From Pirellulales bacterium (GTDB lineage Bacteria > Planctomycetota > Planctomycetia > Pirellulales > PALSA-1355): a stretch of DNA of 64,000 nucleotides. The stretch spans positions 19,120 through 83,119 of the forward strand of contig DATJEN010000143.1 in NCBI GenBank assembly GCA_035496575.1, read 5' to 3'. The notes under the pieces were generated by a model. It saw only the letters and a list, made by a program, of their open reading frames with translations. It made no database searches and was not told the DNA's origin. Of the stretch, positions 1-64,000 are shown piece after piece. A program made the position numbers and the translations under genes. The first letter of the stretch is position 1; the number at the start of each line of letters is the position of its first letter.

Positions 1-1036
1 CGACCGACAAGGTCACATATCCAAATGCCCAGGCCATGCCCACCAGCAGGATCAGGTTGGCCAGGAGCGCGTGCCGCGCTCCGCCAAAACCGGCCACGAA
101 CAACAGCCCCACGCCCAACATCGACACGGCGCTAGCCCAGAACATCGAGCTTTGGCTCGAGCGCATCTCGTCGTTTTCCATGATCGGCAAACCGGTGAGG
201 CCAATCTTGGTGCCTGGATGGCGGGCTTGCGTGTGCGCTATCAACGAACGCAGCACGTCGGTGGCTTCGGTGTAGTGATTGAAGCCATCCTGCCCACGAG
301 CCAGCCGCAGCAGCACAAAGCCAAGCTGTCCTTGCTTGGTCAGCAAATAGTCGGAATTGAGCTCGCTCAGAATCGCGAACGAGGAAGGCATCTCGGGCCA
401 AGGTGATTGGTATCGCCGGCGCTGCCCGAGCGATTCGCTTAAGCTCGCGGCCAGGCGCTCGAGCTTCTCGCGTCCCGCTGCCGCGTCCGCGGGAGCGGCG
501 CCGCCTGAGCGCGCCGCGGCCCCGAGCTGCTGCGACAACCCGGCCGCCATGTTGCCGAGGTTCAACGGGGACCAATCGCCGCCCAGAATCGGGCCGAGCT
601 CGTTCAGGAAATGTTCGATTCCCTGCAGCTCTTCGGGCGAAACGTAATGCAGCCCTTTGGAGCGAATCTTGCCGAGATCGACCTCGTGCAGCACCGCATG
701 GAAAAGGCGGTCCTCGCGCGCAAGCGCGGTTGAGAGTTCTTGCAGGACAGGAACAACCTGTTCGCGTCCGGCGCCTTCGACGACGATCACAGCGTCATCT
801 TCGTCGCCAAACTCCTTGATGTACTCAATCCATAAGCGATTGTAGTTGCTCTTGGGATTGAGCAGATCCAGGCGGCTGGTCTGATAGCCCAGGCGCGTAG
901 CGGTCAGGTAGCAGGCGACGCCGGCCAGCGCGATGCAGATAGCAATCGTGGCGACTGGAAACGCCAAGATTGCGCGCGTCATCCAGACAAACGGCCGAGC
1001 TAAGAATAGCTGGTCGGCCGTAGAGGGTCCTTCCAT
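1..1036 (-). CDS. MMPL/RND-superfamily membrane transporter (HpnN-like), N-terminal part; gene continues beyond the left edge
   Basis: Absent from the ORF track because there is no stop in the window. My translation of the minus strand from the ATG at ~1036 is open to position 1: MEGPSTADQLFLARPFVWMTRAILAFPVATIAICIALAGVACYLTATRLGYQTSRLDLLNPKSNYNRLWIEYIKEFGDEDDAVIVVEG...GLTGLPIMENDEMRSSQSSMFWASAVSMLGVGLLFVAGFGG. TM1, a large extracytoplasmic loop and the start of the next TM bundle match MMPL/RND exporters. Confidence 0.7.
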   Translation of the reverse strand, partial: MEGPSTADQLFLARPFVWMTRAILAFPVATIAICIALAGVACYLTATRLGYQTSRLDLLNPKSNYNRLWIEYIKEFGDEDDAVIVVEGAGREQVVPVLQELSTALAREDRLFHAVLHEVDLGKIRSKGLHYVSPEELQGIEHFLNELGPILGGDWSPLNLGNMAAGLSQQLGAAARSGGAAPADAAAGREKLERLAASLSESLGQRRRYQSPWPEMPSSFAILSELNSDYLLTKQGQLGFVLLRLARGQDGFNHYTEATDVLRSLIAHTQARHPGTKIGLTGLPIMENDEMRSSQSSMFWASAVSMLGVGLLFVAGFGGARHALLANLILLVGMAWAFGYVTLSV

Positions 1037-1241
1037 CCCAGCGCCCTACCTCCCTGTGGGGTCGTCGCAGACAAGGTTGCCCGTCCAATTGCACCGGTGG
1101 GCGCTCGAACGTGGGCGGGATTCTAGTGGGGGGCCTCACCACGGCACAAGACGAGTTCAGCACCTGAAAATCAGCCTAAAATGGCCGACCATCAGCGCTT
1201 CAGGCGAGATGCGGCATGAAGCTAGCCAGCGGACGCCGTCC

Positions 1242-2603
1242 TCATTCGGGCAGCGGCTTTCCCTTGGTCTCCGGACAAAACCAGATGAGCACCATGCCGA
1301 CCACATAGATCAGGCTGGTGATCGCGCCGGTGCGCGCGTAGTCTTCGCCGAAGTGATTGAGCAACTGGCCGCTGACGAGCGTGCCGCCGGCCGCCAAAAC
1401 TCGCCCGAAATTGAACGCAAAGCCTTGCGCCGTGGCGCGGATCCGCGTCGGGAAAAGCTCGGGCAGATAGAGCGGCAGCCAGCCGTAGAAGCCGGCCGTC
1501 AAACAACCAGCCAATCCAACCAACGTGAGAAAAGCTCCCCCGAATTCGAGCGGCGCCCCCAAGTGTTCACTGATCTGCGGCAAACGAAACAACGTTCCGC
1601 AAACGAGCAGCGAACCCAGGCAGAGCATGAAATAAGTTCTGCGGCGGCTGAACAGTTCAGCCATGTAAGCGGCTAGCATGGTGCCAATGATCGCGCCAAT
1701 GGCTGAGGCAATCTGCGTATACGAACGCGCGGTGGGCGCTCCGTTGGAAATCTTGTCGGCCCACGACGGCACCCATTGGATCGAGCCCCATGTGCCCAAA
1801 AGCGCCGTTGCGCCCAGGCAGGTGCTGAGGATCGTGTTTCGCGCCAAGCGGCTGGAAAAAATCTCGCGCACGCGGGCTGGCGGCGCTTGGCTGGCGGCGT
1901 GTTGCCAGCGCTCTGACTCCGGGACAAAGATCCGCACGAAAAACGTCAGCACCGCCGGCGCCGCGCCCACGAACATCAAGAGCCGCCAACCGGATTTGTC
2001 CGCTCCGATCAGGCGGGTCACTGAGTCGGCCGATAATCCAAGATCGACGAGCGCCTGTTCGGCGGCGCCGATGAAGCTGGCCATTACGAGCCCCACCAGC
2101 GCAATGAGCAGGAAGCCGACGTTGGCGGCGGCGCCAATCAAGCCCGCCAACATGGGGCGCGATTTGGAGGGCCAGATCTCCATGACCAGTGCGACCCCGA
2201 GCGACCACTCGCCGCCCATGCCCAGCGATGCCACGAAGCGCAAGACCGCCAGTTGCAGCGGCGTGTCGGCGAAACCGCACAGGCCAGAAAAAATCGCATA
2301 CGTAAGCACGCTCCACACCATGGCGCGCACGCGGCCGATGCGATCACCGAGCCAGCCGAACAGCAGGCCGCCGCCCGCCGCACCCAACAGGAACATGGCG
2401 GTAATGCCGGATAGCCAGGTCCCCATGTCGGCCTCGGCGCTGGGCCCTAATAGCTCGCGCAGGGCCGGACGCGCGCACAAGGGAAATAGCCCCTGCTCCA
2501 AGCCATCGAACATCCAGCCCAGAAAAGCGGCCGCCAGTGCCATGTACTCGCCGCGACGCGAAACGTTAGGGGCTCCAATCGTTTCGATTCCGTTCTTGCT
2601 CAT
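1242..2603 (-). CDS. MFS transporter
   Basis: 453-aa ORF with about 12 hydrophobic segments. It has the MFS loop motif GWLGDRIGRVRAM (GxLxDRxGRR-like) and a second-half repeat. Confidence 0.85.
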   Translation of the reverse strand: MSKNGIETIGAPNVSRRGEYMALAAAFLGWMFDGLEQGLFPLCARPALRELLGPSAEADMGTWLSGITAMFLLGAAGGGLLFGWLGDRIGRVRAMVWSVLTYAIFSGLCGFADTPLQLAVLRFVASLGMGGEWSLGVALVMEIWPSKSRPMLAGLIGAAANVGFLLIALVGLVMASFIGAAEQALVDLGLSADSVTRLIGADKSGWRLLMFVGAAPAVLTFFVRIFVPESERWQHAASQAPPARVREIFSSRLARNTILSTCLGATALLGTWGSIQWVPSWADKISNGAPTARSYTQIASAIGAIIGTMLAAYMAELFSRRRTYFMLCLGSLLVCGTLFRLPQISEHLGAPLEFGGAFLTLVGLAGCLTAGFYGWLPLYLPELFPTRIRATAQGFAFNFGRVLAAGGTLVSGQLLNHFGEDYARTGAITSLIYVVGMVLIWFCPETKGKPLPE

Positions 2604-2613
2604 TCGAATGCTT

Positions 2614-4245
2614 TCAAGTTTCCAGGCCAGCGCGCGTGTTTAAAGCCGTGGCTGGGCGCGGACCAAACAGCGCGGCAATCAATTCGACTGAAGGTGGCTT
2701 GGTCACGAGAGTCGTCAGCACGCCGACGATCGCTGAAACCGCCAATCCCCACACGATAGGATCCAGGCCGAGCAGTTGGTACGGTTCGAAGAACCGCTTG
2801 CTCTCCAACAAAGGACCGCACAAGAACAGCGCAAGCGCGGTCATCGCTCCGGCGACCATGCTTGCCAGAGTTCCGGCGGCTGTCGCGCGCCGCCAAAAAG
2901 CCAACATCAACGCAGCCGTCACGAATGTAGACGCCAGCCCGGTCGCGCTGAATACCACCAGCTTTTGCAAGAAGTCGACCGGCTGCACGTTCGAGGCGAC
3001 GCCAATCAGGCCGAACGCGATCATGACCAGGCGCGACACGCGACGAATTTCGGCGTCTCCGGCGGCGGGCCGCAAGAAGCGCTGATAGATATCGCGGACC
3101 ACCCCCGAGGCGATTACCACCAGATACGTGCTGACCGTCGCCATCACGGCTCCAAACGGGGCTGCCAGAATCAACCCGCTCAACAGCGATCCGCCGCTCC
3201 ACCCCTGCGTGGACCAGATGGCCAGCCGCGGGATGATTTCGTCCTCGGGGGTCACGTGTGGCATCAGCGCCCGCGCGCAAATACAGATGACGATCAGGGG
3301 CAGATAGATCAACAGATTGTAAATCGAGAGCAACACAATCGAGCGCCGCAGCGTGGCGGTGTCCTTGCAGGCCATCACGCGAACCATGCCGGCCGGAGAC
3401 CCGATGCCGCCGATCGGCCACACGAAAAAGAAAGAGATCGCCGAGCCCAGCAGCAAGAACGGAGGCTTGTCGGCTTTCGGCAGTCCGGGACCCGATGCGA
3501 ATTGCGGCCCCGTCGCCGAGAGCGCCTCGACGGTCGGGCTGGCCCAGCCGGACTGGCTCGCCACGGGCACCACGAGGCAAAACAACAGAATCACCCCAAT
3601 CGCCATCAGGACGCTTTGAAATAAGTCGGTCCACACCGAGGCGAGAAATCCACCGATCAGCGTGTAGCCAACTACCGTGACCGTGAACAGGGCCAGGCCC
3701 AACAAGTAAGCCCGATCGACGCCATCCGCGGCGATTTCCTCCGTTAGCGCCAGCCCACCGGCATGAGGCCAGGCGAGTTTCATGACGATGGCGCCGGCTT
3801 TGAACTGCGCGATCATGAGAAAGCTCATGAACCCCATGATGAACAGCGATGCGACCAGGCCCACGCGCTCGTCGCCGAAGCGGGCGTCGAAGAGGTCCGG
3901 CACCGTGATGGCGCCTGTGCGCCGCGATAATTGCGCGAAGCGCTTTCCAAGCACCGCGAAACCCGTGATTGGCACGGCCATGTAGCCGGCGATCCACAGC
4001 GCCACAATCCAGCCGTGGGTATACACCAGCGCCGGAAATCCCATGAAGGTGCCGCCACTTTGCACGGTGGCGGTCAGGGCAAGGGCCCACGCGCCCAATC
4101 CGCGATTTCCCAGGAAGAAGCCCTGCACGAATCCGCCGCGCTCCACGGCTTTTTCGGCGCGCGTGCCCAGCCACACCGAGATGGCCATGACCACCAACAG
4201 CATGATCATGGTGCCATAGCCTACCGAGAGCCCAGCACTATCCAT
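2614..4245 (-). CDS. Sodium:solute symporter family protein (PanF-like)
   Basis: 543-aa polytopic ORF. The N-terminal region FFLGNRGLGAWALALTATVQSGGTFMGFPALVYTHGW...LGKRFAQLSRRTGAITVPDLFDARF is colinear with the E. coli PanF/SSS N-terminus. It is paired with a YhdT-like small protein. Confidence 0.85.
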   Translation of the reverse strand: MDSAGLSVGYGTMIMLLVVMAISVWLGTRAEKAVERGGFVQGFFLGNRGLGAWALALTATVQSGGTFMGFPALVYTHGWIVALWIAGYMAVPITGFAVLGKRFAQLSRRTGAITVPDLFDARFGDERVGLVASLFIMGFMSFLMIAQFKAGAIVMKLAWPHAGGLALTEEIAADGVDRAYLLGLALFTVTVVGYTLIGGFLASVWTDLFQSVLMAIGVILLFCLVVPVASQSGWASPTVEALSATGPQFASGPGLPKADKPPFLLLGSAISFFFVWPIGGIGSPAGMVRVMACKDTATLRRSIVLLSIYNLLIYLPLIVICICARALMPHVTPEDEIIPRLAIWSTQGWSGGSLLSGLILAAPFGAVMATVSTYLVVIASGVVRDIYQRFLRPAAGDAEIRRVSRLVMIAFGLIGVASNVQPVDFLQKLVVFSATGLASTFVTAALMLAFWRRATAAGTLASMVAGAMTALALFLCGPLLESKRFFEPYQLLGLDPIVWGLAVSAIVGVLTTLVTKPPSVELIAALFGPRPATALNTRAGLET

Positions 4246-4585
4246 GCACGGTCTCTCCGGCGGCCGGAGCGGGCAGCGAACTTTCGTCTTCGAGCGGTTC
4301 GTCTCCCATGAATCTGAAAGCGAACCAGGTGGAGACGATCACGCACGAAATCCACGGCACCACAATGCCCCAAAAAACCCAATCCGGAAACCACAGCACG
4401 AAAGTCAACGCCTCGGGCGCGCGGTCGTATCCGTTCAGGTAGCAATAGGTGATGGTGTAGACCATGGAAACCAGCCACAAGGCCAGCGCGAACAGGGCTT
4501 CGCGGCGTGCCGAGCGCACCAGCCGATCTTCGCCGCGCGTGGCGCTAGCGGGCGAACCTTGCTGCGGACGGTCGAAAGAAGTCAT
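4238..4585 (-). CDS. YhdT-like (DUF997) small membrane protein, partner of the symporter
   Basis: Two TM segments and an acidic tail (FRFMGDEPLEDESS), resembling E. coli YhdT (…FIYRDIPLEDDD). Its stop overlaps the symporter start by 8 nt. I prefer the internal ATG (MTSFDRPQQ…) over the track start at 4654. Confidence 0.6.
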   Translation of the reverse strand: MTSFDRPQQGSPASATRGEDRLVRSARREALFALALWLVSMVYTITYCYLNGYDRAPEALTFVLWFPDWVFWGIVVPWISCVIVSTWFAFRFMGDEPLEDESSLPAPAAGETVHG

Positions 4586-4666
4586 GCAGAGAAGATACTG
4601 CAAGCGGCGCGCGGTTGCCAGAATCAAAACAATGACCGCCGCCGCGATAGGCACTCGCTTAGCGCG

Positions 4667-5908
4667 TCAGCCCTCGGCGCGAACCGCATCGTCTGCGCCA
4701 CCCGAGTTGACGGCCGTTGGTCCCTCGTCGACGGCGGGAACGCCGTCTGGCCCCGTCTTGAGGGGCGGCAATCCATGCAGATCGCGCTCTTCGGGCAGAA
4801 AGACCTCGTCGAATTCGGTCGCATCGACGTGCCGGCGCAGTAAGAAGTAGATGGCGGTCGATGCGCACCAGAAGTAGCTAAAGATAAATCCGAAGGCCAG
4901 CGTGCGCAGCACGTTGTTCCAGAAACTAATGAGCGCGGTGCCCGCATTGCCGAGGATGCCCAATTCCTCGCGGCGCAGCACGAGGTCCAGGCGATTGGCG
5001 CCGCTGCCCCAGCCCACGGCCCAACTGATGGTGCCCATGATCCAGAATGTGAACAGCGACACGATGTACCATCCCAGCACGCCGACCAGGGCCGCGACCA
5101 GGACATAGAACAGATAGTGCAAGGGGCGCTGGTAGGCGTAGGAATAGGAATGGCTGAGCGCGCCGAACGAGTCGGTGCCTTCGGTGCTGATGGCGGCCCA
5201 CATCAAGGGCCAACTAAAGAATAAACCCAGCAGCAAGAAGGCCATGATAAAGCCATCGAGCAGCACGAGCGGCCACACGATTCCCGCCACAAGCACGCCC
5301 ACCTCGCTGCGCATGATGAGCCCCAGCAGCATCAAAAACACAGCCGCGAGCGCCACTCCCAAGAGCGGAAACAAGGGCGCCACGAAATACGAGCCCAGCC
5401 GCGAGCGCGCAAAACCGGTCAACCTCACCCAGGAGACGTTTTCGTTGCGCGCAAGCGCGATGGCCGCCTGCCGCGTGATGGCGCCCCCAAAGAACGACCA
5501 GATGAACAAGCTCCACAGCGCGCAGGCCAACAGGTACATCAGGCGCGTGAAGTCCTGCACTTCGAACATCTGCACGAACGCGCGCGTGATCTCGTTCCAT
5601 GCCACCACGATGGGGCTCGTGCGCCGCCAGGTCTCCGTGTGCTCGAGCTCCTCGAGCGGAGCATGCACGAGCGGCAGTTCCCAGGGCCAGGCCGAATCCA
5701 CCGCGATACGTGTCTCGAGCCAGCCATCGTTGGATTCGGCAAACAAACTGCCCAAGATGCGCCAACCGGCGACCATTCCGGCCAGGGCGATGGCCGCCAG
5801 CAACAGCGCGCGAAAGTTGAGCGCCAACCGCACTGCGCGAAACAGCCGCACCGCTGGAAACGCCTCGGGCCAATCGACGTTCGTAAGCGCCACGCGCTCG
5901 GCTGCCAT
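4667..5908 (-). CDS. Hypothetical polytopic membrane protein
   Basis: 421-aa ORF in the track (start 5932, GTG). An ATG at 5908 (MAAERV…) is preceded by GGAGG about 7 nt upstream. Multiple TM segments. No family recognised. Confidence 0.7.
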   Translation of the reverse strand: MAAERVALTNVDWPEAFPAVRLFRAVRLALNFRALLLAAIALAGMVAGWRILGSLFAESNDGWLETRIAVDSAWPWELPLVHAPLEELEHTETWRRTSPIVVAWNEITRAFVQMFEVQDFTRLMYLLACALWSLFIWSFFGGAITRQAAIALARNENVSWVRLTGFARSRLGSYFVAPLFPLLGVALAAVFLMLLGLIMRSEVGVLVAGIVWPLVLLDGFIMAFLLLGLFFSWPLMWAAISTEGTDSFGALSHSYSYAYQRPLHYLFYVLVAALVGVLGWYIVSLFTFWIMGTISWAVGWGSGANRLDLVLRREELGILGNAGTALISFWNNVLRTLAFGFIFSYFWCASTAIYFLLRRHVDATEFDEVFLPEERDLHGLPPLKTGPDGVPAVDEGPTAVNSGGADDAVRAEG

Positions 5909-5955
5909 AACCAACCTCCGCTTAATGTGCACGCCTGAGTAGCTGGACAGCGGCG

Positions 5956-5984
5956 ATTATACGAGTTGAGCGGTCGGGCAAGAA
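5956..5984 (-). promoter_or_regulatory. Candidate sigma-70-type promoter (TTCTTG-17 nt-TATAAT) for the membrane-protein gene
   Basis: The minus strand reads TTCTTGCCCGACCGCTCAACTCGTATAAT. The -10 is a perfect TATAAT about 45 nt upstream of the ATG at 5908. The -35 is weak. Confidence 0.35.
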
Positions 5985-6042
5985 TAGAGAATCCCGGTAA
6001 GCTCAGAGACGCGGAGGGCGGCGAGGCTGATTAGACCGCGGC

Positions 6043-6231
6043 TCAGTCGTTTTCACTCTCGTCCGACCGATCGGAACCCTCGTCGGACAAATCGCGCACC
6101 GGGATGGAAATGTCCTCGTTCAACCAGCGGCCGAGGTCAATCTGCCGGCAGCGCGGACTGCAAAATGGCATGAACCGCGAAGCCTGCGGATCGAAGTTTT
6201 TGCCGCAAGTGGGGCAGCGCACCTGTGTCAT
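6043..6231 (-). CDS. yacG: DNA gyrase inhibitor YacG (zinc-finger protein)
   Basis: 62 aa. CPTCGK…[15 protein letters not shown] is the YacG Cys4 signature. Confidence 0.85.
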
Positions 6232-6240
6232 GGGAACAAG

Positions 6241-6570
6241 CTATTCCGACTTCTTGGGCTTGGCGGAGGCCGGCTTCGTCTCCGATTTCGCAGCTCCGTT
6301 CGTGCTCTCGCCGCTTTTCGCGCTCTTCGAGTCGCTCTTCGATTCACCGCTCGATGAATCGGCGCTGGCCGCCTTTTTATAGGACTCGCTACGATAGTCG
6401 GTTTGGTAGAAACCCGAGCCCTTGAACATGATGGCAGCGCCCGTGCCAAACAGGCGGCGCAATTTCATTTTGCCGCACTCCGGACATTTGCGCTGCACGG
6501 GGTCGTTGATCGACTGAAACAGCTCGAACTTGTGGCCGCAGGCGTCGCAAAGGTAATCGTAGGTTGGCAT
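6241..6570 (-). CDS. FmdB-family zinc-ribbon protein (CxxC_CxxC_SSSS)
   Basis: MPTYDYLCDACGHKFELFQSINDPVQRKCPECG…FKGSGFYQTDY is the canonical FmdB/putative regulatory zinc-ribbon N-terminus. The C-terminus is low-complexity and Ser/Lys-rich. Confidence 0.85.
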   Translation of the reverse strand: MPTYDYLCDACGHKFELFQSINDPVQRKCPECGKMKLRRLFGTGAAIMFKGSGFYQTDYRSESYKKAASADSSSGESKSDSKSAKSGESTNGAAKSETKPASAKPKKSE

Positions 6571-6606
6571 AGATCTCCAATGGTCGGATGCTTCTATCCG
6601 CTGGCC

Positions 6607-7164
6607 TTACTTGCTGAGCGGCGTCGACACGATCACCTGCGCCGGCCGCACAACCCGCTCGTGAAGCGTGTAGCCATCTTGGGCCACGAGCACGACCGTG
6701 TTGGGCGGAAATTCGTCGGTCGGTTGTTGGGAGATTGCCTCGTGAAAGGCTGGATCAAATGGCTGGTGGAGTGCCGCGATCTGCCGGCAGTCGTGCTTCG
6801 CCAAAGTATTGACCAGGCTCTGCGCCACCATCTTGACGCCCTCGAGCAGACCGTTGCCGCCGGATGAGTCCGCGGCGCCGATCGCCCGTTGCAGATTGTC
6901 GAGCACCGGCAACAAATCTCGCAACAGCGGCAGAGCCGCGTAGCGGCGCTCATCGTCCAGCTCGCGGCGGGCCCGCTTGCGATAGTTGTCCAATTCGGCT
7001 TGCGCGCGCAACACGCGGTCGCTGGCGTCCTCCAAATCGATGCGCAGCTTCGAGATTTCCGCTTCGCTGGCATCCAGGGCCGCGTCGGCGGCCGCCGAGT
7101 CGATCGCGCCTGATCCGATCGGCAGCGAATCGGGATTTGTTCTGTTTCGTGATGAATCGGCCAT
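6607..7164 (-). CDS. grpE: Nucleotide exchange factor GrpE
   Basis: 185 aa. It has the coiled-coil region plus the GrpE core (…RAQAELDNYRKRARRELDDERRYAALPLLRDLLPVLDNLQRA…FDPAFHEAI…). Confidence 0.95.
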   Translation of the reverse strand: MADSSRNRTNPDSLPIGSGAIDSAAADAALDASEAEISKLRIDLEDASDRVLRAQAELDNYRKRARRELDDERRYAALPLLRDLLPVLDNLQRAIGAADSSGGNGLLEGVKMVAQSLVNTLAKHDCRQIAALHQPFDPAFHEAISQQPTDEFPPNTVVLVAQDGYTLHERVVRPAQVIVSTPLSK

Positions 7165-7185
7165 GTTATTCTCCGCTGGGCTGCA

Positions 7186-8313
7186 TCAGCCTTCGCCGAA
7201 ATACTCGCGCACCTTCTCGAAGAAGCTCTTTCGGTGCGGAGTCACTTCCACGTGCTCGTGCTCCGCCAGTTGCCGTAGCAGTTCCTCTTGCTTGGAACTA
7301 ATCGTCTTGGGCACTTCGATGTTCACCTGCACCAGCAAGTCCCCGATGCCTCGCGCACGCGGACTGGGCATGCCGCGCCCGCGCACCTTGAACAACTCGC
7401 CCGATTGCGTTCCCGCGGGCACTCTCAGATCGACCGGACCGTCGAGTGAGGGCACCTCGATGGTCGAGCCGAGCGCCGCCTGCGAGTACGAAATGGGGAT
7501 GCGAACAATCAAGTGCTGGCCGTCGCGCTGGAAGAGTGGATGCTCTTTAACCTTGATGAAACAATAACAATCGCCGCGCGGTCCGCCGTTCGTGCTCGGG
7601 TCGCCTTCGCCGGGCAAGCGAACCCGCATTTGATCGTCGATGCCGGCGGGAATCTGCACGTCGCGCTTGACTCGCTGCCGCACGTAGCCCGCCGCGCGGC
7701 ATTTGGCACAGGGCTCTTTGACGATCGAGCCTGCGCCGTGGCAGGAGGGGCAGGTCGTCTGCACGCGAAAGATGCCGGTGCTCTGCACCACCTGGCCCCG
7801 GCCTCCACAGTAGCTGCACGTCAGGCGCGCCGAACCAGCTTTGGCGCCGGTCCCCTGGCAATCCTCGCACACTTCGTGCCGTTCGAACTCCACGGTTTTG
7901 CTGACGCCCCGCGCCGCTTCGACCAGGTCCAGCGTGACATCGCAACGCACGTCGCCGCCCTTGTTAGCTCGACGTCCGCCACCTCGCCCGCCGAAGATGT
8001 CGCCGAACGCGCTGTCGCCAAAGATGTCGCCAAACGCCGCGAAGATGTCGTTGACGTCCGTGAAATGCCGACCGGCAGCCGCGCCCGCATGACCATAGCG
8101 GTCGTAGCGCGCGCGTCTATCGCGGTCGCCGAGCACTTCGAATGCTTCGGCCGCTTCTTTAAATAGCGCGATCGCGTCTTCGTCCCCCGGATTTTTGTCG
8201 GGGTGATGCTTGATCGCCAAACGGCGATACGCCTCCGCGATCACTTTGTCCGAGGCCGTGCGCTCCACGCCCAGGACCTCGTAATAGTCACGTTTGCCGG
8301 ACATTGTCGCCAT
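7186..8313 (-). CDS. dnaJ: Molecular chaperone DnaJ
   Basis: J-domain with HPD (KHHPDKNP), a G/F-rich linker, and four CxxCxGxG motifs (CEDCQGTG, CSYCGGRG, CPSCHGAG, CAKCRAAG). Confidence 0.97.
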   Translation of the reverse strand: MATMSGKRDYYEVLGVERTASDKVIAEAYRRLAIKHHPDKNPGDEDAIALFKEAAEAFEVLGDRDRRARYDRYGHAGAAAGRHFTDVNDIFAAFGDIFGDSAFGDIFGGRGGGRRANKGGDVRCDVTLDLVEAARGVSKTVEFERHEVCEDCQGTGAKAGSARLTCSYCGGRGQVVQSTGIFRVQTTCPSCHGAGSIVKEPCAKCRAAGYVRQRVKRDVQIPAGIDDQMRVRLPGEGDPSTNGGPRGDCYCFIKVKEHPLFQRDGQHLIVRIPISYSQAALGSTIEVPSLDGPVDLRVPAGTQSGELFKVRGRGMPSPRARGIGDLLVQVNIEVPKTISSKQEELLRQLAEHEHVEVTPHRKSFFEKVREYFGEG

Positions 8314-8355
8314 GGGGTTCCGTTCGTTTAGCGCTCGCTGCGCGTCTAGACCCTA

Positions 8356-8361
8356 AATTAT
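8356..8361 (-). promoter_or_regulatory. Candidate -10 box (perfect TATAAT) upstream of dnaJ
   Basis: The minus strand reads …TTTTGCCCGCGCACTATAATTTAGGG…, about 43 nt upstream of the dnaJ ATG. There is no convincing -35. Confidence 0.3.
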
Positions 8362-8413
8362 AGTGCGCGGGCAAAATCGCAGTAGGCGAGCTTTTGCAGC
8401 CCGCGCCGCGAAC

Positions 8414-8445
8414 GGGCCACCTCAGTTGGTCGTCTGAGATGGCCC
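8414..8445 (-). other. 12-bp stem hairpin (1 mismatch) between groEL and dnaJ
   Basis: GGGCCACCTCAG-ttggtcgt-CTGAGATGGCCC, about 30 nt downstream of the groEL stop. No U-tract follows, so it is a possible processing, attenuation or stability element rather than a classical terminator. Confidence 0.35.
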
Positions 8446-8472
8446 GCTTGCCTGGTGCGCGCGATAGTGGTT

Positions 8473-10092
8473 CTAGCGAATGCTGCCTTCCACGCGATTC
8501 TTGGCCTTATCGTCCTTGTCCAGGGTGGTGACCAGCGCCTCGGTCGTCAGCATCAAGCCCGCAATGCTGGCGGCATTGCTCAAGGCACTACGCACGACCT
8601 TGACCGGATCTATGATGCCGGCCTTCAGCATGTCGACATACTTGCCGGCGTTGGCGTCATAGCCCGTGTTGGTGGGCTTTTCGCGGACTTCGTCGACCAC
8701 CACCGAACCATCGATGCCGCAGTTGTCGGCGATCTGCTTCATGGGAGCGGTCAGAGCATGCAGCACGATGTCGACGCCGATCCGCTCGTCGCCTTTGCAC
8801 TGCGAGCGTACGCCCTCGACCGCCTCGGTGCACCGTAATAGCGCTACGCCGCCGCCGGGCAGAATGCCCTCTTCAACAGCCGCGCGTGTCGCATGCAGCG
8901 CGTCTTCGACTCGGGCTTTCTTCTGCTTCATGTCGCTCTCGGTGCCCGCGCCGACGGAGATGATCGCCACGCCGCCGGTCAGCTTCGCCAATCGCTCCTG
9001 AAACTTTTCTTTGTCGTAGTCGCTTTCGGTCGCGTCGATCTGATTGCGAATCTGCTGAATCCGATTTTGGATTTCGGCGGGCTTGCCAGCGCCCTTCACG
9101 ATGGTGGTCGCTTCTTTGTCGACGGTGATCTGCTTGGCGCGGCCCAGGTGCTCCAGTCCCAGGTTCTCGAGCTTAAGCCCCAGATCTTCGCTGATCAGCG
9201 TGCCCGCGGTCAGCACCGCGATGTCGCCCAGCATGGCCTTGCGGCGGTCGCCGAATCCAGGCGCCTTGACGGCGCACACGTTGAGCACGCCGCGCAGCTT
9301 GTTCACCACCAACGTCGTGAGCGCTTCGCCATCGACGTCCTCGGCAATGATCAAAAGCGGCTTGCCCGAGTGGGCGACCTTCTCGAGCAAAGGCACCAAC
9401 TCGCGGAGATTGCTCACTTTTTTCTCGTGGATCAAGATGAGCGCGTCCTCGAGCAAACAGTCCATCTCCGAAGGCCGGTTGATGAAATAGGGCGAGAGGT
9501 AGCCCTTGTCGAACTGCATGCCTTCGACGAGCTCTTTGGTCGTCTCGGTGGTCTTGCCCTCTTCGACGGTGATCACGCCGTCTTTGCCGACTTTCTCCAT
9601 GACGTCGGCCAGCAGCTCGCCAATGGTTGGATCGTTGTTGGCGCTGATGGCGCCGACCTGGGCAATCTCGTCCTTCTTCGAAACCGGCTTCGCCATGGAG
9701 TGCAGCTTTTCGATGGCAGCCTCCACGGCCTTCTCGATCCCACGACGCACGGCCATGGGGTTGCTGCCGGCGGCAATATTACGCGTGCCTTCCTTGAAGA
9801 TGGCCCGCGCCAGCACGGTCGCCGTGGTGGTTCCGTCGCCGGCGATGTCCGAAGTCTTGGAGGCGACTTCGTTGACGAGCTTCGCACCCATGTTCTCAAA
9901 ACGGTCTTCCAGCTCGACTTCCTTGCTGACCGTCACGCCGTCCTTCGTCACCGTGGGTCCGCCAAACGATTTGTCGATGATGACGTTGCGGCCAGTGGGA
10001 CCCATCGTGACGGCCACGGCGTCGGCCAGCTTTTCAACGCCACGCAGCATCTTGGCGCGGGCGGAATCCTCAAACAGTAATTGCTTTGCCAC
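8473..10092 (-). CDS. groEL: Chaperonin GroEL (copy without a GGM tail)
   Basis: 539 aa. It starts [37 protein letters not shown]…, a full-length Cpn60. The C-terminus ends …[16 protein letters not shown] with no Gly-Gly-Met repeats. Confidence 0.97.
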
Positions 10093-10171
10093 AGTGGCCT
10101 TCCTTCATGTTGAAGTTTGTATGCGAAATCGGCGGGAAACTTTTCGCCCCCGCCTGCAGCTCGATTTTTTT

Positions 10172-10468
10172 CTACAGGACCTTCGCCAGGATATCGCTTT
10201 CGCGCAGAATCTTGACATCCTTGCCGGACACCTCGATATCGGTGCCGGAGTATTTGCCGTAGATGACCGTGTCGCCCACGGCTACCGAGAGCGTGCCGCG
10301 ACTGCCGTTGTCGAGCAACTTGCCGGGACCGATCGACACCACTTTGCCGCGTTGGGGCTTTTCCTTGGCGGTATCCGGCAACACGATGCCGCCCGCGGTG
10401 CGTTCTTCAGCCTCTTGCGGCTCCACAACGACGCGATCATCCAGCGGTCGCAAACGTACGTTGGCCAT
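10172..10468 (-). CDS. groES: Co-chaperonin GroES
   Basis: 98 aa. [49 protein letters not shown]… is a canonical Cpn10. Confidence 0.97.
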
Positions 10469-10547
10469 TTCAGGGATCCTTCGTTCTTATGGGATGTGTT
10501 TCAGTTTGTATCGCAGTTAAGTAAATGTCTGTAAGTGTGCCGCAGGC

Positions 10548-12248
<1,701 letters not shown>

Positions 12249-12413
12249 TCCTCCTTTGTCTGGTCATCCGGCTCGTGCTGAGGCCCACAGGCCTGCTGGG
12301 TAAGCGCTCGAGATCGGCGAAGTTATTCGAAAAACTGGCTAAGGGGGTCGGTGCCTGCCCTCGGGATTGCATCGCCACAATGGCAGGCGGCTAGCCGCGC
12401 GCGGGGCAATTGA

Positions 12414-12430
12414 AGCAACGATTGTGCCAA
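12414..12430 (-). promoter_or_regulatory. Sigma-54 (-24/-12) type promoter motif upstream of groEL copy 2
   Basis: The minus strand reads CTTGGCACAATCGTTGCTT, that is TGGCAC-N5-TTGC with correct GG/GC spacing. It is intergenic, correctly oriented, and about 165 nt upstream of the ATG at 12248. Confidence 0.5.
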
Positions 12431-12584
12431 GAGTCACAATCCAGACATAAGCCATCTATTAGCAACGGCTTATCTCAAGAATTCGGTGCGGCACGAGCCG
12501 TTTCAGGTGAGGATGCCTTGCCATTTTGGCAGTGAGTCTCAAACGGCTCCGAGAGAACGCTCCACGTTCACCACGTTCAATCGG

Positions 12585-13115
12585 CTAAGAGCTTCGCCCC
12601 GAAGCGTTGTACAGCCATACATCGGCGGCCCGGCCAAACAGGGCTGGGTCGTCCACCTGACCAGTACGGCGAGCACCCAATTTTTCGGCAACCCGGGCTG
12701 ATGCGCCGTTGGCCGGATGAATAATGCTGCACACCTCGCTAACCCCGAGCGATTGAAAACACCAGCCGAGCGTGGCGCGGCCGGCCTCCGTGGCGATGCC
12801 GCGGCCCTGGTACGCCGGGTCGACAAGCCAGCCCACCTCGAGCATGGGCCACCCGAGCGGAAACCAAGGTCCGCTGCGGCCCAACAGCTTTCCGGTCGCG
12901 CGGTCTTCGATTGCCAGGATCGAGTAGCCGCGCAAAAGCTCGTGGCCCAAAAACGTGGCGATCTGCCGCCAAGTCGCGTTACGGTCCAAGGGGACGCCAT
13001 TGCCGATGTAGCGCATCAACTCGGGATCAGCGTTCAGCCGCGCGAGATCATCCAGGTCATCCTCGCGAAACGGGCGCAACAGCAGTCGAGGCGTTTCGAG
13101 CTGCAAGCGAGACAT
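12585..13115 (-). CDS. GNAT family N-acetyltransferase (RimJ/RimL-like)
   Basis: LETPRLLLRPFREDDLDDLARLNADPELMRYI…VDPAYQGRGIATEA…ANGASARVAEKLG. I chose the start at MSRLQLETPRL, which avoids overlapping the upstream gene. Confidence 0.85.
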   Translation of the reverse strand: MSRLQLETPRLLLRPFREDDLDDLARLNADPELMRYIGNGVPLDRNATWRQIATFLGHELLRGYSILAIEDRATGKLLGRSGPWFPLGWPMLEVGWLVDPAYQGRGIATEAGRATLGWCFQSLGVSEVCSIIHPANGASARVAEKLGARRTGQVDDPALFGRAADVWLYNASGRSS

Positions 13116-13128
13116 GCACGTTGCCCCC

Positions 13129-14187
13129 TCAAGGGGTGAACGATTCGTTCCCAGATAGGCGCGTGGCGAAGGCGGCCAACAGATCGGCGGCGCGATCGAT
13201 GTCGTCAAGCGCGATCATTTCGACAGGGCTGTGCATGTAGCGATTGGGGATGCTGACCAAAGCGGCCGCCACGCCGCCGCGGCTGGTTTGAATCGTGTTG
13301 GCGTCGGTGGGAGTCGCGCGGCCGCTGGCCGCCGCTTGAAAGGGAATTTGTTCGGCCTCGGCCGCGGCGAACAGCCGCTCAACTACGTGCGGATTCATGT
13401 TTGGGCCGCGGTAGATCACCGGGCCTTTGCCGAGCGCGACGTCGCCTTCTTGTTTTTTGTCGATCGTGGGGCAGTCGGTGGCATGCGTCACGTCGACGGC
13501 GATGCCCACTTGCGGTTGCACGCCATAGGTGCTCGTGGTCGCGCCGCGCAATCCGATCTCTTCTTGCACGGTGGACACCGCAAACAGGGCGCAGTTGAGC
13601 GAGCGAGCACTGGCGCGCCGCAGCGCCTCGACGACGACCCACAGCCCGCACTTGTCATCCATGGCCGGCGAGCTGGCAAAACCGTTCAGCATCTGCCGCA
13701 TGCCGAGTTCGAGCGTGACCGGATCGCCGACTCGGACAAGCTCGGCGGCTTCGGCTTTATCGAGGGCGCCGATATCGAGCCACAGATCCTTGAGCTTCGG
13801 CACCTGCTTGCGTTCTTCGTCCGTGAGCAGGTGGATCGGCTTGCGCGCGATCGCCCCGAAGACCGGCCCCTTCGACGTCCAGACTGTCATCTTCTGCCCG
13901 ACGAGCACGATGGGATCCCAACCGCCGATCGGTTGCACGTACAAGAATCCTTCGGGATCGATGTACTGAACGAGAAAGCCAATCTGATCGCAATGGCCGG
14001 CCAGCAGCACGCGCAAGGGCGCATCGGGATTGCGGGCCATGATCACGTTTCCGTGCAGATCGGTCGTGATCTTGTCGGCAAAATCAGCGGCGTATTCGCG
14101 AACAATCTTTTGGATGGGCTGTTCGAAGCCCGAGGGACTGGGCGTTTCCAGCAGTCGACGCAGAAAATCGAGCGATTCGGGACGCAT
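13129..14187 (-). CDS. M42 family metallopeptidase (glutamyl aminopeptidase/CelM-like)
   Basis: …LLETPSPSGFEQP…LLAGHCDQIGFLVQYIDPEGFLYVQPIGGWDP…DDKCGLWVV…VQEEIGLRGA… are M42 hallmarks. I prefer the start at MRPESLDFLRRL. Confidence 0.85.
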   Translation of the reverse strand: MRPESLDFLRRLLETPSPSGFEQPIQKIVREYAADFADKITTDLHGNVIMARNPDAPLRVLLAGHCDQIGFLVQYIDPEGFLYVQPIGGWDPIVLVGQKMTVWTSKGPVFGAIARKPIHLLTDEERKQVPKLKDLWLDIGALDKAEAAELVRVGDPVTLELGMRQMLNGFASSPAMDDKCGLWVVVEALRRASARSLNCALFAVSTVQEEIGLRGATTSTYGVQPQVGIAVDVTHATDCPTIDKKQEGDVALGKGPVIYRGPNMNPHVVERLFAAAEAEQIPFQAAASGRATPTDANTIQTSRGGVAAALVSIPNRYMHSPVEMIALDDIDRAADLLAAFATRLSGNESFTP

Positions 14188-14292
14188 GCGGGCGAGCTCT
14201 GGCAGATTGAAAAGATAGGAGCCGGAGCGACGCAATGTATCGCGCTCGGCTAAGCGGTCGCAAGCGGCCTTACAATTCAGCGGCTGTGCGCA

Positions 14293-14329
14293 AATAAAAA
14301 ACGCCGGCCTGAGTCAGCCGGCGTTTTGC
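14293..14329 (-). terminator. Rho-independent terminator after the PEP-CTERM gene
   Basis: The minus strand reads AACGCCGGC-tgactcag-GCCGGCGTT followed by TTTTTATTTG. The stem is a perfect 9 bp. Confidence 0.75.
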
Positions 14330-14354
14330 TTGGTCGTTAGAAAACCGCTTGCGT

Positions 14355-15146
14355 CTACTTACGTCGGCGGATGTGCCACACCAGGCCGAGAATGCTCAAG
14401 GCGCCCAACACGAAAGTCGACGGCTCGGGCACAGTCTCGATTTGCGCAAGCCCATTCAAAGTGGCGGTGTCGCCGCCACCGCTGAGTATAAACCCGACCG
14501 TCATGTCGAGCGTGCTCCAAGGGCCTGCAGGTCCAGGCTGCGGCCCTGCATTGTAGGGGCCGAGCGGGTAGGTCGTCGGAGGCGCTGCGGCATGCGCATT
14601 AGCCAGCCCAACATCGACGCCCATGTTCGTGGTAGGGAGACCCACTGTGTTGACTTGCAATTCCGGAAATCCATCGCCGTCAGGATCGCCCAGCGTCGGC
14701 GTGATCGAAACACCATTGCCCGTGAAATCGCCCAAGCTACCTGAAACAGACGCGTTAACGGTCGTTGGACCAGGTCCTAAGGCAATGGGCGTCGAGAAGA
14801 AGAACCCAAACGTGCTGGGAGCGCCGAAGTCGGTGACCGTGATCCCATAAGAAGAGATGGGATCGGGATCCATCGCGCCGCTGATCTGGATTTTGTAGTC
14901 CGCGGTCTGAACACTCCAGCCAGTGAAATTCTGCTTTGAAGAATCCCACGAGCCTATGCCGAAGAGGCCATCGGGGTTGGAGCCCACCGGCACATCGTAG
15001 CTGGTGCCGTCAACTGAGGCCGAAGCTATTGCTGCAACCACGGTCGCACTTGCCGGAGCAGCTACTACCGCGACAAGAAGCGCGGCAATCGAAAACCGCA
15101 ATAACCCACTGCGGAATAATTCAGATGAGACGATCATCGACTTCAT
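14355..15146 (-). CDS. PEP-CTERM sorting-domain secreted protein
   Basis: The C-terminus …VPEPSTFVLGALSILGLVWHIRRRK has the PEP motif, a TM segment and a basic tail. The N-terminal signal peptide is MKSMIVSS…AAPASA. The start is ambiguous (15146-15188). Confidence 0.8.
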   Translation of the reverse strand: MKSMIVSSELFRSGLLRFSIAALLVAVVAAPASATVVAAIASASVDGTSYDVPVGSNPDGLFGIGSWDSSKQNFTGWSVQTADYKIQISGAMDPDPISSYGITVTDFGAPSTFGFFFSTPIALGPGPTTVNASVSGSLGDFTGNGVSITPTLGDPDGDGFPELQVNTVGLPTTNMGVDVGLANAHAAAPPTTYPLGPYNAGPQPGPAGPWSTLDMTVGFILSGGGDTATLNGLAQIETVPEPSTFVLGALSILGLVWHIRRRK

Positions 15147-15234
15147 GAGCATACTCAACGGGATAGATTTTCTCGGCTGGAAGCACACAGCTTCAGCCTG
15201 CTACTGTAACATTCGGAAATAAGATTACAAGAGA

Positions 15235-15248
15235 ATTTTCCGGAAAAT
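15235..15248. promoter_or_regulatory. Perfect 14-bp palindrome ATTTTCCGGAAAAT in the divergent PEP-CTERM/hom spacer
   Basis: Read directly. TTGACT follows immediately. It is a candidate operator. No binding protein is known. Confidence 0.3.
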
Positions 15249-15408
15249 ATTGACTCATCGTGACCGAGACCCGTTCGTGGCTGGCTGGCTCCAGCCATCC
15301 GGGGTAGGACGGCGAACCAGCAGCATTGAGAGCCGCTCCTCATTCTTGACGCTCAACTCCGCCCCAACCTACGATGGGCGATTCTCTTGTCTCACTGCAG
15401 TTCCCCGC

Positions 15409-16707
15409 ATGACTACCACGAAAGTCGCCCTGGTCGGCCTCGGTACGGTCGGCACCGGCGTAGCCCGCCTGCTGCTCGAAAAAGGCGATCGGATCGCCCG
15501 TCAGGCCGGCCAGCGGGTCGAACTAGCGGCCGTGGTGGTCAGTGACCCCGGAAAAACCCGGCAAGTCGCGGTTCCCGCCGGTCTCGTCGGAGACCAGCTC
15601 TCCAGGATCACGGCCGATCGGGACATCAAAATCGTGGCGGTGCTGGTCGGCGGCCTGGAACCGGCCCGCTCGATCGCTCTCGAATTGCTTGCGGCGGGAA
15701 AAGACCTGGTTACCGCCAACAAGGCCTTACTGGCAGCCCATGGAGCCGAGCTGTTCGATAGGGCCCGGGAGCTAGGGCGCTCGATTGCCTTCGAGGCGGC
15801 CGTGGCCGGCGGGATTCCGATCATCGCCAACATCAGCCAATGCCTGTCGGCCAACCAGATTCAGTCGATTCACGCGATTCTGAATGGCACTAGCAACTAC
15901 ATCCTGACGCAAATGGAAGCGCACGGCGCATCCTATGCCGACGCCGTCAAGGAAGCACAGCGGCTGGGCTATGCCGAGGCCGACCCTGCCATGGACGTCG
16001 ACGGCAGCGATGCGGCGCAAAAGCTGGCGATCCTGGCGCACCTGGCCTTCGGAGCGCGGGTGGACTGGACCGCCATCCCCCGGCAAGGCATCGATTTTTT
16101 GGAAACCGCCGACCTGCGCTACGCCAAGGAGTTAGGCTATCGCATCAAGCTGCTGGCCGTCGGCCAACTGACGCCCGCGGGGCTTGAGTTGCACGTGTCG
16201 CCGACCCTGGTCAAGCTCGCCAGCCCCTTGGCGGAAGTTCGCGGCGCGTACAACGCGATCAGCGTGGTGGGGGACGCGGTGGGGCGCGTGTTTTTCTCGG
16301 GGCTCGGCGCCGGCCAAATGCCGACCGCCTCGGCCGTCGTCTCCGACTTGATCGATACCGTGGTCGGCCGATCGGCCATCACGTTCCGCACGCTCAAGCT
16401 GTGGTCCGACCGAGCGGCCGCGGTGTCGATGCGCGACTATCGCGACGTAGCCGGACGTTATTACTTGCGATTCAGCGTCGAGGATCGGCCCAGCGTGTTG
16501 GCAGAGATTGCCGGGATGTTGGGGCAGCAAGCCATTTCGATCGCCTCGGTCATTCAGCATGAAGCCGAGGAGGAGGGCAGGGGCGTTGTTCCACTTGTCA
16601 TCATGACACACAATACGACCGAAGGAGCCATCTGCCGCGCCGTGCAGGCGATCGACGCGCGGCCGTTCATGCGCGGACGTAGCGTGCGGATGCGCGTGCG
16701 CGATTAG
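15409..16707 (+). CDS. hom: Homoserine dehydrogenase
   Basis: MTTTKVALVGLGTVGTGVARLL (NAD-binding fold), …NGTSNYILTQM…EADPAMDVDGSDAAQKLAILA…, and a C-terminal ACT-like region. I prefer the ATG at 15409 to the track start at 15250. Confidence 0.93.
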   Translation: MTTTKVALVGLGTVGTGVARLLLEKGDRIARQAGQRVELAAVVVSDPGKTRQVAVPAGLVGDQLSRITADRDIKIVAVLVGGLEPARSIALELLAAGKDLVTANKALLAAHGAELFDRARELGRSIAFEAAVAGGIPIIANISQCLSANQIQSIHAILNGTSNYILTQMEAHGASYADAVKEAQRLGYAEADPAMDVDGSDAAQKLAILAHLAFGARVDWTAIPRQGIDFLETADLRYAKELGYRIKLLAVGQLTPAGLELHVSPTLVKLASPLAEVRGAYNAISVVGDAVGRVFFSGLGAGQMPTASAVVSDLIDTVVGRSAITFRTLKLWSDRAAAVSMRDYRDVAGRYYLRFSVEDRPSVLAEIAGMLGQQAISIASVIQHEAEEEGRGVVPLVIMTHNTTEGAICRAVQAIDARPFMRGRSVRMRVRD

Positions 16708-16745
16708 GGCTTCCCCGTGCCGCGAAGCCTCGACCGCGAGTTGTC

Positions 16746-17957
16746 ATGATGAAATACGCTCTAGTCATTCCCGATGGCTGTGCCGACGAGCCGCAAGAGT
16801 CGTTGGCCGGCAAAACGCCTCTCGAGGCCGCCGCCATCCCCGCCATGGATGCCGTCGCAACCGCCGGCATCGTCGGCCGCGCAAACCATGTGCCGGCCGA
16901 TCTGCCAGCCGGATCGGACGTGGCTAACTTGAGCTTGTTGGGCTATGACCCTCATCAATACTTTACGGGGCGGGCGCCGCTCGAAGCCGCCGCTCAAGGC
17001 ATTAAGCTTGGCCCTTACGATTGCGCGATTCGCTGCAACCTGGTCACGATCGAAGACCAGGTGATGCGCGACTTCACGGCCGACCACATCTCAACGCAGG
17101 AAGCCACCGAACTGCTGGCCGCGCTGCAAACCCAAATCGGCCGACCGCAGCTCGAGTTCATTCCCGGCGTCAGCTATCGCAACTTGCTCATCTATCGCGG
17201 AACGGCCGAAAACCCGCCACCCTTCACGTCAGACACGCGTGCCACGCCGCCGCACGACCTGACCGACAACTCGGTACTGGACGATTATCCGCGCGGGCCC
17301 GGCAGCGACTTGCTCAACCAATTGATGAGCGAAAGCTTGGGCGTATTTGCCGGCCATCCGGCCAACCAGGCGCGTAAGAGCCAGGGCAAGCTTCCGGCGA
17401 CGAATGTTTGGCTGTGGGGATTGGGAAGAACCCCGGCCGTGCCGCCCTTTGGCGAGCTGTATGGCGTGCGCGGGGCGATGATCACGGCGGTCGACTTGTT
17501 GCGCGGCCTGGCCGGCCTCATCGGCTGGCAAACGATCGAAGTGCCTGGCGCGACCGGATACCTGGACACCGACTATGCGGCCAAGGGCCGCGCGGCGGTT
17601 GCGGCGCTTGCCGACACCGACTTCGTATGCGTCCACGTCGAAGCGCCGGACGAGGCATCGCACGAAGGAAACGCGGCCGCCAAGATCAAGGCGCTCGAAG
17701 AAATCGACCGCCACATTGTCGCGCCCCTGCGCGCGGCCTTGGAGGGCTACGGCGAGTTTCGCCTGATGGTCAGCCCCGACCATCCAACCCCGCTTCGCAC
17801 GAAAACGCACAGCCACGGCGCGGTTCCCTTTGCCATGTGTGGGCGCGGCATCACGCCGGATGGCTCGACGAGCTATTGCGAACCAGCGGCCAGCCGCTCG
17901 CAAGTGTCGTTTGACGAAGGCTGGAAGCTGATGCGGTTTTTTCTGGGGCGGGACTGA
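16746..17957 (+). CDS. Cofactor-independent phosphoglycerate-mutase-like protein; probably the 'proposed homoserine kinase' clade
   Basis: MKYALVIPDGCADEP…PAGSDVANLSLLGYDP…FVCVHVEAPDEASHEGN…SPDHPTP…HSHGAVPF shows the alkaline-phosphatase-superfamily apgM-type motifs. The gene sits between hom and lysC. Confidence 0.8.
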   Translation: MMKYALVIPDGCADEPQESLAGKTPLEAAAIPAMDAVATAGIVGRANHVPADLPAGSDVANLSLLGYDPHQYFTGRAPLEAAAQGIKLGPYDCAIRCNLVTIEDQVMRDFTADHISTQEATELLAALQTQIGRPQLEFIPGVSYRNLLIYRGTAENPPPFTSDTRATPPHDLTDNSVLDDYPRGPGSDLLNQLMSESLGVFAGHPANQARKSQGKLPATNVWLWGLGRTPAVPPFGELYGVRGAMITAVDLLRGLAGLIGWQTIEVPGATGYLDTDYAAKGRAAVAALADTDFVCVHVEAPDEASHEGNAAAKIKALEEIDRHIVAPLRAALEGYGEFRLMVSPDHPTPLRTKTHSHGAVPFAMCGRGITPDGSTSYCEPAASRSQVSFDEGWKLMRFFLGRD

Positions 17958-17997
17958 GTCCGGGTTTTTATATCGCAGCTTGAGGAACTCGAATCGC

Positions 17998-19770
17998 ATG
18001 CCATTGATCGTGCAAAAGTTTGGCGGCACCAGCGTCGCTGACAGCCAGAAAATTCTGGCAGCCGCCCGCAAAGCCGTCCGCGCGCAGCAGGAGGGCAGCC
18101 AGGTCGTGATGGTCGTCAGTGCCATGGGCCACAACACCGACCTGTTGATCGACCTGGCCAATCAGATTACCGACCACCCCCCCGCGCGCGAGATGGACAT
18201 GCTGCTGTCGACCGGCGAACAAGTGAGCGTGGCGCTGATGGCGATGGCCATCCATTCGCTGGGCCACGAGGCGATCAGCCTCACCGGCGCTCAGATCGGC
18301 ATCAAAACCGACAGCACGCATACCAAGGCCCGCATCCAGTCGATCTCCACCGATCGCATGCGGCGGGCGCTGGACGAAGGCAAGATCGTCATCGCCGCCG
18401 GCTTCCAAGGCATCGACGAAGATTTCAACATCACGACCCTGGGCCGCGGGGGCAGCGACACCACGGCGGTGGCGCTGGCCGCGGTGCTCGAAGCGGACGC
18501 CTGCGAGATCTTTACCGACGTGGATGGAGTCTACACGACCGATCCGCGCCTGCTGCCCGAAGCACGCCACATCCCGCGCGTCAGCTATGACGAGATGCTC
18601 GAGCTGGCGAGCTTGGGGGCGGGCGTGATGCACAATCGCTCGATCGAGTTCGCCAAGAAATTCGACGTGCCCATCCACGTGCGCTCGAGCTTCAGCGACA
18701 TGCCCGGCACGGTGATCACGGCCGAGCCGGAAGCCGCGGACCAAGCGGTGGGCGGAGCGGCATTGGCAAAGAATGAAGCCCGGGTGACGATTCTAGGCGT
18801 GCCGGACAAACCCGGGACTAGCCTGGCGATCTTTTCAAAAATCGCGGCGCAGGCGGTGTCGGTCGACATGATCGTGCAGAACGTGGGGGACGACGGGATC
18901 GCCGACGTGTCCTTCACGGTGTTGTCCGACGATTTGCGCGTGACCCTTAAGGCGGCCGAGGAAGCCTCGCGCGAGCTGGGCGCCGAAGGAGTCGCCCATG
19001 ATGACCTGGTGGCCAAAATCTCCGTGGTGGGACTGGGAATGGCCAGGCAGACCGGCGTGGCGCGGCGCATGTTTCGCGCGCTGGCCGAGGCCAACTGCAA
19101 CATCCTGATGATCACAACCAGCGAAATCAAAATATCGGTGCTGGTTGCCCGCAACGAAGCGGCTTCGGCGCTGCGATCGGTGCACCAGGCGTTTGGATTG
19201 GACCGTCCGCCGGCCGGCGAGCCCGGCCCGCAGCCACAGGCGCGGCGCGGCAAGCGCGACGCGGTGGCGGTGGTGGCGCGCCTGCAAAAGATGGAAGAGC
19301 TGACGATCGATGACATCGAGCTGGACGACACGCAGGCGCGACTGACCATCAGCAGCGTCGCGGACCAACCCGGCATTGCGGCGGCCGTGTTCGAAGCCGT
19401 CGCCGACGGCGGTATCTTCGTCGACATGATCGTGCAGAGCTATGGGCGCGAAGGCAAAGCCAAGCTCAGCTTCACGGTCCCGCAGCAGCAATATAGAGCC
19501 TGCCACGATTTGCTGACGGGACTCGTCGATCGGCTGCATTGCGGGCCGATCTCGGGCAGCCCGCGGGTCGCCAAGTTGTCGGTCTCCGGGATTGGGCTGC
19601 GCAGCCACACGCAGGTCGCCATTCGCACCTTCCGTTGCCTGGCCGAGTCGGGTATCAACGTCGACATGATCAGCACCAGCGAAGTGCGCGTGAATGTCGT
19701 CGTCGACGGCGCGCACGGCAAGCGCGCTTTGACGTGCTTGCAGAAGGTGTTCGCCGACGCTCGGCAATAA
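17998..19770 (+). CDS. lysC: Aspartate kinase with duplicated regulatory region (four ACT domains)
   Basis: MPLIVQKFGGTSVADS…GRGGSDTTAVALA…, followed by two successive ACT pairs (…VTILGVPDKPGTS…/…ISVVGLGM… and …LTISSVADQPGIA…/…LSVSGIGLRSH…). Confidence 0.93.
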   Translation: MPLIVQKFGGTSVADSQKILAAARKAVRAQQEGSQVVMVVSAMGHNTDLLIDLANQITDHPPAREMDMLLSTGEQVSVALMAMAIHSLGHEAISLTGAQIGIKTDSTHTKARIQSISTDRMRRALDEGKIVIAAGFQGIDEDFNITTLGRGGSDTTAVALAAVLEADACEIFTDVDGVYTTDPRLLPEARHIPRVSYDEMLELASLGAGVMHNRSIEFAKKFDVPIHVRSSFSDMPGTVITAEPEAADQAVGGAALAKNEARVTILGVPDKPGTSLAIFSKIAAQAVSVDMIVQNVGDDGIADVSFTVLSDDLRVTLKAAEEASRELGAEGVAHDDLVAKISVVGLGMARQTGVARRMFRALAEANCNILMITTSEIKISVLVARNEAASALRSVHQAFGLDRPPAGEPGPQPQARRGKRDAVAVVARLQKMEELTIDDIELDDTQARLTISSVADQPGIAAAVFEAVADGGIFVDMIVQSYGREGKAKLSFTVPQQQYRACHDLLTGLVDRLHCGPISGSPRVAKLSVSGIGLRSHTQVAIRTFRCLAESGINVDMISTSEVRVNVVVDGAHGKRALTCLQKVFADARQ

Positions 19771-19778
19771 GGTCGAAC

Positions 19779-21089
19779 CTAGTCCGGCTTACTCCGCGGC
19801 AGCGGGACGTCGCGGAAGACGAGCTCCACCTCGCGCCGAGCTCGCAAACGCGGATAGTGCAGCCGAATGGAAGCCGGCGCACTGTCGTGCGACTCGCCCA
19901 GGAACGTCAGTTTGAGCTGCACCCCGCGATCGGTCAGCGCATAGGCTTGCCCCTGGGCACGAAAGGGGTGGCCGGCGGCATCGATCAATTCGGCTTCGTA
20001 TTCCTGGAACAAAATCTCGTGCGGCTCGGGCAAGGCCATATCGCGAATGACGGTCAAGTTCAGCAGGTACTTGGACGGTGATTGCCGTTCCAGCGAATCG
20101 ACGCGGACCGCGAGGTCGTCCTGAGCGTACGTGCGGCCGGGTACGGGTGTTTCAATCGCCAGGGTGGTCGGCTTTCCCACGGCCACCAGGCTCCACTTGA
20201 TCGCGAGCACGTCGAGCGATTCGGCGGTGACGCTGATCGGATTGAGTTTCAAAGTTGCCGTGAACTGCCGCAGACCCTTGGTCGTCGCATTCCAAGCATT
20301 GCCGCCCGGCTGAGCCGACGACACGCGCACGCCATGGTTCGTCACCGCTTCGACAAGCTCCGGCTGCACGCAATAACCAACCAGCCGGAAGCGGTCCTCC
20401 CAGGTCAGTTGCAAGCCAAATTGAAAACTGTGGGCCAGCTCGGCCTTGCCGTCTTCGTACGAAAGGTCCTCCACGAACAGTCGCCGGGCCGACGTGATTT
20501 GCGCCCGCAAGGGTCCGCCATAGGCGCGCGGAAACTCACCGGGCTCGCCCGCACTCGCCACGACACCGGGAGTATGCATGTCGTAATGCGGACGCACGCG
20601 ATTGACACTTCGGCTGCACACGTCGTCGATGGCTTCCCAGTAGGTCCAGCCGCGATACTCCACGTCGAGCGGTTTATCGGAAAAATTGCCGTACGGATCA
20701 CCAACGTGGACGTGATTGCCGGCTTGATTGGCAAGCGCCAGCAGGATCTTCGAGGCCGGCTCGCCGCGCGAGACCAGATCGACGCGGCCAGGCGACCAGA
20801 TCTCTTCGAGCTCGATGCGTTCGAGCAATCGCGAAGCCCGCAGCCGCACCTCGACGTCCGAACTCTCGAGTGCTTGCTCCAGCTCCGCGCGCGTCTCGTT
20901 GCCCAATCGCAGCAACTGGTCTTCAGCCGCCTGGCGCTCGACAAAACTGCCGGAACCCAAGTCGCGCACCAGCCGGGCCACGCGCAGCTCGCCGCGCGCA
21001 GGCTCCTCGCCATGAGCCAAGGAACCTAGCACAAGTGACAGGAGAGTTAAGATCAGCGAACGACTAGCGGACGTAAATTTCCCATCCAT
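19779..21089 (-). CDS. Hypothetical secreted protein
   Basis: Signal peptide MDGKFTSASRSLILTLLSLVLGSLAHG, an N-terminal helical-repeat-like region, then a beta-rich remainder. No family recognised. The track ORF starts upstream at 21248. Confidence 0.65.
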   Translation of the reverse strand: MDGKFTSASRSLILTLLSLVLGSLAHGEEPARGELRVARLVRDLGSGSFVERQAAEDQLLRLGNETRAELEQALESSDVEVRLRASRLLERIELEEIWSPGRVDLVSRGEPASKILLALANQAGNHVHVGDPYGNFSDKPLDVEYRGWTYWEAIDDVCSRSVNRVRPHYDMHTPGVVASAGEPGEFPRAYGGPLRAQITSARRLFVEDLSYEDGKAELAHSFQFGLQLTWEDRFRLVGYCVQPELVEAVTNHGVRVSSAQPGGNAWNATTKGLRQFTATLKLNPISVTAESLDVLAIKWSLVAVGKPTTLAIETPVPGRTYAQDDLAVRVDSLERQSPSKYLLNLTVIRDMALPEPHEILFQEYEAELIDAAGHPFRAQGQAYALTDRGVQLKLTFLGESHDSAPASIRLHYPRLRARREVELVFRDVPLPRSKPD

Positions 21090-21276
21090 GGTGACGTCCT
21101 CCGCGGCAGGTGGCGAAACGCCTGGTTCGGGCTTCTTGCCTCGAAGGCGTCTCGCTGCGCACGATCGTAATCGGCGTGGTATCCTGGCCAGGCATGTGGC
21201 CTGACTTCGCCAGCGCAAGCGGTTGCCGCGCGGCGAAAAGCGAGGCAAACGTTAAAGAAGTCCGCTAGCTGGGTCA

Positions 21277-22275
21277 ATGTCGGCCTGGGAGCCAAGCACG
21301 TTGGGAACGAACGAAACTCGGCCACAGCTCGAATGTTTGAGCGTGGGAATCCTGGTCGCGGATCACTTGTGCGAGCCGATCCCCAGGGTGCCGGCCGCCG
21401 GAGAGCTCATCCTCTGCCCGAAGCTATCACTTTCGATTGGCGGCTGCGCCGCCAACGTTGCGATCGATTTAGCACGTTTGGGGGTGCGCGTAGGAGCGGT
21501 CGGATGCGTCGGACGAGATTCGTTCGGGCGGTTCATCGTCGATACGCTCAGCTCTGCCGACGTCGATGTCTCTAGCGTGCGGGCCATCGAAGACGCGGAG
21601 ACGTCGGGCACGCTGATCATCAATGTCGAAGGCGAGGATCGTCGCTTCATTCACTCGCCCGGCGCCAATGCTCGCCTGCGCGCGGCCGACATTCCGCTCG
21701 ACCTCGTTCAGAAGGCGAAGGTTCTGTACGTGGGTGGCTACCACCTGATGCCCGAGCTGGAGGGGGAGCCGCTGGCGTCGTTATTCCGCCAGGCGCGTGC
21801 CTGGGGAGTGAAGACCGTGCTCGACATTGTGATGCCCCCTTCGGCCGAGAGCTGGGAACCGCTGGCGGGCGTGCTCAGGGAGACCGACGTGTTTCTGCCG
21901 AACCAGGACGAGGCCGCCATGCTGACCGGCCTGGACGACCCTATCGAACAGGCCGGGCAGTTGGCCCAGAGCGTCGCGGGCGCGGTGGCTATCACGTGTG
22001 GCGAGAAGGGCATCGTGGTCGTATCCGGTGATCAACGCCTGCGAGCCGCGGCGCACAAGGTGGAGTATCGCGGCGGCACGGGCGCGGGCGATGCCTTCGA
22101 TGCCGGATTCATCGCGGGCATGCTGCAGGGGAAAGAGCTGCCCGATTGTCTGCGCTGGGCCAGCGCCGTTGGGGCTAGTTGCGTCCGCTCGATAAGCGCC
22201 ACGGATGCCGTCTTCACTCGCTCCGAAGCCATGGAATTCATGCGCGCCAACAAGCTGGAAATCAGCTCGTTCTAA
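21277..22275 (+). CDS. PfkB-family carbohydrate kinase
   Basis: …GILVADHL…GGCAANVAIDLARLG… and the C-terminal signature GGTGAGDAFDAGFIAG. Confidence 0.85.
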   Translation: MSAWEPSTLGTNETRPQLECLSVGILVADHLCEPIPRVPAAGELILCPKLSLSIGGCAANVAIDLARLGVRVGAVGCVGRDSFGRFIVDTLSSADVDVSSVRAIEDAETSGTLIINVEGEDRRFIHSPGANARLRAADIPLDLVQKAKVLYVGGYHLMPELEGEPLASLFRQARAWGVKTVLDIVMPPSAESWEPLAGVLRETDVFLPNQDEAAMLTGLDDPIEQAGQLAQSVAGAVAITCGEKGIVVVSGDQRLRAAAHKVEYRGGTGAGDAFDAGFIAGMLQGKELPDCLRWASAVGASCVRSISATDAVFTRSEAMEFMRANKLEISSF

Positions 22276-22372
22276 AAGCGGATCGAGCAGGTCGTGCCGC
22301 TTATACGGCATTTGACAATCGGCTTCCGAAATTCCGGTTTGACAACTCTCGAAGAGCGCGCCTCGCGGGCGT

Positions 22373-22981
22373 TTGAGCCTCCCGCAACGGGCCAAAGCGT
22401 GGCTTATGCTTGCCCGGAGACTCACTCCGGGGGCGGCGAACTGGCGCCTATCTGGATTTTGTCGGACACGCGTGGGAGACATACTCGTGATTTCGCGCAA
22501 ACGCCTGCTGATCGATCACAAGCTGCAACGAGCCATCTTGATTCGCAGCGCGATTTACTGGATTGCATGCCTGGTTGTTGCGAGCCTGATATTGGTGGCT
22601 TGGGATGCGTTCGAAGACCCCGGCCGCCCGGTCGTGGATTACTTTCGCTTGGACCGGCTGTGGGCGAACCATCAGATGGTGCTGGTTGGCGCCGTGCTCA
22701 TGCTGCCCTTCGTCCTGTTCGACGTGCTGCAAATCACGAATCGAGTTGCCGGTCCGATTTATCGCCTGCGGGCTTCGATCCGAGCTCTTGCGGCCGGCGA
22801 GCACGTGCAGCCGATTCAGTTTCGCGGGTCCGACTTTTGGCACGAAGTGGGGCAGGAATTCAATCAACTGATCGCGTATGCCGAGCGGCTGAAAGCGGAG
22901 CAGCCTGAGGAGGAGCCGGAGGAGACACTCGAGTTTGAACGCGTCGGGGATAGCACATTTGAGCTGCTGCACCGGCGCTAA
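22373..22981 (+). CDS. Hypothetical two-TM membrane protein with a HAMP-like linker
   Basis: Two TM segments (IYWIACLVVASLILVAW; MVLVGAVLMLPFVLF) are followed by NRVAGPIYRLRASIRALAAGE, which is HAMP-like. The tail is acidic. The true start is uncertain and may be an internal GTG near 22470. Confidence 0.55.
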   Translation: MSLPQRAKAWLMLARRLTPGAANWRLSGFCRTRVGDILVISRKRLLIDHKLQRAILIRSAIYWIACLVVASLILVAWDAFEDPGRPVVDYFRLDRLWANHQMVLVGAVLMLPFVLFDVLQITNRVAGPIYRLRASIRALAAGEHVQPIQFRGSDFWHEVGQEFNQLIAYAERLKAEQPEEEPEETLEFERVGDSTFELLHRR

Positions 22982-23014
22982 AATCGGCCTCGGTCGAGCT
23001 AGCCGCTCGGAAGG

Positions 23015-23236
23015 TTGACAGCCGTAAATTGGCGGCTTATGCTGCGAAAACAATAAGAATCTGTCGCTCGGGACCACCACCCATGTTCGTTCGCTCCATC
23101 TGGTCAAAGAACGTCGCCGCGATTGCGGTCGGCATCGTGATTATTAGGAAGGAGCGGCCGTAGGGGCGACTCGGTTTCGACCGTTTGACACGCAGCCCTG
23201 AGGCCTGAAATCGGCCGCAGGGCTTGTTTCGTTTCT
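23015..23236 (+). promoter_or_regulatory. Candidate promoter, leader-peptide and terminator attenuator upstream of cimA
   Basis: TTGACA-17 nt-TATGCT lies at 23015-23043. A 26-codon Ile/Val-rich ORF lies at 23083-23163. The stem AGCCCTGAGGCC-tgaaatc-GGCCGCAGGGCT lies at 23194-23224 and is followed by TGTTTCGTTTCT. Confidence 0.45.
23083..23163 (+). CDS. Putative leader peptide MFVRSIWSKNVAAIAVGIVIIRKERP
   Basis: My own translation; the ORF is below the track length cutoff. 9 of 26 residues are Ile or Val. It lies between a promoter-like motif and a terminator-like hairpin. Confidence 0.35.
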   Translation: MFVRSIWSKNVAAIAVGIVIIRKERP

Positions 23237-23285
23237 GGACCTACAATCTCGCGCAAAATCTTCAATCAACACACGAAAGCCAGTC

Positions 23286-24893
23286 ATGCGTCGCATCCAG
23301 ATCTACGACACCACGCTCCGCGATGGCAGTCAAGGCGAAGGGGTTAACTTCTCGCTGCAGGACAAGCTGCTCATCACCGAGCGGCTCGATAGCCTGGGCT
23401 TCGACTTCGTGGAAGGTGGGTTTCCGGCTTCCAACGAAAAAGACGCGCAGTACTTTCAGCGGGCCGCCGGCATGAAGCTCGCTTATGCAAAAGTCTGCGC
23501 CTTCGGCATGACACGCCGCCGCGGCACGCGCGTCGAGGAAGACCCGGGCATTCGCGCCTTGCTGAACGCGGGAACCGAGGTGATCACGCTGGTCGGCAAA
23601 ACCTCGAGCTTTCACGTGACCGAAGTGCTGCGCGTTTCGCTGGAAGAGAACCTGGCGATGATCGCCGACAGCGTGCGGCACCTAAGCGAAGCGGGCCGCA
23701 AGGTCATCTACGATGCCGAGCATTTCTTCGACGGCTGGAAGCTCAATCCCGAATATGCGCTATCGACTGTTCGCGCCGCCGCCCAGGCCGGAGCGATCAT
23801 GGTCGTGATGTGTGACACCAATGGCGGGACGATGCCCGAGGAAATCGCCGCCCTGACGCGCGAGGCGATCGCCGGGCTGGACGTGCCGGTCGGCATCCAT
23901 TGTCACAACGATTGCGAGTTGGCGGTGGCCAATTCGTTGGCCTCGCTCGACGCCGGCGCTGTGCAAGTGCAGGGCACGATCAATGGATTGGGCGAACGCT
24001 GCGGCAACGCCGACCTGATTTCGATCATCGCCAACCTGGCCGTCAAGAAGCAGGGCTACAGCGTGCTCGAACCATCGGCCATCGAGCACCTCACGGAGCT
24101 TTCGCGCTTTGTGTACGAGACCGCCAACTTTCGGCTACCGGCCAACCAACCGTTCGTCGGCCAAAGCGCTTTTGCGCACAAGGGCGGCATGCACGTGCAC
24201 GCCGTCGAGCGGGCTTCGGCAAGCTACGAGCATATCGATCCCTCGCTCGTGGGCAACGAGCGCCGCGTGCTCGTTAGCGAGCTATCAGGCCGCTCAAATA
24301 TCAAAGCGGCCCTGAGCGGGCACGATATCGCCCAAGACCCAGGCATGATGGACAAGATCCTGGCCCGCGTGGTCGAGCTGGAGAACCAGGGCTATCAATT
24401 CGAGGCGGCCCAGGGCTCGTTCGACCTGCTGGTGCGAAAATCGACCGCCAGCTACCGCCCTCATTTTGAACGACTCCATTTCCGCGTGAACGTCGAAACC
24501 GACTCCGCCGGCAACGTGGTGACCGAAGCCACCGTCAAGCTGCGAGTCGATGGCGTGATCCGGCACGAAGTCGCCGAGGGGGATGGCCCCGTCAACGCCC
24601 TGGATGCCGCCCTACGCAAGGCGTTGGCCGCGCATTTTCCGAACCTCGAGGAAATGCAGCTTGTCGATTACAAGGTGCGCGTCATCAATTCCGAGGCCGG
24701 CACGGCGGCGGGCGTGCGCGTGGTCATCGAAAGCCGCGATCAAAATGAGGTGTGGGGCACCGTGGGCGTAAGCGAAAACATCATCGAGGCCAGTTGGATT
24801 GCGCTGGTCGACAGCTTCGAATACAAGCTGTACAAGGATGAGGACGCGGCGACAGCACCGCTGAAAACCACCCCCGTCTCGGTCGGCACCTGA
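23286..24893 (+). CDS. cimA: Citramalate synthase (LeuA/CimA family, long form with a regulatory domain)
   Basis: MRRIQIYDTTLRDGSQGEGVNFSLQDKLLITERLDSLGFDFVEGGFPASN…HCHNDCELAVANSL…, plus a C-terminal LeuA-dimerisation-type domain. Confidence 0.85.
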   Translation: MRRIQIYDTTLRDGSQGEGVNFSLQDKLLITERLDSLGFDFVEGGFPASNEKDAQYFQRAAGMKLAYAKVCAFGMTRRRGTRVEEDPGIRALLNAGTEVITLVGKTSSFHVTEVLRVSLEENLAMIADSVRHLSEAGRKVIYDAEHFFDGWKLNPEYALSTVRAAAQAGAIMVVMCDTNGGTMPEEIAALTREAIAGLDVPVGIHCHNDCELAVANSLASLDAGAVQVQGTINGLGERCGNADLISIIANLAVKKQGYSVLEPSAIEHLTELSRFVYETANFRLPANQPFVGQSAFAHKGGMHVHAVERASASYEHIDPSLVGNERRVLVSELSGRSNIKAALSGHDIAQDPGMMDKILARVVELENQGYQFEAAQGSFDLLVRKSTASYRPHFERLHFRVNVETDSAGNVVTEATVKLRVDGVIRHEVAEGDGPVNALDAALRKALAAHFPNLEEMQLVDYKVRVINSEAGTAAGVRVVIESRDQNEVWGTVGVSENIIEASWIALVDSFEYKLYKDEDAATAPLKTTPVSVGT

Positions 24894-25004
24894 AAGTCTC
24901 GCCGCGAAGAATCGCCTGGATGAGGGACTCGATTCGCAGCTAGAATTCGCCGCGACCACCAGGCATTCCCACGGACTTCCGCCCCGAAGGACAAACGACC
25001 GGCC

Positions 25005-28000
25005 ATGGCAACCGAACTGGCAGCTCACGAGCTGCCCAAGCAATACGACCACAGCCAAGCGCAATCGCGCTGGTATCCCTTCTGGCTCGAGCGCGGCTAT
25101 TTCCACAGCGAGCCCGATCCCGATCGTCAGCCGTACACGATCGTGATCCCCCCGCCCAACGTGACCGGCGCTTTGCACCTGGGGCATGCTCTCAATAACT
25201 CGCTGCAAGATATTCTGATCCGCTGGCGGCGCATGCAGGGCTATAACGCCCTGTGGATGCCGGGAACCGACCACGCCGGCATCGCCACACAGGCCGTTGT
25301 CGAGCGTCGCCTGCTGGAGGAAGAAAAAAAAACCCGCCACGATCTTGGCCGCGCGGCGCTGGTCGAGCGGATTTGGCGCTGGAAAGACGAATACGAGACG
25401 CGCATTCTGAGCCAGCTTCAACAGCTTGGCTGTAGTTGCGACTGGCAGCGCACGCGGTTTACGCTCGACCCGCAATGCGTGCGCGCCGTGCGGCACACCT
25501 TTTTCGGAATGTTCAAATCCGGCCTGATCTATCGCGGCACCCGGTTAGTCAATTGGGACACCCTGTTGCAAACGGCCGTGAGCGACGACGAAGTGACTCA
25601 CGAAACCGTGGCCGGGCACTTCTGGCACCTGCGCTACCCGGTCATCGATCCCAAGCCGGGCGAGCCCGCATTTGTTTCCATCGCCACCACGCGGCCGGAA
25701 ACGATGCTAGGCGACACGGCCGTCGCGGTGCATCCCGATCCCGAGCAGGCCCTGGCTGCCGCCGAACGCGCGCTGGGCGAGAAGCTCGCCAGCGCTTCCG
25801 AAAAGGAGCGCGCCGGCCTGGAGCGCGAGCTCCAGCAGCTTGTCGAGCGCCGCCGCGCGTTGTTACCCCATTTGATTCAATTGCGCGACATGGCGCTCGC
25901 CGGCCGCAAGGTGCGCCTGCCGCTCGTGAATCGCGAGATCCCGCTCGTCGCCGACGTATGGGCCAAGCCCGAACTGGGCAGTGGTTGCGTGAAAATCACG
26001 CCTGCCCACGACCCGAACGACTATGAAGTCGCCAGGCGTCAGCAGTTGCCAATGATCAATATTCTCAATCCCGACGGCACGCTGAATGAGAACGCGGGAC
26101 CGTACGCAGCTTTGCGCATTGCCAAGGCGCGCGAGCGTGTGGTTGCGGACCTCGAAGCGCAAGGGTTAGTCGAGAGCGTGGAAGACCGCGAGATCGAGCT
26201 GGCTCATTCCGACCGCTCGAAGACGCCCATCGAACCGTATCTGGCCGACCAATGGTTCGTGAAGATGGAGGACCTCTCGCAATCGGCGATGGATGCCGTG
26301 ACCGATGGCCGCGTCAAGATCGTGCCAGGCCGCTACGCGCGCGGGTATCTGGATTGGTTGTCCGAGAAGCGTGACTGGCCGGTGAGCCGACAACTGTGGT
26401 GGGGACACCGGATTCCGATCTGGTACGCACCCACCGCCAGCGAGGCCGACCTGAAACGTGCTTTCGCCGGACGCGCGGACGTGGTGTGGCGCCGCGATGA
26501 CGAGAACGAAGGCTGGTTGATCTGCGCCCAGGAAGTCGACCTGTCGGAAGACGCGATACCAGGCCATAAGATCGAACAAGAAGTCGACGTGCTCGACACC
26601 TGGTTCAGCTCGGCGCTGTGGCCGCACTCGACGCTTGGCTGGCCCGAGCAAACACCCGAGCTCCAGTACTACTATCCGACCAGCACGCTAGTGACCAATC
26701 GCGACATCATGACACTGTGGGTCGCGCGGATGGTGCTCACCGGGCTGTTCAACGTAGGCGACGTGCCTTTCCGCGAAGTGTATATCCATCCCAAGATTCT
26801 CGACGGCTACGGCGAAGGCATGTCGAAGTCGAAGGGCAATGGCGTCGATCCGCTCGACGTAATCGAGAGCGTGGGCGCGGACTCGTTGCGGTTCAGCCTG
26901 GCGTATCTGACCACCGAAACGCAAGACGTGCGGATGCCGGTCGAGTTCGAGTGCCCGCACTGCCACGCGCATATCGAGCAAACGAAGAAGAATCGCGTGC
27001 TGCCGCGCATCGAGTGCAAGAAATGCGGACAGCCGTTCTCGACCCAATGGGCAACCAGGCCCGAGGACTTGGCGCTGGCGCGGGGAGCGGTGGTCAGCGA
27101 GCGGTTCGAGCTGGGGCGCAATTTCTGCAACAAGCTGTGGAATGCCGCGCGGTTTGCGATCATGAACCTGGAGGGCTACTCGCCTGGACTGGTCGTCCCG
27201 GATGAGCTGGCCATCGAAGATCGCTGGATGTTGAGCCGGCTGACCACGGTCACGACGCAATGCACCGCCGCGCTCGAAGAGTATCGTTTTGGCGACGCTG
27301 CGCGCGTACTGTACGACTTCGCTTGGAACGAGTTCTGCAGCTTTTACCTGGAGATGGCCAAGCCCCGGCTGCAGGATCCTGCCAGCCGTGCGAACGCGCA
27401 GCGGATTCTGGCCGGAGCGCTCGACGTGCTGCTGCGGCTATTGCATCCCATGATTCCGTTTCTGACGGAGGAAGTGTGGCAGCGATTGGGACAGCTTGCG
27501 CCGACGCGCGGCATCGACGAGCTGGAGCCGGCCGCCGAGAGCATCATGATCGCTCCCTGGCCGGAAGCCGATGAGGCGCGCGCCGACGAGGAAATCGAAT
27601 CGCGGTTTGCGCGTTTTCAGGAGCTGCTGGCCGGCTTGCGCGAAGTCCGCAGCCGCCAAAACATTCCACCCCGCACGCCCATACGCTTCAGCGTTCGCAG
27701 CGTTGACGCAACGCGAGACTTGCTGGCTCCCTTGACACCCTACTTCGACGCCATGGCCGGCGCCCACGCCACCGCCTGGGGTCCGCAGGTCGCTGCACCA
27801 CCGGCAGCCGCGAGTTTTGTGGCGGCGGGCGCAGAGGTGTTCGTCGATCTGGCAGGCCACATCGACTTGGAAGCCGAAGTCGCCCGCAAGAAGAAAGAGC
27901 TCGAGCGGCTCGCAAGCGCCATCGCGGGCAAACAACGACAACTGGCGAACGAGAACTTCGTGTCGCGAGCGCCCGCCGCGGTGATCGAAAAGGAGCGCGC

Positions 28001-28082
28001 CGCGCTAGCGGAGCTCGAGCAACTGCGCGCGACCACCGAAGCCGCGCTAGCCGCCGCCGAGGGATCGCCAGGCGCTAAATAG
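25005..28082 (+). CDS. valS: Valine--tRNA ligase
   Basis: 1025 aa with PPPNVTGALHLGHA (HIGH), an editing domain, GMSKSKGN (KMSKS) and a C-terminal coiled coil. A CxxC…CxxC insertion follows the KMSKS region. Confidence 0.97.
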   Translation: MATELAAHELPKQYDHSQAQSRWYPFWLERGYFHSEPDPDRQPYTIVIPPPNVTGALHLGHALNNSLQDILIRWRRMQGYNALWMPGTDHAGIATQAVVERRLLEEEKKTRHDLGRAALVERIWRWKDEYETRILSQLQQLGCSCDWQRTRFTLDPQCVRAVRHTFFGMFKSGLIYRGTRLVNWDTLLQTAVSDDEVTHETVAGHFWHLRYPVIDPKPGEPAFVSIATTRPETMLGDTAVAVHPDPEQALAAAERALGEKLASASEKERAGLERELQQLVERRRALLPHLIQLRDMALAGRKVRLPLVNREIPLVADVWAKPELGSGCVKITPAHDPNDYEVARRQQLPMINILNPDGTLNENAGPYAALRIAKARERVVADLEAQGLVESVEDREIELAHSDRSKTPIEPYLADQWFVKMEDLSQSAMDAVTDGRVKIVPGRYARGYLDWLSEKRDWPVSRQLWWGHRIPIWYAPTASEADLKRAFAGRADVVWRRDDENEGWLICAQEVDLSEDAIPGHKIEQEVDVLDTWFSSALWPHSTLGWPEQTPELQYYYPTSTLVTNRDIMTLWVARMVLTGLFNVGDVPFREVYIHPKILDGYGEGMSKSKGNGVDPLDVIESVGADSLRFSLAYLTTETQDVRMPVEFECPHCHAHIEQTKKNRVLPRIECKKCGQPFSTQWATRPEDLALARGAVVSERFELGRNFCNKLWNAARFAIMNLEGYSPGLVVPDELAIEDRWMLSRLTTVTTQCTAALEEYRFGDAARVLYDFAWNEFCSFYLEMAKPRLQDPASRANAQRILAGALDVLLRLLHPMIPFLTEEVWQRLGQLAPTRGIDELEPAAESIMIAPWPEADEARADEEIESRFARFQELLAGLREVRSRQNIPPRTPIRFSVRSVDATRDLLAPLTPYFDAMAGAHATAWGPQVAAPPAAASFVAAGAEVFVDLAGHIDLEAEVARKKKELERLASAIAGKQRQLANENFVSRAPAAVIEKERAALAELEQLRATTEAALAAAEGSPGAK

Positions 28083-28247
28083 CGGCTTTCCCGCCGCTGG
28101 ATTTTCGCGTGTCAAATCTACGATCCGGGGCGATCCTCGCGCGCCAGCCATTCTTCCATGCCGCCTCTAGCCGCGGCTAGTTGAGGGCACTTATAATCGA
28201 CCGTGCCTTCAAGAATCGGAACGTGTTAGCACCGCAGGGGGCCTGTC

Positions 28248-28655
28248 ATGCCGGTCCACATGGAGTTGTCTCGGATCATCATCAGTGAGATCAATGACCA
28301 GCAGGTCATTTATCTCAAGGAGGTGGATGGCGAGCGCACGTTCCCGATCTTGATTGGAATTTTCGAGGCCACGAGCATCGACCGCCGCGTCAAGCAATAT
28401 CATTCGCCTCGGCCGCTGACGCACGATTTGCTGGTCAACATCGTCGAGAACCTGGGTGCCGAGCTGCAGGATGTGGTGATCAGCGAGCTCAAGGACCATA
28501 CGTATTTTGCGAAGCTGCGTGTGCGGCACGAAGGCGAGCTGATCGAGATCGATGCCCGTCCCTCGGACGCGATCGCGGTGGCCGTGACGTGCGATCCTCA
28601 GCTGCCGATTTATGTCTCCGAAGAAGTGCTCAACGACGTGTTGGGCGAACAATGA
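28248..28655 (+). CDS. Bifunctional nuclease (BFN/DUF151) family protein
   Basis: …VIYLKEVDGERTFPILIGIFEATSIDRRV…PRPLTHDLLVNIVENLGAELQDVVISELKDHTYFAKL…ARPSDAIAVA…. Confidence 0.85.
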   Translation: MPVHMELSRIIISEINDQQVIYLKEVDGERTFPILIGIFEATSIDRRVKQYHSPRPLTHDLLVNIVENLGAELQDVVISELKDHTYFAKLRVRHEGELIEIDARPSDAIAVAVTCDPQLPIYVSEEVLNDVLGEQ

Positions 28656-28707
28656 TCAGGCGGCGCATGCGCCGCGTTCTTACCTCTCGCATAAGGGCTT
28701 CACGACG

Positions 28708-29082
28708 ATGAAGGCTTTCGCCCTGTTTAGCTGCGCTCTCGTGTGTTGGTCGCTCGTGCTTGGGTCGTCGGCGGTTGCCGCTGACGAAAAAGTCGACGTC
28801 ACAGGCGTATGGAACGTCGAAATCGAAATTGGGGGTCAGACCGGAATGCCTGTCTTCACGCTCAAGCAGGATGGCGAGAAGATCACCGGAAAATACAAGG
28901 GCCAATTCGGCGAAGCGGACGTGACCGGCAAACTGAAAGGGAACGAAATCGAGTTCTCATTTGAAGCGCAAGGAGCGAAGATCACCTACACCGGCACGGT
29001 CGATAAGGACACGATGAAGGGCAAGGCCAACTATGCCGACCAGGCGAGCGGCGAGTGGAAAGCCAAGAAAAAGTCCTCATGA
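28708..29082 (+). CDS. Small secreted hypothetical protein
   Basis: Signal peptide MKAFALFSCALVCWSLVLGSSAVAA. The mature part is beta-rich and Lys/Gly-rich. Its stop overlaps the next start (ATGA). Confidence 0.65.
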   Translation: MKAFALFSCALVCWSLVLGSSAVAADEKVDVTGVWNVEIEIGGQTGMPVFTLKQDGEKITGKYKGQFGEADVTGKLKGNEIEFSFEAQGAKITYTGTVDKDTMKGKANYADQASGEWKAKKKSS

Positions 29083-30116
29083 GCCGTGAGGCCAACCCCA
29101 TGCTCACACGCGCCCGTTCGATTGGCGGAATCTTGTGGCTGCTGTGCGCGGCCACGGCCACGCTTGCGGCCGATGATCCGTGGCTTAAGCTCGCCGGCGG
29201 CCAAGGGCCCGGGCACGGCAAGCACGTCGTTCTGGTCAGCGGAGACGAGGAATATCGCTCCGAAGAGGCATTGCCCCAGCTAGCGAAAATTCTCGCTAGC
29301 CGGCATGGATTCGATTGCACGGTGCTGTTTGCGATCGATCCGGCCGACGGCACGATCAACCCCAATCTGCGCGACAACATCCCTGGGCTCGAAGCGCTCG
29401 ATAAGGCTGCCGATCTGCTGGTGCTTTTCGCGCGGTTTCGCGAGTTGCCCGACGAGCAGATGCGGCACATCGTCGATTACGTGAGCGCCGGCAAGCCGGT
29501 CATCGGGCTGCGCACGGCGACGCACGCCTTCAATCCGAAGGCCGACACGAGCTTCGCGCGTTATGGCTGGCAGAGCAAAGAGTGGGAAGGTGGCTTCGGG
29601 CGCCAGGTGCTCGGAGAGACGTGGATCAACCATCACGGGCAGCACGGCCAACAGAGCACGCGCGGCATTATTGCACCCGGCGCGGGCGAAAACCCGATCT
29701 TGCGCGGCATTCGCGACGGCGACATCTGGGGACCGACCGACGTCTATGCCGTCCGACTGCCGCTGCCAGCCGACAGCCAACCGCTGGTGCTCGGCCAGGT
29801 GCTTTCGGGCATGAAGCCTACGGACGCGCCGGTCGTGGGCAAGCAGAATGAGCCGATGATGCCGATCGCATGGACCAAGTCCTATTCAGGGACAGGCGGC
29901 CGCAACGGGCGCGTGTTTGCGACCACCATGGGCGCCTCGCAGGACCTGCTCAGCGAGGGTTTGCGGCGGATGCTCGTGAATGCCTGCTACTGGGGCGCGG
30001 GTCTGGAGGACAAGATTCCGCCAAAGGCGAATGTCGAACTTGTGGGCAAGTACGAACCCACTCCGTTCGGCTTCGGCACATTTGTCAAAGGCGTTCGGCC
30101 TCGCGATTTGAAGTGA
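29079..30116 (+). CDS. ThuA-like (trehalose-utilisation-like) domain protein, secreted
   Basis: Signal peptide, then …GKHVVLVSGDEEYRSEEALPQLAKIL…DLLVLFARFRELPDEQM…YVSAGKPVIGLRTATHAF…. Confidence 0.75.
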   Translation: MSREANPMLTRARSIGGILWLLCAATATLAADDPWLKLAGGQGPGHGKHVVLVSGDEEYRSEEALPQLAKILASRHGFDCTVLFAIDPADGTINPNLRDNIPGLEALDKAADLLVLFARFRELPDEQMRHIVDYVSAGKPVIGLRTATHAFNPKADTSFARYGWQSKEWEGGFGRQVLGETWINHHGQHGQQSTRGIIAPGAGENPILRGIRDGDIWGPTDVYAVRLPLPADSQPLVLGQVLSGMKPTDAPVVGKQNEPMMPIAWTKSYSGTGGRNGRVFATTMGASQDLLSEGLRRMLVNACYWGAGLEDKIPPKANVELVGKYEPTPFGFGTFVKGVRPRDLK

Positions 30117-30138
30117 TTTGTGGTTGGCAAGCGACAAA

Positions 30139-30172
30139 CGCCCTCGGCAGCCGGCTAAAGCCGCCGAGGGCG
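30139..30172. terminator. 10-bp hairpin between convergent genes (ThuA-like / ALDH)
   Basis: CGCCCTCGGC-agccggctaaagcc-GCCGAGGGCG. The flanking U-tracts are weak. Confidence 0.45.
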
Positions 30173-30210
30173 CTTGATGCTTTTGAACTCGCGTCGCGGT
30201 CGTATCTCGC

Positions 30211-31686
30211 TTAGCTCAGGCTGACCGTCACCGTTTTATTCTCGGTGTAGGCTTTGAGCCCTTCTTCGCCAAGTTCGCGACCCATGCCTGACATCTTGAA
30301 GCCGCCAAATGGCGCGGCGGTGTCAAACACGTCGTAGCAGTTGACCCATACAGTTCCGGCCCGCAATGAGTTCGCGATCCGGTGGGCCTTGCCGATATCG
30401 CGCGTCCACACGGCGGCGGCCAAACCATAAAACGTGTTGTTGCCGCGCTCGATCACTTCGTCCACATCCTTGAACTTGAACACCGACAGCACCGGACCAA
30501 AGATCTCGTCCTTGGCGATCGCCATGTTGTCTTTGACGTCGGTGAATAGCGTGGGCTCGATGAAGAAGCCAACGTCGCCATGGCGAACACCGCCCGTGAC
30601 ACACTTGGCGCCCTCGCGCTTGCCGAGATCGACATAGTGCATGATCTTGTCGAATTGTGCCTTGTCGACCTGAGCCCCTTGCTCGGTGGCCGGGTCAAAT
30701 GGATCGCCAATCTTCCGCGCCTTGTTCATGCTGGTCAGCTTGTCGATCAGCTTGTCGTGGACTTTCTCTTCGACGAACACGCGGCTGCCGGCACAACAGC
30801 ATTGTCCCTGGTTGAGGTACAGCCCGGTGTGGGTGCCTTGCGCGGCGGCATCCAGATCGGCGTCGGCGAAGATGATGTTGGGACTCTTGCCGCCCAACTC
30901 AAACGTCAACCGCTTTAGCGTCTGGCTGGCATCGCGCATGATGATCTGCGCGGTCTTGTATTCGCCAGTAAACGCCACTTTGTCGACGCCGGGATGCTTG
31001 ACAATCGCCGCTCCGGCGGTGGGGCCAAAGCCGGGTACCACGTTGATGACGCCGTCGGGGATGCCCGCCTTCTGTGCCAGCCGGGCCAGCCGCAAGCAAG
31101 TCAGCGGCGTCTGCTCGGCCGGTTTCATGACGATCGTACACCCCGCGGCGAGTGCCGGACCCCATTTCCAGGCCGTCATCAACATGGGGAAATTCCAGGG
31201 AATGATCTGGCCGACCACGCCCACCGGCTCACGCCGGGTGTAGCAGAAGTAGTTGCCGCGGATGGGAATCGTCTGGCCGTGAATCTTGTCGGCATAGCCG
31301 GCGTAATACCGCAGACAGTCGACCGTCAGCGGCAGATCGGCGCTCTTCGATTCGCGGATCGGCTTGCCATTGTCCAACGTTTCGAGCATGGCCAGCTCGT
31401 CGGCCTCCTCTTCGATGAGATCCGCAAGGCGGTGCATCAAGCGGCCTCGCTCGCGGGCATCCAACTTGCGCCACGGGCCATGGTCGAACGCTTCGCGGGC
31501 GGCGGCGACGGCCCGATCGATGTCCTCGGCATCCCCTTCAGCCACCGAGGCGATGACCTCTTCGGTGGCAGGATTGACGGTCTCGAACGTCTTTCCGCTG
31601 GCGGCGGGAACCCACTGGCCCCCAATGAAGCACTGCGTCTGGTGAATTTGCGGCCCACGAGCGGCGGGCTTGGTCATGGTGGCCAC
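30211..31686 (-). CDS. NAD(P)+-dependent aldehyde dehydrogenase
   Basis: 491 aa with [12 protein letters not shown] (Glu active site) and [14 protein letters not shown] (Cys nucleophile). Confidence 0.95.
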
Positions 31687-31867
31687 GGAAACCTCCTTGA
31701 AGCTAATGCGACGGCTGGTTGCTGGTTAAGAAGGGAAGCGAGCGCCTGGTGAGAGGCCCGCGCCCGTAATTGTAAGAATGCCGCGCGGCGGCAGGCAAGC
31801 AGTGGATCGGCGGCCGACAGGCAGCTTGCCAGAGCGAAGCGCAAACACGGGGATCCGGCCGGAGTGC

Positions 31868-31906
31868 TTGACAGCGATGTGGCCTTTTACTATGTTACAC
31901 ATAGTA
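31868..31906 (+). promoter_or_regulatory. Promoter (TTGACA-17 nt-TATGTT) with an overlapping 8-bp-arm inverted repeat; candidate PadR operator
   Basis: TTGACAGCGATGTGGCCTTTTACTATGTTACACATAGTA. The repeat TACTATGT-tac-ACATAGTA overlaps the -10 and lies about 25 nt upstream of the PadR start. Confidence 0.5.
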
Positions 31907-31928
31907 TGCGAGCCACAGGAGAAGTGCC

Positions 31929-32282
31929 GTGAGAATCGATCGTGAGTTAATGCGCGGCGCAGGCCCGGTCGCCGTGCTGAAGTTGCTCGAGGGGGGCGCG
32001 AAATACGGCTATGAGCTCGTGGAAGAGCTCGCCCGCAGTTCCGATGGCATCCTGGACATGGGGCAGTCGACTCTTTATCCGCTGCTCTACAACCTGGAAG
32101 CCCAGGGGCTCGTGAAGGCCGAATGGCGCGAGGCCGAATCCCCCCGCCCCCGCAAGTACTACGCGCTCACCTCCAAGGGCAAAAAACGCCTGGCCCACGA
32201 CATGGCGCAGTGGCAAGCGGTCGAACGCGCCATGCGTGGCATCGGCGTCTTGCGACCACAACTGGGCGGAGCATCCGCTTAA
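31929..32282 (+). CDS. PadR family transcriptional regulator
   Basis: …VAVLKLLEGGAKYGYELVEELARSSDGILDMGQSTLYPLLYNLEAQGLVKAEWRE…RKYYALTSKGKKRL…. Confidence 0.92.
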   Translation: MRIDRELMRGAGPVAVLKLLEGGAKYGYELVEELARSSDGILDMGQSTLYPLLYNLEAQGLVKAEWREAESPRPRKYYALTSKGKKRLAHDMAQWQAVERAMRGIGVLRPQLGGASA

Positions 32283-32301
32283 AGCGAGCAGAGAATTCGA
32301 A

Positions 32302-34248
32302 ATGGCCGAGACCTACGACGCGCGCACCGAGCCAGGCTGGTGGTTCCGTGCGCGGCACACTCCGCTCCGCGACGCGGTGCGCGGGCAATGGACCAACAGC
32401 CTCGATGCTCGACAGGCCGCCCGGATCGCCGGCCTGCCCGAACCGCTGCCAAACTTTATTTATTTGGCGGTACGGCGGACCCGGCTTTGGCCGAGCGAAC
32501 GGTTAGACGTGGCGCGGGAGTTAATTAGTCACTTTGCCGATGGCCTCGCTTCCGGCCGATCGGCGGAAGAGCTGATCGCGAAGTTTGGTGACGTCGAACG
32601 GGCCGCCGGGCTCATTCGCGAAGCCAAACTGCGCGGCCGGCCACTGTGGTGGCACGCCATGCGCTTCGCGGTGCGCGTGTTGTTCGTGCTCTTCGCGGTC
32701 ACGCTTGTCGTTTACATTGCGTGGGGCATTCGCTTTTACCTGGGCCGACCAGTTGTCGCCCACAACTACTGGAAAGAAATCAACCTTGCGCGCCACGTGC
32801 CCGAAGGAGAGCGCGCGTGGCCTATCTATCGCGAAGCCGCGCTCAAGCTTGGGCGAGATGACGTCGATTTCGAGTGCCTTTTCGTTGGTCCGGCTTGCCT
32901 GCGTTACGAGGACGAGTTGAAGAAAGCGGAACGGCACCGCGACTCGATCGAGCTTGTGCGCGAAGGCGCAAAGCGCGCGCGATTGGGATACTACTGGGGT
33001 GATCCTGCCGACCGAGCCGCCGGGATTGCTCACGGACGGCCAGATCAATTCAGCAAGCAATCGGCCGACGAGAACCGCGAGCTGTTTACTGCACACCTGG
33101 CCGGAATCGATTTGCTGCGGCAACTCGCGCGCTTGATCGCAGGCGATGCCCTGCGCGCTGCGGCCGCCGGCGACGGCCTCACGGCCCGCCAAGATATCGA
33201 GTCACTCGTGGTGATGGCGGGGCAGCTCATGGAGCCCACGTCGTCGCTGGTTGAGCAACTGGTGGGTAGCGCCCTATTTAAGATGGCGATGCAAGCCGCC
33301 GGGCGCACGCTGTATGAAACCCCCCAGGTCTGGAGCGACGAGGACCTTCGCGACCTAGCCCACCGAATTGCCGCGTACCGGGCATCCGGTGCGAGCTACA
33401 GCCTTGCGGCGGACCGGATGTTCTTTGACGATCTCTTGCAACGCGCTTACACCGACGACGGCGACGGCGACGGGCGGATGACCGCTGAGGGAGTCCAATT
33501 GATAGTGCGAGTCGCAGGCGATCTTGGCTGGCTGGCGCCCTTGCGGGTCGATGCAAGCTCAAAAACCCCTGCCCAACCGGGCGTTTCTGGCACGGATTCC
33601 GTGCGGCGAAAAACCCTGGATTCGCTGCGGTACATCGCCACGCCGGGCGTCGCGGCGCTGTTCGGCTCGCGCGAAGAAAATCGGGCCCTGTATTACAAGA
33701 TGCTGGATGAAATGATCGCGGCGCACGAAGGGCCTGCATGGCTATGGAAGCAAGTCGAGCTTGATCCGCTCGTCCTGGGACCGCCACACTCGTCCCGCAC
33801 GCGCCTGAGATACTGGCTCGTCTCGCTGCTGCTGCCAGCGGTTGATAGTGTTTTTGCCGCTCAAGAGCGGGAGCAACAGATAAAAGACGCCACGCTGGTT
33901 GCCATCGCTTTGGAGCTATGGCATCGGCGTCATGGCGAGTGGCCGGCGAAGCTCGACGAACTCGTGCCGGACTTGCTCCCCGCCGTGCCGCCCGACCGCG
34001 TTGACGGCCAGCCGCTACGCTATGTGATCCGAGATGGCCGCCCGATCCTGTATAGCATCGGTGGCGATCGCAACGACGGTGGCGGAGTGGCACCGGAAGA
34101 CCCTGCGTCCGCGCAGCCGTACCGGTTTGGGGTCTACGAAGATGCCTCGAAGGACGAAACCGGCGACTGGATTCTATGGCCAGCGCAACCCGATCGCCCC
34201 TACGTCGCGGACCCCCTCAGCGAAGAGCCGGCGGAATCTGCGCCGTAG
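32302..34248 (+). CDS. PadR-associated membrane-anchored hypothetical protein (648 aa)
   Basis: The ATG at 32302 lies 20 nt after the padR stop. An N-terminal cytoplasmic helical module (…ARELISHFADGLASGRSAEELIAKFGDVERAAGLIREAK…) precedes one TM segment (FAVRVLFVLFAVTLVVYIAW) and a large extracytoplasmic region. The C-terminus …DGQPLRYVIRDGRPILYSIGGDRNDGGG resembles pseudopilin-like tails. Confidence 0.7.
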   Translation: MAETYDARTEPGWWFRARHTPLRDAVRGQWTNSLDARQAARIAGLPEPLPNFIYLAVRRTRLWPSERLDVARELISHFADGLASGRSAEELIAKFGDVERAAGLIREAKLRGRPLWWHAMRFAVRVLFVLFAVTLVVYIAWGIRFYLGRPVVAHNYWKEINLARHVPEGERAWPIYREAALKLGRDDVDFECLFVGPACLRYEDELKKAERHRDSIELVREGAKRARLGYYWGDPADRAAGIAHGRPDQFSKQSADENRELFTAHLAGIDLLRQLARLIAGDALRAAAAGDGLTARQDIESLVVMAGQLMEPTSSLVEQLVGSALFKMAMQAAGRTLYETPQVWSDEDLRDLAHRIAAYRASGASYSLAADRMFFDDLLQRAYTDDGDGDGRMTAEGVQLIVRVAGDLGWLAPLRVDASSKTPAQPGVSGTDSVRRKTLDSLRYIATPGVAALFGSREENRALYYKMLDEMIAAHEGPAWLWKQVELDPLVLGPPHSSRTRLRYWLVSLLLPAVDSVFAAQEREQQIKDATLVAIALELWHRRHGEWPAKLDELVPDLLPAVPPDRVDGQPLRYVIRDGRPILYSIGGDRNDGGGVAPEDPASAQPYRFGVYEDASKDETGDWILWPAQPDRPYVADPLSEEPAESAP

Positions 34249-34433
34249 AGCCCCAGCCACTTCTGACGGCCTGGCGGGCCGATACCTGCCCGAATTAGGG
34301 CCGCAGAAATTGCCCCATTCTGGGCGTCCGTGCCGATTATTCCAAGGCATGGGCCGCTCCAGCGACGTAGAGTTTCAAAAGCAGCCAACTGCTGCTGAAT
34401 TCCGACTTTGACGGTTTTGCGGTTGCCGCCGTT

Positions 34434-35660
34434 TTGGCAATTTTAATGCTAGTTTTGCGTGCGGGGCCGCGCTCCAACTTTGCCAAACAACTCGTGCATC
34501 ACGATTACGATTCTGCCGTTCTGCTGCGCGCCTGCTGCGAGCGCCTGCTGCCTCCAGAGTTGAGGGAGGACGTCGTCCTCGCTCGGCAAGTCAGGCGCGT
34601 CATCGCCCTGCACCTGGCCATGGTGATTTGGGTCCCGCTCTTCTCGAGCTTGTATTACTTGCTGGGCGCGCCGGTCTCGGCCGACGTCATCATGTCGGGC
34701 GGCATCCTGCTATCCGTCAGCTTGATACTGGTGCGACAGGGGCATTCGCCCACCTTCTGCGGCAACTTTCTGACCGGCGCGGCATGGTACGTCTACACGG
34801 CCCTGGCCTGCTTCACCGGAGGCGTCGGCGCGCCAGTCATGATGTGGTTCGTGTCGATTCCGGTACTCTCGGTGCTGATGTGCGGCGCGCGTTCGGGCTT
34901 GTACTGGACGATGTGGTGCGCCCTGACGATCGCGTGCTTCACGCTGGCTCAACATTTCGGCGTGCATTGCGCGAACGAGCTGACGGCCGGCGGTATCCGC
35001 TTCATGCACTTCACCGGCCTGGTGGGGCTGCTCACCTGCGTTTACGTATTGGTGTTCGTGCTCAAGCGGATCGAACAGGACGCGCACGAGGCCTTGCACG
35101 AAGCGAATCGCTCGCTTGAGCGACAGGCCACCATCGACGTGCTGACCGGCGTTGGCAACCGCCGCAGCTTCGACCTGATGCTCGAACAAGAATGGCAGCG
35201 GCATGTTCGCGAACAACGGCCTTTGTCGGTGCTAATGCTCGATGTCGACCTGTTCAAGCAATTCAACGATGAATTCGGCCACCTGGATGGGGACGAATGC
35301 TTACGGGACATCGCCCAGTCAGTCGAGGACTGCATGCTCCGCTCGGGCGACTTCGTGGCCCGTTATGGTGGCGAGGAATTCGCGGTCATTCTGCCCGGCA
35401 CCGACTTGCAAGGCGCGATTCTGGTCGCCGAGACGATTCGCATGAACGTGATGGCGCTGGCGATCCCCCATCCCCGCTCGGCCGTGGCCCCGCATGTGAC
35501 GGTCAGCATCGGCCTGGCGAGCAGCGTGCCGGAGCAGCGCGCCAGTTGCCTGGACTTTTTGCACGAAGTGGACGTGGCCCTGTATCGCGCCAAGGACCGC
35601 GGGCGAAACAACACGGTCTCGAGCCACGAGCTCAGCTCGCTGGCTGAAAGCGCGTACTAG
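34434..35660 (+). CDS. Diguanylate cyclase (GGDEF) with an N-terminal polytopic membrane domain
   Basis: The C-terminal part reads …DVLTGVGNRRSFD…LMLDVDLFKQFNDEFGHLDGDECL…RSGDFVARYGGEEFAVILPGT…ALYRAKDRGRN, with an intact GGEEF and an RxxD I-site. About 6 TM segments lie N-terminally. Confidence 0.9.
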   Translation: MAILMLVLRAGPRSNFAKQLVHHDYDSAVLLRACCERLLPPELREDVVLARQVRRVIALHLAMVIWVPLFSSLYYLLGAPVSADVIMSGGILLSVSLILVRQGHSPTFCGNFLTGAAWYVYTALACFTGGVGAPVMMWFVSIPVLSVLMCGARSGLYWTMWCALTIACFTLAQHFGVHCANELTAGGIRFMHFTGLVGLLTCVYVLVFVLKRIEQDAHEALHEANRSLERQATIDVLTGVGNRRSFDLMLEQEWQRHVREQRPLSVLMLDVDLFKQFNDEFGHLDGDECLRDIAQSVEDCMLRSGDFVARYGGEEFAVILPGTDLQGAILVAETIRMNVMALAIPHPRSAVAPHVTVSIGLASSVPEQRASCLDFLHEVDVALYRAKDRGRNNTVSSHELSSLAESAY

Positions 35661-35691
35661 ACTTCCGGCCCCAAATCGCCCGCTGCCACGA

Positions 35692-36627
35692 TCAGCGGCG
35701 CGTGTAGTACAGCATCGCGTCGTCGATCACCCACGGCGTAGACCATTTGCCGTTGTCGCCGCTGACGACGTTGAAGAAGAACGTGTCCAAGCTCTCGCAG
35801 CGGAAGCCGTAGGGAAACTGAGAGCTGATGTGGTCCTCGGCCGTCAGGTCCTCGAGGCCGGCGTGGCCGAAGTAGTGCACCTGGCCATCGGGCGAGAAGG
35901 ACATTCCCAGGGTCCACCAGCCGGTTTCGCGAATCTTCGGACCGGCGAAGTCACCGCCGTTGGGGCCGCCTCGCAAACTGAGCGAGGCCGAATCAGGAAC
36001 GCTCTTGCCATCACCCTTGTGAAAGATGATGAACATGCCGGGCCAATAAGTATCCGCCTGGTATGAGCTGCCGCCCCAGCGGCCTGGCTTTTTCTTCATG
36101 CGATGCGTCTGGCAGGCGGCCCGGAAGCCGAAGGAGGGTCCATTGCGGCGCTCCCACTCCTCCCAGGGCGGCAGGAAAACGCGCACCACGACGTTGGGCG
36201 ACCAGGACACCGGAATCGAGTATCCCAATCGCGAGTTGACGTCCGCGATGAAGTCGTCCTGCTGCATGGTGCCGCTAAAATATCCCGGCACGCCGGTCTG
36301 GCTGGAGCGCAAGAAAAGCGCGCCGGCACTGCCGGGCAGTCCATCCGGCGGAGTTTCGATGCGGCGAATGTCGTCCGGCTGGCCGCGCATCACCCCTTCG
36401 TACCAGCGATTGTTGGCCGATTTGCCGGCCGGCAACCGCTGCTGCTTGTCGTTTTCGTCGCTGCTCTTGGGCAGGTTGAATACGTACTTCCAGTTTTCGT
36501 TCTCGAAGTCGTCCCCGACTTTGGCCAGCCGCTGACCGGTGCCCGGCACAATTAATTGGGCGTACACTTGCGACTTTGCGATGACGGTGGTCGCGAGCAC
36601 CAGAAGTGCAAACCGGGCCAGCCTCAT
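35692..36627 (-). CDS. Hypothetical secreted protein (beta-rich, lectin/glucanase-like impression only)
   Basis: Signal peptide MRLARFALLVLATTVIAKSQVYA. No family recognised. Confidence 0.65.
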   Translation of the reverse strand: MRLARFALLVLATTVIAKSQVYAQLIVPGTGQRLAKVGDDFENENWKYVFNLPKSSDENDKQQRLPAGKSANNRWYEGVMRGQPDDIRRIETPPDGLPGSAGALFLRSSQTGVPGYFSGTMQQDDFIADVNSRLGYSIPVSWSPNVVVRVFLPPWEEWERRNGPSFGFRAACQTHRMKKKPGRWGGSSYQADTYWPGMFIIFHKGDGKSVPDSASLSLRGGPNGGDFAGPKIRETGWWTLGMSFSPDGQVHYFGHAGLEDLTAEDHISSQFPYGFRCESLDTFFFNVVSGDNGKWSTPWVIDDAMLYYTRR

Positions 36628-36844
36628 GAACCCTCTCCTGCTGAACGGCTATTAAGTCTTTTTGCCAGGCGCGCATCGGGCGACCGACACACGTCTTTTT
36701 ATCGGAACCCCGCGGCGGTTCGTGTAAGCTTTTCGCGTCCCGGCGCACCGTCGTGGCCGGCGGCCGGTTTTCGATTTCGCGAACCCACGAGCGTGCCAGC
36801 ATGACAGCATTCACAAGCCAGCCCACACACGCGACAATACCCAG

Positions 36845-39325
36845 ATGAGCACAGCCGATACTTTGCAAACCGCCATGCGACTGCACCAGACTGGGCAGCT
36901 TCAGCAGGCCGAAGAACTTTATCGCCAGATCCTTTCGCTCGATCCGCGAAACTCAGACGCTTTGCACCTCTTGGGGCTGATTGCCCATCAGATGGGCCGC
37001 TCGGACGTGGCGGTCGGCTTTATCAGCCAGGCGATCGAAATCGAGGGCTCGCAGGCCATCTACCACAACAACTTGGGCGAGGCGAACCGAGCTCTCGGCC
37101 GCCTGGCCGAAGCGCAAGCCAATTATCACCGCGCCATTTGGTTCGATCCCGCCTTTGGCGCAGCGCACTACAACCTGGCACTCCTGCTAGGGGCCACGCA
37201 GCCGGCCGAAGCCGAGCGCCATTATCGGCAGGCCATTCACATCCAGCCGAACATGGCGCTCGCGCACAACAACTTGGGCAACCTGCTGCGCGCGAATGGC
37301 AGATCGCGCGAGGCGATCGACTGTTTTCGCGAGGCCCTTCGCTTGAGGCCGGACTATGTCGACGCGTTAGCCAATTTGGGCGCGGCGCTCATCGATCTCT
37401 CGCGCACCGACGAAGCCATCGAGCAGCTCGAGCATGCCGTGCGGCTCGCGCCGGAATCGGCCGAGGCAAGGTTCAACTTGGGCAATGCTTACAAATCGGT
37501 TGAGAACTGGGAGGCGGCCGCGCTCAGCTATGAAGACGCCGTGCGGCTGCGGCCCGACTTCGACGAAGCCGGTTGCAATCTGGGCAATGCGTTGCGCGTT
37601 CTCGGCCAAACGGAGCGCGCCGAGGCGGAATACCTGAAAGTGCTGGCCCGCCGGCCCGATCATCTGGAAGGCCTGGTCGGATTTGGCGCGCTGTTGCAGA
37701 GCATGGGGCGGCTCGAGGAAGCCCTGGGGTTCTACGACCGTGCCCTGCAAGTGCAACCGGATTCGGCAGCCGCACAGTATTTCCGCGGCACGGTGCTCAT
37801 GTTCCGCCGCCGCCGCAACGATGCCATTCTGGCATTCACCGAAGCCATTCGCCTGCAGCCCAATTATCCGGAGGCATACGCGAACCTGGCCATAATCTAC
37901 AACGATGCCAACCATCCAGATAAAGCCCTCGAATGCTGCGAACGGGGTCTGGAGCTCGGCTCGCGAAACGTGTCGCTCTATGCGAACCGCGCGATTGCGT
38001 TGCACGCGCAGGGCCGCCCACGAGAGGCCATCGAGTCGTACCGTGCGGCGGTCGAGAGGCGGCCGAACAGCTCGGCTGAATACAGCAACCTGCTGTATGC
38101 GATGAACTTTCTGCCGGAATATGACGCGCAGACGTTGTTCGAAGAGCATCGTCGCTGGGCCGAAAAGCACGCCGATCCCTTGATGCCCAACGATCCTGGG
38201 CATCCGAACGACCCCAGCCCAGGCCGGCGCATTCGGGTGGGATATGTCTCGCCGCATTTTCGCGAGCATGCCGTGAATTTCTTTATCGAGCCCATCCTCG
38301 CCTCGCACGACCACGATCGGTTCGAACTCTTCTGCTACTCGAGCACGCCGACTCCGGATGGCGTCACCGCCCGGCTGCGCGGCATGGCCGACGTTTGGCG
38401 AGATACGCTTCACCTGGGCGACCCCCAGTTGGCCGAGCGGATTCGTGACGATCAGATCGATATCCTGGTCGATCTCAGCGGCCACATGGGTTGGACCCGG
38501 CTGCTGGCCTTCGCATGCAAACCGGCCCCGGTGCAGGTAACTTACCTCGGTTATCAAAACACAACCGGCATGTTGGCCATGGACTACCGGCTGACGGACG
38601 AGTGGTCCGACCCGCCTGGCGTCACCGATCGCTATTACACCGAGAAGCTGGTGCGGCTGCCGCGCGCGTTCTTCTGTTACCAGCCCTTCGAGACGCCCGA
38701 CTTGAGTCCCTTGCCGGCGGCCACAAACGGCTTCGTGACCTTCGGCTCGTTCAACAACTACGCCAAGGTAATGCCCGAAACGCTCGATGCGTGGTTCGAC
38801 ATCCTGTCGCGGCTTCCCGGCTCTCGCTTGCTGGTGCTGGCTTACACCGCCGGTTTTTTAGAGCACCGCTTGCGCGAGAAGGCCCGGCAACGTGGCATTT
38901 CGCCCGACCGAATCGAGTTGGCCGACAAGTGCTCGCACGACGAATACATGCGGCTCGTCGCGCGGGTGGACATCGCACTCGATCCATTCCCTTTCAATGG
39001 TCACACGACCACCTGCGATTGCGTTTGGATGGGCGTGCCCGTCGTCATGCTGGCGGGCAATAGCTATGCGTCTCGCTTCGGGGGTAGCGTTTTGCGAAAT
39101 GTGGGCCTGGAGGACCTCATTGCCGGGAGCGTCGAGGAGTACCAGAACAAGGCCGTCGAGCTGGCGGAGGATCGCATGCGCCTCGTGCACTTGCGGCAGA
39201 CGCTTCGCTCGACCACGGCCGACAGCCCGCTACTCGACCACCGGGGCTTTACGCGCCACTTAGAGGCGGCCTATCGCGAGATGTGGGAATCCTGGTGCGC
39301 CACGCAACAGCGAGCCGGCGGGTAG
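36845..39325 (+). CDS. TPR-repeat protein with a C-terminal SPINDLY/O-GlcNAc-transferase-like glycosyltransferase domain
   Basis: About 12 TPR units run from …ALHLLGLIAHQMGR… to …YANRAIALHAQGR… The OGT-like catalytic region follows (…RIRVGYVSPHFREHAVNFF…VQVTYLGYQNTTGM…DIALDPFPFNGHTTTCDCVWMGVPVV…). Confidence 0.85.
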   Translation: MSTADTLQTAMRLHQTGQLQQAEELYRQILSLDPRNSDALHLLGLIAHQMGRSDVAVGFISQAIEIEGSQAIYHNNLGEANRALGRLAEAQANYHRAIWFDPAFGAAHYNLALLLGATQPAEAERHYRQAIHIQPNMALAHNNLGNLLRANGRSREAIDCFREALRLRPDYVDALANLGAALIDLSRTDEAIEQLEHAVRLAPESAEARFNLGNAYKSVENWEAAALSYEDAVRLRPDFDEAGCNLGNALRVLGQTERAEAEYLKVLARRPDHLEGLVGFGALLQSMGRLEEALGFYDRALQVQPDSAAAQYFRGTVLMFRRRRNDAILAFTEAIRLQPNYPEAYANLAIIYNDANHPDKALECCERGLELGSRNVSLYANRAIALHAQGRPREAIESYRAAVERRPNSSAEYSNLLYAMNFLPEYDAQTLFEEHRRWAEKHADPLMPNDPGHPNDPSPGRRIRVGYVSPHFREHAVNFFIEPILASHDHDRFELFCYSSTPTPDGVTARLRGMADVWRDTLHLGDPQLAERIRDDQIDILVDLSGHMGWTRLLAFACKPAPVQVTYLGYQNTTGMLAMDYRLTDEWSDPPGVTDRYYTEKLVRLPRAFFCYQPFETPDLSPLPAATNGFVTFGSFNNYAKVMPETLDAWFDILSRLPGSRLLVLAYTAGFLEHRLREKARQRGISPDRIELADKCSHDEYMRLVARVDIALDPFPFNGHTTTCDCVWMGVPVVMLAGNSYASRFGGSVLRNVGLEDLIAGSVEEYQNKAVELAEDRMRLVHLRQTLRSTTADSPLLDHRGFTRHLEAAYREMWESWCATQQRAGG

Positions 39326-39336
39326 ACACCGGCCGA

Positions 39337-40386
39337 TTAGCGCCCGCGCACGTGCGCCGACGTGAACACGTTGTCAGGAATACCGACGTTCAGTTTCAGC
39401 TCGGTGTACGTGTACTCGGCCAGGATCGGCGGCTTCTGGCCCGGTCGGGCCGGCCACAAGGAAAGATCGACGCGCACCGGCACGTGCAGCTCGTCGTCGA
39501 CAAACACGTTGGCGATGTGGAACTCGAGCCCTTCTTGCTTTTGCGGATGAGTGATGCGAACGACCGAACTCGGTCGCTTATTGATTTTCGCGCCCGCGAT
39601 TCGCTCGACCTTGGTGTTCTGCCCGCTGGCGTCGATGCGCATGTCGCGCTCGAGAATCTGGATCATCTGCGCCAGGATGCGATTGAACCCGCTTTGGGTA
39701 ATCGGCACCAGGCTTTCTTCGCGGGCGGTCTCGCCGTTGGGATCGACGTTGACCACGACGTAATCAAAGTGGCGGCCGCCGTTGCGAACCTGCATCTTGC
39801 CTTCGTTCTGTCCTTCGACATACAGCACGCGGCGCCCCGCCACGTTCTTGGGCGCCTGGAAGAGCAAGAAAATGCTCATCGGCTGCAGAATGCGGTTGCC
39901 CTCGCGGATCTCCTCGCGGCCCCACATGTCGATGTATTGGAAGTCCTGCAGAATGTCGTTGATGCGCTCGCGTTTGATCAGCCGGCAGGTGAAGTCGCGC
40001 TGCGTGTCTTGCAAATAGGCTTGCTCGCGTCGCGCGTAGTCGAGCACCGAAACAAGCGGATGCTCGCGGCTCGTGTCGGCTCCGGGGGCCAGCGGCCGCC
40101 GGGCGGTAACCGGCTGACGCGACTTGGAGGCTTGCGTGGTCGTTTGCTGAGCGATCGCCAGCGGGGCGAACAGCGCTCCGATCACGAGCGTCAAAACGAA
40201 ACGAAACCCAAAACCCAGACAAGTGCGTGGCACGGTTGAAGCTCGCGCGCGTGATGAGGAAAACACGAGGAGTACGGAAAGTATTGCCCACCTCCGTGCG
40301 GAGGCAAATCGTGGGCCACATCTTAGCGGCTCGCTGTCGATTCCCGGCCGCGCCCCAGTAGCCATCCTAAGCGATACAACCCACAC
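39337..40386 (-). CDS. Hypothetical exported protein (possibly DUF1571/LolA-like)
   Basis: This is the maximal ORF. The likely true start is the GTG at ~40233, which gives the signal peptide VPRTCLGFGFRFVLTLVIGALFAPLAIA. The family assignment is from memory of similar Planctomycete proteins and is uncertain. Confidence 0.6.
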   Translation of the reverse strand: MWVVSLRMATGARPGIDSEPLRCGPRFASARRWAILSVLLVFSSSRARASTVPRTCLGFGFRFVLTLVIGALFAPLAIAQQTTTQASKSRQPVTARRPLAPGADTSREHPLVSVLDYARREQAYLQDTQRDFTCRLIKRERINDILQDFQYIDMWGREEIREGNRILQPMSIFLLFQAPKNVAGRRVLYVEGQNEGKMQVRNGGRHFDYVVVNVDPNGETAREESLVPITQSGFNRILAQMIQILERDMRIDASGQNTKVERIAGAKINKRPSSVVRITHPQKQEGLEFHIANVFVDDELHVPVRVDLSLWPARPGQKPPILAEYTYTELKLNVGIPDNVFTSAHVRGR

Positions 40387-40396
40387 AACTTGCGGC

Positions 40397-43300
40397 CTAC
40401 CGCGGCAATTTCTGCCTGATCAGCTCCACGTGTTCGAGATTGCTGCCGTAAAGCAAGGGCTCGGTCACGTCCGAGGTGACGCTCAGCTTGAAGAAGCCGC
40501 TGTGGTCCGAAAACGCGTCGAGCAACCATGGGCCCGGCGGGACACCCCGTCCGTTAAGAGTCACCGTGACCGAATCCCCCGCCCGCAGATATCGCGACAG
40601 AACAGGGCGCTTGTCGGCCCCGACGATTTGGATGTGAGATCCGTCGGAGCGCCCCATGGCGGTGAAGGTGAGTTGAATGCGCCCGCGAGTCAGGGGCACC
40701 AGGAAACCGCGGGTCACCTTGGACAATAGCCAGCTTGGCTCCGACCAGTCCGGCAGCTTCGAATTACGCAGCACCTGGCATTCCGGCAACTTCGAAATAG
40801 GCTGAAAAACTCCGATCTCGTCGCTGGCCAGCCGTAGCGTCATCACGCCGGGCTGCGTCGGTTTGGCGTTATATTCCTCGCGGGCCACGTACCAGGTACT
40901 AGGCCGCGTGTAGTGAATCACCTTAGGGGTCGCTGCCGACATGGGCAGCCGCGGCACGCTAAGCAACTCTTGACCAGCGGGCGAAAGTAGCTCGAGTGCC
41001 GTCGCACGAATGTCACCACCGCTAAGCGTGGCGGCATCGATTCCGAGCTGGACGCTCGATGTTCCTTCGTTCCAGATGAGCACCTTCGTGCCGCGTGCTG
41101 CCAGATCGTTGTGATTGTCCCACCGCGAGACCCCGCAAAAATATTGCCCGCCCTCTTCCGGCGGTGGCAATGACGTGATGTGTGCCTCTTCGAGTGCCGC
41201 GCGAAAACGATGCCACTGCAGCATGAAGTGCCCATCCCGATCGGGGCCCGGGCCGAATCCGTATAGGTTCCAACGCTTGTCGGGCGCGGGGTCATAAAAC
41301 ACCTCGCGCGCCGCTCGAGCAAGCGTGCCGGCATGACGGCGCAAATATTTTTCGTCTTTCGTGATGCGATACGCGGTCGCACTCAGCGCCAGCGACCAGA
41401 TGCCTTCCGTGCCCGTTCCGATGCCCTCGGCGCTTGCGACCACGTACTTGTTGAAAGCTTCGTCGGTCGGAAACAGTTCGTGGTAGCGCGAGAGCCAGGT
41501 CGGCTCCCACAGCGGGCCAGGCCGCTGCTCCATCAGCGGAATGCTCATCAGCCCGCGGCCCATCCCGCGAATGGCGGTTAACGTTTCGGGCTTGGGCTGG
41601 TATTCGTAAGCCGTGATTGCGTGCACGAGCGTGGTGTTGATCTCGCGCCGCGACCCCTCGGTGGGGAACTTGACGTTGGCAAGCCACAGCTCGTACCCGT
41701 CCTTGGCCCAACGGTCGGCATCGACCAGCCAGGCCATGAGGAGCGCCGACGGATCCGGCCAGTGCCCGGTGAGCCCCGAGTCGGTGTCGTTGGAATCCAT
41801 TCCGAAATCGCGCCCGCCCCACGGCACGAACGCCTTGCAATGCCAGAAGGCGCCCGGGTTGTGATACTTTACGCCTGGCCCGGATTGGTGCTGGCCCTTG
41901 CCATCGGCGTGGCCTCGCAGCGCGTCGTAGCGCACCTGGCCGATGCTCGCGTAGTTGTCCGTGGCGATGCGGGCCCAATTGAGCAAGTGCCGGTCGCCGT
42001 GCAGCAAAAACAACTGCCACGACGTGCTAATGTGCTGGTAGTGGTTGTTGCTCCACACGCGGTGCAGCGAGGGGCGTCCGCCCGGCACGCCGGCCGCGGC
42101 CGGGTTCATCAACTCTTCGTGGTGCGCGTTGCCGTAAATCGACCAGCCATAGTCGCCGTAGCGTTCAATCGAGCGGGCATAGCCGAGCATCCCGTCGTGA
42201 ACGGCTCGCTCGACGTCGGCGAAGGATTCTCCAGCAGCGGCCAGCGGCCCCAAGGCGCCCGACTCGGCCATCCGCGCCGGGCTGGCCCGCGCGATGGGGC
42301 TTTCCGCATACAGCCGCTCGTAGGCGGCGATCTCTTTTTGCGCGGCCGCTCCACGCTTGTCTTGCGGAAGCACAAGCAAGGCAAACTCGTTGTGCATGGC
42401 GACCCCTTCCAGGTTCGCCGCGCGCGCATATTCGGCCTTGCATTCCTGCGTGTCGGTTTGTTTCTGCAAGGCCGTGAAGTACGAGCTCGGCAAGCGCGAA
42501 TCGAGAAGCTTGCCGGTCAAAAAACACTCGAACTTATAGATATTTTCCAGCTTTAGCGCCTCCGAGCCGGGCTCAGCATGATCGCCGTGCCGCGGCCAGG
42601 CGAAGTAGCTCAACTCGTTGCTTCCGACTTTGACCTCTTTGGGGCACTTCTGCCAAATGTCTTTGGTCAAGAGCGCAAGACTCGGACCGGCCCGCTCGGC
42701 CAGGAACCAACCGCTCGAGTATCGATGCGCTGCAATCTGCTTAAGCGCGCCATTTTCCGCCTCCGACAAAACGAGGGCTTCTTGGGCAGAGAGTTGTGCA
42801 AACCACGCGGCCGTTCCCTCTGAAAGCTTGTCCGACACTGCTTCCCCTTCGCCGCGCTTGTTGACTAGCGCACTTGCATACCCGGTAACCTCGGGCACGG
42901 AGAACTTGAATCCCAGCTCGGCGACGGCGTGTTCGCGCATGTCGTCGGCGAAAATCGTGGCGTGATCGATCTTCAAGAGCGGCGAATCGGCGAAGGCCGA
43001 AATGCGCGTGACATAGCGACAAAAGGGAGCAACGCGCTTCTCGGCGGTTTGATACCAGCCGCTCGCGCGAATAGTGACCTGACACGGACCCTGCTGTTCG
43101 ATCACCACTTCGGCCTGATCGTCGTCAGCCGCTTGCCACAAGATTCCGCGTTCGTCGATTAGCTCTGGGCCGCCGGCCGCGTCGAGCACTTTCTGGCCGT
43201 CGCGCTCCAGCTCGACAATCCCGGCGAAGGGGCGAGCTACCCGAAAGCGCAAGACGCCGGTATCGACGCTAATCGCCTGCGGCGCGTCCTCAACTCGAAG

Positions 43301-43621
43301 GGGCGATGTGAGCGGCTGGGCAGCGCCCGCCGCGACTTTCGAAAGTTGATATCGGGCCGGTTTTCCACCCGAGTATTGATAGGCGGCATAGACATGCACC
43401 CACTTGGCCGAGTCATCCGGCCAGCGAGCGACGACTTCCACCTGCGCTCGGACGGGCTTGTCGTTTTCCAGAAGCACGAGGGCGTCGGCTGCCGTGGCCC
43501 AGCCCCGGGGGAGCGCTGCGGTGGCGTGCGTCGGCCACGACACGTCAGCCAGGTGCTGCTGAGGGTACAGAAAGAGCGGGACGTTCCCCAGCAGGAATGC
43601 AGCTAAAACGGCCGACGGCAT
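40397..43621 (-). CDS. Large (1074 aa) secreted hypothetical protein
   Basis: Uninterrupted ORF with N-terminal signal-like MPSAVLAAFLLGNVPLFLY. It is rich in W/H/Y, for example HRVWSNNHYQHISTSWQLFLLHGDRHLLNWARIATDNYASIG. A glycan-active enzyme is possible but unproven. Confidence 0.7.
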   Translation of the reverse strand: MPSAVLAAFLLGNVPLFLYPQQHLADVSWPTHATAALPRGWATAADALVLLENDKPVRAQVEVVARWPDDSAKWVHVYAAYQYSGGKPARYQLSKVAAGAAQPLTSPLRVEDAPQAISVDTGVLRFRVARPFAGIVELERDGQKVLDAAGGPELIDERGILWQAADDDQAEVVIEQQGPCQVTIRASGWYQTAEKRVAPFCRYVTRISAFADSPLLKIDHATIFADDMREHAVAELGFKFSVPEVTGYASALVNKRGEGEAVSDKLSEGTAAWFAQLSAQEALVLSEAENGALKQIAAHRYSSGWFLAERAGPSLALLTKDIWQKCPKEVKVGSNELSYFAWPRHGDHAEPGSEALKLENIYKFECFLTGKLLDSRLPSSYFTALQKQTDTQECKAEYARAANLEGVAMHNEFALLVLPQDKRGAAAQKEIAAYERLYAESPIARASPARMAESGALGPLAAAGESFADVERAVHDGMLGYARSIERYGDYGWSIYGNAHHEELMNPAAAGVPGGRPSLHRVWSNNHYQHISTSWQLFLLHGDRHLLNWARIATDNYASIGQVRYDALRGHADGKGQHQSGPGVKYHNPGAFWHCKAFVPWGGRDFGMDSNDTDSGLTGHWPDPSALLMAWLVDADRWAKDGYELWLANVKFPTEGSRREINTTLVHAITAYEYQPKPETLTAIRGMGRGLMSIPLMEQRPGPLWEPTWLSRYHELFPTDEAFNKYVVASAEGIGTGTEGIWSLALSATAYRITKDEKYLRRHAGTLARAAREVFYDPAPDKRWNLYGFGPGPDRDGHFMLQWHRFRAALEEAHITSLPPPEEGGQYFCGVSRWDNHNDLAARGTKVLIWNEGTSSVQLGIDAATLSGGDIRATALELLSPAGQELLSVPRLPMSAATPKVIHYTRPSTWYVAREEYNAKPTQPGVMTLRLASDEIGVFQPISKLPECQVLRNSKLPDWSEPSWLLSKVTRGFLVPLTRGRIQLTFTAMGRSDGSHIQIVGADKRPVLSRYLRAGDSVTVTLNGRGVPPGPWLLDAFSDHSGFFKLSVTSDVTEPLLYGSNLEHVELIRQKLPR

Positions 43622-43742
43622 TCAAATCTTTCGGCAAGCGACGCGGTGATAAACCCGCAGTTCATTCTGCGCTGCGGGCGTGCCCCGGTCCAAGTGCTCC
43701 CTGGCAGATTGCGCCGGAACGCGGTTTGCATGAGCCAGGTAC

Positions 43743-44924
43743 GTGAAGTTCACGTCTTTTGTGCCGAGTCCCGCCGTGGCGACCACCCACCGAAGCTTCA
43801 AACGATCTTCCCACGCGCGCTCCTTAGCGGAACCAACCCGCGGCGAGCCGCTGACCTCCAGGCTTGAGCTGGCGCCTGAGCTGGCCCACGAGGCTGGGCT
43901 AGTGTATTCGACGGATGACAGTCCCGGCTATCGGCGGGTCAAGCGCGGCCAAGGATTTGTCTACCTCGATGCCCACAAGCGGCAGATCAAGGATCTGGAA
44001 GTACTCCAGCGGATTCACATGCTGTGGATTCCGCCGGCCTGGACGGATGTGTGGATTTGCGCTTCGAAGCGCGGCCACTTGCAAGCGACCGGTCGCGACG
44101 CGCGGGGTCGCAAGCAATATCGCTACCATCCTGAATGGGATTGCGCCCGCGACAGCCTTAAATACGACCGCATGATCGCGTTTGCCAAAAGTCTGCCGCG
44201 CATCCGGCGGCGTCTCGCTCGGGATCTCAAGAAACCCGGCCTGCGGCGCGAGAAGGTTCTGGCGGCAATGCTGCGGCTCATGGACCGCACCGCCATCCGT
44301 GTCGGCAACGAAGAATACGTCCGCGCGAACCACTCCTATGGACTGACAACCCTGCAAGATCGCCACGCCAAAATCGAAGGCGGCGAAATCAAACTGAGCT
44401 TCCGCGGAAAAAGCGGCAAGACGCAACACATCGAGCTCAACGATGCCAGGCTGGCCAAGATCGTTCGCGAGTGCCAAGAGCTGCCCGGACAAGAGCTGTT
44501 TCAATACCTTGCCGAGCAAGGCGACGTGTGCGACGTCACCTCGCGGGACGTGAACGAGTATTTGCGCGCGGCCGGCGGGTATGATTTCACGGCTAAAGAT
44601 TTCCGCACTTGGGTCGGGACCACGATCGCGGTCGAGGCACTCATGGAGCGCTTGGATTCGCCGACGAAGACTTCGTCCAAGCGCAATGTGAATGCTGCGC
44701 TCGACTGCGTGGCCGCTCAACTGGGCAACACCCGCGCGGTGTGCCGCAAAAGCTACGTGCACCCCGGCGTCATCGAAGCCTACTTGCTGGGCCGATTCGA
44801 GCGCTCGAGCGACCGCCCCAAAGGATATACGGGCTTAAGCGCGATCGAAGTCACGGTGTTGGTGATGCTCGAGCGCCTCGCCCAAGCGAGCAAGCCCAAG
44901 AAGGCGCGGAAACTAGCGTCCTGA
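43743..44924 (+). CDS. DNA topoisomerase IB (poxvirus-type)
   Basis: …STDDSPGYRRVKRGQGFVYLD…WIPPAWTDVWIC…GHLQATGRDARGRKQYRYHPEW…KDFRTWVGT…, with the catalytic-Tyr region AVCRKSYVHP. The start (GTG 43743) is uncertain. Confidence 0.85.
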   Translation: MKFTSFVPSPAVATTHRSFKRSSHARSLAEPTRGEPLTSRLELAPELAHEAGLVYSTDDSPGYRRVKRGQGFVYLDAHKRQIKDLEVLQRIHMLWIPPAWTDVWICASKRGHLQATGRDARGRKQYRYHPEWDCARDSLKYDRMIAFAKSLPRIRRRLARDLKKPGLRREKVLAAMLRLMDRTAIRVGNEEYVRANHSYGLTTLQDRHAKIEGGEIKLSFRGKSGKTQHIELNDARLAKIVRECQELPGQELFQYLAEQGDVCDVTSRDVNEYLRAAGGYDFTAKDFRTWVGTTIAVEALMERLDSPTKTSSKRNVNAALDCVAAQLGNTRAVCRKSYVHPGVIEAYLLGRFERSSDRPKGYTGLSAIEVTVLVMLERLAQASKPKKARKLAS

Positions 44925-45101
44925 AAGGACTGCGGGCCTTTCGGTTCACGCGGCCCCGATTTCCGAACGCTCATCGCGGCACAAAGGACAAAAAAACGCT
45001 CCGGAGCCCCGAGCCGTCACTTTGAGCCAATAGGCCCTGAGAACGACCGGGGAGCTTTTGGAGCGATTGCCGCCGCGCTTGGCTCTGGGATTTGAAAGAG
45101 G

Positions 45102-45608
45102 TTATTCTTTGTTCGCCCGGCTCGCGGCCTCGACGTTAATCTCGCTTTCGGCGAGCTCGGTCAATTTCTCGTCGGCGTCGCCTTCTTCGTCGAGCGTTTT
45201 TTGCAGCGTCTCGGCCATCTCATCATGGCCCAGCAGACGGGCAAAGGTGCGGGCCGACCCATATCCGGCCATTTCATAATGTTCCACGCGCTGCGCCGCG
45301 GAAATGATACCGGCATCCATCACGGCCGGCGCGCCTTCTTGCTCGAGCAGTTCTTCGCCTTCGGCGATGAGCCCCTCCATGGCTTCACACTTTGGCCCGC
45401 GGGAGCTGATGCCGAGCTGATCGAAGATTTGCTCGAGCCGAACCGCCTGTTCCTTGGTGACCTCCAGGTGTTCCTGCAATGCTTCGCGCAAGGCTTCGGA
45501 GTTCGCGGCTTTTGCCATTTTGGGCAAGGCGCGAATGAGTTGTTTTTCGGCGCTATACAGATCGCGCAGTTCTTTGACCAGCAGATCTTCCAGGGTTTGC
45601 AGTTTCAC
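45102..45608 (-). CDS. Ferritin-like DUF892 (YciE/YciF family) protein
   Basis: MKLQTLEDLLVKELRDLYSAEKQLIRALPKMAKAANSEALREALQEHLEVTKEQAVRLEQIF…. Confidence 0.88.
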   Translation of the reverse strand: MKLQTLEDLLVKELRDLYSAEKQLIRALPKMAKAANSEALREALQEHLEVTKEQAVRLEQIFDQLGISSRGPKCEAMEGLIAEGEELLEQEGAPAVMDAGIISAAQRVEHYEMAGYGSARTFARLLGHDEMAETLQKTLDEEGDADEKLTELAESEINVEAASRANKE

Positions 45609-45852
45609 GGTCGGCAGCTCCTTTTGCGAAAGTGATCAGCGACATCCGGCCGCGTTTTCAATGCACGCGAGGCGGACGATGAGTTTTCGCAGCAAACGTT
45701 GCAAAGCGTATGCCAGCATGTGAGGGGCGGCTTGTTCGCGCGCTTGGTGCGTGAAGTTTGCAATTCGGTCGCAGAATCTCAGGCTGCCGCTATGGCGGAC
45801 TTGCAATCACGAAGCGCGAGCGACGACCAAAGATGTAAGCCCGCGCGCGGAA

Positions 45853-45884
45853 GAACGAGGGCCGGCGTTAACCAACCCTCGTTC
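45853..45884 (-). terminator. 9-bp perfect hairpin downstream of the Gly/Cys-rich gene
   Basis: GAACGAGGG-14 nt-CCCTCGTTC, about 30 nt after the stop at 45916. On the minus strand only TTC follows, so the U-tract is weak. Confidence 0.4.
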
Positions 45885-45915
45885 ATCGCTGCGCTTCTAT
45901 CAGTTGTCCGAGCCG

Positions 45916-46371
45916 TTAACGACGGAACCAACCGCGACGGCCGGTCCGGGTCACGTAATACGTGCCGTTGTTAACCGGCTGAGCGGCAGTCACGGCGGGC
46001 GCCGCGCTGGGAGCGCTCGCGGACGGCGCCGGAGGAGCCTGGTTCGGCGCCGGAGCATTGCCCGCCGGTGGTGCAGGCGGAGCCGGCGCTTGATTCGGAT
46101 TTTGATATTGCTGCGGCTGCTGTTGATAGTTGCCGCTTCCGTCGCCATAGCTCTGGGCGCCGGTGGTGCAATCGCCACAGCCGCCGCCACCGCAGCCGCC
46201 GCTGGCATACCCGCCACACCCGCCGCCGCCGCAGCCGCTAGAATATCCGCCACATCCGCCGCCGCACCCGCCGCGACGGTGATGGCGACCGGCAAACGAT
46301 GTGCTTTCACTCACGCACCATGCGGCCAATGCCAGTACCATCACTCCCATGCCGAATTTTCGTGTCATCAC
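45916..46371 (-). CDS. Secreted Gly/Cys-repeat, Gln/Pro-rich small protein
   Basis: Signal peptide MMTRKFGMGVMVLALAAWC. Then RRGGCGGGCGGYSSGCGGGGCGGYASGGCGGGGCGDC, a Q/P/N-rich segment, and a basic tail. GGAGG lies 5-8 nt upstream of the GTG/ATG start. Confidence 0.7.
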   Translation of the reverse strand: MMTRKFGMGVMVLALAAWCVSESTSFAGRHHRRGGCGGGCGGYSSGCGGGGCGGYASGGCGGGGCGDCTTGAQSYGDGSGNYQQQPQQYQNPNQAPAPPAPPAGNAPAPNQAPPAPSASAPSAAPAVTAAQPVNNGTYYVTRTGRRGWFRR

Positions 46372-46458
46372 TTGGTCCTCCGGAGATAAAGGCGAACTGC
46401 CCTCCTGACGTCAGGCAGGGTCGGCTCTCTCCCGGATGCCCGGAAGGAGCATTGCTTC

Positions 46459-46538
46459 AAAAAAACCATGACTCACGGCGGAATCGCGAGGGGCGACTTC
46501 TCGCCCAGCGAACGCGATAGGCCCGCCGCGAGTCATGG
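46459..46538 (-). other. 73-nt compound hairpin followed by T7 on the minus strand (terminator/attenuator-like) in the leader of the Gly/Cys-rich gene
   Basis: The outer 16-bp arms are CCATGACTCACGGCGG / CCGCCGCGAGTCATGG (1 mismatch). They enclose ATCGCG/CGCGAT and GGGCGA-cttc-TCGCCC. On the minus strand the structure is followed by TTTTTTT, about 90 nt upstream of the start codon at 46371. Confidence 0.45.
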
Positions 46539-46842
46539 CCGCGTTCCATCGTTGCGACGGGCTGAATGCAGTTTGCGTGCCCGGGGGGTGCAATGATGCC
46601 ACCTAGGCACAATTTCCGGCCCCGCAAAAAAAGGCGGAGGCGCGCACCACCTGAATGGCTAGGCAATTACGACCGCTGAAAAAATTCCTCTGGAATTCAG
46701 GGCATCCGATTTGCTCGAATGCCCGACGCTGGCTGCGGGCTTTCAGTCGAGCGCGCACCTACAGCGCCGCCTCGCCAAACTGTTCAGTTGCTGACCACGG
46801 TGCATAAGCACATAGGTTAATTACGCAAAAAGGGGAAACAGC

Positions 46843-47595
46843 ATGAGCATAGGACAAGCTTGTTCGATGGTTTCCGACAGAATCCCGCGCGAGGCGCATC
46901 GGGCGGCCACGCCTATCAATGTCGGCCCAATCGAACGAATGATTTCGGCCTTCGGAGGCGCCGGACTCGTGGCGTACGGGCTCTCGCGCGGTAGCCTGAC
47001 CGGGCTGGGCCTCGCCGCCGTGGGTGGCGGCTTGCTTTATCGCGGCTTCAGCGGCCATTGCATGGCCTACCAGGCGCTCGGGGTGAACACGGCGGAGCAC
47101 GGAGAAAAAGAGCGCAGCGTGATTCATAACGGCGTGAAAGTCGACCGCTCGATCGTGGTCTACCGCCCGGCCGACGATCTCTACCGTCTGTGGCGTGATC
47201 TGGAACGCCTGCCGACGTTCATGCGACATTTGCAATCGGTCGACGAGCTTGATCAGCGTCGCTCGCGTTGGGTGGCATCGGGACCGATGGGCATGCGTGT
47301 CGAGTGGGATGCCGAAGTGTTCAATGAGCGTGACGGCGAGTTGATCGCGTGGCGATCGCTCCCAGGTTCGGACATTGCCACGGCTGGAAGCGTGCGCTTT
47401 GAGCAGGTGCCGGGCGGCACGCGGATTCGCGTGCAATTGAGCTACGAGGTGCTGGGCAGCCGCGCTGCGACTACGATTGCCTCGATGTTCGGAGAATCAC
47501 CCGAAACGCAAGTCGAAGAAGACTTGCGCCGGTTCCAGGACTATGCCGAATCGCCTGCCTTCTCGGAATCCTATCGGCCGAAGCTGGCCAGGTAG
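46843..47595 (+). CDS. DUF2892 (YgaP-like membrane) plus SRPBCC (cyclase/dehydrase) fusion protein
   Basis: The N-terminus …ERMISAFGGAGLVAYGLSRGSLTGLGLAAVGGGLLYRGFSGHCMAYQALG is DUF2892-like. It is followed by VKVDRSIVVYRPADDLYRLWRDLERLPTFMRHL…AGSVRFEQVPGGTRI…, which is SRPBCC-like. Confidence 0.8.
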   Translation: MSIGQACSMVSDRIPREAHRAATPINVGPIERMISAFGGAGLVAYGLSRGSLTGLGLAAVGGGLLYRGFSGHCMAYQALGVNTAEHGEKERSVIHNGVKVDRSIVVYRPADDLYRLWRDLERLPTFMRHLQSVDELDQRRSRWVASGPMGMRVEWDAEVFNERDGELIAWRSLPGSDIATAGSVRFEQVPGGTRIRVQLSYEVLGSRAATTIASMFGESPETQVEEDLRRFQDYAESPAFSESYRPKLAR

Positions 47596-47667
47596 CGCCT
47601 CCGAGGTTGATCGGCTCACTGCCAATTCTCGCGCTCTCCGCATGCGAGCCGTTTTGAAGGCAGCGTT

Positions 47668-48786
47668 TCAGCGATACACGTGTTGGTCGCGCAGCAAACA
47701 GAAAAGTCGCCAGGGGGTTCGGGTGGCGTCTCGTAAAGCCGTCTCGCGGACCAGGTGTCGCGTAGACCGCCATAGCCGTCGCATACTGTGCGCGCCCGGA
47801 ACCCTATCCACGGCTCCCTCCGATACGGGAACCGTGCCGGTCATGAGGCTTTGCTTGAATCGCTCTGGGCCCGTGCCCAGGTCGATTCGTGTGACACCCA
47901 AACTCGGTGCAGCCTCAATGAGCTTCAGCAGCACCTGATAGCCCGGAGAATATCGCGCGAACGCCGGGTTGTAAGCCGTCGCCCAAAGGTGCAGCACGCC
48001 ATTTGATCGCATGCAATAGGTGGCTGCCAACAGCTCGTCGCCAACCCGTAATGCAGACACCATGCCGCACAATGCCTTGTCGCTGAACTCGATCAGGCGT
48101 CGAAATAATCGGTCGATCCACGAAATCGAAAAGTAGTCGATCACCAGGGTCCGGTGGCACTGTGTGCTCTTCCACGCCATCAACGATTTGAGCACGAACG
48201 GATCGGATGTATTGATTTCAAAATGCGCGCACCCGACTTCGCGTTCGAGCTTGCGCAGCTTTTGAAAGGATTGCTTGATGGCCTTTACGCCGGCGTCGTT
48301 TCGACTGGCGCAATATGATGCGAAGCCGGCCGACGTGTCAATGTACGGCGAATTTCGCACCGTCCATTCGTAAGGCTCAAAAGCGGACGCACGACGAGCA
48401 AGGTGATTGAAGTGCCACGCCGTCAGACCACAGCTCCGTAGCAGCCGCCGAGGGTCGACGGCGTATCCGGGTCGAATGATCATGCCGTGAAAATCGGACA
48501 TGCCGCACCCGACAGGATATCCCACGTGTCCCCAGCGTCGCTCGAAAGGAAAAAACGCGACTTCCCGGCCGTCCTCTTCGACAAACGCAACTTCGACGCC
48601 GCCGCGAATCTGGTCGACAACACGGGCGAATTCCGCTCGAAAAAAAGGACTGTCCAGACCGCCGTCGGCGGATTGGATCTTATTCCATGTGGATAACTGA
48701 TCGGCCGTAAGCTCCCTGAATGGGACGACCTCAATTCTCCCCGATCCCTGATTAATTCGAGAGTTGTGACTCAGAGTTGTCTTCAT
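47668..48786 (-). CDS. CelD/BcsL-like GNAT-fold acyltransferase (FemAB-like)
   Basis: 372 aa. …FRELTADQLSTWNKIQSADGGLDSPFFRAEFARVV…VAFFPFERR… shows the layout typical of CelD-type proteins in polysaccharide loci. Confidence 0.7.
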   Translation of the reverse strand: MKTTLSHNSRINQGSGRIEVVPFRELTADQLSTWNKIQSADGGLDSPFFRAEFARVVDQIRGGVEVAFVEEDGREVAFFPFERRWGHVGYPVGCGMSDFHGMIIRPGYAVDPRRLLRSCGLTAWHFNHLARRASAFEPYEWTVRNSPYIDTSAGFASYCASRNDAGVKAIKQSFQKLRKLEREVGCAHFEINTSDPFVLKSLMAWKSTQCHRTLVIDYFSISWIDRLFRRLIEFSDKALCGMVSALRVGDELLAATYCMRSNGVLHLWATAYNPAFARYSPGYQVLLKLIEAAPSLGVTRIDLGTGPERFKQSLMTGTVPVSEGAVDRVPGAHSMRRLWRSTRHLVRETALRDATRTPWRLFCLLRDQHVYR

Positions 48787-48917
48787 GAAATAAACGCACT
48801 TCGCCTGTTACCGCAAAAACAACCGAGACGACTTACGGGACTGAACAAATAGCCCAAGTAGCGAGGTGCGCTGGGTGCGACTCGGGAATCGCGACCCAGC
48901 ACCCCTCATGTCCACTG

Positions 48918-49910
48918 TCAGGCAACGACCGACGCGCGCTCCGCCAGATATTGCTCGCGAATCCACGCATATGTTTTGGCCATGCCGTCGCGTAGTCGAA
49001 TTGACGGCTCCCAGCCAAGGTATTTCTGGATTTTGGTGTTGTCGCTGTTGCGGCCATTGACTCCCTTGGGAGCGTCGAGCTGGTAGTTGCGCTCGAGCTT
49101 GACGCCGGCGATGTCTTCGACGAGATCCACCAATCCGTTGATCGTCACCAGCTCGCTTGAGCCGAGATTGATCGGCTCGAGGATGTCGCTGTCCATGATG
49201 GCATTGATGCCTTGGATGCAATCATCGATATACATAAAGCTGCGCGTCTGATTGCCGTCGCCCCAGATATCGATCGAATGGTCGCCGGTCTCGACGGCGT
49301 GGAGGACCTTGCGGCAGATGGCTGCCGGGGCCTTCTCGCGGCCGCCCTGCCACGTGCCGTTCGGCCCATACACGTTATGGAAGCGAGCGACACGGGTGGC
49401 GATTCCAAAATCTTCGCGGAAGTGCCGGCACATCCGCTCTGAAAAGAGTTTCTCCCAGCCGTATCCATCCTCGGGCATCGCCGGATACGCGTCTTCCTCC
49501 TTCAAGGCGGTGACTTGGTAATCTCGTTGTTTATCTGCGTTGTAGACACAGGCCGAGCTGGCGTAGAAGTAGCGTTGAACGCCGGCCTCCTTGGAAGCCA
49601 TGAGCAGATGAGTGTTGATCAGAACGGATAGCATGCACAGGCCTTTATTGTTCTCGATGAAGCCCATGCCGCCCATGTCGGCCGCCAGATTGAAAACGCG
49701 GTCCACACCGCGACAAGCCATCTCGCAAGCCTCCTTTTCTTGCAGGTCGGCGCAAATATTGTCGGCGCCGTCAAACACCTGATACCATTCGTCGAACGGC
49801 TTCACGTCTACTGCGCGAACATCGGAAAAGCCGCGGGCGAGCAGGTCGGCGACCAGGTGACCTCCGATGAAGCCACCCGCACCGGCCACGAGGACTGTAC
49901 GATTCGACAT
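48918..49910 (-). CDS. GDP-mannose 3,5-epimerase-like NAD-dependent epimerase
   Basis: Start MSNRTVLVAGAGGFIGGHL. Long blocks are nearly identical to plant GME as I recall it: VFNLAADMGGMGFI, FYASSACVY, RFHNVYGPNGTWQGGREKAPAAICRK, GDGNQTRSF, GVNGRNSDN. Confidence 0.85.
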   Translation of the reverse strand: MSNRTVLVAGAGGFIGGHLVADLLARGFSDVRAVDVKPFDEWYQVFDGADNICADLQEKEACEMACRGVDRVFNLAADMGGMGFIENNKGLCMLSVLINTHLLMASKEAGVQRYFYASSACVYNADKQRDYQVTALKEEDAYPAMPEDGYGWEKLFSERMCRHFREDFGIATRVARFHNVYGPNGTWQGGREKAPAAICRKVLHAVETGDHSIDIWGDGNQTRSFMYIDDCIQGINAIMDSDILEPINLGSSELVTINGLVDLVEDIAGVKLERNYQLDAPKGVNGRNSDNTKIQKYLGWEPSIRLRDGMAKTYAWIREQYLAERASVVA

Positions 49911-49996
49911 GATGATTCTTCCTTTCGTCGAGTAAGTGTTATTCAAGTTGCAGTTGAAATCAAAGTCTCGCTTGTCTCTTTGACGTCCGAAGCGCG

Positions 49997-50824
49997 TCAG
50001 GTCTGGCCATTGATGGTCGCGGGCGTCTTGGCTGGGCGGCCGAGCACCCGCTGGCGGAAGAGCTGCGCGGCCAGCTTCCGCAGGTAGATTGAGTTCGTCA
50101 CCAGATACCTCTTCCACAGCCGCTTCGGCTCCTGGTAAAGCCGAAACACCCAGGCCAGGCCGCGCCGCTGCATCCACAAGGGAGCAGGCGGCTTGGTGCC
50201 TGCCAGGAAATCAAACGCGGCCCCGACGCAGAGTTGCACCGGAATGATTCGATCTGCATGCTCAGCGGCAAAATGGTCTTGCTTCGGGCAACCCAGCCCG
50301 ACGAACATCAAGCCCGCGCCGCTGGCATTGACGCGCTCGACCATGGCCGCGTCCTCTTCGGGGGTTAGCCGGCGAAACGGAGGCGACTCGACATCGGCAA
50401 TGATGAGCCGCGGAAATTGCTCCTTCAGATTGCTCGCGAGTGCGGCAAGCGTCTCGGGTGAACTGCCATAGAGATAGATCGAGACGCCACTGGCGGCCGC
50501 CCGCTCGCAAAGCGCCAACGTCAGCTCGTAGCCTTGGAGTGTATTGCTGACGCGCGTGCCGTGTATCCAGTTGAGTGCCCAGCGGACCGGCTGACCGTCG
50601 GGAGCGACGATGGCAAAACGATTCACCTTCGTCGCCAGCTCGCGCGACGAGCAGGCTTCGATGAGGGCATGCACCGCAAAGGCGGACACCACGGCGGGAA
50701 TACGTCGCTCGGCGGCTTCGAGGATCGCGTCGGCCGCTTCGTCGCATGTTACGGCACTGACACCTACGCCGAACACATTATGCTTGGCAGGCCATTGGAG
50801 TGCTGTTGGATTGGCATCGATCAT
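49997..50824 (-). CDS. WecG/TagA/CpsF-family (GT26) glycosyltransferase
   Basis: …NVFGVGVSAVTCDEAADAIL…VSAFAVHALIEA…FAIVAPDGQPVRWAL…LYGSSPETL…GLGCPKQDHF…. Confidence 0.88.
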   Translation of the reverse strand: MIDANPTALQWPAKHNVFGVGVSAVTCDEAADAILEAAERRIPAVVSAFAVHALIEACSSRELATKVNRFAIVAPDGQPVRWALNWIHGTRVSNTLQGYELTLALCERAAASGVSIYLYGSSPETLAALASNLKEQFPRLIIADVESPPFRRLTPEEDAAMVERVNASGAGLMFVGLGCPKQDHFAAEHADRIIPVQLCVGAAFDFLAGTKPPAPLWMQRRGLAWVFRLYQEPKRLWKRYLVTNSIYLRKLAAQLFRQRVLGRPAKTPATINGQT

Positions 50825-50967
50825 GGTGTTGACACCTCGGGAAAGCTCGTAAGACCTACGATGTCCGGAGCAAAAGTTGCCTGGCAGTTACCGGCCGCGG
50901 GGGCTCTCAGTGTTTAACAACGGCTTCAAGAAGATGCGGCTAACATTTGTACGCCTTCCGAAAACTT

Positions 50968-52227
50968 CTAGGGAACGACTGCAATTGCGTTCTGGTTTGA
51001 TGTGACCAAGTTCGACGTCGATTCGGACGAACCAACACCATCTTTTCCACACAGCGATTCGTACACGGAGGCCGTCTGCGCAGCGAGCTTGCGCCAACTG
51101 TATTTCTTTTGGACAGCGAGCCAGCCTGCTTCTCCCAGCGATTGGCATTCCTGCGGGTCGGCAAGTAAGCGACAGAGCAATTTGGCCAGCTCGTCCGGGG
51201 ACTGTTCCGACAACCAGCCGTTGACACCTTCCTGCACGATGCTGGCCACTGGTGGAATTCGGCCACCAATAACTGCCTTCCGATGCGACCATGCCTCGAC
51301 GAAAACTCCGCCGAAGCTTTCCTGCACAGAAGGAACGCAAAGCAACTCGCAAGCAGCGATCGCGGAGGTTTTGGTTTCCAGGTCGACCTTTCCCAAGTTC
51401 ACCAAGCGCTCGTCACGACATCCTTCGAATATCTGCTTGGAATAGGGCGTAGGCGGGCCAATGAAGACAAAGCGAGTCCGTGGGTGCTTTAACCAGACCC
51501 GATCGGCAGCCTCGACGACCGCGGCAATGCCCTTGTATTTGACTTGCTGACCGACGAAGAGAACAAATGGCTCGTCAAGGTGGTACCGCCGACGAAAATC
51601 CGCTGCAGAGAACCGTTCTGACAGCACTGGGCCGATACCGGTCACGTGGATTCGCTCAGCACGCACGCCTTTCTGCTTTACGAGCAAATCTTTTTCTACT
51701 TCGGTCAGCGCGAAGATCGCATCCGCCGCGCGGTAGATCTTGTCATATTCTCGATACAGGGGGCCCCGCCAACGCTCGTGATGATTTGGCGTGAGTACAA
51801 AAGGAATCTGTCGAGTGCGAGCCATATCCAGCGCGGCGCGGGCCAAGAACTCGCGCCCAATGCGCGAGCAGTGTACGATTTCAGGTGTGCCTGCCTGAGC
51901 GGCAAGTTGTTCACGGATCACACTGGCGAGGTGCCGAACCGCCGGCTTCATGAACATGTAATATGTGGACGCCCACGGCAGCATTCTTAAACGCTGCGTA
52001 CGAGAAAACCCCAGCCGCGCCACCCGCACGTTTTCATGCACGAAGTTGGCAGGCGGTTCTCCGCAAACGGTGCTCAACCTTAGCCAATCTCGGCGGTTAG
52101 TCGTCGACTGCGTCACCACCTGCACTTCATGGCCGAGAGCTTGCATTTGCGCTGCCAGGCAGTGCAAGTGGATCTGCGCGCCCCCAACCGACGGCGGGTA
52201 CATCGTGCTCGTATAAAGAATTTTCAT
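50968..52227 (-). CDS. Glycosyltransferase family 4 (GT-B)
   Basis: MKILYTSTMYPPSVGGAQIHL… and PSVQESFGGVFVEAWSHRKAVIG (E-x7-E region). Confidence 0.9.
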   Translation of the reverse strand: MKILYTSTMYPPSVGGAQIHLHCLAAQMQALGHEVQVVTQSTTNRRDWLRLSTVCGEPPANFVHENVRVARLGFSRTQRLRMLPWASTYYMFMKPAVRHLASVIREQLAAQAGTPEIVHCSRIGREFLARAALDMARTRQIPFVLTPNHHERWRGPLYREYDKIYRAADAIFALTEVEKDLLVKQKGVRAERIHVTGIGPVLSERFSAADFRRRYHLDEPFVLFVGQQVKYKGIAAVVEAADRVWLKHPRTRFVFIGPPTPYSKQIFEGCRDERLVNLGKVDLETKTSAIAACELLCVPSVQESFGGVFVEAWSHRKAVIGGRIPPVASIVQEGVNGWLSEQSPDELAKLLCRLLADPQECQSLGEAGWLAVQKKYSWRKLAAQTASVYESLCGKDGVGSSESTSNLVTSNQNAIAVVP

Positions 52228-52259
52228 TTTGCGTCAAAAGCAAGCTATGTTTTTGCCCA

Positions 52260-53273
52260 TCAGGCGCGCGACAGCGACTCGGCAGCTGCATTTCCGCCGA
52301 GCAACTGGCGTTCTCCACGGAATTCGAGATATTCGCGGTAGACCTTCTGAGCGCACAATCGCGGCGCCAGATAGCGCAGCGCACACCGCATATAACCCTC
52401 AGCGCGCCACAATAAACATCGCCAACCCAGCTCCGCCGCTCGATCGCCCCGTAGCCGCGCGAACAACATGCGCCACAGGTTGACACCCATCGCTTGCATG
52501 AGTCGCGCACCCAAGATTGCGATCAGCATGAAAACTCCGCGGTGAGTTCGGTCACGTTCCGCCGTTGTCCAGCCATTGCGGCGAAAGACCCAGCGGAAGT
52601 AGGTTTCTCTTACGCGATACTCAGGAATGACATGGCGAACGATCGCGAGCGGCGCGTACCAGCCCGTTATTCCTGCCTGCAGCATGCGCAAAAACAGGTC
52701 GCTGTCTTCGCCGGCCTGCCGCAAGGATTCGTTGAATGTGCCGACTTCATCGAAGACGGTGCGCTCAACAAGCATGTTCCCAGTTCCGGGGAACATCTTG
52801 CGCGAATATTTCACTGGCTTGTCCGCGCCGATCGCTTCGCCCAGCAAGCGGCGACAGATTTCGGGCAGCGGCGGGGCCGTGGTAGGAAGCAACAGGTGCA
52901 CAGCGCCCCCCACACAGCGCGCTTTTTCTTTGCGGACCATCTCCAACAGCTCGCGTAGCCAGTTGGGATCGGCCACTTGGTCATCGTCGAAAAAGGCCAC
53001 ATAGCGTCCGCGCGCTTCGGCCACGCCGCGGTTGCGCGCGCAAGCGACGCCCGGCTTGGGCTCGTAGACGCCCCGGAAGGGAACCTTCGCCTCGCGCGCG
53101 ACGTCGGCGACAACCTCCACCGTGGCGTCGGTCGATGCATTGTCGACGACGATCACTTCGTAGCGCCATGATGCGTCGGTCTCGAGCCCCAACAGACTCG
53201 CCAACGCGCCGCGCAGCATCTCGGCGCGGTTGTACGTGCAGATCACAACCGATACGTCAATCTCGTACGTCAT
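52260..53273 (-). CDS. Glycosyltransferase family 2
   Basis: MTYEIDVSVVICTYNRAEML…VVDNASTD…FFDDDQV (DxD). The start ATG overlaps the stop of the upstream gene (ATGA). Confidence 0.9.
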   Translation of the reverse strand: MTYEIDVSVVICTYNRAEMLRGALASLLGLETDASWRYEVIVVDNASTDATVEVVADVAREAKVPFRGVYEPKPGVACARNRGVAEARGRYVAFFDDDQVADPNWLRELLEMVRKEKARCVGGAVHLLLPTTAPPLPEICRRLLGEAIGADKPVKYSRKMFPGTGNMLVERTVFDEVGTFNESLRQAGEDSDLFLRMLQAGITGWYAPLAIVRHVIPEYRVRETYFRWVFRRNGWTTAERDRTHRGVFMLIAILGARLMQAMGVNLWRMLFARLRGDRAAELGWRCLLWRAEGYMRCALRYLAPRLCAQKVYREYLEFRGERQLLGGNAAAESLSRA

Positions 53274-54664
53274 GTGACTATTCCTTCGCGATAGCACCAG
53301 GGCAACTCGGAGGGAATTCCGCGAACCACGGGCAACACGGGGACGCTCTGCGCACGGTCCTCTTCACCCGCACCGAACGGCAATTGAAACATGGCGCACA
53401 GTGTCACCAGGGCAATGAACGACGGTTGGAGCAGGTCGGACTCGGTGAACGCGTTGACTGCGGCAAAGGTGACGAGCGCCAGCAGCAAGCCGTAGCCGGG
53501 ATCCAGCGTGCGGCGATAACGGGCGGCGAAGCGGCCGATTGCCAAGCTGAGCGTAACCGCGAGCATCCCAACCCCGATGAGCCCCGCGGCGATCACCGCG
53601 TCCACATAGGTTGAGTGTGCGTCGGGGATGGGCCAGTAAAAGATCTTCGAAAAATCCTCGGTTCGTTCCGGATCCCAGAACGCCCCGTAGCCATAGCCGG
53701 CCCAGGGTCGTTCCGTGGCGAAATCTAAAAGCTCGGTCCACAGAGGCAAGCGGCCGGTGAGCGACTCGGACTCGTCGGTGCGACCCATAAGTGCGGCTTG
53801 AACCACAGTTTGTTCAACGCTGGTGCCGGAGAGCTCGATGGCAACCGCAGCGGCGCAGGCCGCCATGCCAGCCGCCAGAGCCCAGGGAAGCGCTCGCCGG
53901 CCAGGCACGATCAACCACGACAGAAGAAGAGCCGCCAACAACGCCACCAGCGCCGTACGCGACCTGGTGAGTAGCAGCCCGCACGCCCCAGCGCCGATTG
54001 CGACACCCAACAGCAGGCGATGCGCCGAGCCGCTGCGCAAAAGCGCCAGTGCCGCCAAACACAAGAAACTACAACTAACCGCCAAGTTGTTAGGATGCAC
54101 CATGCCCGCAAAACGGTAACCTTCGGACCAGGGGCGGAAGTGCCCGGTCGCCAGCTCGATCGCGAACGCAAAAGCCAGGTAGGTCGCCGTGAGGGCAACG
54201 AGGGCGCGGGCGAAAGCCAGCGCCGCGAGCTGACGGGCCAGTCCGAGTGCGGCCAGAAATACGCACAAAAGAGTCGTGATGCGCCGTGCCGTCAGATCCG
54301 ATTCGACCGACCAGAAAAGACTCGCCGTGTACCAGGCGAAGAGCCCGCCGCAGGCCAATAGGACAGGGTCGCGCCAATTGAGAGGACGGCCGCGGCCTTG
54401 CAGGCACAAGCAGCCGCCCAACACCCCCAGCGCCAGAAAAGCGACGCGCCTTACGGAGCTGCCCTGCTCGATCGATTCGGCCCGCTCGTCCATCGCGTAG
54501 ATCGCATCATCCGAGAACTCGGCCTCCAAGAACCGCGGATCCTGGTCGATCGCGAAAAACGCAATCCCCAAGAGGATGACCGGCAGCCACGTGCGCAATT
54601 GCCACTCGTCGGCTCCGTGTGGGCGGTTGTAGCTGTCAATCGAAAGGTGGTTCGAGTAGTTCAT
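53270..54664 (-). CDS. O-antigen ligase/polymerase-like (Wzy_C) membrane protein
   Basis: 464 aa with about 10-12 TM segments and a large loop carrying the …HPNNLA… / …HSTYVDAVIAAG… type motifs. Confidence 0.8.
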   Translation of the reverse strand: MNYSNHLSIDSYNRPHGADEWQLRTWLPVILLGIAFFAIDQDPRFLEAEFSDDAIYAMDERAESIEQGSSVRRVAFLALGVLGGCLCLQGRGRPLNWRDPVLLACGGLFAWYTASLFWSVESDLTARRITTLLCVFLAALGLARQLAALAFARALVALTATYLAFAFAIELATGHFRPWSEGYRFAGMVHPNNLAVSCSFLCLAALALLRSGSAHRLLLGVAIGAGACGLLLTRSRTALVALLAALLLSWLIVPGRRALPWALAAGMAACAAAVAIELSGTSVEQTVVQAALMGRTDESESLTGRLPLWTELLDFATERPWAGYGYGAFWDPERTEDFSKIFYWPIPDAHSTYVDAVIAAGLIGVGMLAVTLSLAIGRFAARYRRTLDPGYGLLLALVTFAAVNAFTESDLLQPSFIALVTLCAMFQLPFGAGEEDRAQSVPVLPVVRGIPSELPWCYREGIVT

Positions 54665-54668
54665 AGGC

Positions 54669-56057
54669 TCAAGCGGAAAGGCTGTGCGAATTCAACTGAA
54701 TTTGTTCGTCCGAATGCAAAACGAGCGTCTCCCGGGCGGACTCAAACACTCGCACGAGCGTCGCCGTGCGCACGACCGCCGCCGTCGATGTCCCCGCCAG
54801 TGATGCCAGCGCGGCGCCCAGGGCGCCATACGAGGGGACCAGGAACGCAGCAGCCACGACCGTTACAATGAGACCGCAGAAATCCGCTACAAAATTCGCG
54901 CGCGGCTGCTCGAGCGCCCACAGTCCATTGCCGGCGACCATTCCCATCGCGGTCATCAGGGCACTGAGGCCAAGACAGACCAGAATGGCGCCGGAGTCAC
55001 GGAACAGTTCCCCGTACAGAAACACAGCCAGGGAACCGCCCGCCACGAGCAGCACGAGCGAAAAAGTGCCCAACAAGAGGGCTAAGAACGAGGCCGCGAG
55101 TACGAGCACTCGGCGCAGCTCTTGGGTGCCACCGAGGACGAAAGCTTGTGCTGCGCGCGGGGTCAGCACGCGATCGACGCCCCCTTGCAGCACATTGGAA
55201 AGTCCCACCAGCGTGGCGCACGCGCCGAACATTCCCACGGCCGCCGGGCCGGCGGCCAGACCGAGAATCCAGGGCATGATGTACGGGGTCGTATTGCCGA
55301 CCAGGTAACTGCGCAGGGCCCACTTTCCAAACGACCAATTGTGCTTCCAGTCGGCAAAAAATCGCTGCCGCGATAGCCGCGCGTTGGGCGGGTCGAACAC
55401 AAACCAGCTCAACGCAGCCAACGCACACGCCCCGCCCATGACGCCGTAAATAGTGAAGATCGAAAGGCCGCCGTAGCGGGCCAAAAGCAGCAGACCGCTG
55501 CATTGCGCGGCAGCGACGACGAGATCGACGCCGATCGCCGATACGATGTGCAAGTTGGCCAGCGCGAAACGACGGATTCCCTCGCGCAGCAGGAGCAAAG
55601 GCCCCGCTCCCGCCAGTGCCCACAGGCCTGGCACGATCAGCCCGCCGCCGGCCAGGGACAAGAGGGCGATCGTGCCCAACAGGACGATCAATCCCACAGT
55701 GGTCAACGCCACGTGGTGCAAGAAGGCGCTGCCGGCGTACTCGGTCAGGTCGTGTCCGCTGCGTCGCTTGGAGTAGATCGTATAGGGAGCGGCAACCAGA
55801 TGCTCCTGAATCCCGGTGGCGACGATGATGATGCTCAGAATCAGGTAGTACAGACCGACCTGGTCAGGCGAGATCGTGCGATTGATGATGATGGCGGTGA
55901 CGAGGCTCGTGCCACTCACTACTGCCTGATCGAAAATCGACAGCAGTCCGTCCCAGGCCAACGGAAAGCGCCGGCCCAATTCGAGCAACCGTCCCCTCAC
56001 CAATGCGCCCGCAACCGCGCCACGCACATCGGGGATTTCAATAAGGTCGGATTTCAT
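54669..56057 (-). CDS. Polysaccharide flippase (Wzx/MOP superfamily)
   Basis: Polytopic, 12 or more TM segments. I prefer the start MKSDLIEIPD… at 56057 to the track start at 56270. Confidence 0.8.
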   Translation of the reverse strand: MKSDLIEIPDVRGAVAGALVRGRLLELGRRFPLAWDGLLSIFDQAVVSGTSLVTAIIINRTISPDQVGLYYLILSIIIVATGIQEHLVAAPYTIYSKRRSGHDLTEYAGSAFLHHVALTTVGLIVLLGTIALLSLAGGGLIVPGLWALAGAGPLLLLREGIRRFALANLHIVSAIGVDLVVAAAQCSGLLLLARYGGLSIFTIYGVMGGACALAALSWFVFDPPNARLSRQRFFADWKHNWSFGKWALRSYLVGNTTPYIMPWILGLAAGPAAVGMFGACATLVGLSNVLQGGVDRVLTPRAAQAFVLGGTQELRRVLVLAASFLALLLGTFSLVLLVAGGSLAVFLYGELFRDSGAILVCLGLSALMTAMGMVAGNGLWALEQPRANFVADFCGLIVTVVAAAFLVPSYGALGAALASLAGTSTAAVVRTATLVRVFESARETLVLHSDEQIQLNSHSLSA

Positions 56058-56095
56058 ATGTGATTCCGAGTTCGAATTGCGAACAGTCGACTCGG

Positions 56096-57064
56096 TTAGA
56101 GACAAGACAATTGAGACTGTCGGGTCGCGTGTCGTTTCGGCAATCGCATGAACCGCTTGATGGGACGGGTGAGGACTTGCCGCGCCTTGACGGCGGTCGT
56201 GTACCAGCCGGTAAGCATCGACGCTAGGACCTCGGGTGTGTCGTCCGCGTCGACTTGAAAGCGTCCCCACTGGAATGGATCATCCTCGATCATGGCGCGC
56301 TGCGGACGCGTGGAGAACGAGCAGGCCACGCCGGCTCGCCGGGCCGATTCAATCAACGGGGGCGTGATCTCACCGAAGGGAAAGGCGAACGCGGGGTGTG
56401 CAATCCCGAAGCGGTCGCGCAACACGTCGAGACATTGCTTTAAGTCGCGCTCGAACTGTTCGCGTCGCCCGGCGAACCGCTCATGGGTATGGGTATGCGC
56501 GCCCAGATCGACCAGCCCCTCGGCCAGGATGGCGCGGCATTCGTCGGTCGAGAGCGGCCGCCAGCACTCGGCAGGTACGCGCGGTGAACCTGCCGCCGAC
56601 CAATCGTCGAACGGAAACGGGGTGTCGCCGTCCAGGTACTTGGTGGCCACAAAAATCGTGGCGGGAATGTTCAGCTCTCGCAGGACGGGGTATGCGCCCG
56701 AGTAATTGTTCTGATATCCGTCATCGAAGGTGACGGCAAAAACGTGCGAGGGCACCCGCTGTGAATTACGATGAGCGGCCACCAGCCTCGAGAGGGACCA
56801 CGCCTGGAAGCCGCGCTCGAGCAGCCCGGCCAATTGGACCCGCAACCGGTCGGGAGTCACGTTCCACGTGGGAACATCGACGCCCGGCACGTGGTCGCAA
56901 ACGCGATGGTACATCAGGATGCCGAACTTCTCATCCGGCCGCGCGCCAAACATGGCGTGCAACCTGGCGGCCAGCCGGCCGGTGCTTCGCGTGCTCATAC
57001 GCCGCAAGCCGTCCAGGGGAGCGTACTGGCGCGCCGTCCGAAATATGCCACGGTTGTCGTCCAT
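56096..57064 (-). CDS. Polysaccharide deacetylase (NodB/CE4) family protein
   Basis: …ILMYHRV…VTFDDGYQNNY…PATIFV…GAHTHTH… I prefer the start at 57064. Confidence 0.85.
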   Translation of the reverse strand: MDDNRGIFRTARQYAPLDGLRRMSTRSTGRLAARLHAMFGARPDEKFGILMYHRVCDHVPGVDVPTWNVTPDRLRVQLAGLLERGFQAWSLSRLVAAHRNSQRVPSHVFAVTFDDGYQNNYSGAYPVLRELNIPATIFVATKYLDGDTPFPFDDWSAAGSPRVPAECWRPLSTDECRAILAEGLVDLGAHTHTHERFAGRREQFERDLKQCLDVLRDRFGIAHPAFAFPFGEITPPLIESARRAGVACSFSTRPQRAMIEDDPFQWGRFQVDADDTPEVLASMLTGWYTTAVKARQVLTRPIKRFMRLPKRHATRQSQLSCL

Positions 57065-57098
57065 AGATGTTTCCCCGCGCTGCGCACAGCCGCGATGT

Positions 57099-58166
57099 TC
57101 AACAGGCGCCGCGGCGAAGCAACACGGCCGGCATGGTCTGGGCAATCAACTTGACGTCGTTGATCAGCGAGCGCGACCGGATGTATTCAATATCCATGCG
57201 GATCCAGTCGCAGAACGAGACGGCCGAACGGCCGCGCACTTGCCAGATGCACGTCAATCCGGAGGTGACGTCGAGGCGGCGGAGCTGCCATTGTTCGCAG
57301 CGGTCGGACTCGTCGCACGGCAAGGGCCGCGGACCCACCACAGACATGTCTCCGAGCAATACATTGACGAGCTGCGGCAGTTCGTCAATGCTCGTTTTCC
57401 GCAGGAATCGACCCAACGCCGTCACGCGTGGATCTTTTGCGAGCTTGAACGCGGGGCCGTCCTGCTCGCTGAATCTCAAAAGCGCCGTCTTGCGCTGTTC
57501 GGCATTGGCGGCCATGGTGCGGAACTTATACATCATGAATTTGCGCCCGCCGATCGTGTGCCGACGCTGCTTAAAGATGACGGGGCCAGGCGAAGTGAGC
57601 TTGATCGCCACGGCGACGGCCAGCAACAAAGGAGCGGCCAATACCAGGGCCACACTCGCGCCGATCACGTCGATGGCACGTTTCCAGGCGGGCATCGGGC
57701 GAACGAACAATGTGTGCATGGGCCGAGAAATGCGGTCTTCCTCGGGCTGCTCCGCTTCTTCACCAACCAATACTTCTTCCGGCTGCTCGTCGCTGGGATA
57801 CGCGAACACCTCGCATTTTGGCCGGGGCAGCTCGTGCGGCATCAGCTCACACAGGTCATCTGCCAATTTCCAAGCGCCGGCCACTGGCGTCTCGGGAAGG
57901 ATGACGCCAATCGCGCGGGCGCTCCAGATTCCGGCGTCATCCGTGATCCGCAGCCGATCCCGCAGCGTGCGCGCAATCGCCGTCAGGTTGGAATCGCTCA
58001 GGCGCGCGGAGAACGTGAGTGTCAGCAGCGAAAAACTAGCGTTCCCACGGTCACAGCGCATGCGTTCACGTTCGAGCAAGGCCTGCAGGCGCTCGGCCGA
58101 TTGCAGAAAATCACTTGCACACTTCAACTGCGGCCTGCGCCAGCTATCGAGCATTCTTCGAATCAT
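57099..58166 (-). CDS. Priming polyprenyl-phosphate sugar-phosphate transferase (Bac_transf) with an N-terminal degenerate GGDEF-like domain
   Basis: The C-terminal part reads …KRAIDVIGASVALVLAAPLLL…FKQRRHTIGGRKFMMYKFRTM…DPRVTALGRFLRKTSIDELPQLVNVLLGDMSVVGPRP. The N-terminal 130 aa read …RERMRCDRGNASFSLLTLTF…LRDRLRITDDAGIWSARAIGVILPETPVAGAWKLADDL. Confidence 0.85.
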   Translation of the reverse strand: MIRRMLDSWRRPQLKCASDFLQSAERLQALLERERMRCDRGNASFSLLTLTFSARLSDSNLTAIARTLRDRLRITDDAGIWSARAIGVILPETPVAGAWKLADDLCELMPHELPRPKCEVFAYPSDEQPEEVLVGEEAEQPEEDRISRPMHTLFVRPMPAWKRAIDVIGASVALVLAAPLLLAVAVAIKLTSPGPVIFKQRRHTIGGRKFMMYKFRTMAANAEQRKTALLRFSEQDGPAFKLAKDPRVTALGRFLRKTSIDELPQLVNVLLGDMSVVGPRPLPCDESDRCEQWQLRRLDVTSGLTCIWQVRGRSAVSFCDWIRMDIEYIRSRSLINDVKLIAQTMPAVLLRRGAC

Positions 58167-58290
58167 GCTAGTTTGTTCGTTCTCGGTCTGGATGGGGTAC
58201 GAGAATGTCTAGCCGGTTGCAAATTTGCCCCAGGTCTGTGCCTCACGTGCCGGTCGACACCGAGTTCTAAAGCGCGAGCTACCGCCGCCC

Positions 58291-58965
58291 TTAGAGCCTC
58301 GATGCGAGCCAACCGGGTAAGTGTTGCGGACGTTTGTTGAGGATGGCTCCCAGAACATTCGCTTGCGCATGAACCAAGTGCTCTCGTGCCTGGGCTGCCG
58401 CCTGCGCGTGTGTCCGCTCTGCTTCCATGACGAGCACAACTCCGTGGAGCAGGCCCGCCGTGGCGATGCAGAACTCGGAGTTCGCGGTCGGCAGGTCGAC
58501 CACGATGAAGCTGAAGTCGGATTCCAACGTACTTAGAAGATCACGCAGATCGTCGCGATTGAGCTGGCCGATCGCATCGTTGCGCCGGCTGTCGACCACC
58601 AGCCGCGACAGGTTGCCAATCGACGTGAGCTCAACCTGTTCCGCTAAGGGCAACAAGCCGTCCGGCGATTGCGACAAGCGACCCGCGACCGACCAAGACC
58701 ATCCGACCGCCGCCCGACTCAAGTCGAAAAGCAACACCGGTTGGTCGCCGGCCTGCGCTGCCGCAGTCGCCAGCTGCTGGGCCACCGTACTTACGCCGGC
58801 GCCCGGGCTGCAGCTTGTAATCCCCACGATCCGCGCGCCCTCGGGCGCCGCGCCGGCCGGGCTGCGCAGCCAATGGGCCATGGCGTAGTACTGTGCGGCG
58901 ACGGGAACGATACGGCCGGCGCGCGCCGCCGAGGTACGGATTTGTTCTTCAGTTAACGTAATCAT
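58291..58965 (-). CDS. CpsD/CapB-type (BY-kinase-like) P-loop ATPase domain protein, degenerate Walker A
   Basis: …ARIVGITSCSPGAGVSTVAQQLATAAAQAGDQPVLLFDLS…FSFIVVDLP…VVLVMEAERT… The fold pattern matches MinD/BY-kinase, but the Walker-A Lys is Val and there is no C-terminal Tyr cluster. Confidence 0.75.
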   Translation of the reverse strand: MITLTEEQIRTSAARAGRIVPVAAQYYAMAHWLRSPAGAAPEGARIVGITSCSPGAGVSTVAQQLATAAAQAGDQPVLLFDLSRAAVGWSWSVAGRLSQSPDGLLPLAEQVELTSIGNLSRLVVDSRRNDAIGQLNRDDLRDLLSTLESDFSFIVVDLPTANSEFCIATAGLLHGVVLVMEAERTHAQAAAQAREHLVHAQANVLGAILNKRPQHLPGWLASRL

Positions 58966-58976
58966 CCCGATGGCCC

Positions 58977-60536
58977 TTAGTTGTGCAGTAATTCCTGACG
59001 AGCCCCGCGCGGAACGGAAAACAACACGGGAACACCCAGCTCGTGCTCAACCTGCTCGGGCGTCTTCAATGATGGATCAAAGAATTCGGCCAAGAACGCC
59101 ACGCAAACGGCACCAAGTAATGCGAACAGCACGCCACCGGCCAACACGATGCGCGTCATCGGGCTGGCAGGCTGGCCTACCAGCGAAGCCGGCTGCACCA
59201 CGTTCACGTTCGAAATGCGGCCCACTTCCAGAGCCTGGTCGATGCGAGCTTGCTCGCGGTTGTTCGCATAGTCGCGATAGTTGGCCTCGAGCAGCTCCAC
59301 CTTGCGGTTGAGTTGCGCAATGTGATATTCGTTGTCGTTCATGCCGCGAATGCGATGCTCGATCGCCGCGCGTTGAGCCTGCAACGACTTGGCCTCGGCC
59401 CGATAAGCGGCTGCCTCGGCCTTGGCGCTCAGCAAGTCGTTGTGAACGCCCTGGTGGACGGGGCTCAGCCTTCGTGTCTGTTGATTGTGGCGCGGCTCTT
59501 GCCCCGCGAGGATCTTTTCCATTTCAGCCACTTGCCGCCTCAAGACGATCACGTGAGGATGCTCGGCAGTGCCCCGCGAGCTGGCTTCTTTCTCCTGGAT
59601 TTGCAGCTTGTACAGCTCGTTCCGCATGGCATCCGCCGCGGCGCTCGGCACGTCCGTGTCCTCGGCGACCAACTGGGGAGGCAGCTCCTTAAGCGCGTCG
59701 CTCAAAGCCGCGATCTTCGCTTCCGAAGACGCCAAAGCTCGTTCGTTCGCCAGTACCGCAAGCTCAAGCGCATTGGCCTGGGATTGCACGTTTTCCTGCT
59801 GGCCGTTGATCGAAACCAACATCGTCTTGTTCTTCGCGTCGCGGAGTTCCTGGGTTGCCGTTTCCAGCTGCTGGCGAAGCAAATTCGACTGTTCCACGAA
59901 AAAGTCAAACGATCCCGACGTACGGTTGGCCTTCGCATGTCGCACCATGTACGCATCGAGGTAAGCCTGCAGCAGTTGCTGGGCTTTCTCGGGCCGCTTG
60001 GCGGTGCATTTGATGAAGATCACGTTCGACTTACGCGGCGATGTAACCGTCAACGACTTCTCAAACTTGTTGACAGCCCGCTCTCGATCGGTGATCCCGC
60101 CATTAAGCCACGTGCGTGCGATCGCCAACGGCGCCGTCACGGTGTCGAACCAGGTGGGCTCCTGGCCGGCGTTATTGTTGAGCACCAGATCGGCGCCCAG
60201 ACGATCGACTACGTCTTCATACAGCGCGCGGCTACGCAGAATCTCCAGCTCGGAATTAATTTCGTGCTCGCGCGAACCCTCGATGTCGACGTTCTGGCTC
60301 AAGTTGGCGGTCGGATCGAGCGAAACGCTTTCTTTTCCCATGCGGACAAACAAGCGCGCGTCGGAGATGTAAGTGCGCGGCCACGCGATCAGGCCCACGA
60401 CCACCAGCGCACAAGTGCCGAGGAAGAATGCGGCCATCTTGCCCTTATGCCGGAACAGCACGCGACAGATGTCGCGAACGCTTGAATTCGGTCGATGGGG
60501 GGGCTGATTTCCGTTGGAAGGGGTGCGTGTGACCAT
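58977..60536 (-). CDS. Polysaccharide chain-length determinant / co-polymerase (GumC/Wzz, PCP family)
   Basis: An N-terminal TM segment (MAAFFLGTCALVVVGLIAW), a long coiled-coil periplasmic region, and a C-terminal TM segment (IVLAGGVLFALLGAVCVAFLAEF). Confidence 0.85.
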   Translation of the reverse strand: MVTRTPSNGNQPPHRPNSSVRDICRVLFRHKGKMAAFFLGTCALVVVGLIAWPRTYISDARLFVRMGKESVSLDPTANLSQNVDIEGSREHEINSELEILRSRALYEDVVDRLGADLVLNNNAGQEPTWFDTVTAPLAIARTWLNGGITDRERAVNKFEKSLTVTSPRKSNVIFIKCTAKRPEKAQQLLQAYLDAYMVRHAKANRTSGSFDFFVEQSNLLRQQLETATQELRDAKNKTMLVSINGQQENVQSQANALELAVLANERALASSEAKIAALSDALKELPPQLVAEDTDVPSAAADAMRNELYKLQIQEKEASSRGTAEHPHVIVLRRQVAEMEKILAGQEPRHNQQTRRLSPVHQGVHNDLLSAKAEAAAYRAEAKSLQAQRAAIEHRIRGMNDNEYHIAQLNRKVELLEANYRDYANNREQARIDQALEVGRISNVNVVQPASLVGQPASPMTRIVLAGGVLFALLGAVCVAFLAEFFDPSLKTPEQVEHELGVPVLFSVPRGARQELLHN

Positions 60537-60676
60537 GCTTCACCTCGTTGGTTGCAGGCGCGCCAAAGCTGAGTTCAGCCCATTCTAGTCGGCCTATTAA
60601 TCCCACTACGGACTGTATGTGGGAGCTGTAGGGAGGCTCAGGTGAAGAGCGTCGCTCGCACAATCCGCAAGCGCGC

Positions 60677-61546
60677 TCAACTTGGCAACTGCGGCAGATC
60701 GAACTCGCCGGAGTCCATCCAACTCGGATGCAGCACGGTCCAGAAATCGGTCGCCAAATGCTCCTCAACAAAGGCATAGGGCAGCCATCCGTAGCCGGCT
60801 TGCCCCCATTGCGCGCCCCACGAGCTGCGCACTAAAAGCGCGCCGCGCGAACCGCGCAGCCAGCGGTCGTCATATCCGGCGGCGATCACGGCTTGCCCGC
60901 CGAGGACCGAATCAAAGGTCGGCCGATAAGGAATGTCGCCGTCGAGCGTGAGCGAGCTGGGCACCGAAAATCCGAATACGGTTGGAAAACCCGCCGCCAA
61001 AAACGCGCGCACCGTTTGTAGCGTCACGTCCGGCGAAGTCCCCCGCGCGTCCAGCCGCACATAGATGAGTGAGCGGTATGGTTCCGTAAACGAGTATAAG
61101 AAAGGGTCGGTCGCCGCCTCCGCTCGCTGCTCGTCGTAAGGCCACAGCCGTTCTGGCGGCGCGCCGAACCGCACAAGTGTCTTTAATCCCGTGCGCAGAT
61201 CGACGCCGGCTTGCCCGCTCGCGCCCGAGAATCGCAGCGCATTTTGGTGCAAAAAGAGGCGGGACGGCCGCAGCAGGCGGCCATGGGCGCGGCGTTCGAA
61301 GTATTCGACCAGCCCGGCGCACGCGTGGGCAACCGAGCTATTCAGGTCGTGCTGGTCCGGAACATCGACGAAGTATTCGCGCAGGTCCGCGCTCGAGGTT
61401 GCTTGCGCGGTATTCGCGCCCACCGACCGCAGCCGCTCCAACAATTGCTGGACTTCGGGCTCGCTCGGCAGATAGTCGCGAAAATCGGGCAAGCTGGGCA
61501 GCCAACCGAATCCGCGAGGCTCAAAAAGTGCCATGCTGCGACTCAC
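60677..61546 (-). CDS. Papain-like (C1 family) fold protein lacking the catalytic triad (pseudo-peptidase)
   Basis: LPSLPDFRDYLP…DLREYF…VPDQHDLNSSVAHACAGLVEYF…GGQAVIAAGYDD…LLVRSSWGAQWGQAGYGWLPYAF is colinear with bacterial C1 peptidases. Cys, His and Asn are replaced by Ser, Gln and Ser. Confidence 0.7.
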   Translation of the reverse strand: MSRSMALFEPRGFGWLPSLPDFRDYLPSEPEVQQLLERLRSVGANTAQATSSADLREYFVDVPDQHDLNSSVAHACAGLVEYFERRAHGRLLRPSRLFLHQNALRFSGASGQAGVDLRTGLKTLVRFGAPPERLWPYDEQRAEAATDPFLYSFTEPYRSLIYVRLDARGTSPDVTLQTVRAFLAAGFPTVFGFSVPSSLTLDGDIPYRPTFDSVLGGQAVIAAGYDDRWLRGSRGALLVRSSWGAQWGQAGYGWLPYAFVEEHLATDFWTVLHPSWMDSGEFDLPQLPS

Positions 61547-61721
61547 GAGGGACCCTGACGAGCGTGGACCCTGTGAATGCCCCTACCGCACTCTGGGCAT
61601 GGAGCACGGTTCCCCCCCACCACGCGCGAAATCTGCACCGCCTCGCCCAGCATAGCGCGACTTTGACGGTACAAACAAGGTGAGCAAAGGGGGAATACTG
61701 GGGACTAGCGGACCAGGACAC

Positions 61722-62477
61722 CTAGGTGCGAACCGCTCCATCGGTCGTCGCGGCGGTTGAATCGCTGCGCAATTCCCAGCGAATTCCTTCCCCGGTCCCG
61801 TCGCCCATGAATCGCACGAGCATGCGCTTCTGTTTGCGATTGAGCGCTTTGATCGTATCGTGCAATCGCCTGCGGGAGTCGATCTCCGGAACCGGTGGAA
61901 GCGGATCGTCGATGCGGGGCGGCCAGCTCTCTTCCTCGAACGCCATCAGCACGGTTTCTTGATTCGGCGACGGCAGCTTGAATTCCTTGACGACTTCGTT
62001 CCCGACGCGAAGTTGTCGGCGCTGTTGGTCCCACTTCAACCCAGGCCCGTCAATCGATCCACGCGCATTAGAAGCTTGAGCGGAAGTCGATTGTGCCGCT
62101 GGGGCGAGCGTGGCTTCGCGCGCCAGGGCAACCCCAGTTTCGGTCAAAATGAAACACAAATCGCGCTCGGGTCGCAGGAGCGCTGTGTGTCGAAAGCGCC
62201 GCGCGGAGTCGTGCGACGTGCTGATCTCGATGGCGTGCGCGACGTAGCCCTTGGCCGCTAACCACCGCAGGTCGCTATGCGTCAACCTGGCATCACGCAG
62301 CACCTCGATCTCAACCGCCATATCCCACGCAGATTGGCCGAGCTCCGATGCGTATTCAAACGCCTGCAGTAAAAGCCCAAGCGCTTCGCGCAAGTGAGCC
62401 TTGACATCTGGAGCGGCAGGTGGCCCGGCGCTGGCGGGCGGTGGCTCAAGGGCGGCGATTAGCTCGCTGGTCTGCAT
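61722..62477 (-). CDS. Uncharacterised protein, paralogue A of a divergent pair
   Basis: 251 aa. It shares colinear motifs with 62826..63566: …SDLRWLA…, …LCFIL…, …WD..R..LR.GN.V.K.F..P..N/D.ET.L.AFEE..WP…, …LNR…. Confidence 0.7.
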   Translation of the reverse strand: MQTSELIAALEPPPASAGPPAAPDVKAHLREALGLLLQAFEYASELGQSAWDMAVEIEVLRDARLTHSDLRWLAAKGYVAHAIEISTSHDSARRFRHTALLRPERDLCFILTETGVALAREATLAPAAQSTSAQASNARGSIDGPGLKWDQQRRQLRVGNEVVKEFKLPSPNQETVLMAFEEESWPPRIDDPLPPVPEIDSRRRLHDTIKALNRKQKRMLVRFMGDGTGEGIRWELRSDSTAATTDGAVRT

Positions 62478-62647
62478 GTGGTCGGAGGCGGGAGTGCTCG
62501 TGCAGCTGTGGGGAATGATTGCGGCCGGCCGGGTGCCGGCAAGGGGGTTGGCTGCCTAGAAAAGATAGACCAAATAGTCTATTTATTCCAACCAGATTGC
62601 CAAAAACACGCAATTTTCTACTTAAATTGGGGGATTATTAAGTTGTT

Positions 62648-62757
62648 TGACATCCCTGAAAGCGGCGGTATCATATGTATCGCTTAGGACAAGCTATAGA
62701 AGGGGTAGTAGGCCCAGCAAAGCCGCTTTTTGGGCGGTGCGCGTGGGCTTTTTTTGT
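62648..62757 (+). ncRNA. Candidate small transcript or 5' leader (promoter plus intrinsic terminator) in the paralogue spacer
   Basis: TTGACA-16 nt-TATCAT lies at ~62648-62675. About 40 nt later comes the interrupted stem GCCCAGC…CCGC-tttttgg-GCGG…GCGTGGGC (~62713-62749), followed by TTTTTTT at 62750-62756. No ORF is evident. Confidence 0.35.
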
Positions 62758-62825
62758 TGGGAACAGCGGCTAGCCCAGGCAGCTCCACATGATGTTCAAC
62801 CGAGGATGGTTCTGGAGATGCACTG

Positions 62826-63566
62826 ATGGAAGCGATGGAAGTCGTCACAGCACTGGGTGTGGCACCCCCCGATGCTGTCATTCCCGCTGAACGGCTGCCA
62901 TCTGAAGTTCCGCCTTCGATCGCACCGGGTCTTCATGCGCTGGTTGAGGCGAACCGATACGCCCGTGAGCTCGGCCTAAACGCCTGGAATTTCGCCGTCG
63001 AGGTTAGCTACCTGCGGCACCTGGGACTATCGAACAGCGATCTTCGCTGGCTGGCGTCGGTTCACGCTGTCGAGTATGCCGTCGAGACCACGAAGTCCGA
63101 TTCGTTCGAACGCGCGTTTCGCCGCATGGGGCGACTGACCATCTCGCGGCGGCTGTGCTTCATCTTGTCCCCGCCCGGCGCACTATGGGGCGAGCATCTG
63201 GTGAAGATCGCCGAAAAGCGCGTAGCGCGCAAAGCGCGGAAGGCCGTCGCGCAGGCGCGGCCCGCCGCACAACCGCAGCCCGCTCAAATTCTTCCGCCAG
63301 TTTGGGATCGTAACCGGTTGGAACTCCGCCTTGGTAACAACGTTCTGAAGCGATTCACTGTTCCATCGTGCGATGCGGAAACAATTCTGACTGCCTTCGA
63401 AGAGAGCGGCTGGCCGAAGCAGCTACAGAATCCGCTTGATGATTCGATGTCTTGTGCGGTCGAGCGATTGCTATCGGCGGTCGAAATCCTGAATCGGCAG
63501 CGCCTTCGGCTAGTCCACTTCGAGCTGCAGCCGGACGAGTTAAAAATCGCTTGGAAGTGCGAGTAA
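62826..63566 (+). CDS. Uncharacterised protein, paralogue B of a divergent pair
   Basis: 246 aa, colinear with 61722..62477 (see that entry). Confidence 0.7.
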   Translation: MEAMEVVTALGVAPPDAVIPAERLPSEVPPSIAPGLHALVEANRYARELGLNAWNFAVEVSYLRHLGLSNSDLRWLASVHAVEYAVETTKSDSFERAFRRMGRLTISRRLCFILSPPGALWGEHLVKIAEKRVARKARKAVAQARPAAQPQPAQILPPVWDRNRLELRLGNNVLKRFTVPSCDAETILTAFEESGWPKQLQNPLDDSMSCAVERLLSAVEILNRQRLRLVHFELQPDELKIAWKCE

Positions 63567-63579
63567 CAGCCTTACTCGC
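63559..63579. terminator. 8-bp perfect hairpin overlapping the stop of paralogue B, between convergent genes
   Basis: GCGAGTAA-cagcc-TTACTCGC followed by TTGCC. The U-tract is weak. Confidence 0.4.
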
Positions 63580-63601
63580 TTGCCAGTTCAAGCTTCGCTC
63601 A

Positions 63602-64000
63602 TCACGGAATAAGCGTCGACATGCCGGCGCCAAGCTGGTAGAAGCCGTTGATCGGCGCAACGCCGTAGATGCCTCGAGTGAAGACCAGGTCGATGAAGTT
63701 GTCGGCCCGCAGAATCTTCGACTTGGGCACGATGATCAGATCCGCATCGCTGACCCAGATCTCGCTCGCCGGGCATGGGCGCTTACCCAACAAGGCGGGC
63801 CGCAAGTCGAGCACGGTGGCAATCAACCGCCAGTCGTCAGCCCGGCGGAATACGACCACATGCGTGATTTGCCCGCCCACAGTCCAGCTTCCCGCCATGC
63901 TGATCGCCTGCATCACCGTCGTGGGCGCTTCCAAGGTATAGCGCCCGGGAGCCTTCACTTCACCCAACACGTAGACATATCGCGGAGCCCGCTGCTTGAG
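63602..64000 (-). CDS. Polysaccharide export protein (Wza/SLBB family), C-terminal part; gene continues beyond the right edge
   Basis: The frame is open to position 64000 (…LKQRAPRYVYVLGEVKAPGRYTLEAPTTVMQAISMAGSWT…VVVFRR…IIVPKS…). V.V.GEV..PG.Y plus a soluble-ligand-binding beta-grasp pattern. Confidence 0.8.
   Translation of the reverse strand, partial: LKQRAPRYVYVLGEVKAPGRYTLEAPTTVMQAISMAGSWTVGGQITHVVVFRRADDWRLIATVLDLRPALLGKRPCPASEIWVSDADLIIVPKSKILRADNFIDLVFTRGIYGVAPINGFYQLGAGMSTLIP

Follow-up and report, generated by a model that had tools for sequence, protein, structure and literature searches.

A predicted leader-peptide attenuator upstream of the citramalate synthase gene cimA in Planctomycetota

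Layout of the cimA upstream region

The cimA gene of a Pirellulales bacterium is preceded by a small open reading frame rich in isoleucine and valine, followed by a hairpin and a U-rich run. This arrangement immediately raises a question. Is the region a transcription attenuator through which isoleucine supply would control citramalate synthase, or does the hairpin simply end the transcript of the gene upstream, the small frame being there by chance? An attenuator had been proposed in an earlier note on this DNA, and the proposal was followed up computationally in the window (the whole stretch of 64,000 nucleotides that was analysed) and in related loci. The parts of the locus are as follows.

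23015..23043, + strand: promoter, sigma-70-type; -35 TTGACA at 23015-23020, 17-nt spacer, -10 TATGCT at 23038-23043
23083..23163, + strand: leader ORF; ATG at 23083, TAG at 23161-23163, 26 codons plus stop, product MFVRSIWSKNVAAIAVGIVIIRKERP
23113..23145, + strand: putative regulatory codon stretch V11-I21 (V-A-A-I-A-V-G-I-V-I-I); core ATC GTG ATT ATT at 23134-23145
23156..23168, + strand: box, the 5' strand of the antiterminator, GGCC-G-UAGGGGCG; includes the leader stop at 23161-23163 and resembles the terminator 3' arm
23172..23183, + strand: small hairpin CGGU-UUCG-ACCG, nested within the antiterminator loop and present in the minimum free energy (MFE) fold of the nascent segment
23194..23224, + strand: terminator hairpin; 5' arm 23194-23205, loop 23206-23212, 3' arm 23213-23224
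23225..23236, + strand: interrupted U-rich tract UGUUUCGUUUCU, read from the sequence
23286..24893, + strand: cimA, (R)-citramalate synthase, the presumed regulated gene; TIGR00977 equivalog
25005..28082, + strand: valS, valine-tRNA ligase, which may be the second gene under the attenuator; NF004349, 1051.9 bits

All four elements that the earlier note had described were found on direct reading of the window, namely the promoter-like motif TTGACA-17 nt-TATGCT, the 26-codon ORF (nine of its 26 residues are Ile or Val), the interrupted stem AGCCCTG-A-GGCC / TGAAATC / GGCC-G-CAGGGCT with 7+4 base pairs and one A.G mismatch, and the U-rich run after it, TGTTTCGTTTCT. The product of the downstream gene scores 671.5 bits against TIGR00977, for which the cut-off is 450, and contains the HMGL-like and LeuA_dimer domains. 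On the other side of the leader, a 202-aa gene ends at 22981. No tRNA genes were found by ARAGORN in the whole window.

The promoter motif is a 10/12 match and the sole one between 21000 and 26000, with 0.9 expected by chance; transcription would start near 23050, about 7 nt past the -10 box. Among the relatives, 54 of 59 loci have TTGACN-16..18-TAnnnT ahead of the leader (background rate, 0.024 per 280 nt), and the distance from the end of the -10 box to the leader ATG is usually 25-45 nt (40 nt in the window). For the upstream gene, a homologue could be detected at just 1 of 80 loci. Since the leader promoter is conserved and the upstream gene is not, the hairpin is more than the 3' end of that gene's transcript, a point on which the earlier note had let its reading depend.

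Recurrence of the element and the codons of its leader

A covariance model (R1) was built from 40 relatives. Of 81 Planctomycetota sequences it matched 61, each time with a single + strand copy per locus ahead of cimA; the window is among them, matched over 23110-23235 with an E value of 2e-19. The expectation that a small I/V-rich ORF and a hairpin would be kept together ahead of cimA orthologues was thus borne out. The carriers, of which Lacipirellula limnantheis I41 (99 bits) and Bremerella cremea JCM 17758 are in culture, belong to Pirellulales, Planctomycetales and unclassified Planctomycetota; a Gemmatales MAG (L049) possesses a weaker version, and the element is missing from about 15-19 of the 80 cimA loci. 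Because the same ordered parts recur ahead of cimA in 60 other loci, the element is more than a chance arrangement. In metagenomes, which were searched with the motif only, a CimA/LeuA-family gene lies downstream on the same strand in 36 of 40 model matches (34 cimA, 2 leuA); three of the other four have too little downstream contig and one has a membrane-protein gene first. Of the 120 pattern matches listed there, about half are due to chance, with no terminator after the arm. In all, the family takes in about 60 genomic cimA loci, another 50 or so among the metagenome matches listed, and the leuA branch described below.

It was also considered that the box and arm motifs might be repeated across the genome or be typical of its terminators in general. 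Both CCCTGAGGCC and GGCCKTARGGG occur exactly once in the 64-kb window, and match counts with one mismatch allowed are at chance level; these motifs are therefore no dispersed repeat, and the idea was rejected. A search of the window for a second copy of the element gave only a noise-level match (62649-62760, E = 0.61). The sequences compared in this work are related by descent, so that the p-values overstate independence.

Of 59 full-length related matches, 56 have an ORF whose end keeps a constant position with respect to the box: the stop codon is 5 nt into the box in most relatives, and in about 14 it precedes the box by 4-9 nt. Both the length and the sequence of the N-terminal part are variable. 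Leaders range from 12 to 85 residues, and the kept parts are the Ile/Val run and the final few residues. Frame, start codon and stop position are all retained, even as the sequence 5' of the Ile cluster is free to diverge. Within the last 15 codons of the 59 leaders, Ile makes up 21.6% versus 5.0% in CimA (a 4.3-fold enrichment) and Val 16.0% versus 9.4%, whereas Leu accounts for 3.7% versus 8.5%. The dipeptide 'II' is present in 43 of the 59, the expectation being 3.5%. ATT, which is rare in the genome, provides 77% of the leader Ile codons as compared with 23% in cimA, and the leader Ile codons interchange synonymously among ATT, ATC and ATA. Between the last Ile codon and the box, the commonest spacings are 13 nt (19 cases, the window among them) and 16 nt (15 cases), which together account for 34 of 57 leaders; going by published footprint sizes, this spacing would fit a ribosome. 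A Pro-stop ending is near-universal, an SD-like GGAG lies 13 nt before the stop codon, and GGAG and other nucleotides are kept at synonymous sites. Judged by its fixed stop, variable N-terminus, Ile enrichment and synonymous Ile codons, the leader appears to behave as a coding sequence.

The same box and terminator are found before leuA, a paralogue of cimA, in ten complete loci, an eleventh being cut by a contig end. R1 matches all eleven, with E values from 1e-13 to 2e-3. The leuA leaders contain 43% Leu and 1.3% Ile (Fisher p = 3e-37 versus the cimA leaders). By all appearances, the cimA and leuA leaders constitute a natural codon swap on one RNA design, and would therefore offer a clean system for relating codon identity to attenuator specificity. 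The swap also lends indirect support to a read-through that would rise, through leader translation, when the cognate charged tRNA is limiting.

Directly after cimA lies valS in 63 of the 80 loci, the spacers ranging from an overlap to about 300 nt. The window spacer is 111 nt long, has no + strand terminator and contains a -10-like TAGAAT at 24941-24946. It may be that valS is co-regulated with cimA; it may also have its own promoter, based on this -10-like box. The conserved valS neighbour, the Leu-codon version at leuA, and a U-tract in the window weaker than those of the relatives are all absent from the earlier note. Elsewhere in the window, the hom / ApgM-like / aspartate kinase cluster (15189-15409) was found to have no Thr or Ile leader ahead of it, just a promoter-like site some 25 nt upstream of the ATG.

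The antiterminator and terminator folds

The segment that spans the leader stop, GGCCGTAGGGG (23156-23166), had been proposed as an antiterminator strand. It is indeed complementary to the 5' arm of the terminator, and co-varies with that arm in relatives. The two mutually exclusive folds that the proposal called for were found at near-equal energy: the box in the window pairs with 23191-23205 to form an antiterminator of -22.5 kcal/mol, the terminator hairpin has -21.9 kcal/mol, and both use 23196-23205. Over 60 sequences the mean energies are -18.7 kcal/mol for the antiterminator and -20.5 kcal/mol for the terminator. The box has the consensus GGCC-nTAR-GGG among relatives, and either contains the leader stop or comes after it. 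When the nascent segment is folded without constraint, at least 6 nt of the 5' arm are paired with the box in the MFE structures of 56 of the 60 (mean z = -2.2).

Co-variation supports both helices. Between box and arm, the compensatory changes include GGCU:AGCC, AGCU:AGCU, GGCG:CGCC and GACC:GGUC. The antiterminator is 79% paired, falling to 54% and 61% with the register slid by one, and its covariation score was reached by none of 500 shuffles. Cognate box:arm duplexes are more stable than non-cognate ones (mean -18.2 versus -15.7 kcal/mol, p = 4e-8), and for the 23 variant arms the values are -16.6 and -12.9 kcal/mol. As for the terminator, 95.2% of cells are paired over 61 sequences, compensatory changes occur in 7 of 10 pairs, and the covariation score of 0.366 exceeds that of the shuffles (0.241), 0 of 500 reaching it.

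In the RNAalifold consensus of the covariance-model alignment, the terminator is the only helix recovered. The antiterminator is missing from it because the box register shifts by 1 nt between subgroups and because of the internal loop; for the register shift, per-sequence folding and the comparison of cognate with non-cognate duplex energies were used. Nor did RNAalifold give a 1:2 helix (anti-antiterminator or pause) at a conserved position. When sequences are folded singly, 23 of 31 have the box paired to leader sequence upstream of it, with a partner that is not conserved. Given that no 1:2 helix is conserved, an untranslated leader might default to read-through. A hairpin is present at the position of the small hairpin (e.g. 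GAACCGGU..ACCGAUUC) in the closest relatives.

The whole-leader MFE of the window alone is unremarkable (z = -0.67), and a simple terminator scan of the window did not call the hairpin at 23194-23224 because of the A.G mismatch and the interrupted U-tract. With 5 U in its first 8 nt, this tract is the weakest part of the window terminator; the relatives have canonical GC-rich stems followed by T6-T9 at that position. The window terminator may be leaky owing to the interruption.

Mechanism, rival explanations and known systems

How would these parts work together? We consider it very probable, on the strength of sequence comparison, that the cimA leader is a ribosome-mediated (leader-peptide) transcription attenuator sensing charged tRNA-Ile and probably tRNA-Val. 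A ribosome would translate the 26-codon leader while RNA polymerase moves on downstream. With plentiful Ile, it would reach the stop codon at 23161-23163 and cover the box, leaving the 5' arm free for the 3' arm, and transcription would terminate in the U-tract, short of cimA. Under a shortage of charged tRNA-Ile, the ribosome would stall on ATC-GTG-ATT-ATT, 13-22 nt ahead of the box, and the exposed box would pair with the 5' arm once that is made. The resulting antiterminator would block the terminator, so that polymerase would enter cimA, and possibly valS, and more flux would pass into the citramalate route to isoleucine. Such a device would most likely allow citramalate synthase production only at low isoleucine.

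Ribosome stalling, premature termination in vivo and the Ile/Val response are what we infer here; the anatomy to go with them is present. In the window the promoter is followed by a short ORF that has a start and a stop codon of its own, and an ORF ends at the box in 56 of 59 relatives. The ORF carries a cluster of codons for the amino acid of the pathway (Ile in cimA, Leu in leuA leaders), an intrinsic terminator, with an interrupted U-tract in the window, stands between it and the structural gene, and an alternative antiterminator helix uses the 5' arm of that terminator. The spacing is one that would mask the box at the stop codon and free it on a stall, provided that the presumed footprint applies.

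Other explanations have to be weighed against this attenuator. That the hairpin is merely the intrinsic terminator of the upstream 202-aa gene, with the small ORF and promoter-like motif arising by chance, would agree with its position downstream of a + strand gene, with the lack of an evident separate terminator between 22981 and 23015, and with the expectation of about one promoter-like match per 5 kb by chance. However, the hairpin starts 213 nt past the stop of that gene, the leader and hairpin stay with cimA where the upstream gene does not, a promoter lies between the upstream gene and the leader in nearly all related loci as noted above, and the motif-only metagenome search falls ahead of cimA or leuA; this reading is scarcely credible. 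Just as hard to credit is a functional hydrophobic micro-protein, such as a membrane peptide, whose transcript the hairpin would merely end. The peptide is hydrophobic and its ORF is kept as an ORF, but its length varies widely and only the Ile/Val run and last residues are conserved, the latter being dictated by the RNA box. Moreover, the codon choice opposes the genome preference, the paralogous leader has a Leu run with the same RNA box, and the gene directly behind the unit is always one for biosynthesis of the matching amino acid.

Two further readings would keep a regulatory role for the region. In one, a protein, tRNA or small molecule selects the hairpin independently of translation, and the 'ORF' is an accident of a conserved motif, GUGAUUAUU. 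Two alternative hairpins would suit any type of sensor, no Shine-Dalgarno is evident ahead of the leader ATG in the window sequence, and the retention of GGAG and other nucleotides at synonymous sites would also agree. On the other hand, no Rfam match, T-box and all riboswitches included, overlaps the + strand leader in 22000-24500 at a permissive E of up to 10, and no family reaches its gathering threshold in the whole window; RNAalifold predicts no conserved helix 5' of the box to serve as an aptamer. The retained frame, start and stop beside a diverging 5' sequence and the synonymous swaps of Ile codons also speak for translation, and the leuA version alters precisely codon identity. We hold such a switch to be very unlikely, if the least so of the alternatives. 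Ranked behind it, and likewise very unlikely, is post-transcriptional or Rho action, in which leader translation would tune cimA translation, mRNA stability or Rho shielding rather than an intrinsic terminator. In its favour are the imperfect window U-tract and the proposal that leader genes near structural genes aid re-initiation, Planctomycetes included (PMC4833913). Yet a gap of 61 nt separates the hairpin from the cimA ATG in the window, and in relatives the gap is from tens to a few hundred nt (up to about 500), so the hairpin cannot mask the cimA start; the relatives have canonical terminators; and the leader stop lies 122 nt from the cimA ATG, far above the re-initiation distance of 10-11 nt (PMC4833913).

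The element at cimA thus appears to be a real and new member of the classic ribosome-mediated attenuator class, and adds a well-supported attenuator family for Planctomycetota and for cimA and the citramalate route. The earlier note was aware of no such design for genomes of this type. Likewise, in the literature searched (Planctomycetes, cimA and Rhodopirellula, with attenuators or leader peptides) we found no description of leader-peptide regulation for the phylum Planctomycetota or for cimA; an earlier in-silico prediction is possible. Short ORFs upstream of cimA and leuA should be annotated as leaders, not ignored or called hypothetical proteins, and the covariance model could seed an Rfam family. 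A leader-peptide attenuator needs a ribosome close behind RNA polymerase, and its conservation therefore argues for coupling in Planctomycetota and is relevant to an old claim, according to which Planctomycetes separate transcription from translation (Gottshall et al. 2014, as cited in PMC6554331).

A wider reading may also be put forward. One box/terminator module may have been reused for paralogues, and the codon run alone would then decide the specificity (Ile/Val for cimA, Leu for leuA). The cimA leader may be a dual sensor, its Ile codons serving CimA supply and its Val codons tRNA-Val charging by a co-transcribed ValRS. Pro-stop and GGAG may form a parking site that holds the terminating ribosome on the antiterminator strand, in place of a 1:2 hairpin. 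Taken together, the modular attenuator, dual sensor, parking site and coupling evidence make a reading that we regard as doubtful. If it is true, the spread over Pirellulales and Planctomycetales, weaker in one Gemmatales MAG, would be genetic evidence for transcription-translation coupling.

Among known systems, the ilvGMEDA (ilvL) and leu (leuL) leaders of E. coli have the same order of parts: promoter, ORF with a codon run, stop codon by the antiterminator strand, terminator with U-tract, and biosynthetic gene. In ilvL, as in the cimA leader, more than one branched-chain amino acid is represented, and leuL uses rare synonymous codons, as the cimA leader does. In contrast to both, the planctomycete element, which belongs to another phylum, has no similarity to them in sequence or to Rfam models and no conserved 1:2 pause hairpin by RNAalifold, and the internal loop of its antiterminator helix contains the stop codon. 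It would also regulate cimA, a gene that E. coli lacks. The pheST leader of E. coli (pheM) is a cognate-amino-acid-rich leader peptide that controls an aminoacyl-tRNA synthetase gene, and the Val codons upstream of the cimA-valS pair are a parallel; valS, however, would at most come second, after a biosynthetic gene, and its co-transcription is putative.

The T-box riboswitches at ilv/leu genes of Firmicutes share the purpose, sensing of tRNA charging, and the output, terminator versus antiterminator. Unlike them, the planctomycete leader shows no T-box model match, specifier loop or T-box sequence, and its sensing would go via the translating ribosome. A 2010 survey placed the leader peptides known in its day in Proteobacteria and Actinobacteria only, and added one Firmicutes case (PMC2965389). 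The actinobacterial leuA and ilvB leader attenuators (Seliverstov et al. 2005, PMC1262725; for Corynebacterium ilvBNC, PMC11857589 and PMC10272879) are likewise leader-peptide attenuators before a LeuA-family gene outside Proteobacteria, and were likewise first predicted by comparative genomics. Their sequences are unrelated to the present ones, and the planctomycete family differs in that one RNA design appears to serve two paralogues, cimA with Ile/Val codons and leuA with Leu codons.

The cimA leader and its conservation

The gene directly downstream of the leader encodes citramalate synthase (cimA; TIGR00977, 671.5 bits, cut-off 450) and is followed by valS. On re-reading the sequence, the promoter motif, the 26-codon ORF, the stem, the U-rich run and the segment across the stop codon described in the earlier note were all found in place.

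Sequence elements of the cimA leader in the window
23015-23020 and 23038-23043, + strand: promoter-like site, TTGACA and TATGCT with a 17-nt spacer
23083 (ATG) to 23161-23163 (TAG), + strand: leader ORF of 26 codons, product MFVRSIWSKNVAAIAVGIVIIRKERP
23156-23166, + strand: GGCCGTAGGGG, across the leader stop codon and complementary to the hairpin 5′ arm
23194-23224, + strand: hairpin of 7+4 bp with one A.G mismatch
23225-23236, + strand: interrupted U-rich tract

The promoter match is the sole one in 5 kb of the window, with a chance expectation of 0.9. The hairpin received no call in a terminator scan of the window, the U-tract is weaker than those of relatives, and the leader ATG lacks an evident Shine-Dalgarno sequence. 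The minimum free energy of the whole leader has a z of -0.67, and an Rfam search of the window gave no match to the leader. Taken alone, the window sequence only hints at an attenuator. A public metagenome contig (L170, 1764 nt) matches window 22175-23938, with the leader and the cimA start, at 100% identity; either this organism or a very close strain of it has therefore been sampled independently.

CimA relatives were searched in one genome per species, giving 80 loci, nearly all labelled Pirellulales or other Planctomycetota, the best with 82% amino-acid identity. Inspection by eye and with a regular expression revealed an ATG-started short ORF upstream of cimA in most of them. These ORFs end in ...[V/I]-I-I-(I)-x3-5-stop, and 31-38 nt further on lies CCCUGAGGCC-loop-GGCCUCAGGG-U6-9. 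A covariance model (R1), built from 40 aligned leader segments with the terminator as its sole structure, gave 61 matches at E <= 1e-4 in the window and the 80 loci, one per locus and all on the cimA strand, so that the small Ile/Val-rich ORF and hairpin are indeed kept upstream of cimA orthologues. The window match (23110-23235; 80.4 bits, E 2e-19) has no second copy within the 64 kb. Several lower-scoring loci carry recognisable leader variants, such as the IAII leader and hairpin of a Gemmatales MAG (L049).

The hairpin might simply be the 3′ end of the upstream gene, a reading we reject. The upstream gene is not kept, a homologue of the 202-aa protein being present in just one other of the 80 loci and the PfkB kinase preceding it in the four closest loci only; the R1 match lies immediately 5′ of cimA in 59 loci, and TTGACN-16..18-TAnnnT precedes the leader in 54 of 59 loci, where the background is 0.024 per 280 nt. 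The end of the -10 box is usually 25-45 nt upstream of the leader ATG. By its genomic context, the leader unit belongs to cimA and not to the upstream gene.

In L030 (753-2993) and L061 (1032-2993), the Ile leader and cimA are separated by a gene for a membrane protein of 650-750 aa with TPR repeats at its C-terminus, and the metagenome locus L089 has the same kind of gene there, downstream of 741; by this position, it would share the cimA attenuator. Short tandem repeats (CCCCATT, GGGTTCA, AACTCCT, GCAAATT and similar) lie between the terminator and the cimA ATG in L006, L010, L022, L025 and L026; the window has none between attenuator and cimA start.

As an independent check, metagenome contigs were scanned by RNA motif alone (GGCCNTARGGG-N18-48-CCCTGAGGCC), which yielded at least 120 loci. 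R1 matches 40 of the first 80. In 36 of them the leader is followed, on the same strand, by a CimA/LeuA-family gene; of the four others, three have too little downstream contig, and in L089 the membrane-protein gene comes first. About 12 more leaders are evident by eye among the remaining 40.

Two mutually exclusive RNA structures

Over the 61 sequences, the terminator is 95.2% paired, with compensatory changes in 7 of 10 pairs and a covariation score (0.366, against 0.241 for shuffles) reached by none of 500 shuffles. Its 5′ arm is far more conserved than its 3′ arm, which tolerates G.U pairs, as expected of a 5′ arm that has to pair with two partners. The second partner is the box (GGCC-n-TAR-GGG; window 23156-23168). 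In a fixed register, a count in which a 1-nt difference between subgroups weakens this second helix, box and arm are 79% paired (54% and 61% after a shift by one column); compensatory changes occur in 5 of 8 pairs, and the covariation score is again reached by 0/500 shuffles. Compensatory box:arm pairs include GGCU:AGCC (L062, L029), AGCU:AGCU (L065), GGCG:CGCC (L040, L059), GACC:GGUC (L027, L058) and CCUGAGG:CCUCAGG (L073, L080).

The nascent segment, which begins immediately 5′ of the box and includes the 5′ arm up to its end, was also folded unconstrained and thus register-free; in 56 of 60 sequences the box paired with at least 6 arm nucleotides (mean z = -2.2). Together with the box/arm covariation, this upholds the earlier proposal that the stop-spanning segment is an antiterminator strand. 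The mean energy of these folds is -18.7 kcal/mol, against -20.5 kcal/mol for the terminators. Box:arm pairing is stronger in cognate than in non-cognate duplexes (-18.2 vs -15.7 kcal/mol; Wilcoxon p = 4e-8), also for the 23 variant arms (-16.6 vs -12.9 kcal/mol; p = 3.5e-5). In the window itself, the two predicted exclusive structures are an antiterminator of -22.5 and a terminator of -21.9 kcal/mol, which compete for 23196-23205. A positionally conserved 1:2 hairpin (the anti-antiterminator or pause helix of classical attenuators) was not found among the leaders.

Codons of the leader peptide and their switch before leuA

Among 59 full-length matches, the length and sequence of the leader N-terminus vary freely, and the ORF ends at a fixed place in 56, its stop lying either 5 nt into the box or 4-9 nt before it. 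In the last 15 codons, Ile makes up 21.6% (5.0% in CimA), Val 16.0% (9.4%) and Leu 3.7% (8.5%). 'II' occurs in 43 of the 59 leaders and 'III' in 18, whereas composition predicts 'II' in 3.5% of 15-residue tails. The choice of Ile codon is opposite to the preference of the genes, ATT accounting for 77% in the leaders but for 23% in cimA, whose Ile codons are 75% ATC; GTA is likewise enriched (21% vs 5%). Rare codons are a known trait of leader peptides, E. coli leuL for example. With its fixed end, its variable N-terminus and its codon use, the leader behaves as expected of a translated ORF that carries regulatory codons. The spacing between the last Ile codon and the box has sharp maxima at 13 nt (19 cases; also the value in the window) and 16 nt (15 cases). 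We infer that a ribosome that stalls while an Ile codon occupies its A site would leave the box just free, and that one which has reached the stop codon would cover it.

In 24/59 cimA leaders (background 5%), but in none of the leuA leaders, the 16 nt 5′ of the box include an SD-like GGAG. Its commonest position is 8 nt from the box and 13 nt from the stop codon, and its first G is the third position of otherwise differing codons (CAG, CGG, CCG, ACG, ATG, GTG). The window has such a GGAG(G) within 23146-23155 (AGGAAGGAGC), kept at synonymous sites in relatives. Most leaders end Pro-stop; we speculate that GGAG and this ending might hold the terminating ribosome on the box.

In three of the metagenome motif matches, the downstream gene is 2-isopropylmalate synthase (leuA) instead of cimA, and eight more Pirellulales leuA loci were fetched by protein search.

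Leaders upstream of leuA
L134, 2442-2590: Leu-rich, MLLAARLPLLLLALRRTRP
L135, 522-630, minus strand: Leu-rich, VTRICLLPLLFLALTGRRP
L098, 2-84: cut off by the contig end
L201-L208 (added loci), about 100-380 nt upstream of position 1501: peptides include MHQNLLLPLLLLLLADDRP, MALLNLLPYLLLLLVLGRP and MLPSQFLLPLLLLLPKP

In each of the eight added loci, a short ORF rich in Leu ends in or at the box, and a terminator of the cimA-leader kind follows, so that Leu-rich leader, box and terminator are found in 10/10 leuA loci with a complete leader. R1, although built from cimA leaders only, matches 11/11 (E 1e-13 to 2e-3). In the last 15 codons of the leuA leaders, Leu accounts for 43.3%, and Ile and Val for 1.3% each. 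The Ile/Leu contrast with cimA leaders is categorical (Fisher p = 3e-37, only indicative since the leaders are related by descent). The codon run is switched to suit the enzyme product while the RNA design is unchanged, which is the strongest available argument that the codons would be the sensor.

Neighbouring genes and relation to known attenuators

In the window, valS (25005-28082) follows cimA after a 111-nt spacer (24894-25004), and it does so in 63 of the 80 loci, with spacers, extrapolated from tblastn alignments, ranging from overlapping to about 300 nt. Val codons beside the Ile run could therefore report tRNA-Val charging for ValRS, much as pheM reports on charging for pheST in E. 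coli. A -10-like TAGAAT at 24941-24946 recurs as TAnAAT in the spacers of the relatives L001-L004; valS may thus also be transcribed from a promoter of its own, besides possible co-transcription with cimA. In at least one relative (L006), this spacer contains a hairpin resembling a terminator.

Elsewhere in the window, two GroEL-family chaperonin genes (8473-10092, 10554-12248) adjoin dnaJ (7186-8313) on the minus strand, and a type IB topoisomerase gene (43743-44924, +) combines a eukaryotic-type catalytic core with a bacterial TopIB N-terminal domain. A threonine-branch cluster spans 15410-19770 (+):
ATG 15410, +: homoserine dehydrogenase
16746-17957, +: cofactor-independent phosphoglycerate-mutase-like protein, possibly an alternative homoserine kinase
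17980-19770, +: aspartate kinase with several ACT-domain matches
In the 220 nt upstream of this cluster there is a promoter-like site, but neither a leader ORF nor a terminator.

Conservation, the Ile codon run, the two exclusive folds, box/arm covariation and the leuA codon swap all favour the attenuator proposed in the earlier note, and the leader before cimA is very probably a ribosome-mediated leader-peptide attenuator. The structural defining features of such attenuators that were tested are present, with a conserved 1:2 helix as the possible exception. The cimA leader belongs to no curated Rfam family, and no description of leader-peptide attenuation in Planctomycetes or before cimA was found in the searchable literature; an earlier computational prediction is possible. 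In a 2010 survey, leader-peptide systems were known only from Proteobacteria and Actinobacteria, with one Firmicutes case added (PMC2965389); actinobacterial leuA and ilvB leaders have been described (PMC1262725). The attenuator would require coupled transcription and translation in a phylum for which their separation was once proposed (PMC6554331). The cimA and leuA leaders offer a natural codon-swap pair for experiments. Together they form a new family of sequences, split by codon into two branches, within a well-known class of regulators, the cimA leader being functionally of the same classic ribosome-mediated kind as the attenuators of the ilv, leu, trp, his, thr and pheA operons.

Follow-up and report, generated by a model that had tools for sequence, protein, structure and literature searches.

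The pseudo-peptidase gene and its surroundings

The window analyzed here, a 64,000-nt stretch of DNA from a Pirellulales bacterium, carries Wzx/Wzy-type EPS genes. Among them lies a gene for a papain-fold protein that we refer to as the pseudo-peptidase gene (Table 1); 140 bp separate it from the Wzz/GNVR chain-length-determinant gene downstream. Its strand is minus, a detail that refines an earlier sequence-only reading of this DNA. GC content per codon position (0.67/0.51/0.73) supports the reading frame, and the probable start is the ATG at positions 61532-61534, which gives a product of 285 aa, the same length as most of the 120 homologs listed. Hydropathy analysis of the protein revealed no hydrophobic N terminus, signal peptide, or TM segment (maximum KD19 of 1.34), and since there is a single cysteine (C76), the disulfides that secreted papains typically carry are absent; the protein is therefore probably cytoplasmic. 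An Rfam search of positions 56000-64000 returned nothing at E ≤ 0.1, and a repeat search of positions 60500-62900 returned only short, chance-level repeats. At the N terminus of the sugar transferase, a degenerate GGDEF domain looked suggestive by eye, but it was rejected (E = 0.13 and no Pfam match).

Table 1. Features of the pseudo-peptidase locus, with positions in the window
Feature	Position	Strand	Remarks
Wza-like outer-membrane polysaccharide export protein (SLBB)	63602..63970	minus	C-terminal part; gene runs past window end
hyp246	62826..63566	plus	Divergent paralog of hyp251 (33% identity)
hyp251	61722..62477	minus	251 aa; two predicted winged-helix-like domains; directly upstream of pseudo-peptidase
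Promoter-like block upstream of pseudo-peptidase	61647..61705	minus	TTCCCC..TCACCTTG, -35-like TTGTTT, 18-nt spacer, TATGCT
Pseudo-peptidase gene (xylellain-type C1A papain fold)	60677..61546	minus	GTG start, 289 aa
Gln65, codon CAG	61352..61354	minus	Oxyanion-hole Gln19 equivalent, retained; invariant in 121 homologs
Ser71, codon TCG	61334..61336	minus	Catalytic Cys25 position (alignment)
Gln218, codon CAA	60893..60895	minus	Catalytic His159 position (alignment)
Ser241, codon AGC	60824..60826	minus	Asn175 position (alignment)
Promoter/operator-like block, pseudo-peptidase stop to wzz start	60581..60649	minus	ATTCMCC..CACAGCTCCCACAYA..CCGTTG..TAGAAT
Wzz/GumC-like polysaccharide co-polymerase, PCP-2 type	58977..60536	minus	Two TM segments; 32-residue cytoplasmic C-terminal tail
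Stand-alone BY-kinase homolog (BY pseudokinase)	58291..58965	minus	Walker A Lys replaced by Val; no C-terminal Tyr cluster
Initiating polyprenyl-phosphate sugar-phosphate transferase (Bac_transf)	57099..58166	minus	
Other Wzx/Wzy-type EPS genes	47668..57145	minus	Polysaccharide deacetylase, Wzx flippase, Wzy polymerase, GT2, GT4, epimerase/dehydratase, Acetyltransf_6 protein

The gene product is a xylellain-type papain-fold protein

A phmmer search of the PDB matched residues 11-271 of the pseudo-peptidase to xylellain (3OIS; E = 3e-27), and in this alignment its motifs DQHDLNSSVAHA, GGQAV, and RSSWG face DQGRIGSCTANA, GGHAV, and RNSWG, respectively. The AlphaFold2 model (pLDDT, 92.7; pTM, 0.92) predicts a papain fold with L and R domains. 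Foldseek returned 3OIS as the top match for this model (E = 8.7e-19; TM, 0.73/0.79), ahead of Lpg2622 and the procathepsins, and the matches to 3OIS, Lpg2622, procathepsins K, L, S, and H, and papain each had a probability of 1.00. The Pfam profile Peptidase_C1 (PF00112) scored 17.2 bits, short of its gathering score of 20.7, and covered residues 210-253 only, so that the case for homology to C1A is built on 3OIS and the fold and not on this profile. A weak alignment to procathepsin L slips by two residues, but once the GY motif (His/Gln + 6) is used as the anchor, Gln218 again falls on the catalytic His. The protein further resembles the short bacterial C1A peptidases of the xylellain type in its length (~285 aa), its N-terminal GW..P.PD.RD segment, its C-terminal W.D(S/T)G.F tail, and its lack of a signal peptide, and both the segment and the tail are kept in the substituted as well as the active clade. 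It is thus confirmed that the gene product is, over its full length, a papain-fold protein of the xylellain C1A type; the papain scaffold in C1 register and the missing signal peptide, both proposed in the sequence-only reading, are borne out, the former by 3OIS, AlphaFold2, and Foldseek (with Pfam below threshold) and the latter by hydropathy.

The catalytic residues are lost and the fold is conserved

Each of the three residues expected of a C1A peptidase, Cys25, His159, and Asn175, is replaced in the pseudo-peptidase (by Ser71, Gln218, and Ser241). The changes from Cys to Ser, His to Gln, and Asn to Ser had been called from the sequence alone, and all three were verified by alignment to 3OIS and to 58 homologs from other phyla of bacteria and archaea; since every one of these 58 homologs has Cys, His, and Asn at the three positions, the register of the substitutions is not an alignment accident. 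Among the 121 closest homologs, the dyad positions are Ser/Gln in 115, Ala/His in 2, Cys/Gln in 2, Ser/Thr in 1, and Ala/Gln in 1, so that the nucleophile position is Ser in 116 and the His159 position is Gln in 118 (98% of the clade); not one of the 121 has an intact Cys-His dyad, and the rare Cys/Gln members fall within the substituted clade. At the Asn175 position, 69 of the 121 have Ser and 50 have Asn. The clade encodes Ser71 by both codon families (TCN in 15, AGY in 9), which points to selection for Ser itself. Trp243 and Trp247, the equivalents of Trp177 and Trp181, are invariant alongside Gln65. An intact Cys/His elsewhere in the protein, the weak point that the sequence-only reading had itself named, was also looked for. 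His74 (Cys + 3) is variable and not clade specific, alternating with Asn in active homologs too, and Cys76, where active homologs have Gly, lies five residues along the helix and was judged to be off the cleft face; both were provisionally rejected as members of an alternative dyad.

The homologs sampled comprise at least 120 intact cluster representatives with 52-96% identity. In a tree from which the catalytic columns were excluded, the substituted sequences form one Planctomycetota clade (49 of 50 bootstraps). The dN/dS of the pseudo-peptidase is 0.06-0.32, with dS saturated, and the identity between orthologs (63-67%) equals or exceeds that of neighboring catalytic genes. Sixty-three columns, Gln65, Trp243, and Trp247 among them, are conserved in both the substituted and the active clades, in keeping with the preservation of scaffold motifs noted from the sequence, whereas 30 positions are conserved in the active clade only, and many of these flank the nucleophile (G69, S70, T72, G76, and N241), a pattern in line with a fold that is still constrained but on which the demands of catalysis have relaxed. 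Judged by its sequence and that of its relatives, the protein is a pseudoenzyme, that is, a clear homolog of an enzyme family, without the family's catalytic residues but maintained by purifying selection. The earlier suggestion of selection for a non-proteolytic function thereby gains strong support from the prevalence of Ser/Gln (115 of 121), the lack of any intact dyad, monophyly, dN/dS well below 1, sequence conservation at least on a par with that of the catalytic neighbors, and the linkage to EPS genes described below. The names "C1 family peptidase" and "cysteine protease," under which public records list proteins of this clade, are almost certainly wrong for it.

Linkage to polysaccharide export genes is specific to the substituted clade

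The gene order Wza, hyp251, pseudo-peptidase, Wzz/PCP, BY pseudokinase, initiating transferase, deacetylase, and Wzx/Wzy held down to 44% identity. The run from hyp251 through the pseudo-peptidase, Wzz, the BY pseudokinase, the initiating transferase (PGT), and the deacetylase to Wzx/Wzy is found in the window and at the homologous loci L001-L005, L015, L053, and L081, and L082 has the same gene order, but without the BY-kinase-like gene. Taking the best 80 of ~586 GTDB species matches, Wzz is adjacent at 11 of 23 loci of the substituted clade versus 0 of 57 active loci (p = 1.3e-7), and hyp251 at 14 of 23 versus 0 of 57 (p = 5e-10), while neighbor clustering found no recurrent neighbors of the active homologs. 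The most constant neighbor of the pseudo-peptidase is hyp251, not Wzz. Co-location with Wza, Wzz, the initiating transferase, Wzx, and Wzy is conserved but not universal (adjacent Wzz, 11 of 23), and about one-third of clade members lie in other or unannotatable contexts (L007, L019, L031, L046, and L048).

The spacers that flank the pseudo-peptidase gene are 140-360 bp long, and each holds a conserved block (Table 1). The upstream block is conserved at L001, L002, L004, L005, L015, and L081, and nhmmer also placed it upstream of the L009 homolog (E = 0.039). The block between the pseudo-peptidase and wzz is conserved at L001-L005, L015, L081, and L082, and it was also found downstream of the L006 homolog (E = 0.005), where a sugar transferase comes next. 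No terminator-like site was seen on the minus strand. Elsewhere in the window, neither motif recurs beyond chance, and no regulon can thus be defined. The sequence-only reading had placed the gene in an EPS operon, adjoining GumC/Wzz, and had asked whether its position is conserved in related EPS loci. The adjacency was verified, and the linkage is specific to the substituted clade (p = 1.3e-7); the operon is not demonstrated, since spacers of this length, each with a conserved promoter-like block, precede both the pseudo-peptidase gene and wzz.

Possible roles of the pseudo-peptidase

Being conserved, stripped of its catalytic residues, and linked to polysaccharide export, the pseudo-peptidase is probably a binding or regulatory part and not a protease. 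We favor, with moderate confidence, a role as a non-catalytic, cytoplasmic pseudo-peptidase that works through binding and serves the Wzx/Wzy pathway as a scaffold or a regulatory subunit; here we infer both the absence of catalysis and the partners. The ancestor would have been a C1A cysteine peptidase of the xylellain type, a widespread group of short proteins that lack a signal peptide, and the Cys-His dyad may have been lost once, early in Planctomycetota, with purifying selection thereafter. The protein still has the fold, the oxyanion Gln, the tryptophans of the cleft, and both the GW..P.PD.RD segment and the W.D(S/T)G.F tail, and Ser71 and Gln218 are probably under selection themselves. 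The most probable partners would be hyp251 and/or the cytoplasmic face of a bipartite, phosphorylation-independent PCP-2 (Wzz plus BY pseudokinase).

A more specific form of this proposal, which we regard as unlikely, adds the protein to the phosphorylation-independent PCP-2 export machines as a third component in the cytoplasm, one that supplies an assembly/disassembly switch. Such a switch might sense a nucleotide or nucleotide-sugar at a xylellain-like ribonucleotide site, or the dead cleft might clamp the cytoplasmic tail of the PCP, and its state could possibly be relayed to the adjacent hyp251. In a 2013 FEBS Lett study of xylellain, the ribonucleotide-binding site reportedly lies outside the active site, and the N-terminal segment is said to block the active cleft; if that segment blocks the cleft here too, the cleft may not be free for a partner.

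The constancy of hyp251 as a neighbor suggests another reading, to which we give a minor but appreciable chance, namely, that the pseudo-peptidase is primarily the partner of hyp251 in a small two-gene regulatory module (a sensor or co-regulator plus a DNA-binding protein), the link to EPS being secondary in that the module happens to control Pirellulales EPS loci. Indeed, hyp251 is also present where Wzz is not adjacent (L007, L008, L017, L018, L019, and L048), and conserved promoter/operator-like blocks flank the pseudo-peptidase gene. The model of hyp251 predicts two winged-helix-like domains, all of its top Foldseek matches are MarR-type or other wHTH regulators (probability up to 0.97), and its family has 5,827 representatives at 50% identity, as expected for paralogous regulators. 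However, these Foldseek matches are weak (E ≥ 0.016), and no DNA-binding family emerged from Pfam (which matched neither hyp251, nor 40 members of its family at E ≤ 1, nor 10 longer relatives), from a profile search of PDB sequences, or from hhalign. Moreover, a sub-clade (L010-L014, L016, and L046) has no adjacent hyp251, yet several of its members still adjoin Wzz or other polysaccharide genes, and at L081 the hyp251 and pseudo-peptidase genes both lie between wza and wzz. An OmpR/PhoB-type domain in hyp251, suggested by eye, is not supported, as comparison with the C-terminal domain of E. coli PhoB in hhalign gave a probability of 0.1.

It is distinctly unlikely, in our judgment, that the pseudo-peptidase is still an enzyme, with Ser71 as nucleophile and an unconventional base, that hydrolyzes or transfers acyl groups on a peptide or a polysaccharide/lipid-linked intermediate. 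Silicatein and SERA-type proteins do use Ser. The prevalence of Ser71 (116 of 121), its encoding by two codon families, and the invariance of Gln65 would suit such an activity. Cys-to-Ser proteins of the papain family can keep some activity, but the cases described retain His (PMC10318531), and in the pseudo-peptidase the general base is gone (Gln218 in 118 of 121). His74 is variable and not clade specific, the residues that flank the nucleophile and are invariant in active homologs are relaxed, the third member of the triad can be Asn, Ser, Phe, Thr, or Pro, and the corresponding C-to-S and H-to-Q alleles of HvyA are null (PMC4241560). Finally, a decaying, functionless protease remnant that sits beside EPS genes by chance would account for the three lost catalytic residues and the sub-threshold Pfam score, but it is effectively refuted by intact, constant-length ORFs in more than 120 cluster representatives with 52-96% identity, dN/dS well below 1, the 63 scaffold columns shared with active homologs, clade-specific synteny (p ≤ 1e-7), and conserved upstream non-coding blocks.

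Comparison with known systems

Among solved structures, xylellain (3OIS) comes closest in sequence (E = 3e-27) as well as in fold (TM, 0.73-0.79), and it has the same ~285-aa architecture. It differs, as do the 58 non-planctomycete homologs, in having Cys/His/Asn where the pseudo-peptidase clade has Ser/Gln/(Ser or Asn), and the active xylellain-type members have no conserved gene neighborhood, whereas the pseudo-peptidase clade is EPS linked. The parent xylellain-type C1A family is itself of unknown physiological function, and the substrate of its active peptidases is unknown (PMC12090721).

Silicatein, Plasmodium SERA5-type proteins, and the cathepsin C25S trap mutants likewise carry Ser in place of Cys25 within a papain fold, and cathepsin C25S still binds peptides in its cleft (e.g., 7Q8G). 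These proteins keep the catalytic His, but the pseudo-peptidase has Gln; with Gln in place of His in 98% of the clade, even a Ser-His dyad is absent. Compared with these Ser-type C1 homologs, the pseudo-peptidase is also set apart by being bacterial and presumably cytoplasmic and by having its gene among those for polysaccharide assembly.

HvyA of Caulobacter crescentus is a transglutaminase-like cysteine protease encoded in a capsule export locus, where it needs its Cys-His-Asp triad (PMC4241560). It resembles the pseudo-peptidase as a papain-superfamily protein inside a Wzx/Wzy-type locus, and it controls polysaccharide production and does not make polysaccharide (PMC4241560). The differences are that HvyA is transglutaminase-like and not C1A, that it is periplasmic with a Sec signal, and that its engineered C192S and H226Q forms are non-functional (PMC4241560), while the same types of substitution are the natural state of the pseudo-peptidase. 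The subtilisin-like pseudoproteases CspA and CspC of C. difficile are likewise protease homologs that lost catalytic residues and are kept for a non-proteolytic, regulatory role, although they belong to another protease clan, act in spore germination, and have lost other residues (PMC7200643).

If the pseudo-peptidase is indeed a subunit or regulator of the Wzx/Wzy pathway, it would be a new part for models of polysaccharide assembly, would open a way into EPS control in a phylum that has been little studied, and would serve as a natural experiment on binding by the xylellain scaffold. No papain-like or pseudo-peptidase component of planctomycete or other EPS loci was found in the literature searched, in agreement with the earlier remark that a dead papain module is foreign to such models. 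Pseudoenzymes as such are well known, and BY pseudokinases have lately been found to scaffold PCP-2 co-polymerases: EcpK/EpsV of Myxococcus and HfsB/HfsA of Caulobacter are pairs of a non-catalytic, cytoplasmic BY pseudokinase and its PCP-2 partner (PMC12004946), and how phosphorylation-independent PCP-2 machines are switched was left open by the authors of that work. The genes next to the pseudo-peptidase in the window encode just such a pair of a Wzz-like PCP and a BY pseudokinase, and EcpK and HfsB offer a parallel as dead enzyme homologs that scaffold a PCP-2. They have a P-loop ATPase fold, however, and no papain-like component is reported in those systems (PMC12004946), whereas in the Planctomycetota a second, unrelated dead enzyme is conserved beside the PCP/pseudokinase pair across the phylum.

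Fold and catalytic positions of the pseudo-peptidase

GC content by codon position (the window is 62% GC) favored the pseudo-peptidase frame over many overlapping ORFs, and the ATG four codons inside this ORF gives a protein of 285 aa starting MALFEP, a length and N-terminus common to nearly all homologues. Pfam Peptidase_C1 matched below threshold (17.2 bits versus 20.7) and over residues 210-253 alone, and NCBIfam gave no match; a PDB sequence search, however, returned xylellain of Xylella fastidiosa (3OIS) over residues 11-271 (E = 3e-27). The AlphaFold2 model (pLDDT 92.7, pTM 0.92) matched 3OIS best (TM 0.73-0.79), followed by Legionella Lpg2622 and procathepsins.

In the alignment with the 3OIS sequence, the nucleophile motif DQGRIGSCTANA is replaced by DQHDLNSSVAHA, GGHAV by GGQAV, and RNSWG by RSSWG. 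Since all 58 homologues aligned with MAFFT, which represent other phyla of bacteria and archaea and were recovered from GTDB species genomes, have Cys, His, and Asn in the three catalytic columns, the register is secure, and with it the replacement of the triad by Ser71, Gln218, and Ser241. Both alignments thus bear out the Cys-to-Ser, His-to-Gln, and Asn-to-Ser changes, and the residue register, put forward in a sequence-only reading of this stretch. Its claim of a well-preserved scaffold also held: 63 alignment columns are conserved in the active and substituted clades alike, including an N-terminal G-W..P.P-D.R-D segment and a C-terminal W.D(S/T)G.F tail, and Gln65 (the oxyanion Gln) and the cleft tryptophans Trp243 and Trp247 are retained. 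As that reading also stated, there is no signal peptide; neither a hydrophobic N-terminus nor a TM segment was found. The sole cysteine is Cys76, five residues past Ser71, which is retained in about 80 to 90% of the substituted clade; Gly occupies this position in 88% of active homologues.

Features of the polysaccharide cluster and other sites in the window
Feature	Position	Strand	Description
Gene 1, Wza-like exporter			SLBB; runs off the window end
Gene 2, hyp246	62826-63566	plus	Opposite strand to the cluster
hyp251/hyp246 intergenic region	62576-62674	both	Divergent; one sigma-70-like site per strand; plus-strand site TTGACA-16-TATCAT, 11/12 matched (consensus match only)
Gene 3, hyp251	61722-62477	minus	Uncharacterized
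Block upstream of pseudo-peptidase	61647-61705	minus	TTCCCC..TCACCTTG, -35-like TTGTTT, 18 nt, TATGCT
Gene 4, pseudo-peptidase	60677-61546	minus	289 aa counted from GTG
Internal ATG of gene 4	61532-61534	minus	Start of the 285-aa protein
Ser71 codon	61334-61336	minus	Nucleophile position
Cys76 codon	61319-61321	minus	Sole cysteine
Block upstream of wzz	60581-60649	minus	ATTCMCC..CACAGCTCCCACAYA..CCGTTG..TAGAAT
Gene 5, Wzz/GNVR co-polymerase	58977-60536	minus	PCP-2 type
Gene 6, BY-kinase-like ATPase	58291-58965	minus
Gene 7, Bac_transf initiating transferase		minus	N-terminal ~160 aa at 57690-58166
Gene 8, polysaccharide deacetylase		minus
Gene 9, Wzx flippase		minus
Gene 10, Wzy polymerase		minus
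Gene 11, GT2, GT4, epimerase, Acetyltransf_6		minus
Region outside the EPS cluster	40397-44924		1074-aa protein with a PcRGLX-like (rhamnogalacturonan lyase-type) beta-sandwich domain; bacterial type IB topoisomerase (Topoisom_I + Top1B_N_bact)

Conservation of the substituted clade

Of 121 sequences (the query and the 120 best cluster representatives, 52 to 96% identity), 115 have Ser/Gln at the Cys/His positions; the others have Ala/His (2), Cys/Gln (2), Ser/Thr (1), or Ala/Gln (1). Ser71 is held in 96% and Gln218 in 98%, and Cys and His occur together in none. P0003 to P0120, cluster representatives from this set, carry the public names "C1A family cysteine protease," "C1 family peptidase," or "cysteine protease"; with an intact dyad in 0/121 sequences, this is likely a systematic misannotation. 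In a GTDB sample of homologues (the best 80 of ~586 species hits), all 23 substituted sequences came from Planctomycetota records, and together with the query they formed one clade in 49/50 bootstraps of a neighbor-joining tree computed without the three catalytic columns. Nine orthologues compared pairwise gave dN/dS of 0.06 to 0.32, values which give the direction of selection only, because dS is saturated. Purifying selection therefore maintains a papain-fold protein that lacks the Cys-His dyad and is restricted to Planctomycetota, in agreement with the earlier proposal of selection on a non-proteolytic function; it is a conserved clade rather than a broken gene. A further 30 positions are conserved in active homologues only, and many of them flank the nucleophile (Gly69, Ser70, Thr72, Gly76, and Asn241), a pattern that would be expected if catalysis was given up while the fold and other surfaces were still required.

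TCN codons specify Ser71 in 15 loci and AGY codons in 9. Each codon family is one step away from the Cys codons TGY, but they are not one step from each other. The two Ser codon families, together with the rare Cys/Gln members (P0101 and P0117), suggest that His-to-Gln was the first change and that Cys-to-Ser followed, either repeatedly or with Ser kept across a codon-family switch; by either route, Ser at position 71 is selected, not merely tolerated.

Gene neighborhood and control regions

The minus-strand polysaccharide cluster is of the Wzx/Wzy type. The order hyp251, pseudo-peptidase, Wzz, kinase-like protein, transferase recurs in loci of other genomes (L001 to L005, L015, and L053), down to 44% identity in L053. 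It is also found in L081, a metagenomic contig with independent gene calls, in which two Wza genes precede and the kinase-like orthologue sits between Wzz and the transferase, and, without the kinase-like gene, in L082. Among the 23 substituted GTDB loci, Wzz adjoins the pseudo-peptidase in 11 (downstream on the same strand or, in L010 to L013, divergently upstream) and hyp251 in 14, versus 0/57 active homologues for either (Fisher p = 1.3e-7 and 5e-10, respectively); clustering the neighbors of active homologues revealed no recurrent context. The substituted clade is thus specifically linked to hyp251 and the PCP module found in EPS loci. Divergent members often lie beside polysaccharide or c-di-GMP genes, such as a CapD-like gene (L010), a WecG/TagA glycosyltransferase (L014), or a polyprenyl synthetase and GGDEF (L009), and the neighborhoods of several are not annotatable. 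Identity of the pseudo-peptidase among syntenic orthologues (63 to 67%) is at least that of the initiating transferase and exceeds that of Wzz, the kinase-like protein, the deacetylase, and the flippase. By eye, the N-terminal ~160 aa of Bac_transf, which have no Pfam match, resemble a degenerate GGDEF domain that retains its RxxD site (RITD....SARAI versus RQSD....GGEEF in 3IGN), a resemblance that is not significant (E = 0.13); true GGDEF genes adjoin the cluster in some related loci (L009 and L082).

Spacers of 187 and 140 bp flank the pseudo-peptidase gene (141 to 364 bp in other genomes), and no terminator-like site was found in the minus-strand intervals that separate hyp251, the pseudo-peptidase, and wzz. 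Each spacer holds one block that is conserved across genomes despite saturated synonymous sites, and both are read as putative promoters or operators. Profiles of the blocks recovered the expected positions in two loci outside their training set, upstream of the homologue in L009 and downstream in L006, where the next gene is a transferase. The two blocks share a TTCCCC element, and neither has a further copy in the window. The gene does lie in an EPS locus beside Wzz, as the sequence-only reading had it, with its strand corrected to minus; the word "operon" says more than the data do about co-transcription, and the cluster is better described as genes in a conserved order that has control points of its own.

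Neighboring proteins

No Pfam, NCBIfam, or PDB sequence matches were found for hyp251 or for hyp246, its divergent paralogue (33% identity). The AlphaFold2 model of hyp251 (pLDDT 83.7) comprises two helix-helix-helix-hairpin domains, and its top Foldseek matches, although weak (E ≥ 0.016), are all MarR-type or other winged-helix regulators. A likeness to the PhoB DNA-binding domain failed an hhalign test. That hyp251 is a DNA-binding regulator is reasonable but unproven, and hyp251 and hyp246 probably represent an undescribed regulator family. With 5,827 representatives at 50% identity and 1,635 at E ≤ 1e-30, the hyp251 family is very large; in the loci and source names examined, it is planctomycetal.

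The kinase-like protein, a stand-alone BY-kinase homologue, aligns with Staphylococcus aureus CapB (E about 1e-8) but has Val at the Walker A lysine position (ITSCSPGAGVST versus ITSEAPGAGKST); the region reads GAGVST. Its C-terminus, LPGWLASRL, is conserved as LPxWLxxRL and lacks a tyrosine cluster. In 8/8 orthologues (L001 to L005, L015, L053, and L081), the lysine position is Val, Ala, or Gly and the Tyr cluster is absent. The BY pseudokinases EcpK and HfsB scaffold kinase-domain-less PCP-2 partners (PMC12004946), and the planctomycete protein fits this subfamily, although, in contrast to EcpK, its Walker A glycine pattern is mostly recognizable, as is the Walker B Asp. As the EcpK/HfsB PCP-2 model expects (PMC12004946), the Wzz-like protein combines two TM segments with a cytoplasmic tail of 32 residues.

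Proposed role

Since the pseudo-peptidase lacks a signal peptide and disulfide-forming cysteines and shares the architecture of the signal-less active family, it is predicted to be cytoplasmic, and we infer that it acts through binding, not catalysis. Although with some reserve, we consider it probable that it serves the EPS pathway as a scaffold or regulator without catalytic function. Candidate partners are hyp251 and the Wzz/pseudokinase pair (on its cytoplasmic face), singly or together. Together with Gln65 and the tryptophans, the conserved Ser-Gln pair would form an uncharged polar groove, which might suit a peptide tail or a phosphate- or sugar-bearing ligand; C25S cathepsins (e.g., 7Q8G) still trap peptides. 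In xylellain, the N-terminal segment reportedly blocks the cleft, and a ribonucleotide is bound outside the active site. As this segment is conserved in the pseudo-peptidase, the cleft may, by analogy, be self-occupied and the relevant surface lie elsewhere.

A less likely account, which still deserves some weight, is that the protein mainly partners a hyp251-type protein as part of a small regulatory module and that its EPS link is secondary. It is improbable that the protein is still a Ser-dependent enzyme, as the base is lost, the surroundings of the nucleophile are relaxed, and the third residue is variable. A functionless remnant is refuted by the conservation data and scarcely credible.

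Comparison with known systems

Literature searches turned up no account of a papain-like pseudo-peptidase from polysaccharide loci, and the clade-wide pseudo-peptidase with its conserved association is taken to be new. The cycling of phosphorylation-independent PCP-2 machines is called unknown by the authors who described them (PMC12004946), and the finding would be weightier if the pseudo-peptidase proved to be their missing control element. By descent it belongs with the xylellain-type C1A proteins, but it lacks the defining catalytic features of family C1A and should be named a non-peptidase homologue rather than, as in public records, a C1 family peptidase or cysteine protease. It differs from the silicatein- and SERA-type Ser variants in that His is lost too. 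HvyA of Caulobacter is likewise a papain-superfamily protein within a capsule locus, but it is periplasmic, of another family, and triad-dependent, its engineered C-to-S and H-to-Q alleles being null (PMC4241560). HvyA and the BY pseudokinases, the latter as dead-enzyme scaffolds of PCP-2, are the nearest functional analogies of the pseudo-peptidase.

Follow-up and report, generated by a model that had tools for sequence, protein, structure and literature searches.

What do two related genes of no named family do at the head of an exopolysaccharide (EPS) operon, and what lies in the spacer from which they diverge? The question matters because surface polysaccharides are the basis of attachment and aggregate formation in Planctomycetota, bacteria whose gene regulation is, to our knowledge, almost uncharted. 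We analysed a 64,000-nt stretch of DNA from a Pirellulales bacterium (the window), which carries such a pair, here called A and B, with the features listed in Table 1.

Table 1. Features of the A/B region, in window coordinates.
Feature	Coordinates	Strand	Remarks
Rest of Wzx/Wzy-type EPS operon	47668..60536	-	Pfam scans
Papain-like (xylellain-like) protein, 289 aa	60677..61546	-	lacks the catalytic dyad; conserved downstream partner of the family
Gene A, 251 aa	61722..62477	-	ORF; conserved two-domain family member; first gene of the minus-strand EPS operon
Divergent spacer, 348 bp	62478..62825		93% identical to L006
Probable promoter of A, TTGCCG-16-AATCAT	62515..62542	-	38 nt upstream of the A start codon; read from sequence
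Palindrome ATAGAC-N6-GTCTAT (perfect), candidate operator	62565..62582		AT-rich core
Palindrome AGATTGC-N9-GCAATTT, candidate operator	62594..62616		half-site resembles that of the 62565..62582 palindrome
Sigma-70-type promoter TTGACA-16-TATCAT	62647..62674	+	11/12 consensus matches
Conserved leader/small RNA, ~75 nt	62680..62755	+	alignments A5, A6, A8; RNAalifold, RNAfold
SL1	62682-62694	+	AGGAC in loop
Possible SL2/anti-terminator	62703-62706 pairs with 62712-62715	+	4-5 bp
Terminator stem, then U run	62712-62748, then 62749-62755	+	RNAfold -25 kcal/mol; 7 U
Gene B, 246 aa	62826..63566	+	faster-evolving paralogue, divergent from A
Wza/OPX gene, 3' end (SLBB domains)	63602..64000	-	Pfam SLBB; convergent with B

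A paralogue pair in an EPS locus

The initial annotation had placed the pair between a Wza-like gene and an EPS operon, and Pfam scans agree. The operon comprises 13 genes of the Wzx/Wzy type, and its minus-strand order runs from the papain-like gene through Wzz/GNVR, a ParA-like ATPase, Bac_transf, a deacetylase, a Wzx-like gene and Wzy to GT2, GT4, WecG, an epimerase and an acetyltransferase (Acetyltransf_6). Matches were obtained to Bac_transf (8.8e-62), Wzy_C (2e-20), SLBB (2.2e-7) and ParA (2.8e-6), with GNVR and Polysacc_synt just under their gathering scores, and the Wza fragment is 88% identical to a 417-aa Poly_export protein of the related locus L006. The locus thus encodes the components of a Wzx/Wzy-dependent pathway, namely an initiating transferase, flippase, polymerase, PCP (Wzz), ATPase/BY-kinase-like protein and OPX (Wza). 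The linkage to glycan genes that had been proposed as a check recurs elsewhere: of 80 GTDB loci of the family, 29 have Bac_transf, 22 have Wzz and 14 have Wza within 10 kb.

Both open reading frames of the initial annotation are present, all the paired motifs it quoted were found in the two translations, and the relationship that it had read along their length was borne out by pairwise alignment (BLASTP, 37% identity and 53% positives over 232 aa, E 2e-38). Its description of the pair as uncharacterised also stands, as Pfam and NCBIfam returned no family at E<=10, PADLOC and PHROGs gave no match, and neither a phmmer search nor a profile search matched a PDB sequence. The family itself is large (5,797 clusters at 50% identity, E<=1e-3) and falls within Planctomycetota for every named or GTDB match among the matches listed; all 922 homologues of A retrieved by a word index are named 'hypothetical'. 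Its members are multi-copy and occur in varied contexts, some of them without EPS genes. Two family copies are fused in tandem in one 476-aa protein (P0121), a single case on a 2.5-kb contig. As read from the sequences, the N-terminal extensions of longer homologues look like mis-called start codons, not extra domains.

Neither copy is a pseudogene, an outcome that the initial annotation had allowed for. The dN/dS of A against L006 is 0.13, which points to purifying selection. The same holds for B at 0.20. Its close orthologues number only six before identity falls to at most 41%. B groups with the second, divergent copies of six other loci (L008, L009, L010, L013, L014 and L016), and the B clade is old. 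The divergent arrangement likewise recurs in other species and was seen in at least seven lineages (L006-L010, L014 and L016); in L013, B lies 5.6 kb away from A. Many genomes have A without B, and B is therefore dispensable for the core function. In many species A is followed by the papain-like gene, Wzz and later operon genes; in the window, the gaps that follow A and the next gene are 175 bp and 140 bp. As judged by these comparisons, the pair consists of intact paralogues that parted long ago within a large unnamed Planctomycetota family.

Predicted folds and a papain-like neighbour

The initial annotation had also seen two modules in each protein and had ascribed a winged-helix character to both. 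An AF2 model (pLDDT 85 overall, 93.8 within the C domain) shows two domains, residues 27-124 and 147-236, with a disordered linker between them, in agreement with the two-module layout. The winged-helix assignment held for the N module, for which there are weak MarR-type matches, and not for the C module, in which no wHTH could be demonstrated. With the full model as query, the top Foldseek matches were all of the MarR type (best E 0.019, probability 0.94), spanning E 0.02-0.3 with TM scores of 0.29-0.38 on the target and rmsd values of 4-9 Å. The C domain retrieved no significant structural neighbour (best E 1.1), nor did a Foldseek search of BFVD. Its non-significant list is headed by OmpR/PhoB-family DNA-binding domains, with TM scores of 0.54/0.52 over 105 columns for PhoB (1gxp) and 0.52 for CosR at non-significant E values of 1-6, and the AF2 model has no helix at residues 190-200, where the second helix of an HTH belongs. 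We thus read the N domain as a MarR-like winged helix by predicted fold, and the C domain as weakly OmpR/PhoB-like in topology.

Sequence searches did not extend these fold relations. No significant match to A or B was obtained with the MarR-type Pfam profiles (MarR, MarR_2 and HTH_27), Pfam gave no Trans_reg_C match to the C domain, and Pfam, NCBIfam, PDB and hhalign linked neither protein to any DNA-binding family. An hhalign comparison of the C domain with PhoB/OmpR DNA-binding domains, for which manually entered template sequences were used, yielded a probability of 0.2%; an OmpR link as a demonstrable relationship was dropped on this result. An origin of the C domain by internal duplication of the family's own N domain was likewise dropped, as hhalign found no relation between them. 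No OmpR-type domain was found in the fetched loci by tblastn, and A and B have no receiver domain, the N-terminal domain being the winged helix. Membership of the tandem winged-helix KITE group (ScpB/MukE/JetB) was also considered and rejected: the fold matches are non-significant (ScpB E 0.52, JetB E 2.7-4.3), and the neighbours are EPS genes, with no SMC or kleisin genes among them.

The invariant residues Asn, Arg and Gln of the family (LNRxQ) lie on a basic helix of the C domain, whose net charge in the A clade is +4 to +6. B retains the invariant LNRxQ, DLRWL and WD..R motifs and has lost much of the positive charge of this helix. The N domain of A is acidic, and the charge pattern between the domains of A and B is roughly reciprocal. 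In light of fold, charge and context, we consider the family to be probable winged-helix regulators.

The 289-aa product of the gene that follows A is homologous to C1 peptidases, matching xylellain (PDB 3OIS) over residues 11-271 at E 3e-27, although it scores below the Pfam threshold (17.2 versus 20.7 bits). It carries Ser and Gln at the positions aligned with the catalytic Cys and His, and the same substitutions recur among its homologues, with Cys replaced by Ser in 38 of 42 and His by Gln in 36 of 42. The dN/dS of the gene is 0.105. The translation shows no evident signal peptide. The gene adjoins a family member in 38 of the 80 loci, 30 times directly downstream on the same strand. By synteny, then, the family is tied more tightly to this predicted inactive papain-like protein than to the EPS genes.

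The divergent spacer and the leader of B

The spacer between the two genes had been noted as AT-rich, and its GC content is indeed 0.52-0.53 in 300-bp windows compared to 0.60-0.64 in the flanks, with a core of about 100 bp at 0.30-0.38. While the flanking genes show a synonymous-site divergence of 0.19-0.32, the spacer is 93% identical to that of L006, and its central block still aligns with species in which the B counterpart shows only ~35-40% protein identity. The promoter, SL1 and the terminator are conserved across species at that same distance. TTGACA and the -10 element are kept at equal spacing in all 12 leader copies, and a scan from this promoter to the start codon of B, which is preceded by GGAG 8 nt upstream of the ATG, found no second promoter-like site. 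The promoter drives the leader RNA and probably B.

The RNA itself has the hallmarks of an intrinsic (Rho-independent) terminator at its 3' end, that is, a predicted GC-rich hairpin followed by a U run and accompanied by compensatory changes: in the outer helix 98.8% of cells are paired, compared to 13-48% in slid controls, and compensatory changes affect 3 of 7 pairs. As a whole, the leader does not fold more stably than shuffled sequence (z -0.18). The possible SL2, a GGGN..NCCC helix of only 4-5 bp, shares its GCCC arm with the terminator and appears in the nascent-RNA minimum free energy structure of 7 of the 12 copies, and in two loci (L037 and L029) the SL2 and terminator helices change coherently, as GAGC..GCUC..GAGC. 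All 12 copies carry AGGA, either in the SL1 loop or close to the 5' end, with a second AGG(A/G) ~15-20 nt downstream, and these two are the only GGA motifs of the CsrA/RsmA type in the leader. Candidate leader peptides were examined and rejected, as an upstream ORF before B shows peptide-level conservation only in L008-L016 and is missing in both the window and L091, and a small ORF inside the leader has no conserved start codon.

The distribution of the element ties it to B. Covariance-model matches in 1.39 Mb occur only upstream of B-clade or sister-clade genes, where the leader always lies 70-170 nt upstream of a family member and co-oriented with it, never alone; it stays with B in L013, where 5.6 kb separate B from A, and is found ahead of every sister-clade copy. 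A covariance model built on 12 copies (R2) found no further leaders, and the element is therefore not family-wide; a pattern scan of metagenomes returned 12 loci, only 3 of which were true copies. Rfam gave no match at E<=1 on 62300-63000, none at gathering score in the whole window, and none at the leader positions of L091, L010, L025 and L037. Complementarity to CGCUUAGGA, as a measure of targets of the RNA in trans, was at chance level in the window, and a full-text literature search returned no description of the leader RNA or of the A/B family. We therefore regard the leader as a new candidate cis-regulatory RNA element that matches no Rfam family.

Upstream of A orthologues only sigma-70-like promoter blocks are conserved; the candidate in the window falls, in alignment A4, under the conserved CTCGACA-N17-TATGAT promoters of these orthologues and, although it is below the threshold of the scan tool, it is the probable promoter of A. 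The ATAGAC palindrome, with which a weak promoter-like site of the minus strand (62603-62576) overlaps, occurs once in the window against a chance expectation of 0.5 and is kept in L006 and L007 only; the AGATTGC palindrome is not conserved past the closest relatives. Neither is significant compared to shuffled sequences, and an operator shared across lineages was discarded as a candidate, the palindromes being missing from more distant A/B spacers. Judging from this pattern of conservation, the spacer is more than a shared control region: its promoter-leader-terminator RNA element belongs to B.

Readings of the locus and known systems

The reading that we prefer, to which we assign a probability of about one half, is that A regulates the EPS operon and that B acts as its modulating partner, with the leader gating the synthesis of B. 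A would be a nucleic-acid-binding regulator of the Wzx/Wzy-type operon and would probably work jointly with the adjacent, catalytically dead papain-like protein, while B would modulate A, as heterodimer partner or antagonist, rather than duplicate it. B would be transcribed from the strong conserved promoter through the ~75-nt leader; because the leader ends in an intrinsic terminator, the amount of B would depend on terminator read-through, and B would thus be gated by an attenuator.

The tight association with the papain-like gene, in 38/80 loci and thus in more than for any single EPS gene, could also mean that A and B are tandem winged-helix adaptors which form a cytoplasmic complex with that inactive protein; its target in the EPS machinery might be, for example, the Wzz/ATPase pair. 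KITE/ScpB/JetB and ESCRT-II winged helices act via protein-protein contacts, ScpB and JetB are among the weak fold matches, the C domain has no canonical HTH and the N domain of A is acidic. We nevertheless hold such an adaptor role to be unlikely, as the ScpB and JetB matches are non-significant (E 0.5-2.7), a multi-copy family in varied contexts, some without EPS genes, is a pattern typical of regulators, and the operon-leading position at a divergent promoter, the basic helix and the invariant Asn/Arg/Gln fit nucleic-acid binding.

Two other readings concern the RNA. With its own strong promoter and strong terminator, it might be a free-standing small RNA, for instance a CsrA-type sponge, given the AGGA in a short hairpin loop and the second AGG(A/G) downstream in all copies and the presence of CsrA homologues in related genomes; A and B would then be ordinary regulators that arose by duplication, have separate targets and do not act on each other. 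This seems quite improbable to us, since the RNA is invariably followed by a family member in the same orientation, no alternative promoter of B was detected, two GGA-like motifs are few for a sponge, and seed complementarity to other sites in the window is at chance level. That the leader occurs only with B-clade or sister-clade genes, and follows B when B is apart from A, would also suit an autoregulatory attenuation, largely independent of A, whereby B and the sister-clade proteins bind their own leader RNA at the AGGA loop of SL1 and the GGG segment; the GCCC common to SL2 and the terminator, and the coherent changes of both helices in L037 and L029, are in line with it. We consider it very doubtful, because leader-bearing sister-clade proteins keep the A-like basic helix, so that no protein feature tracks the leader, and because SL2 is short and could be fortuitous.

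Regulation by A with B as its gated partner might be extended to a hitherto undescribed Planctomycetota-specific control module that sets surface polysaccharide production, comprising the A/B pair as a new family, the dead papain-like protein as sensor or co-factor and a new class of terminator-based leader RNA, which would gate the B-type partner through some protein or ligand; we put this forward as speculation that is unlikely to hold in full. What makes the locus worth pursuing is that a family of thousands of clusters, for which neither a Pfam or NCBIfam model nor a solved structure exists, here has a member heading a complete Wzx/Wzy operon, and its function is therefore directly testable with a defined spacer, two candidate operators, a paralogue pair and an EPS read-out. 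The conserved pseudo-papain partner is, in addition, a candidate case of a dead enzyme recruited into regulation. Should our inferences fail, A and B would be an ordinary hypothetical gene pair of a lineage-specific family.

Akin to xylellain and other C1 peptidases, the 289-aa protein shows full-length homology and keeps the oxyanion-hole Gln and the GxxxxxGY and SWG motifs, but it lacks the catalytic Cys-His dyad. MarR-type regulators (ZitR/AdcR 5yi0/5jls, MepR 3eco, MarR 1jgs) are the only class that the N domain (27-124) retrieves from the PDB, and the order of elements is alike (helix, strand, helix, helix, beta-wing, closing helix). A and B differ from them in that there is no sequence or profile similarity and the Foldseek E values are only 0.02-0.3, in their disordered linker and additional, unrelated domain, and in that the dimerisation helices of MarR are not evident. 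The C domain resembles the Trans_reg_C domains of OmpR/PhoB regulators (PhoB 1gxp, RstA 4nhj, PhoP 5ed4) in its N-terminal three-stranded sheet, helix, short strand, long basic helix and C-terminal beta-hairpin wing, but a Pro-rich loop (DDPLPPVPEID) replaces the second HTH helix, the receiver domain is absent, and the match is non-significant (E 1-4) with no counterpart in Pfam.

The leader is reminiscent of terminator-based 5' leaders and 5'-UTR-derived small RNAs, in that a conserved promoter is followed by a short structured RNA, then by a GC-rich hairpin with U run and, 70-170 nt downstream, by an ORF. A possible alternative helix that shares one arm with the terminator recalls attenuators and riboswitch platforms, although the B leader has no Rfam match, recognisable aptamer or leader peptide and its anti-terminator is only 4-5 bp long. 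The arrangement as a whole may be likened to divergently transcribed pairs of paralogous regulators and to paralogue antagonists, such as the partner switches of the SinR/SlrR type, which control the eps operon of Bacillus. In both, two related regulators adjoin an EPS operon, one conserved and one fast-evolving, and the family includes one fused two-copy protein; A and B are not homologous to SinR and SlrR, and in the A/B pair one of the two partners lies behind a terminator-containing leader.

Two paralogues, A and B, within an EPS locus

The back-to-back genes A and B encode proteins that BLASTP aligns over 232 residues (37% identical, 53% positives; E 2e-38), in keeping with the whole-length paralogy claimed in the initial annotation, and every motif pair cited there was found in both. 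Coordinates, length and lower GC likewise agree with a divergent pair across an AT-rich spacer, whose ~100-bp core falls to a GC of 0.30–0.38, and the pair indeed sits between a Wza-like gene (SLBB domains) and the remaining EPS operon. The EPS series opens with a gene for a papain-like 289-aa protein and continues with Wzz/GNVR, a ParA-like ATPase, Bac_transf, polysaccharide deacetylase, a Wzx-like flippase, Wzy, GT2, GT4 and WecG glycosyltransferases, an epimerase/dehydratase and an Acetyltransf_6 protein; besides A and B, no third family member was found in the window. B and the Wza gene converge (63566–63602), with stop codons 35 bp apart and no detectable terminator between them, so that transcription of either could run antisense into the other. 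Also near the locus are a TPR-rich GT41 (O-GlcNAc-transferase-like) protein of 826 aa (36845–39325, plus strand) and a 1,074-aa protein with a PcRGLX-like beta-sandwich domain (40397–43621, minus strand), both glycan-related, and, just beyond the EPS region, a bacterial type IB topoisomerase (43743–44924, plus strand; Topoisom_I 8.9e-40, plus Top1B_N_bact).

Features of the A/B locus (window positions)
Feature	Position	Strand	Description
A	61722–62477	minus	251 aa
B	62826–63566	plus	246 aa
A/B spacer	62478–62825		348 bp; GC 0.52–0.53 vs about 0.62 in flanks
Wza/OPX gene, 3' end	63602–64000	minus	SLBB domains
289-aa gene	60677–61546	minus	papain-like
EPS gene series	beyond A, as far as 47668	minus	starts with the 289-aa gene
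Probable A promoter	62542–62537; 62520–62515	minus	TTGCCG, 16-nt spacing, AATCAT; from spacer alignment (A4) and sequence reading
Candidate operator palindrome	62565–62582		ATAGAC-N6-GTCTAT; AT-rich spacer core
Candidate operator palindrome	62594–62616		AGATTGC-N9-GCAATTT; AT-rich spacer core
Leader promoter	62647–62674	plus (toward B)	TTGACA-16/17-TATCAT/TATGCT; 11/12 consensus matches
SL1	62682–62694	plus	invariant CGCUUAGGA; short hairpin, AGGA in loop
GGG segment	after SL1	plus	conserved GGGUAGUA
Terminator	62712–62748	plus	12–14-bp GC-rich hairpin, then seven U (62749–62755)

Neither protein matched Pfam or NCBIfam at E ≤ 10, or PADLOC, PHROGs or PDB sequences as single sequences or as a 30-sequence profile, and the earlier failure to find a named family thus stands. 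All 922 homologues of A from a word-indexed search are labelled hypothetical, those with names coming from Pirellulales or Planctomycetia MAGs. An exhaustive profile search yielded 5,797 clusters (50% identity) at E ≤ 1e-3 and 1,619 at E ≤ 1e-30. GTDB species representatives hold 255 loci with family members, of which the best 80 are all from Planctomycetota (Pirellulales, Thermoguttaceae, Pirellulaceae, Planctomicrobium, Laterigemmans), several genomes contributing more than one. For this large family, which is wholly uncharacterised, the locus offers a clean entry point for experiments.

The concern that one copy might be a pseudogene was dispelled by comparison with the homologous locus L006, which gave dN/dS values of 0.13 for A and 0.20 for B, neither being decayed. 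Searches with B returned six close orthologues (69–91% identity) before a fall to 41% or less. The arrangement, with A leftward, B rightward, Wza leftward and the same 348-bp spacer, recurs in Logan contigs L006 and L007 and in JGI contig L098, and one 76%-identical B also precedes a convergent Wza. Among the GTDB loci nearest A, the second family member lies divergently ~250–350 bp upstream in five (L008, L009, L010, L014, L016) and 5.6 kb away in L013. In a quick neighbour-joining tree (BLOSUM distances) the second copies group with B on long branches and the first copies with A, indicating that the duplication is older than these lineages and that B evolves faster; several lineages carry A without B. 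B is therefore an old partner rather than a decayed copy, and the two genes are intact paralogues under purifying selection in a conserved divergent arrangement. One metagenomic protein (P0121, JGI 3300050821; a single case on a 2.5-kb contig) is a 476-aa head-to-tail fusion of a well-conserved and a divergent family copy, possibly a Rosetta-stone hint that two paralogues act together.

Predicted fold and conserved residues

The AlphaFold2 model (mean pLDDT 85, 30-sequence alignment) shows two well-defined domains (27–124 and 147–236) and a disordered linker (131–143), in line with the two-module layout proposed earlier. With Foldseek, the whole model matched solely MarR-type winged-helix regulators in the PDB, weakly and over ~104 columns (best E 0.019, probability 0.94); as the C domain alone lacks such matches, they must belong to the N domain. 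Modelled separately from 60 sequences (pLDDT 93.8, pTM 0.85), the C domain is predicted to consist of three strands, a helix, a short strand, a long helix and a beta-hairpin. No PDB structure came out as a significant neighbour (best E 1.1), and BFVD gave no significant match. OmpR/PhoB-family DNA-binding domains topped the non-significant list (PhoB, 105 columns, TM 0.54/0.52); a Pro-rich loop, DDPLPPVPEID, stands where the second helix of a helix-turn-helix would be, and hhalign found no relation to PhoB or OmpR. Of the winged helix suggested for each half, that of the N domain is supported by the model, if weakly; that of the C domain is not. An internal duplication was rejected, since hhalign of the C domain against the family's own N domain showed no relation.

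The family alignment contains (near-)invariant DLRWL (N-domain helix 3), R..F (N-domain wing) and LNRxQ (long C-domain helix), residues compatible with nucleic-acid recognition. In A-type proteins the net charge of the long helix is +4 to +6. B-clade proteins retain the fold-defining residues; most of the positive charge of this helix is gone (+1 to +4), the GDGxGEGIRW wing motif is largely lost, and the N domains tend to be basic in the B clade versus acidic in A.

Conserved neighbours of A and the leader RNA of B

Synteny was counted by tblastn with window proteins against the best 80 of the 255 GTDB loci (≤10 kb flank each). The linkage to EPS loci postulated earlier recurred there: Bac_transf at 29 loci, deacetylase at 23, Wzz at 22, Wzx at 20, ATPase at 19 and Wza at 14. 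The 289-aa protein exceeded any single EPS gene counted (38/80), its gene lying immediately downstream on the same strand in 30 of the 38 and divergently in 5. Almost all of the nearest A orthologues (57–65% identity) are followed by the 289-aa gene, Wzz, ATPase, Bac_transf and so on, some with Wza immediately upstream on the same strand; remoter family members often keep the 289-aa partner alone or have unrelated surroundings. Along its full length the 289-aa protein is homologous to xylellain, a papain-like peptidase (PDB 3OIS, E 3e-27), with Ser, Gln and Ser at the catalytic Cys, His and Asn positions; Cys is replaced by Ser in 38 and His by Gln in 36 of 42 homologues. Its lost catalytic residues, frequent adjacency and strong purifying selection (dN/dS 0.105) mark it as a conserved pseudo-enzyme partner, and synteny of the family with this pseudo-papain and the Wzx/Wzy operon is conserved.

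Upstream of A orthologues, most species have a conserved promoter, CTCGACA-N17-TATGAT(TATAAC). It is unusually conserved as CTCGAC(A/T)-N17-TATGATTATAAC after an A tract, ~60–110 nt upstream (L011, L013, L015, L018, L021 and others), and in L008–L016 two CTCGAC occurrences lie ~17 bp apart. The two spacer palindromes have similar half-sites and are unique in the window; they were not significant against shuffled sequence, are retained in the closest relatives only, and are candidate EMSA targets, nothing more.

When the spacers of the window, L008, L009, L010, L014 and L016 were aligned, the central block was much better conserved than the flanking proteins. Relative to L006 the spacer is 93% identical (145/150 in 62578–62727), with synonymous-site divergence of 0.19–0.32 in neighbouring genes. 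The block encodes a leader RNA of ~75 nt read toward B, whose sigma-70-type promoter, leader and intrinsic terminator are conserved. In a 12-sequence alignment 98.8% of cells in the outer terminator helix are paired, versus 13–48% in slid controls, 3 of 7 pairs are compensatory, and RNAalifold concurs. Covariance models built from 8 and from 12 sequences, each run over the 1.39 Mb of family loci, gave hits at only 13 places, all of them 70–170 nt upstream of a B-clade or sister-clade gene and in its orientation (e.g. L008 9673–9748; L013 4576–4647; L025 9701–9777 and 11908–11989; L037 9760–9841), and none before A-clade genes. The leader keeps with B where B is distant from A (L013), precedes both tandem copies in L025, and in L029 and L037 belongs to a member at the A position, ahead of the papain-like gene and Wzz. 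Scanning metagenome contigs for the pattern brought in one further copy (L091 1562–1638), immediately upstream of a B-like gene. The conserved RNA element of the spacer thus belongs to B. No Rfam family matches it.

A 4–5-bp helix, GGGN..NCCC, would share GCCC with the terminator 5' arm. It is present in the nascent-RNA MFE fold of 7/12 copies and coherently altered to GAGC..GCUC in L037 and L029, the terminator 3' arm of L037 being GAGC, which suggests an anti-terminator, albeit a short one. The promoter scan found no other promoter-like site from the terminator to the B start codon, and GGAG lies 8 nt ahead of the ATG. In five species (L008–L016) a strongly conserved stretch between terminator and B, 40–100 nt upstream of the start (e.g. 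L009 ~9611–9690, minus strand), is readable as a short upstream ORF, M.APTL.ILSTWRR.HG.., out of frame with B and overlapping its start; neither the window nor L091 conserves this reading. The leader carries two AGG(A/G) motifs, one within a hairpin loop. A CsrA homologue is encoded ~5 kb from another family member (L003 4344–4697; L004 4348–4455), and the phylum has CsrA; this bears solely, and speculatively, on how the GGA motifs are read.

Proposed regulation of the locus and comparison with known systems

Function throughout this locus we infer. A would bind spacer DNA and control the operon that it heads, possibly with the pseudo-papain as sensor or co-factor; B would modulate A, as heterodimer partner or antagonist, and terminator read-through in the leader would set its supply. 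To this joint reading we assign a probability of about 0.5.

The same two-domain proteins could instead form a protein scaffold, a reading that we consider unlikely beside (near-)invariant residues of the kind described. Doubt weighs somewhat more on the leader as a free-standing small RNA next to A and B as unrelated duplicated regulators: its promoter and terminator would serve such an RNA, whereas its copies always accompany B-clade and sister-clade genes. That B-type proteins bind their own leader as RNA would accord with this company, and appears the least probable. We favour regulation by A, modulation by B and leader-gated B supply.

Among known systems, the N domain is like a MarR-type winged helix in its working, although not a member by sequence. 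With the OmpR/PhoB effector domain the C domain shares only its topology, differing in the missing profile match and second helix-turn-helix helix, and the protein has no receiver domain. In behaviour the leader is comparable to a terminator-based attenuator or a 5'-UTR-derived small RNA, while falling in no Rfam family, and the 289-aa neighbour is papain-like but lacks the catalytic dyad. Overall, the description that suits the locus best is that of a pair of winged-helix regulators at an EPS operon, in which both the protein family and the leader RNA are undescribed and the partner is a pseudo-enzyme.
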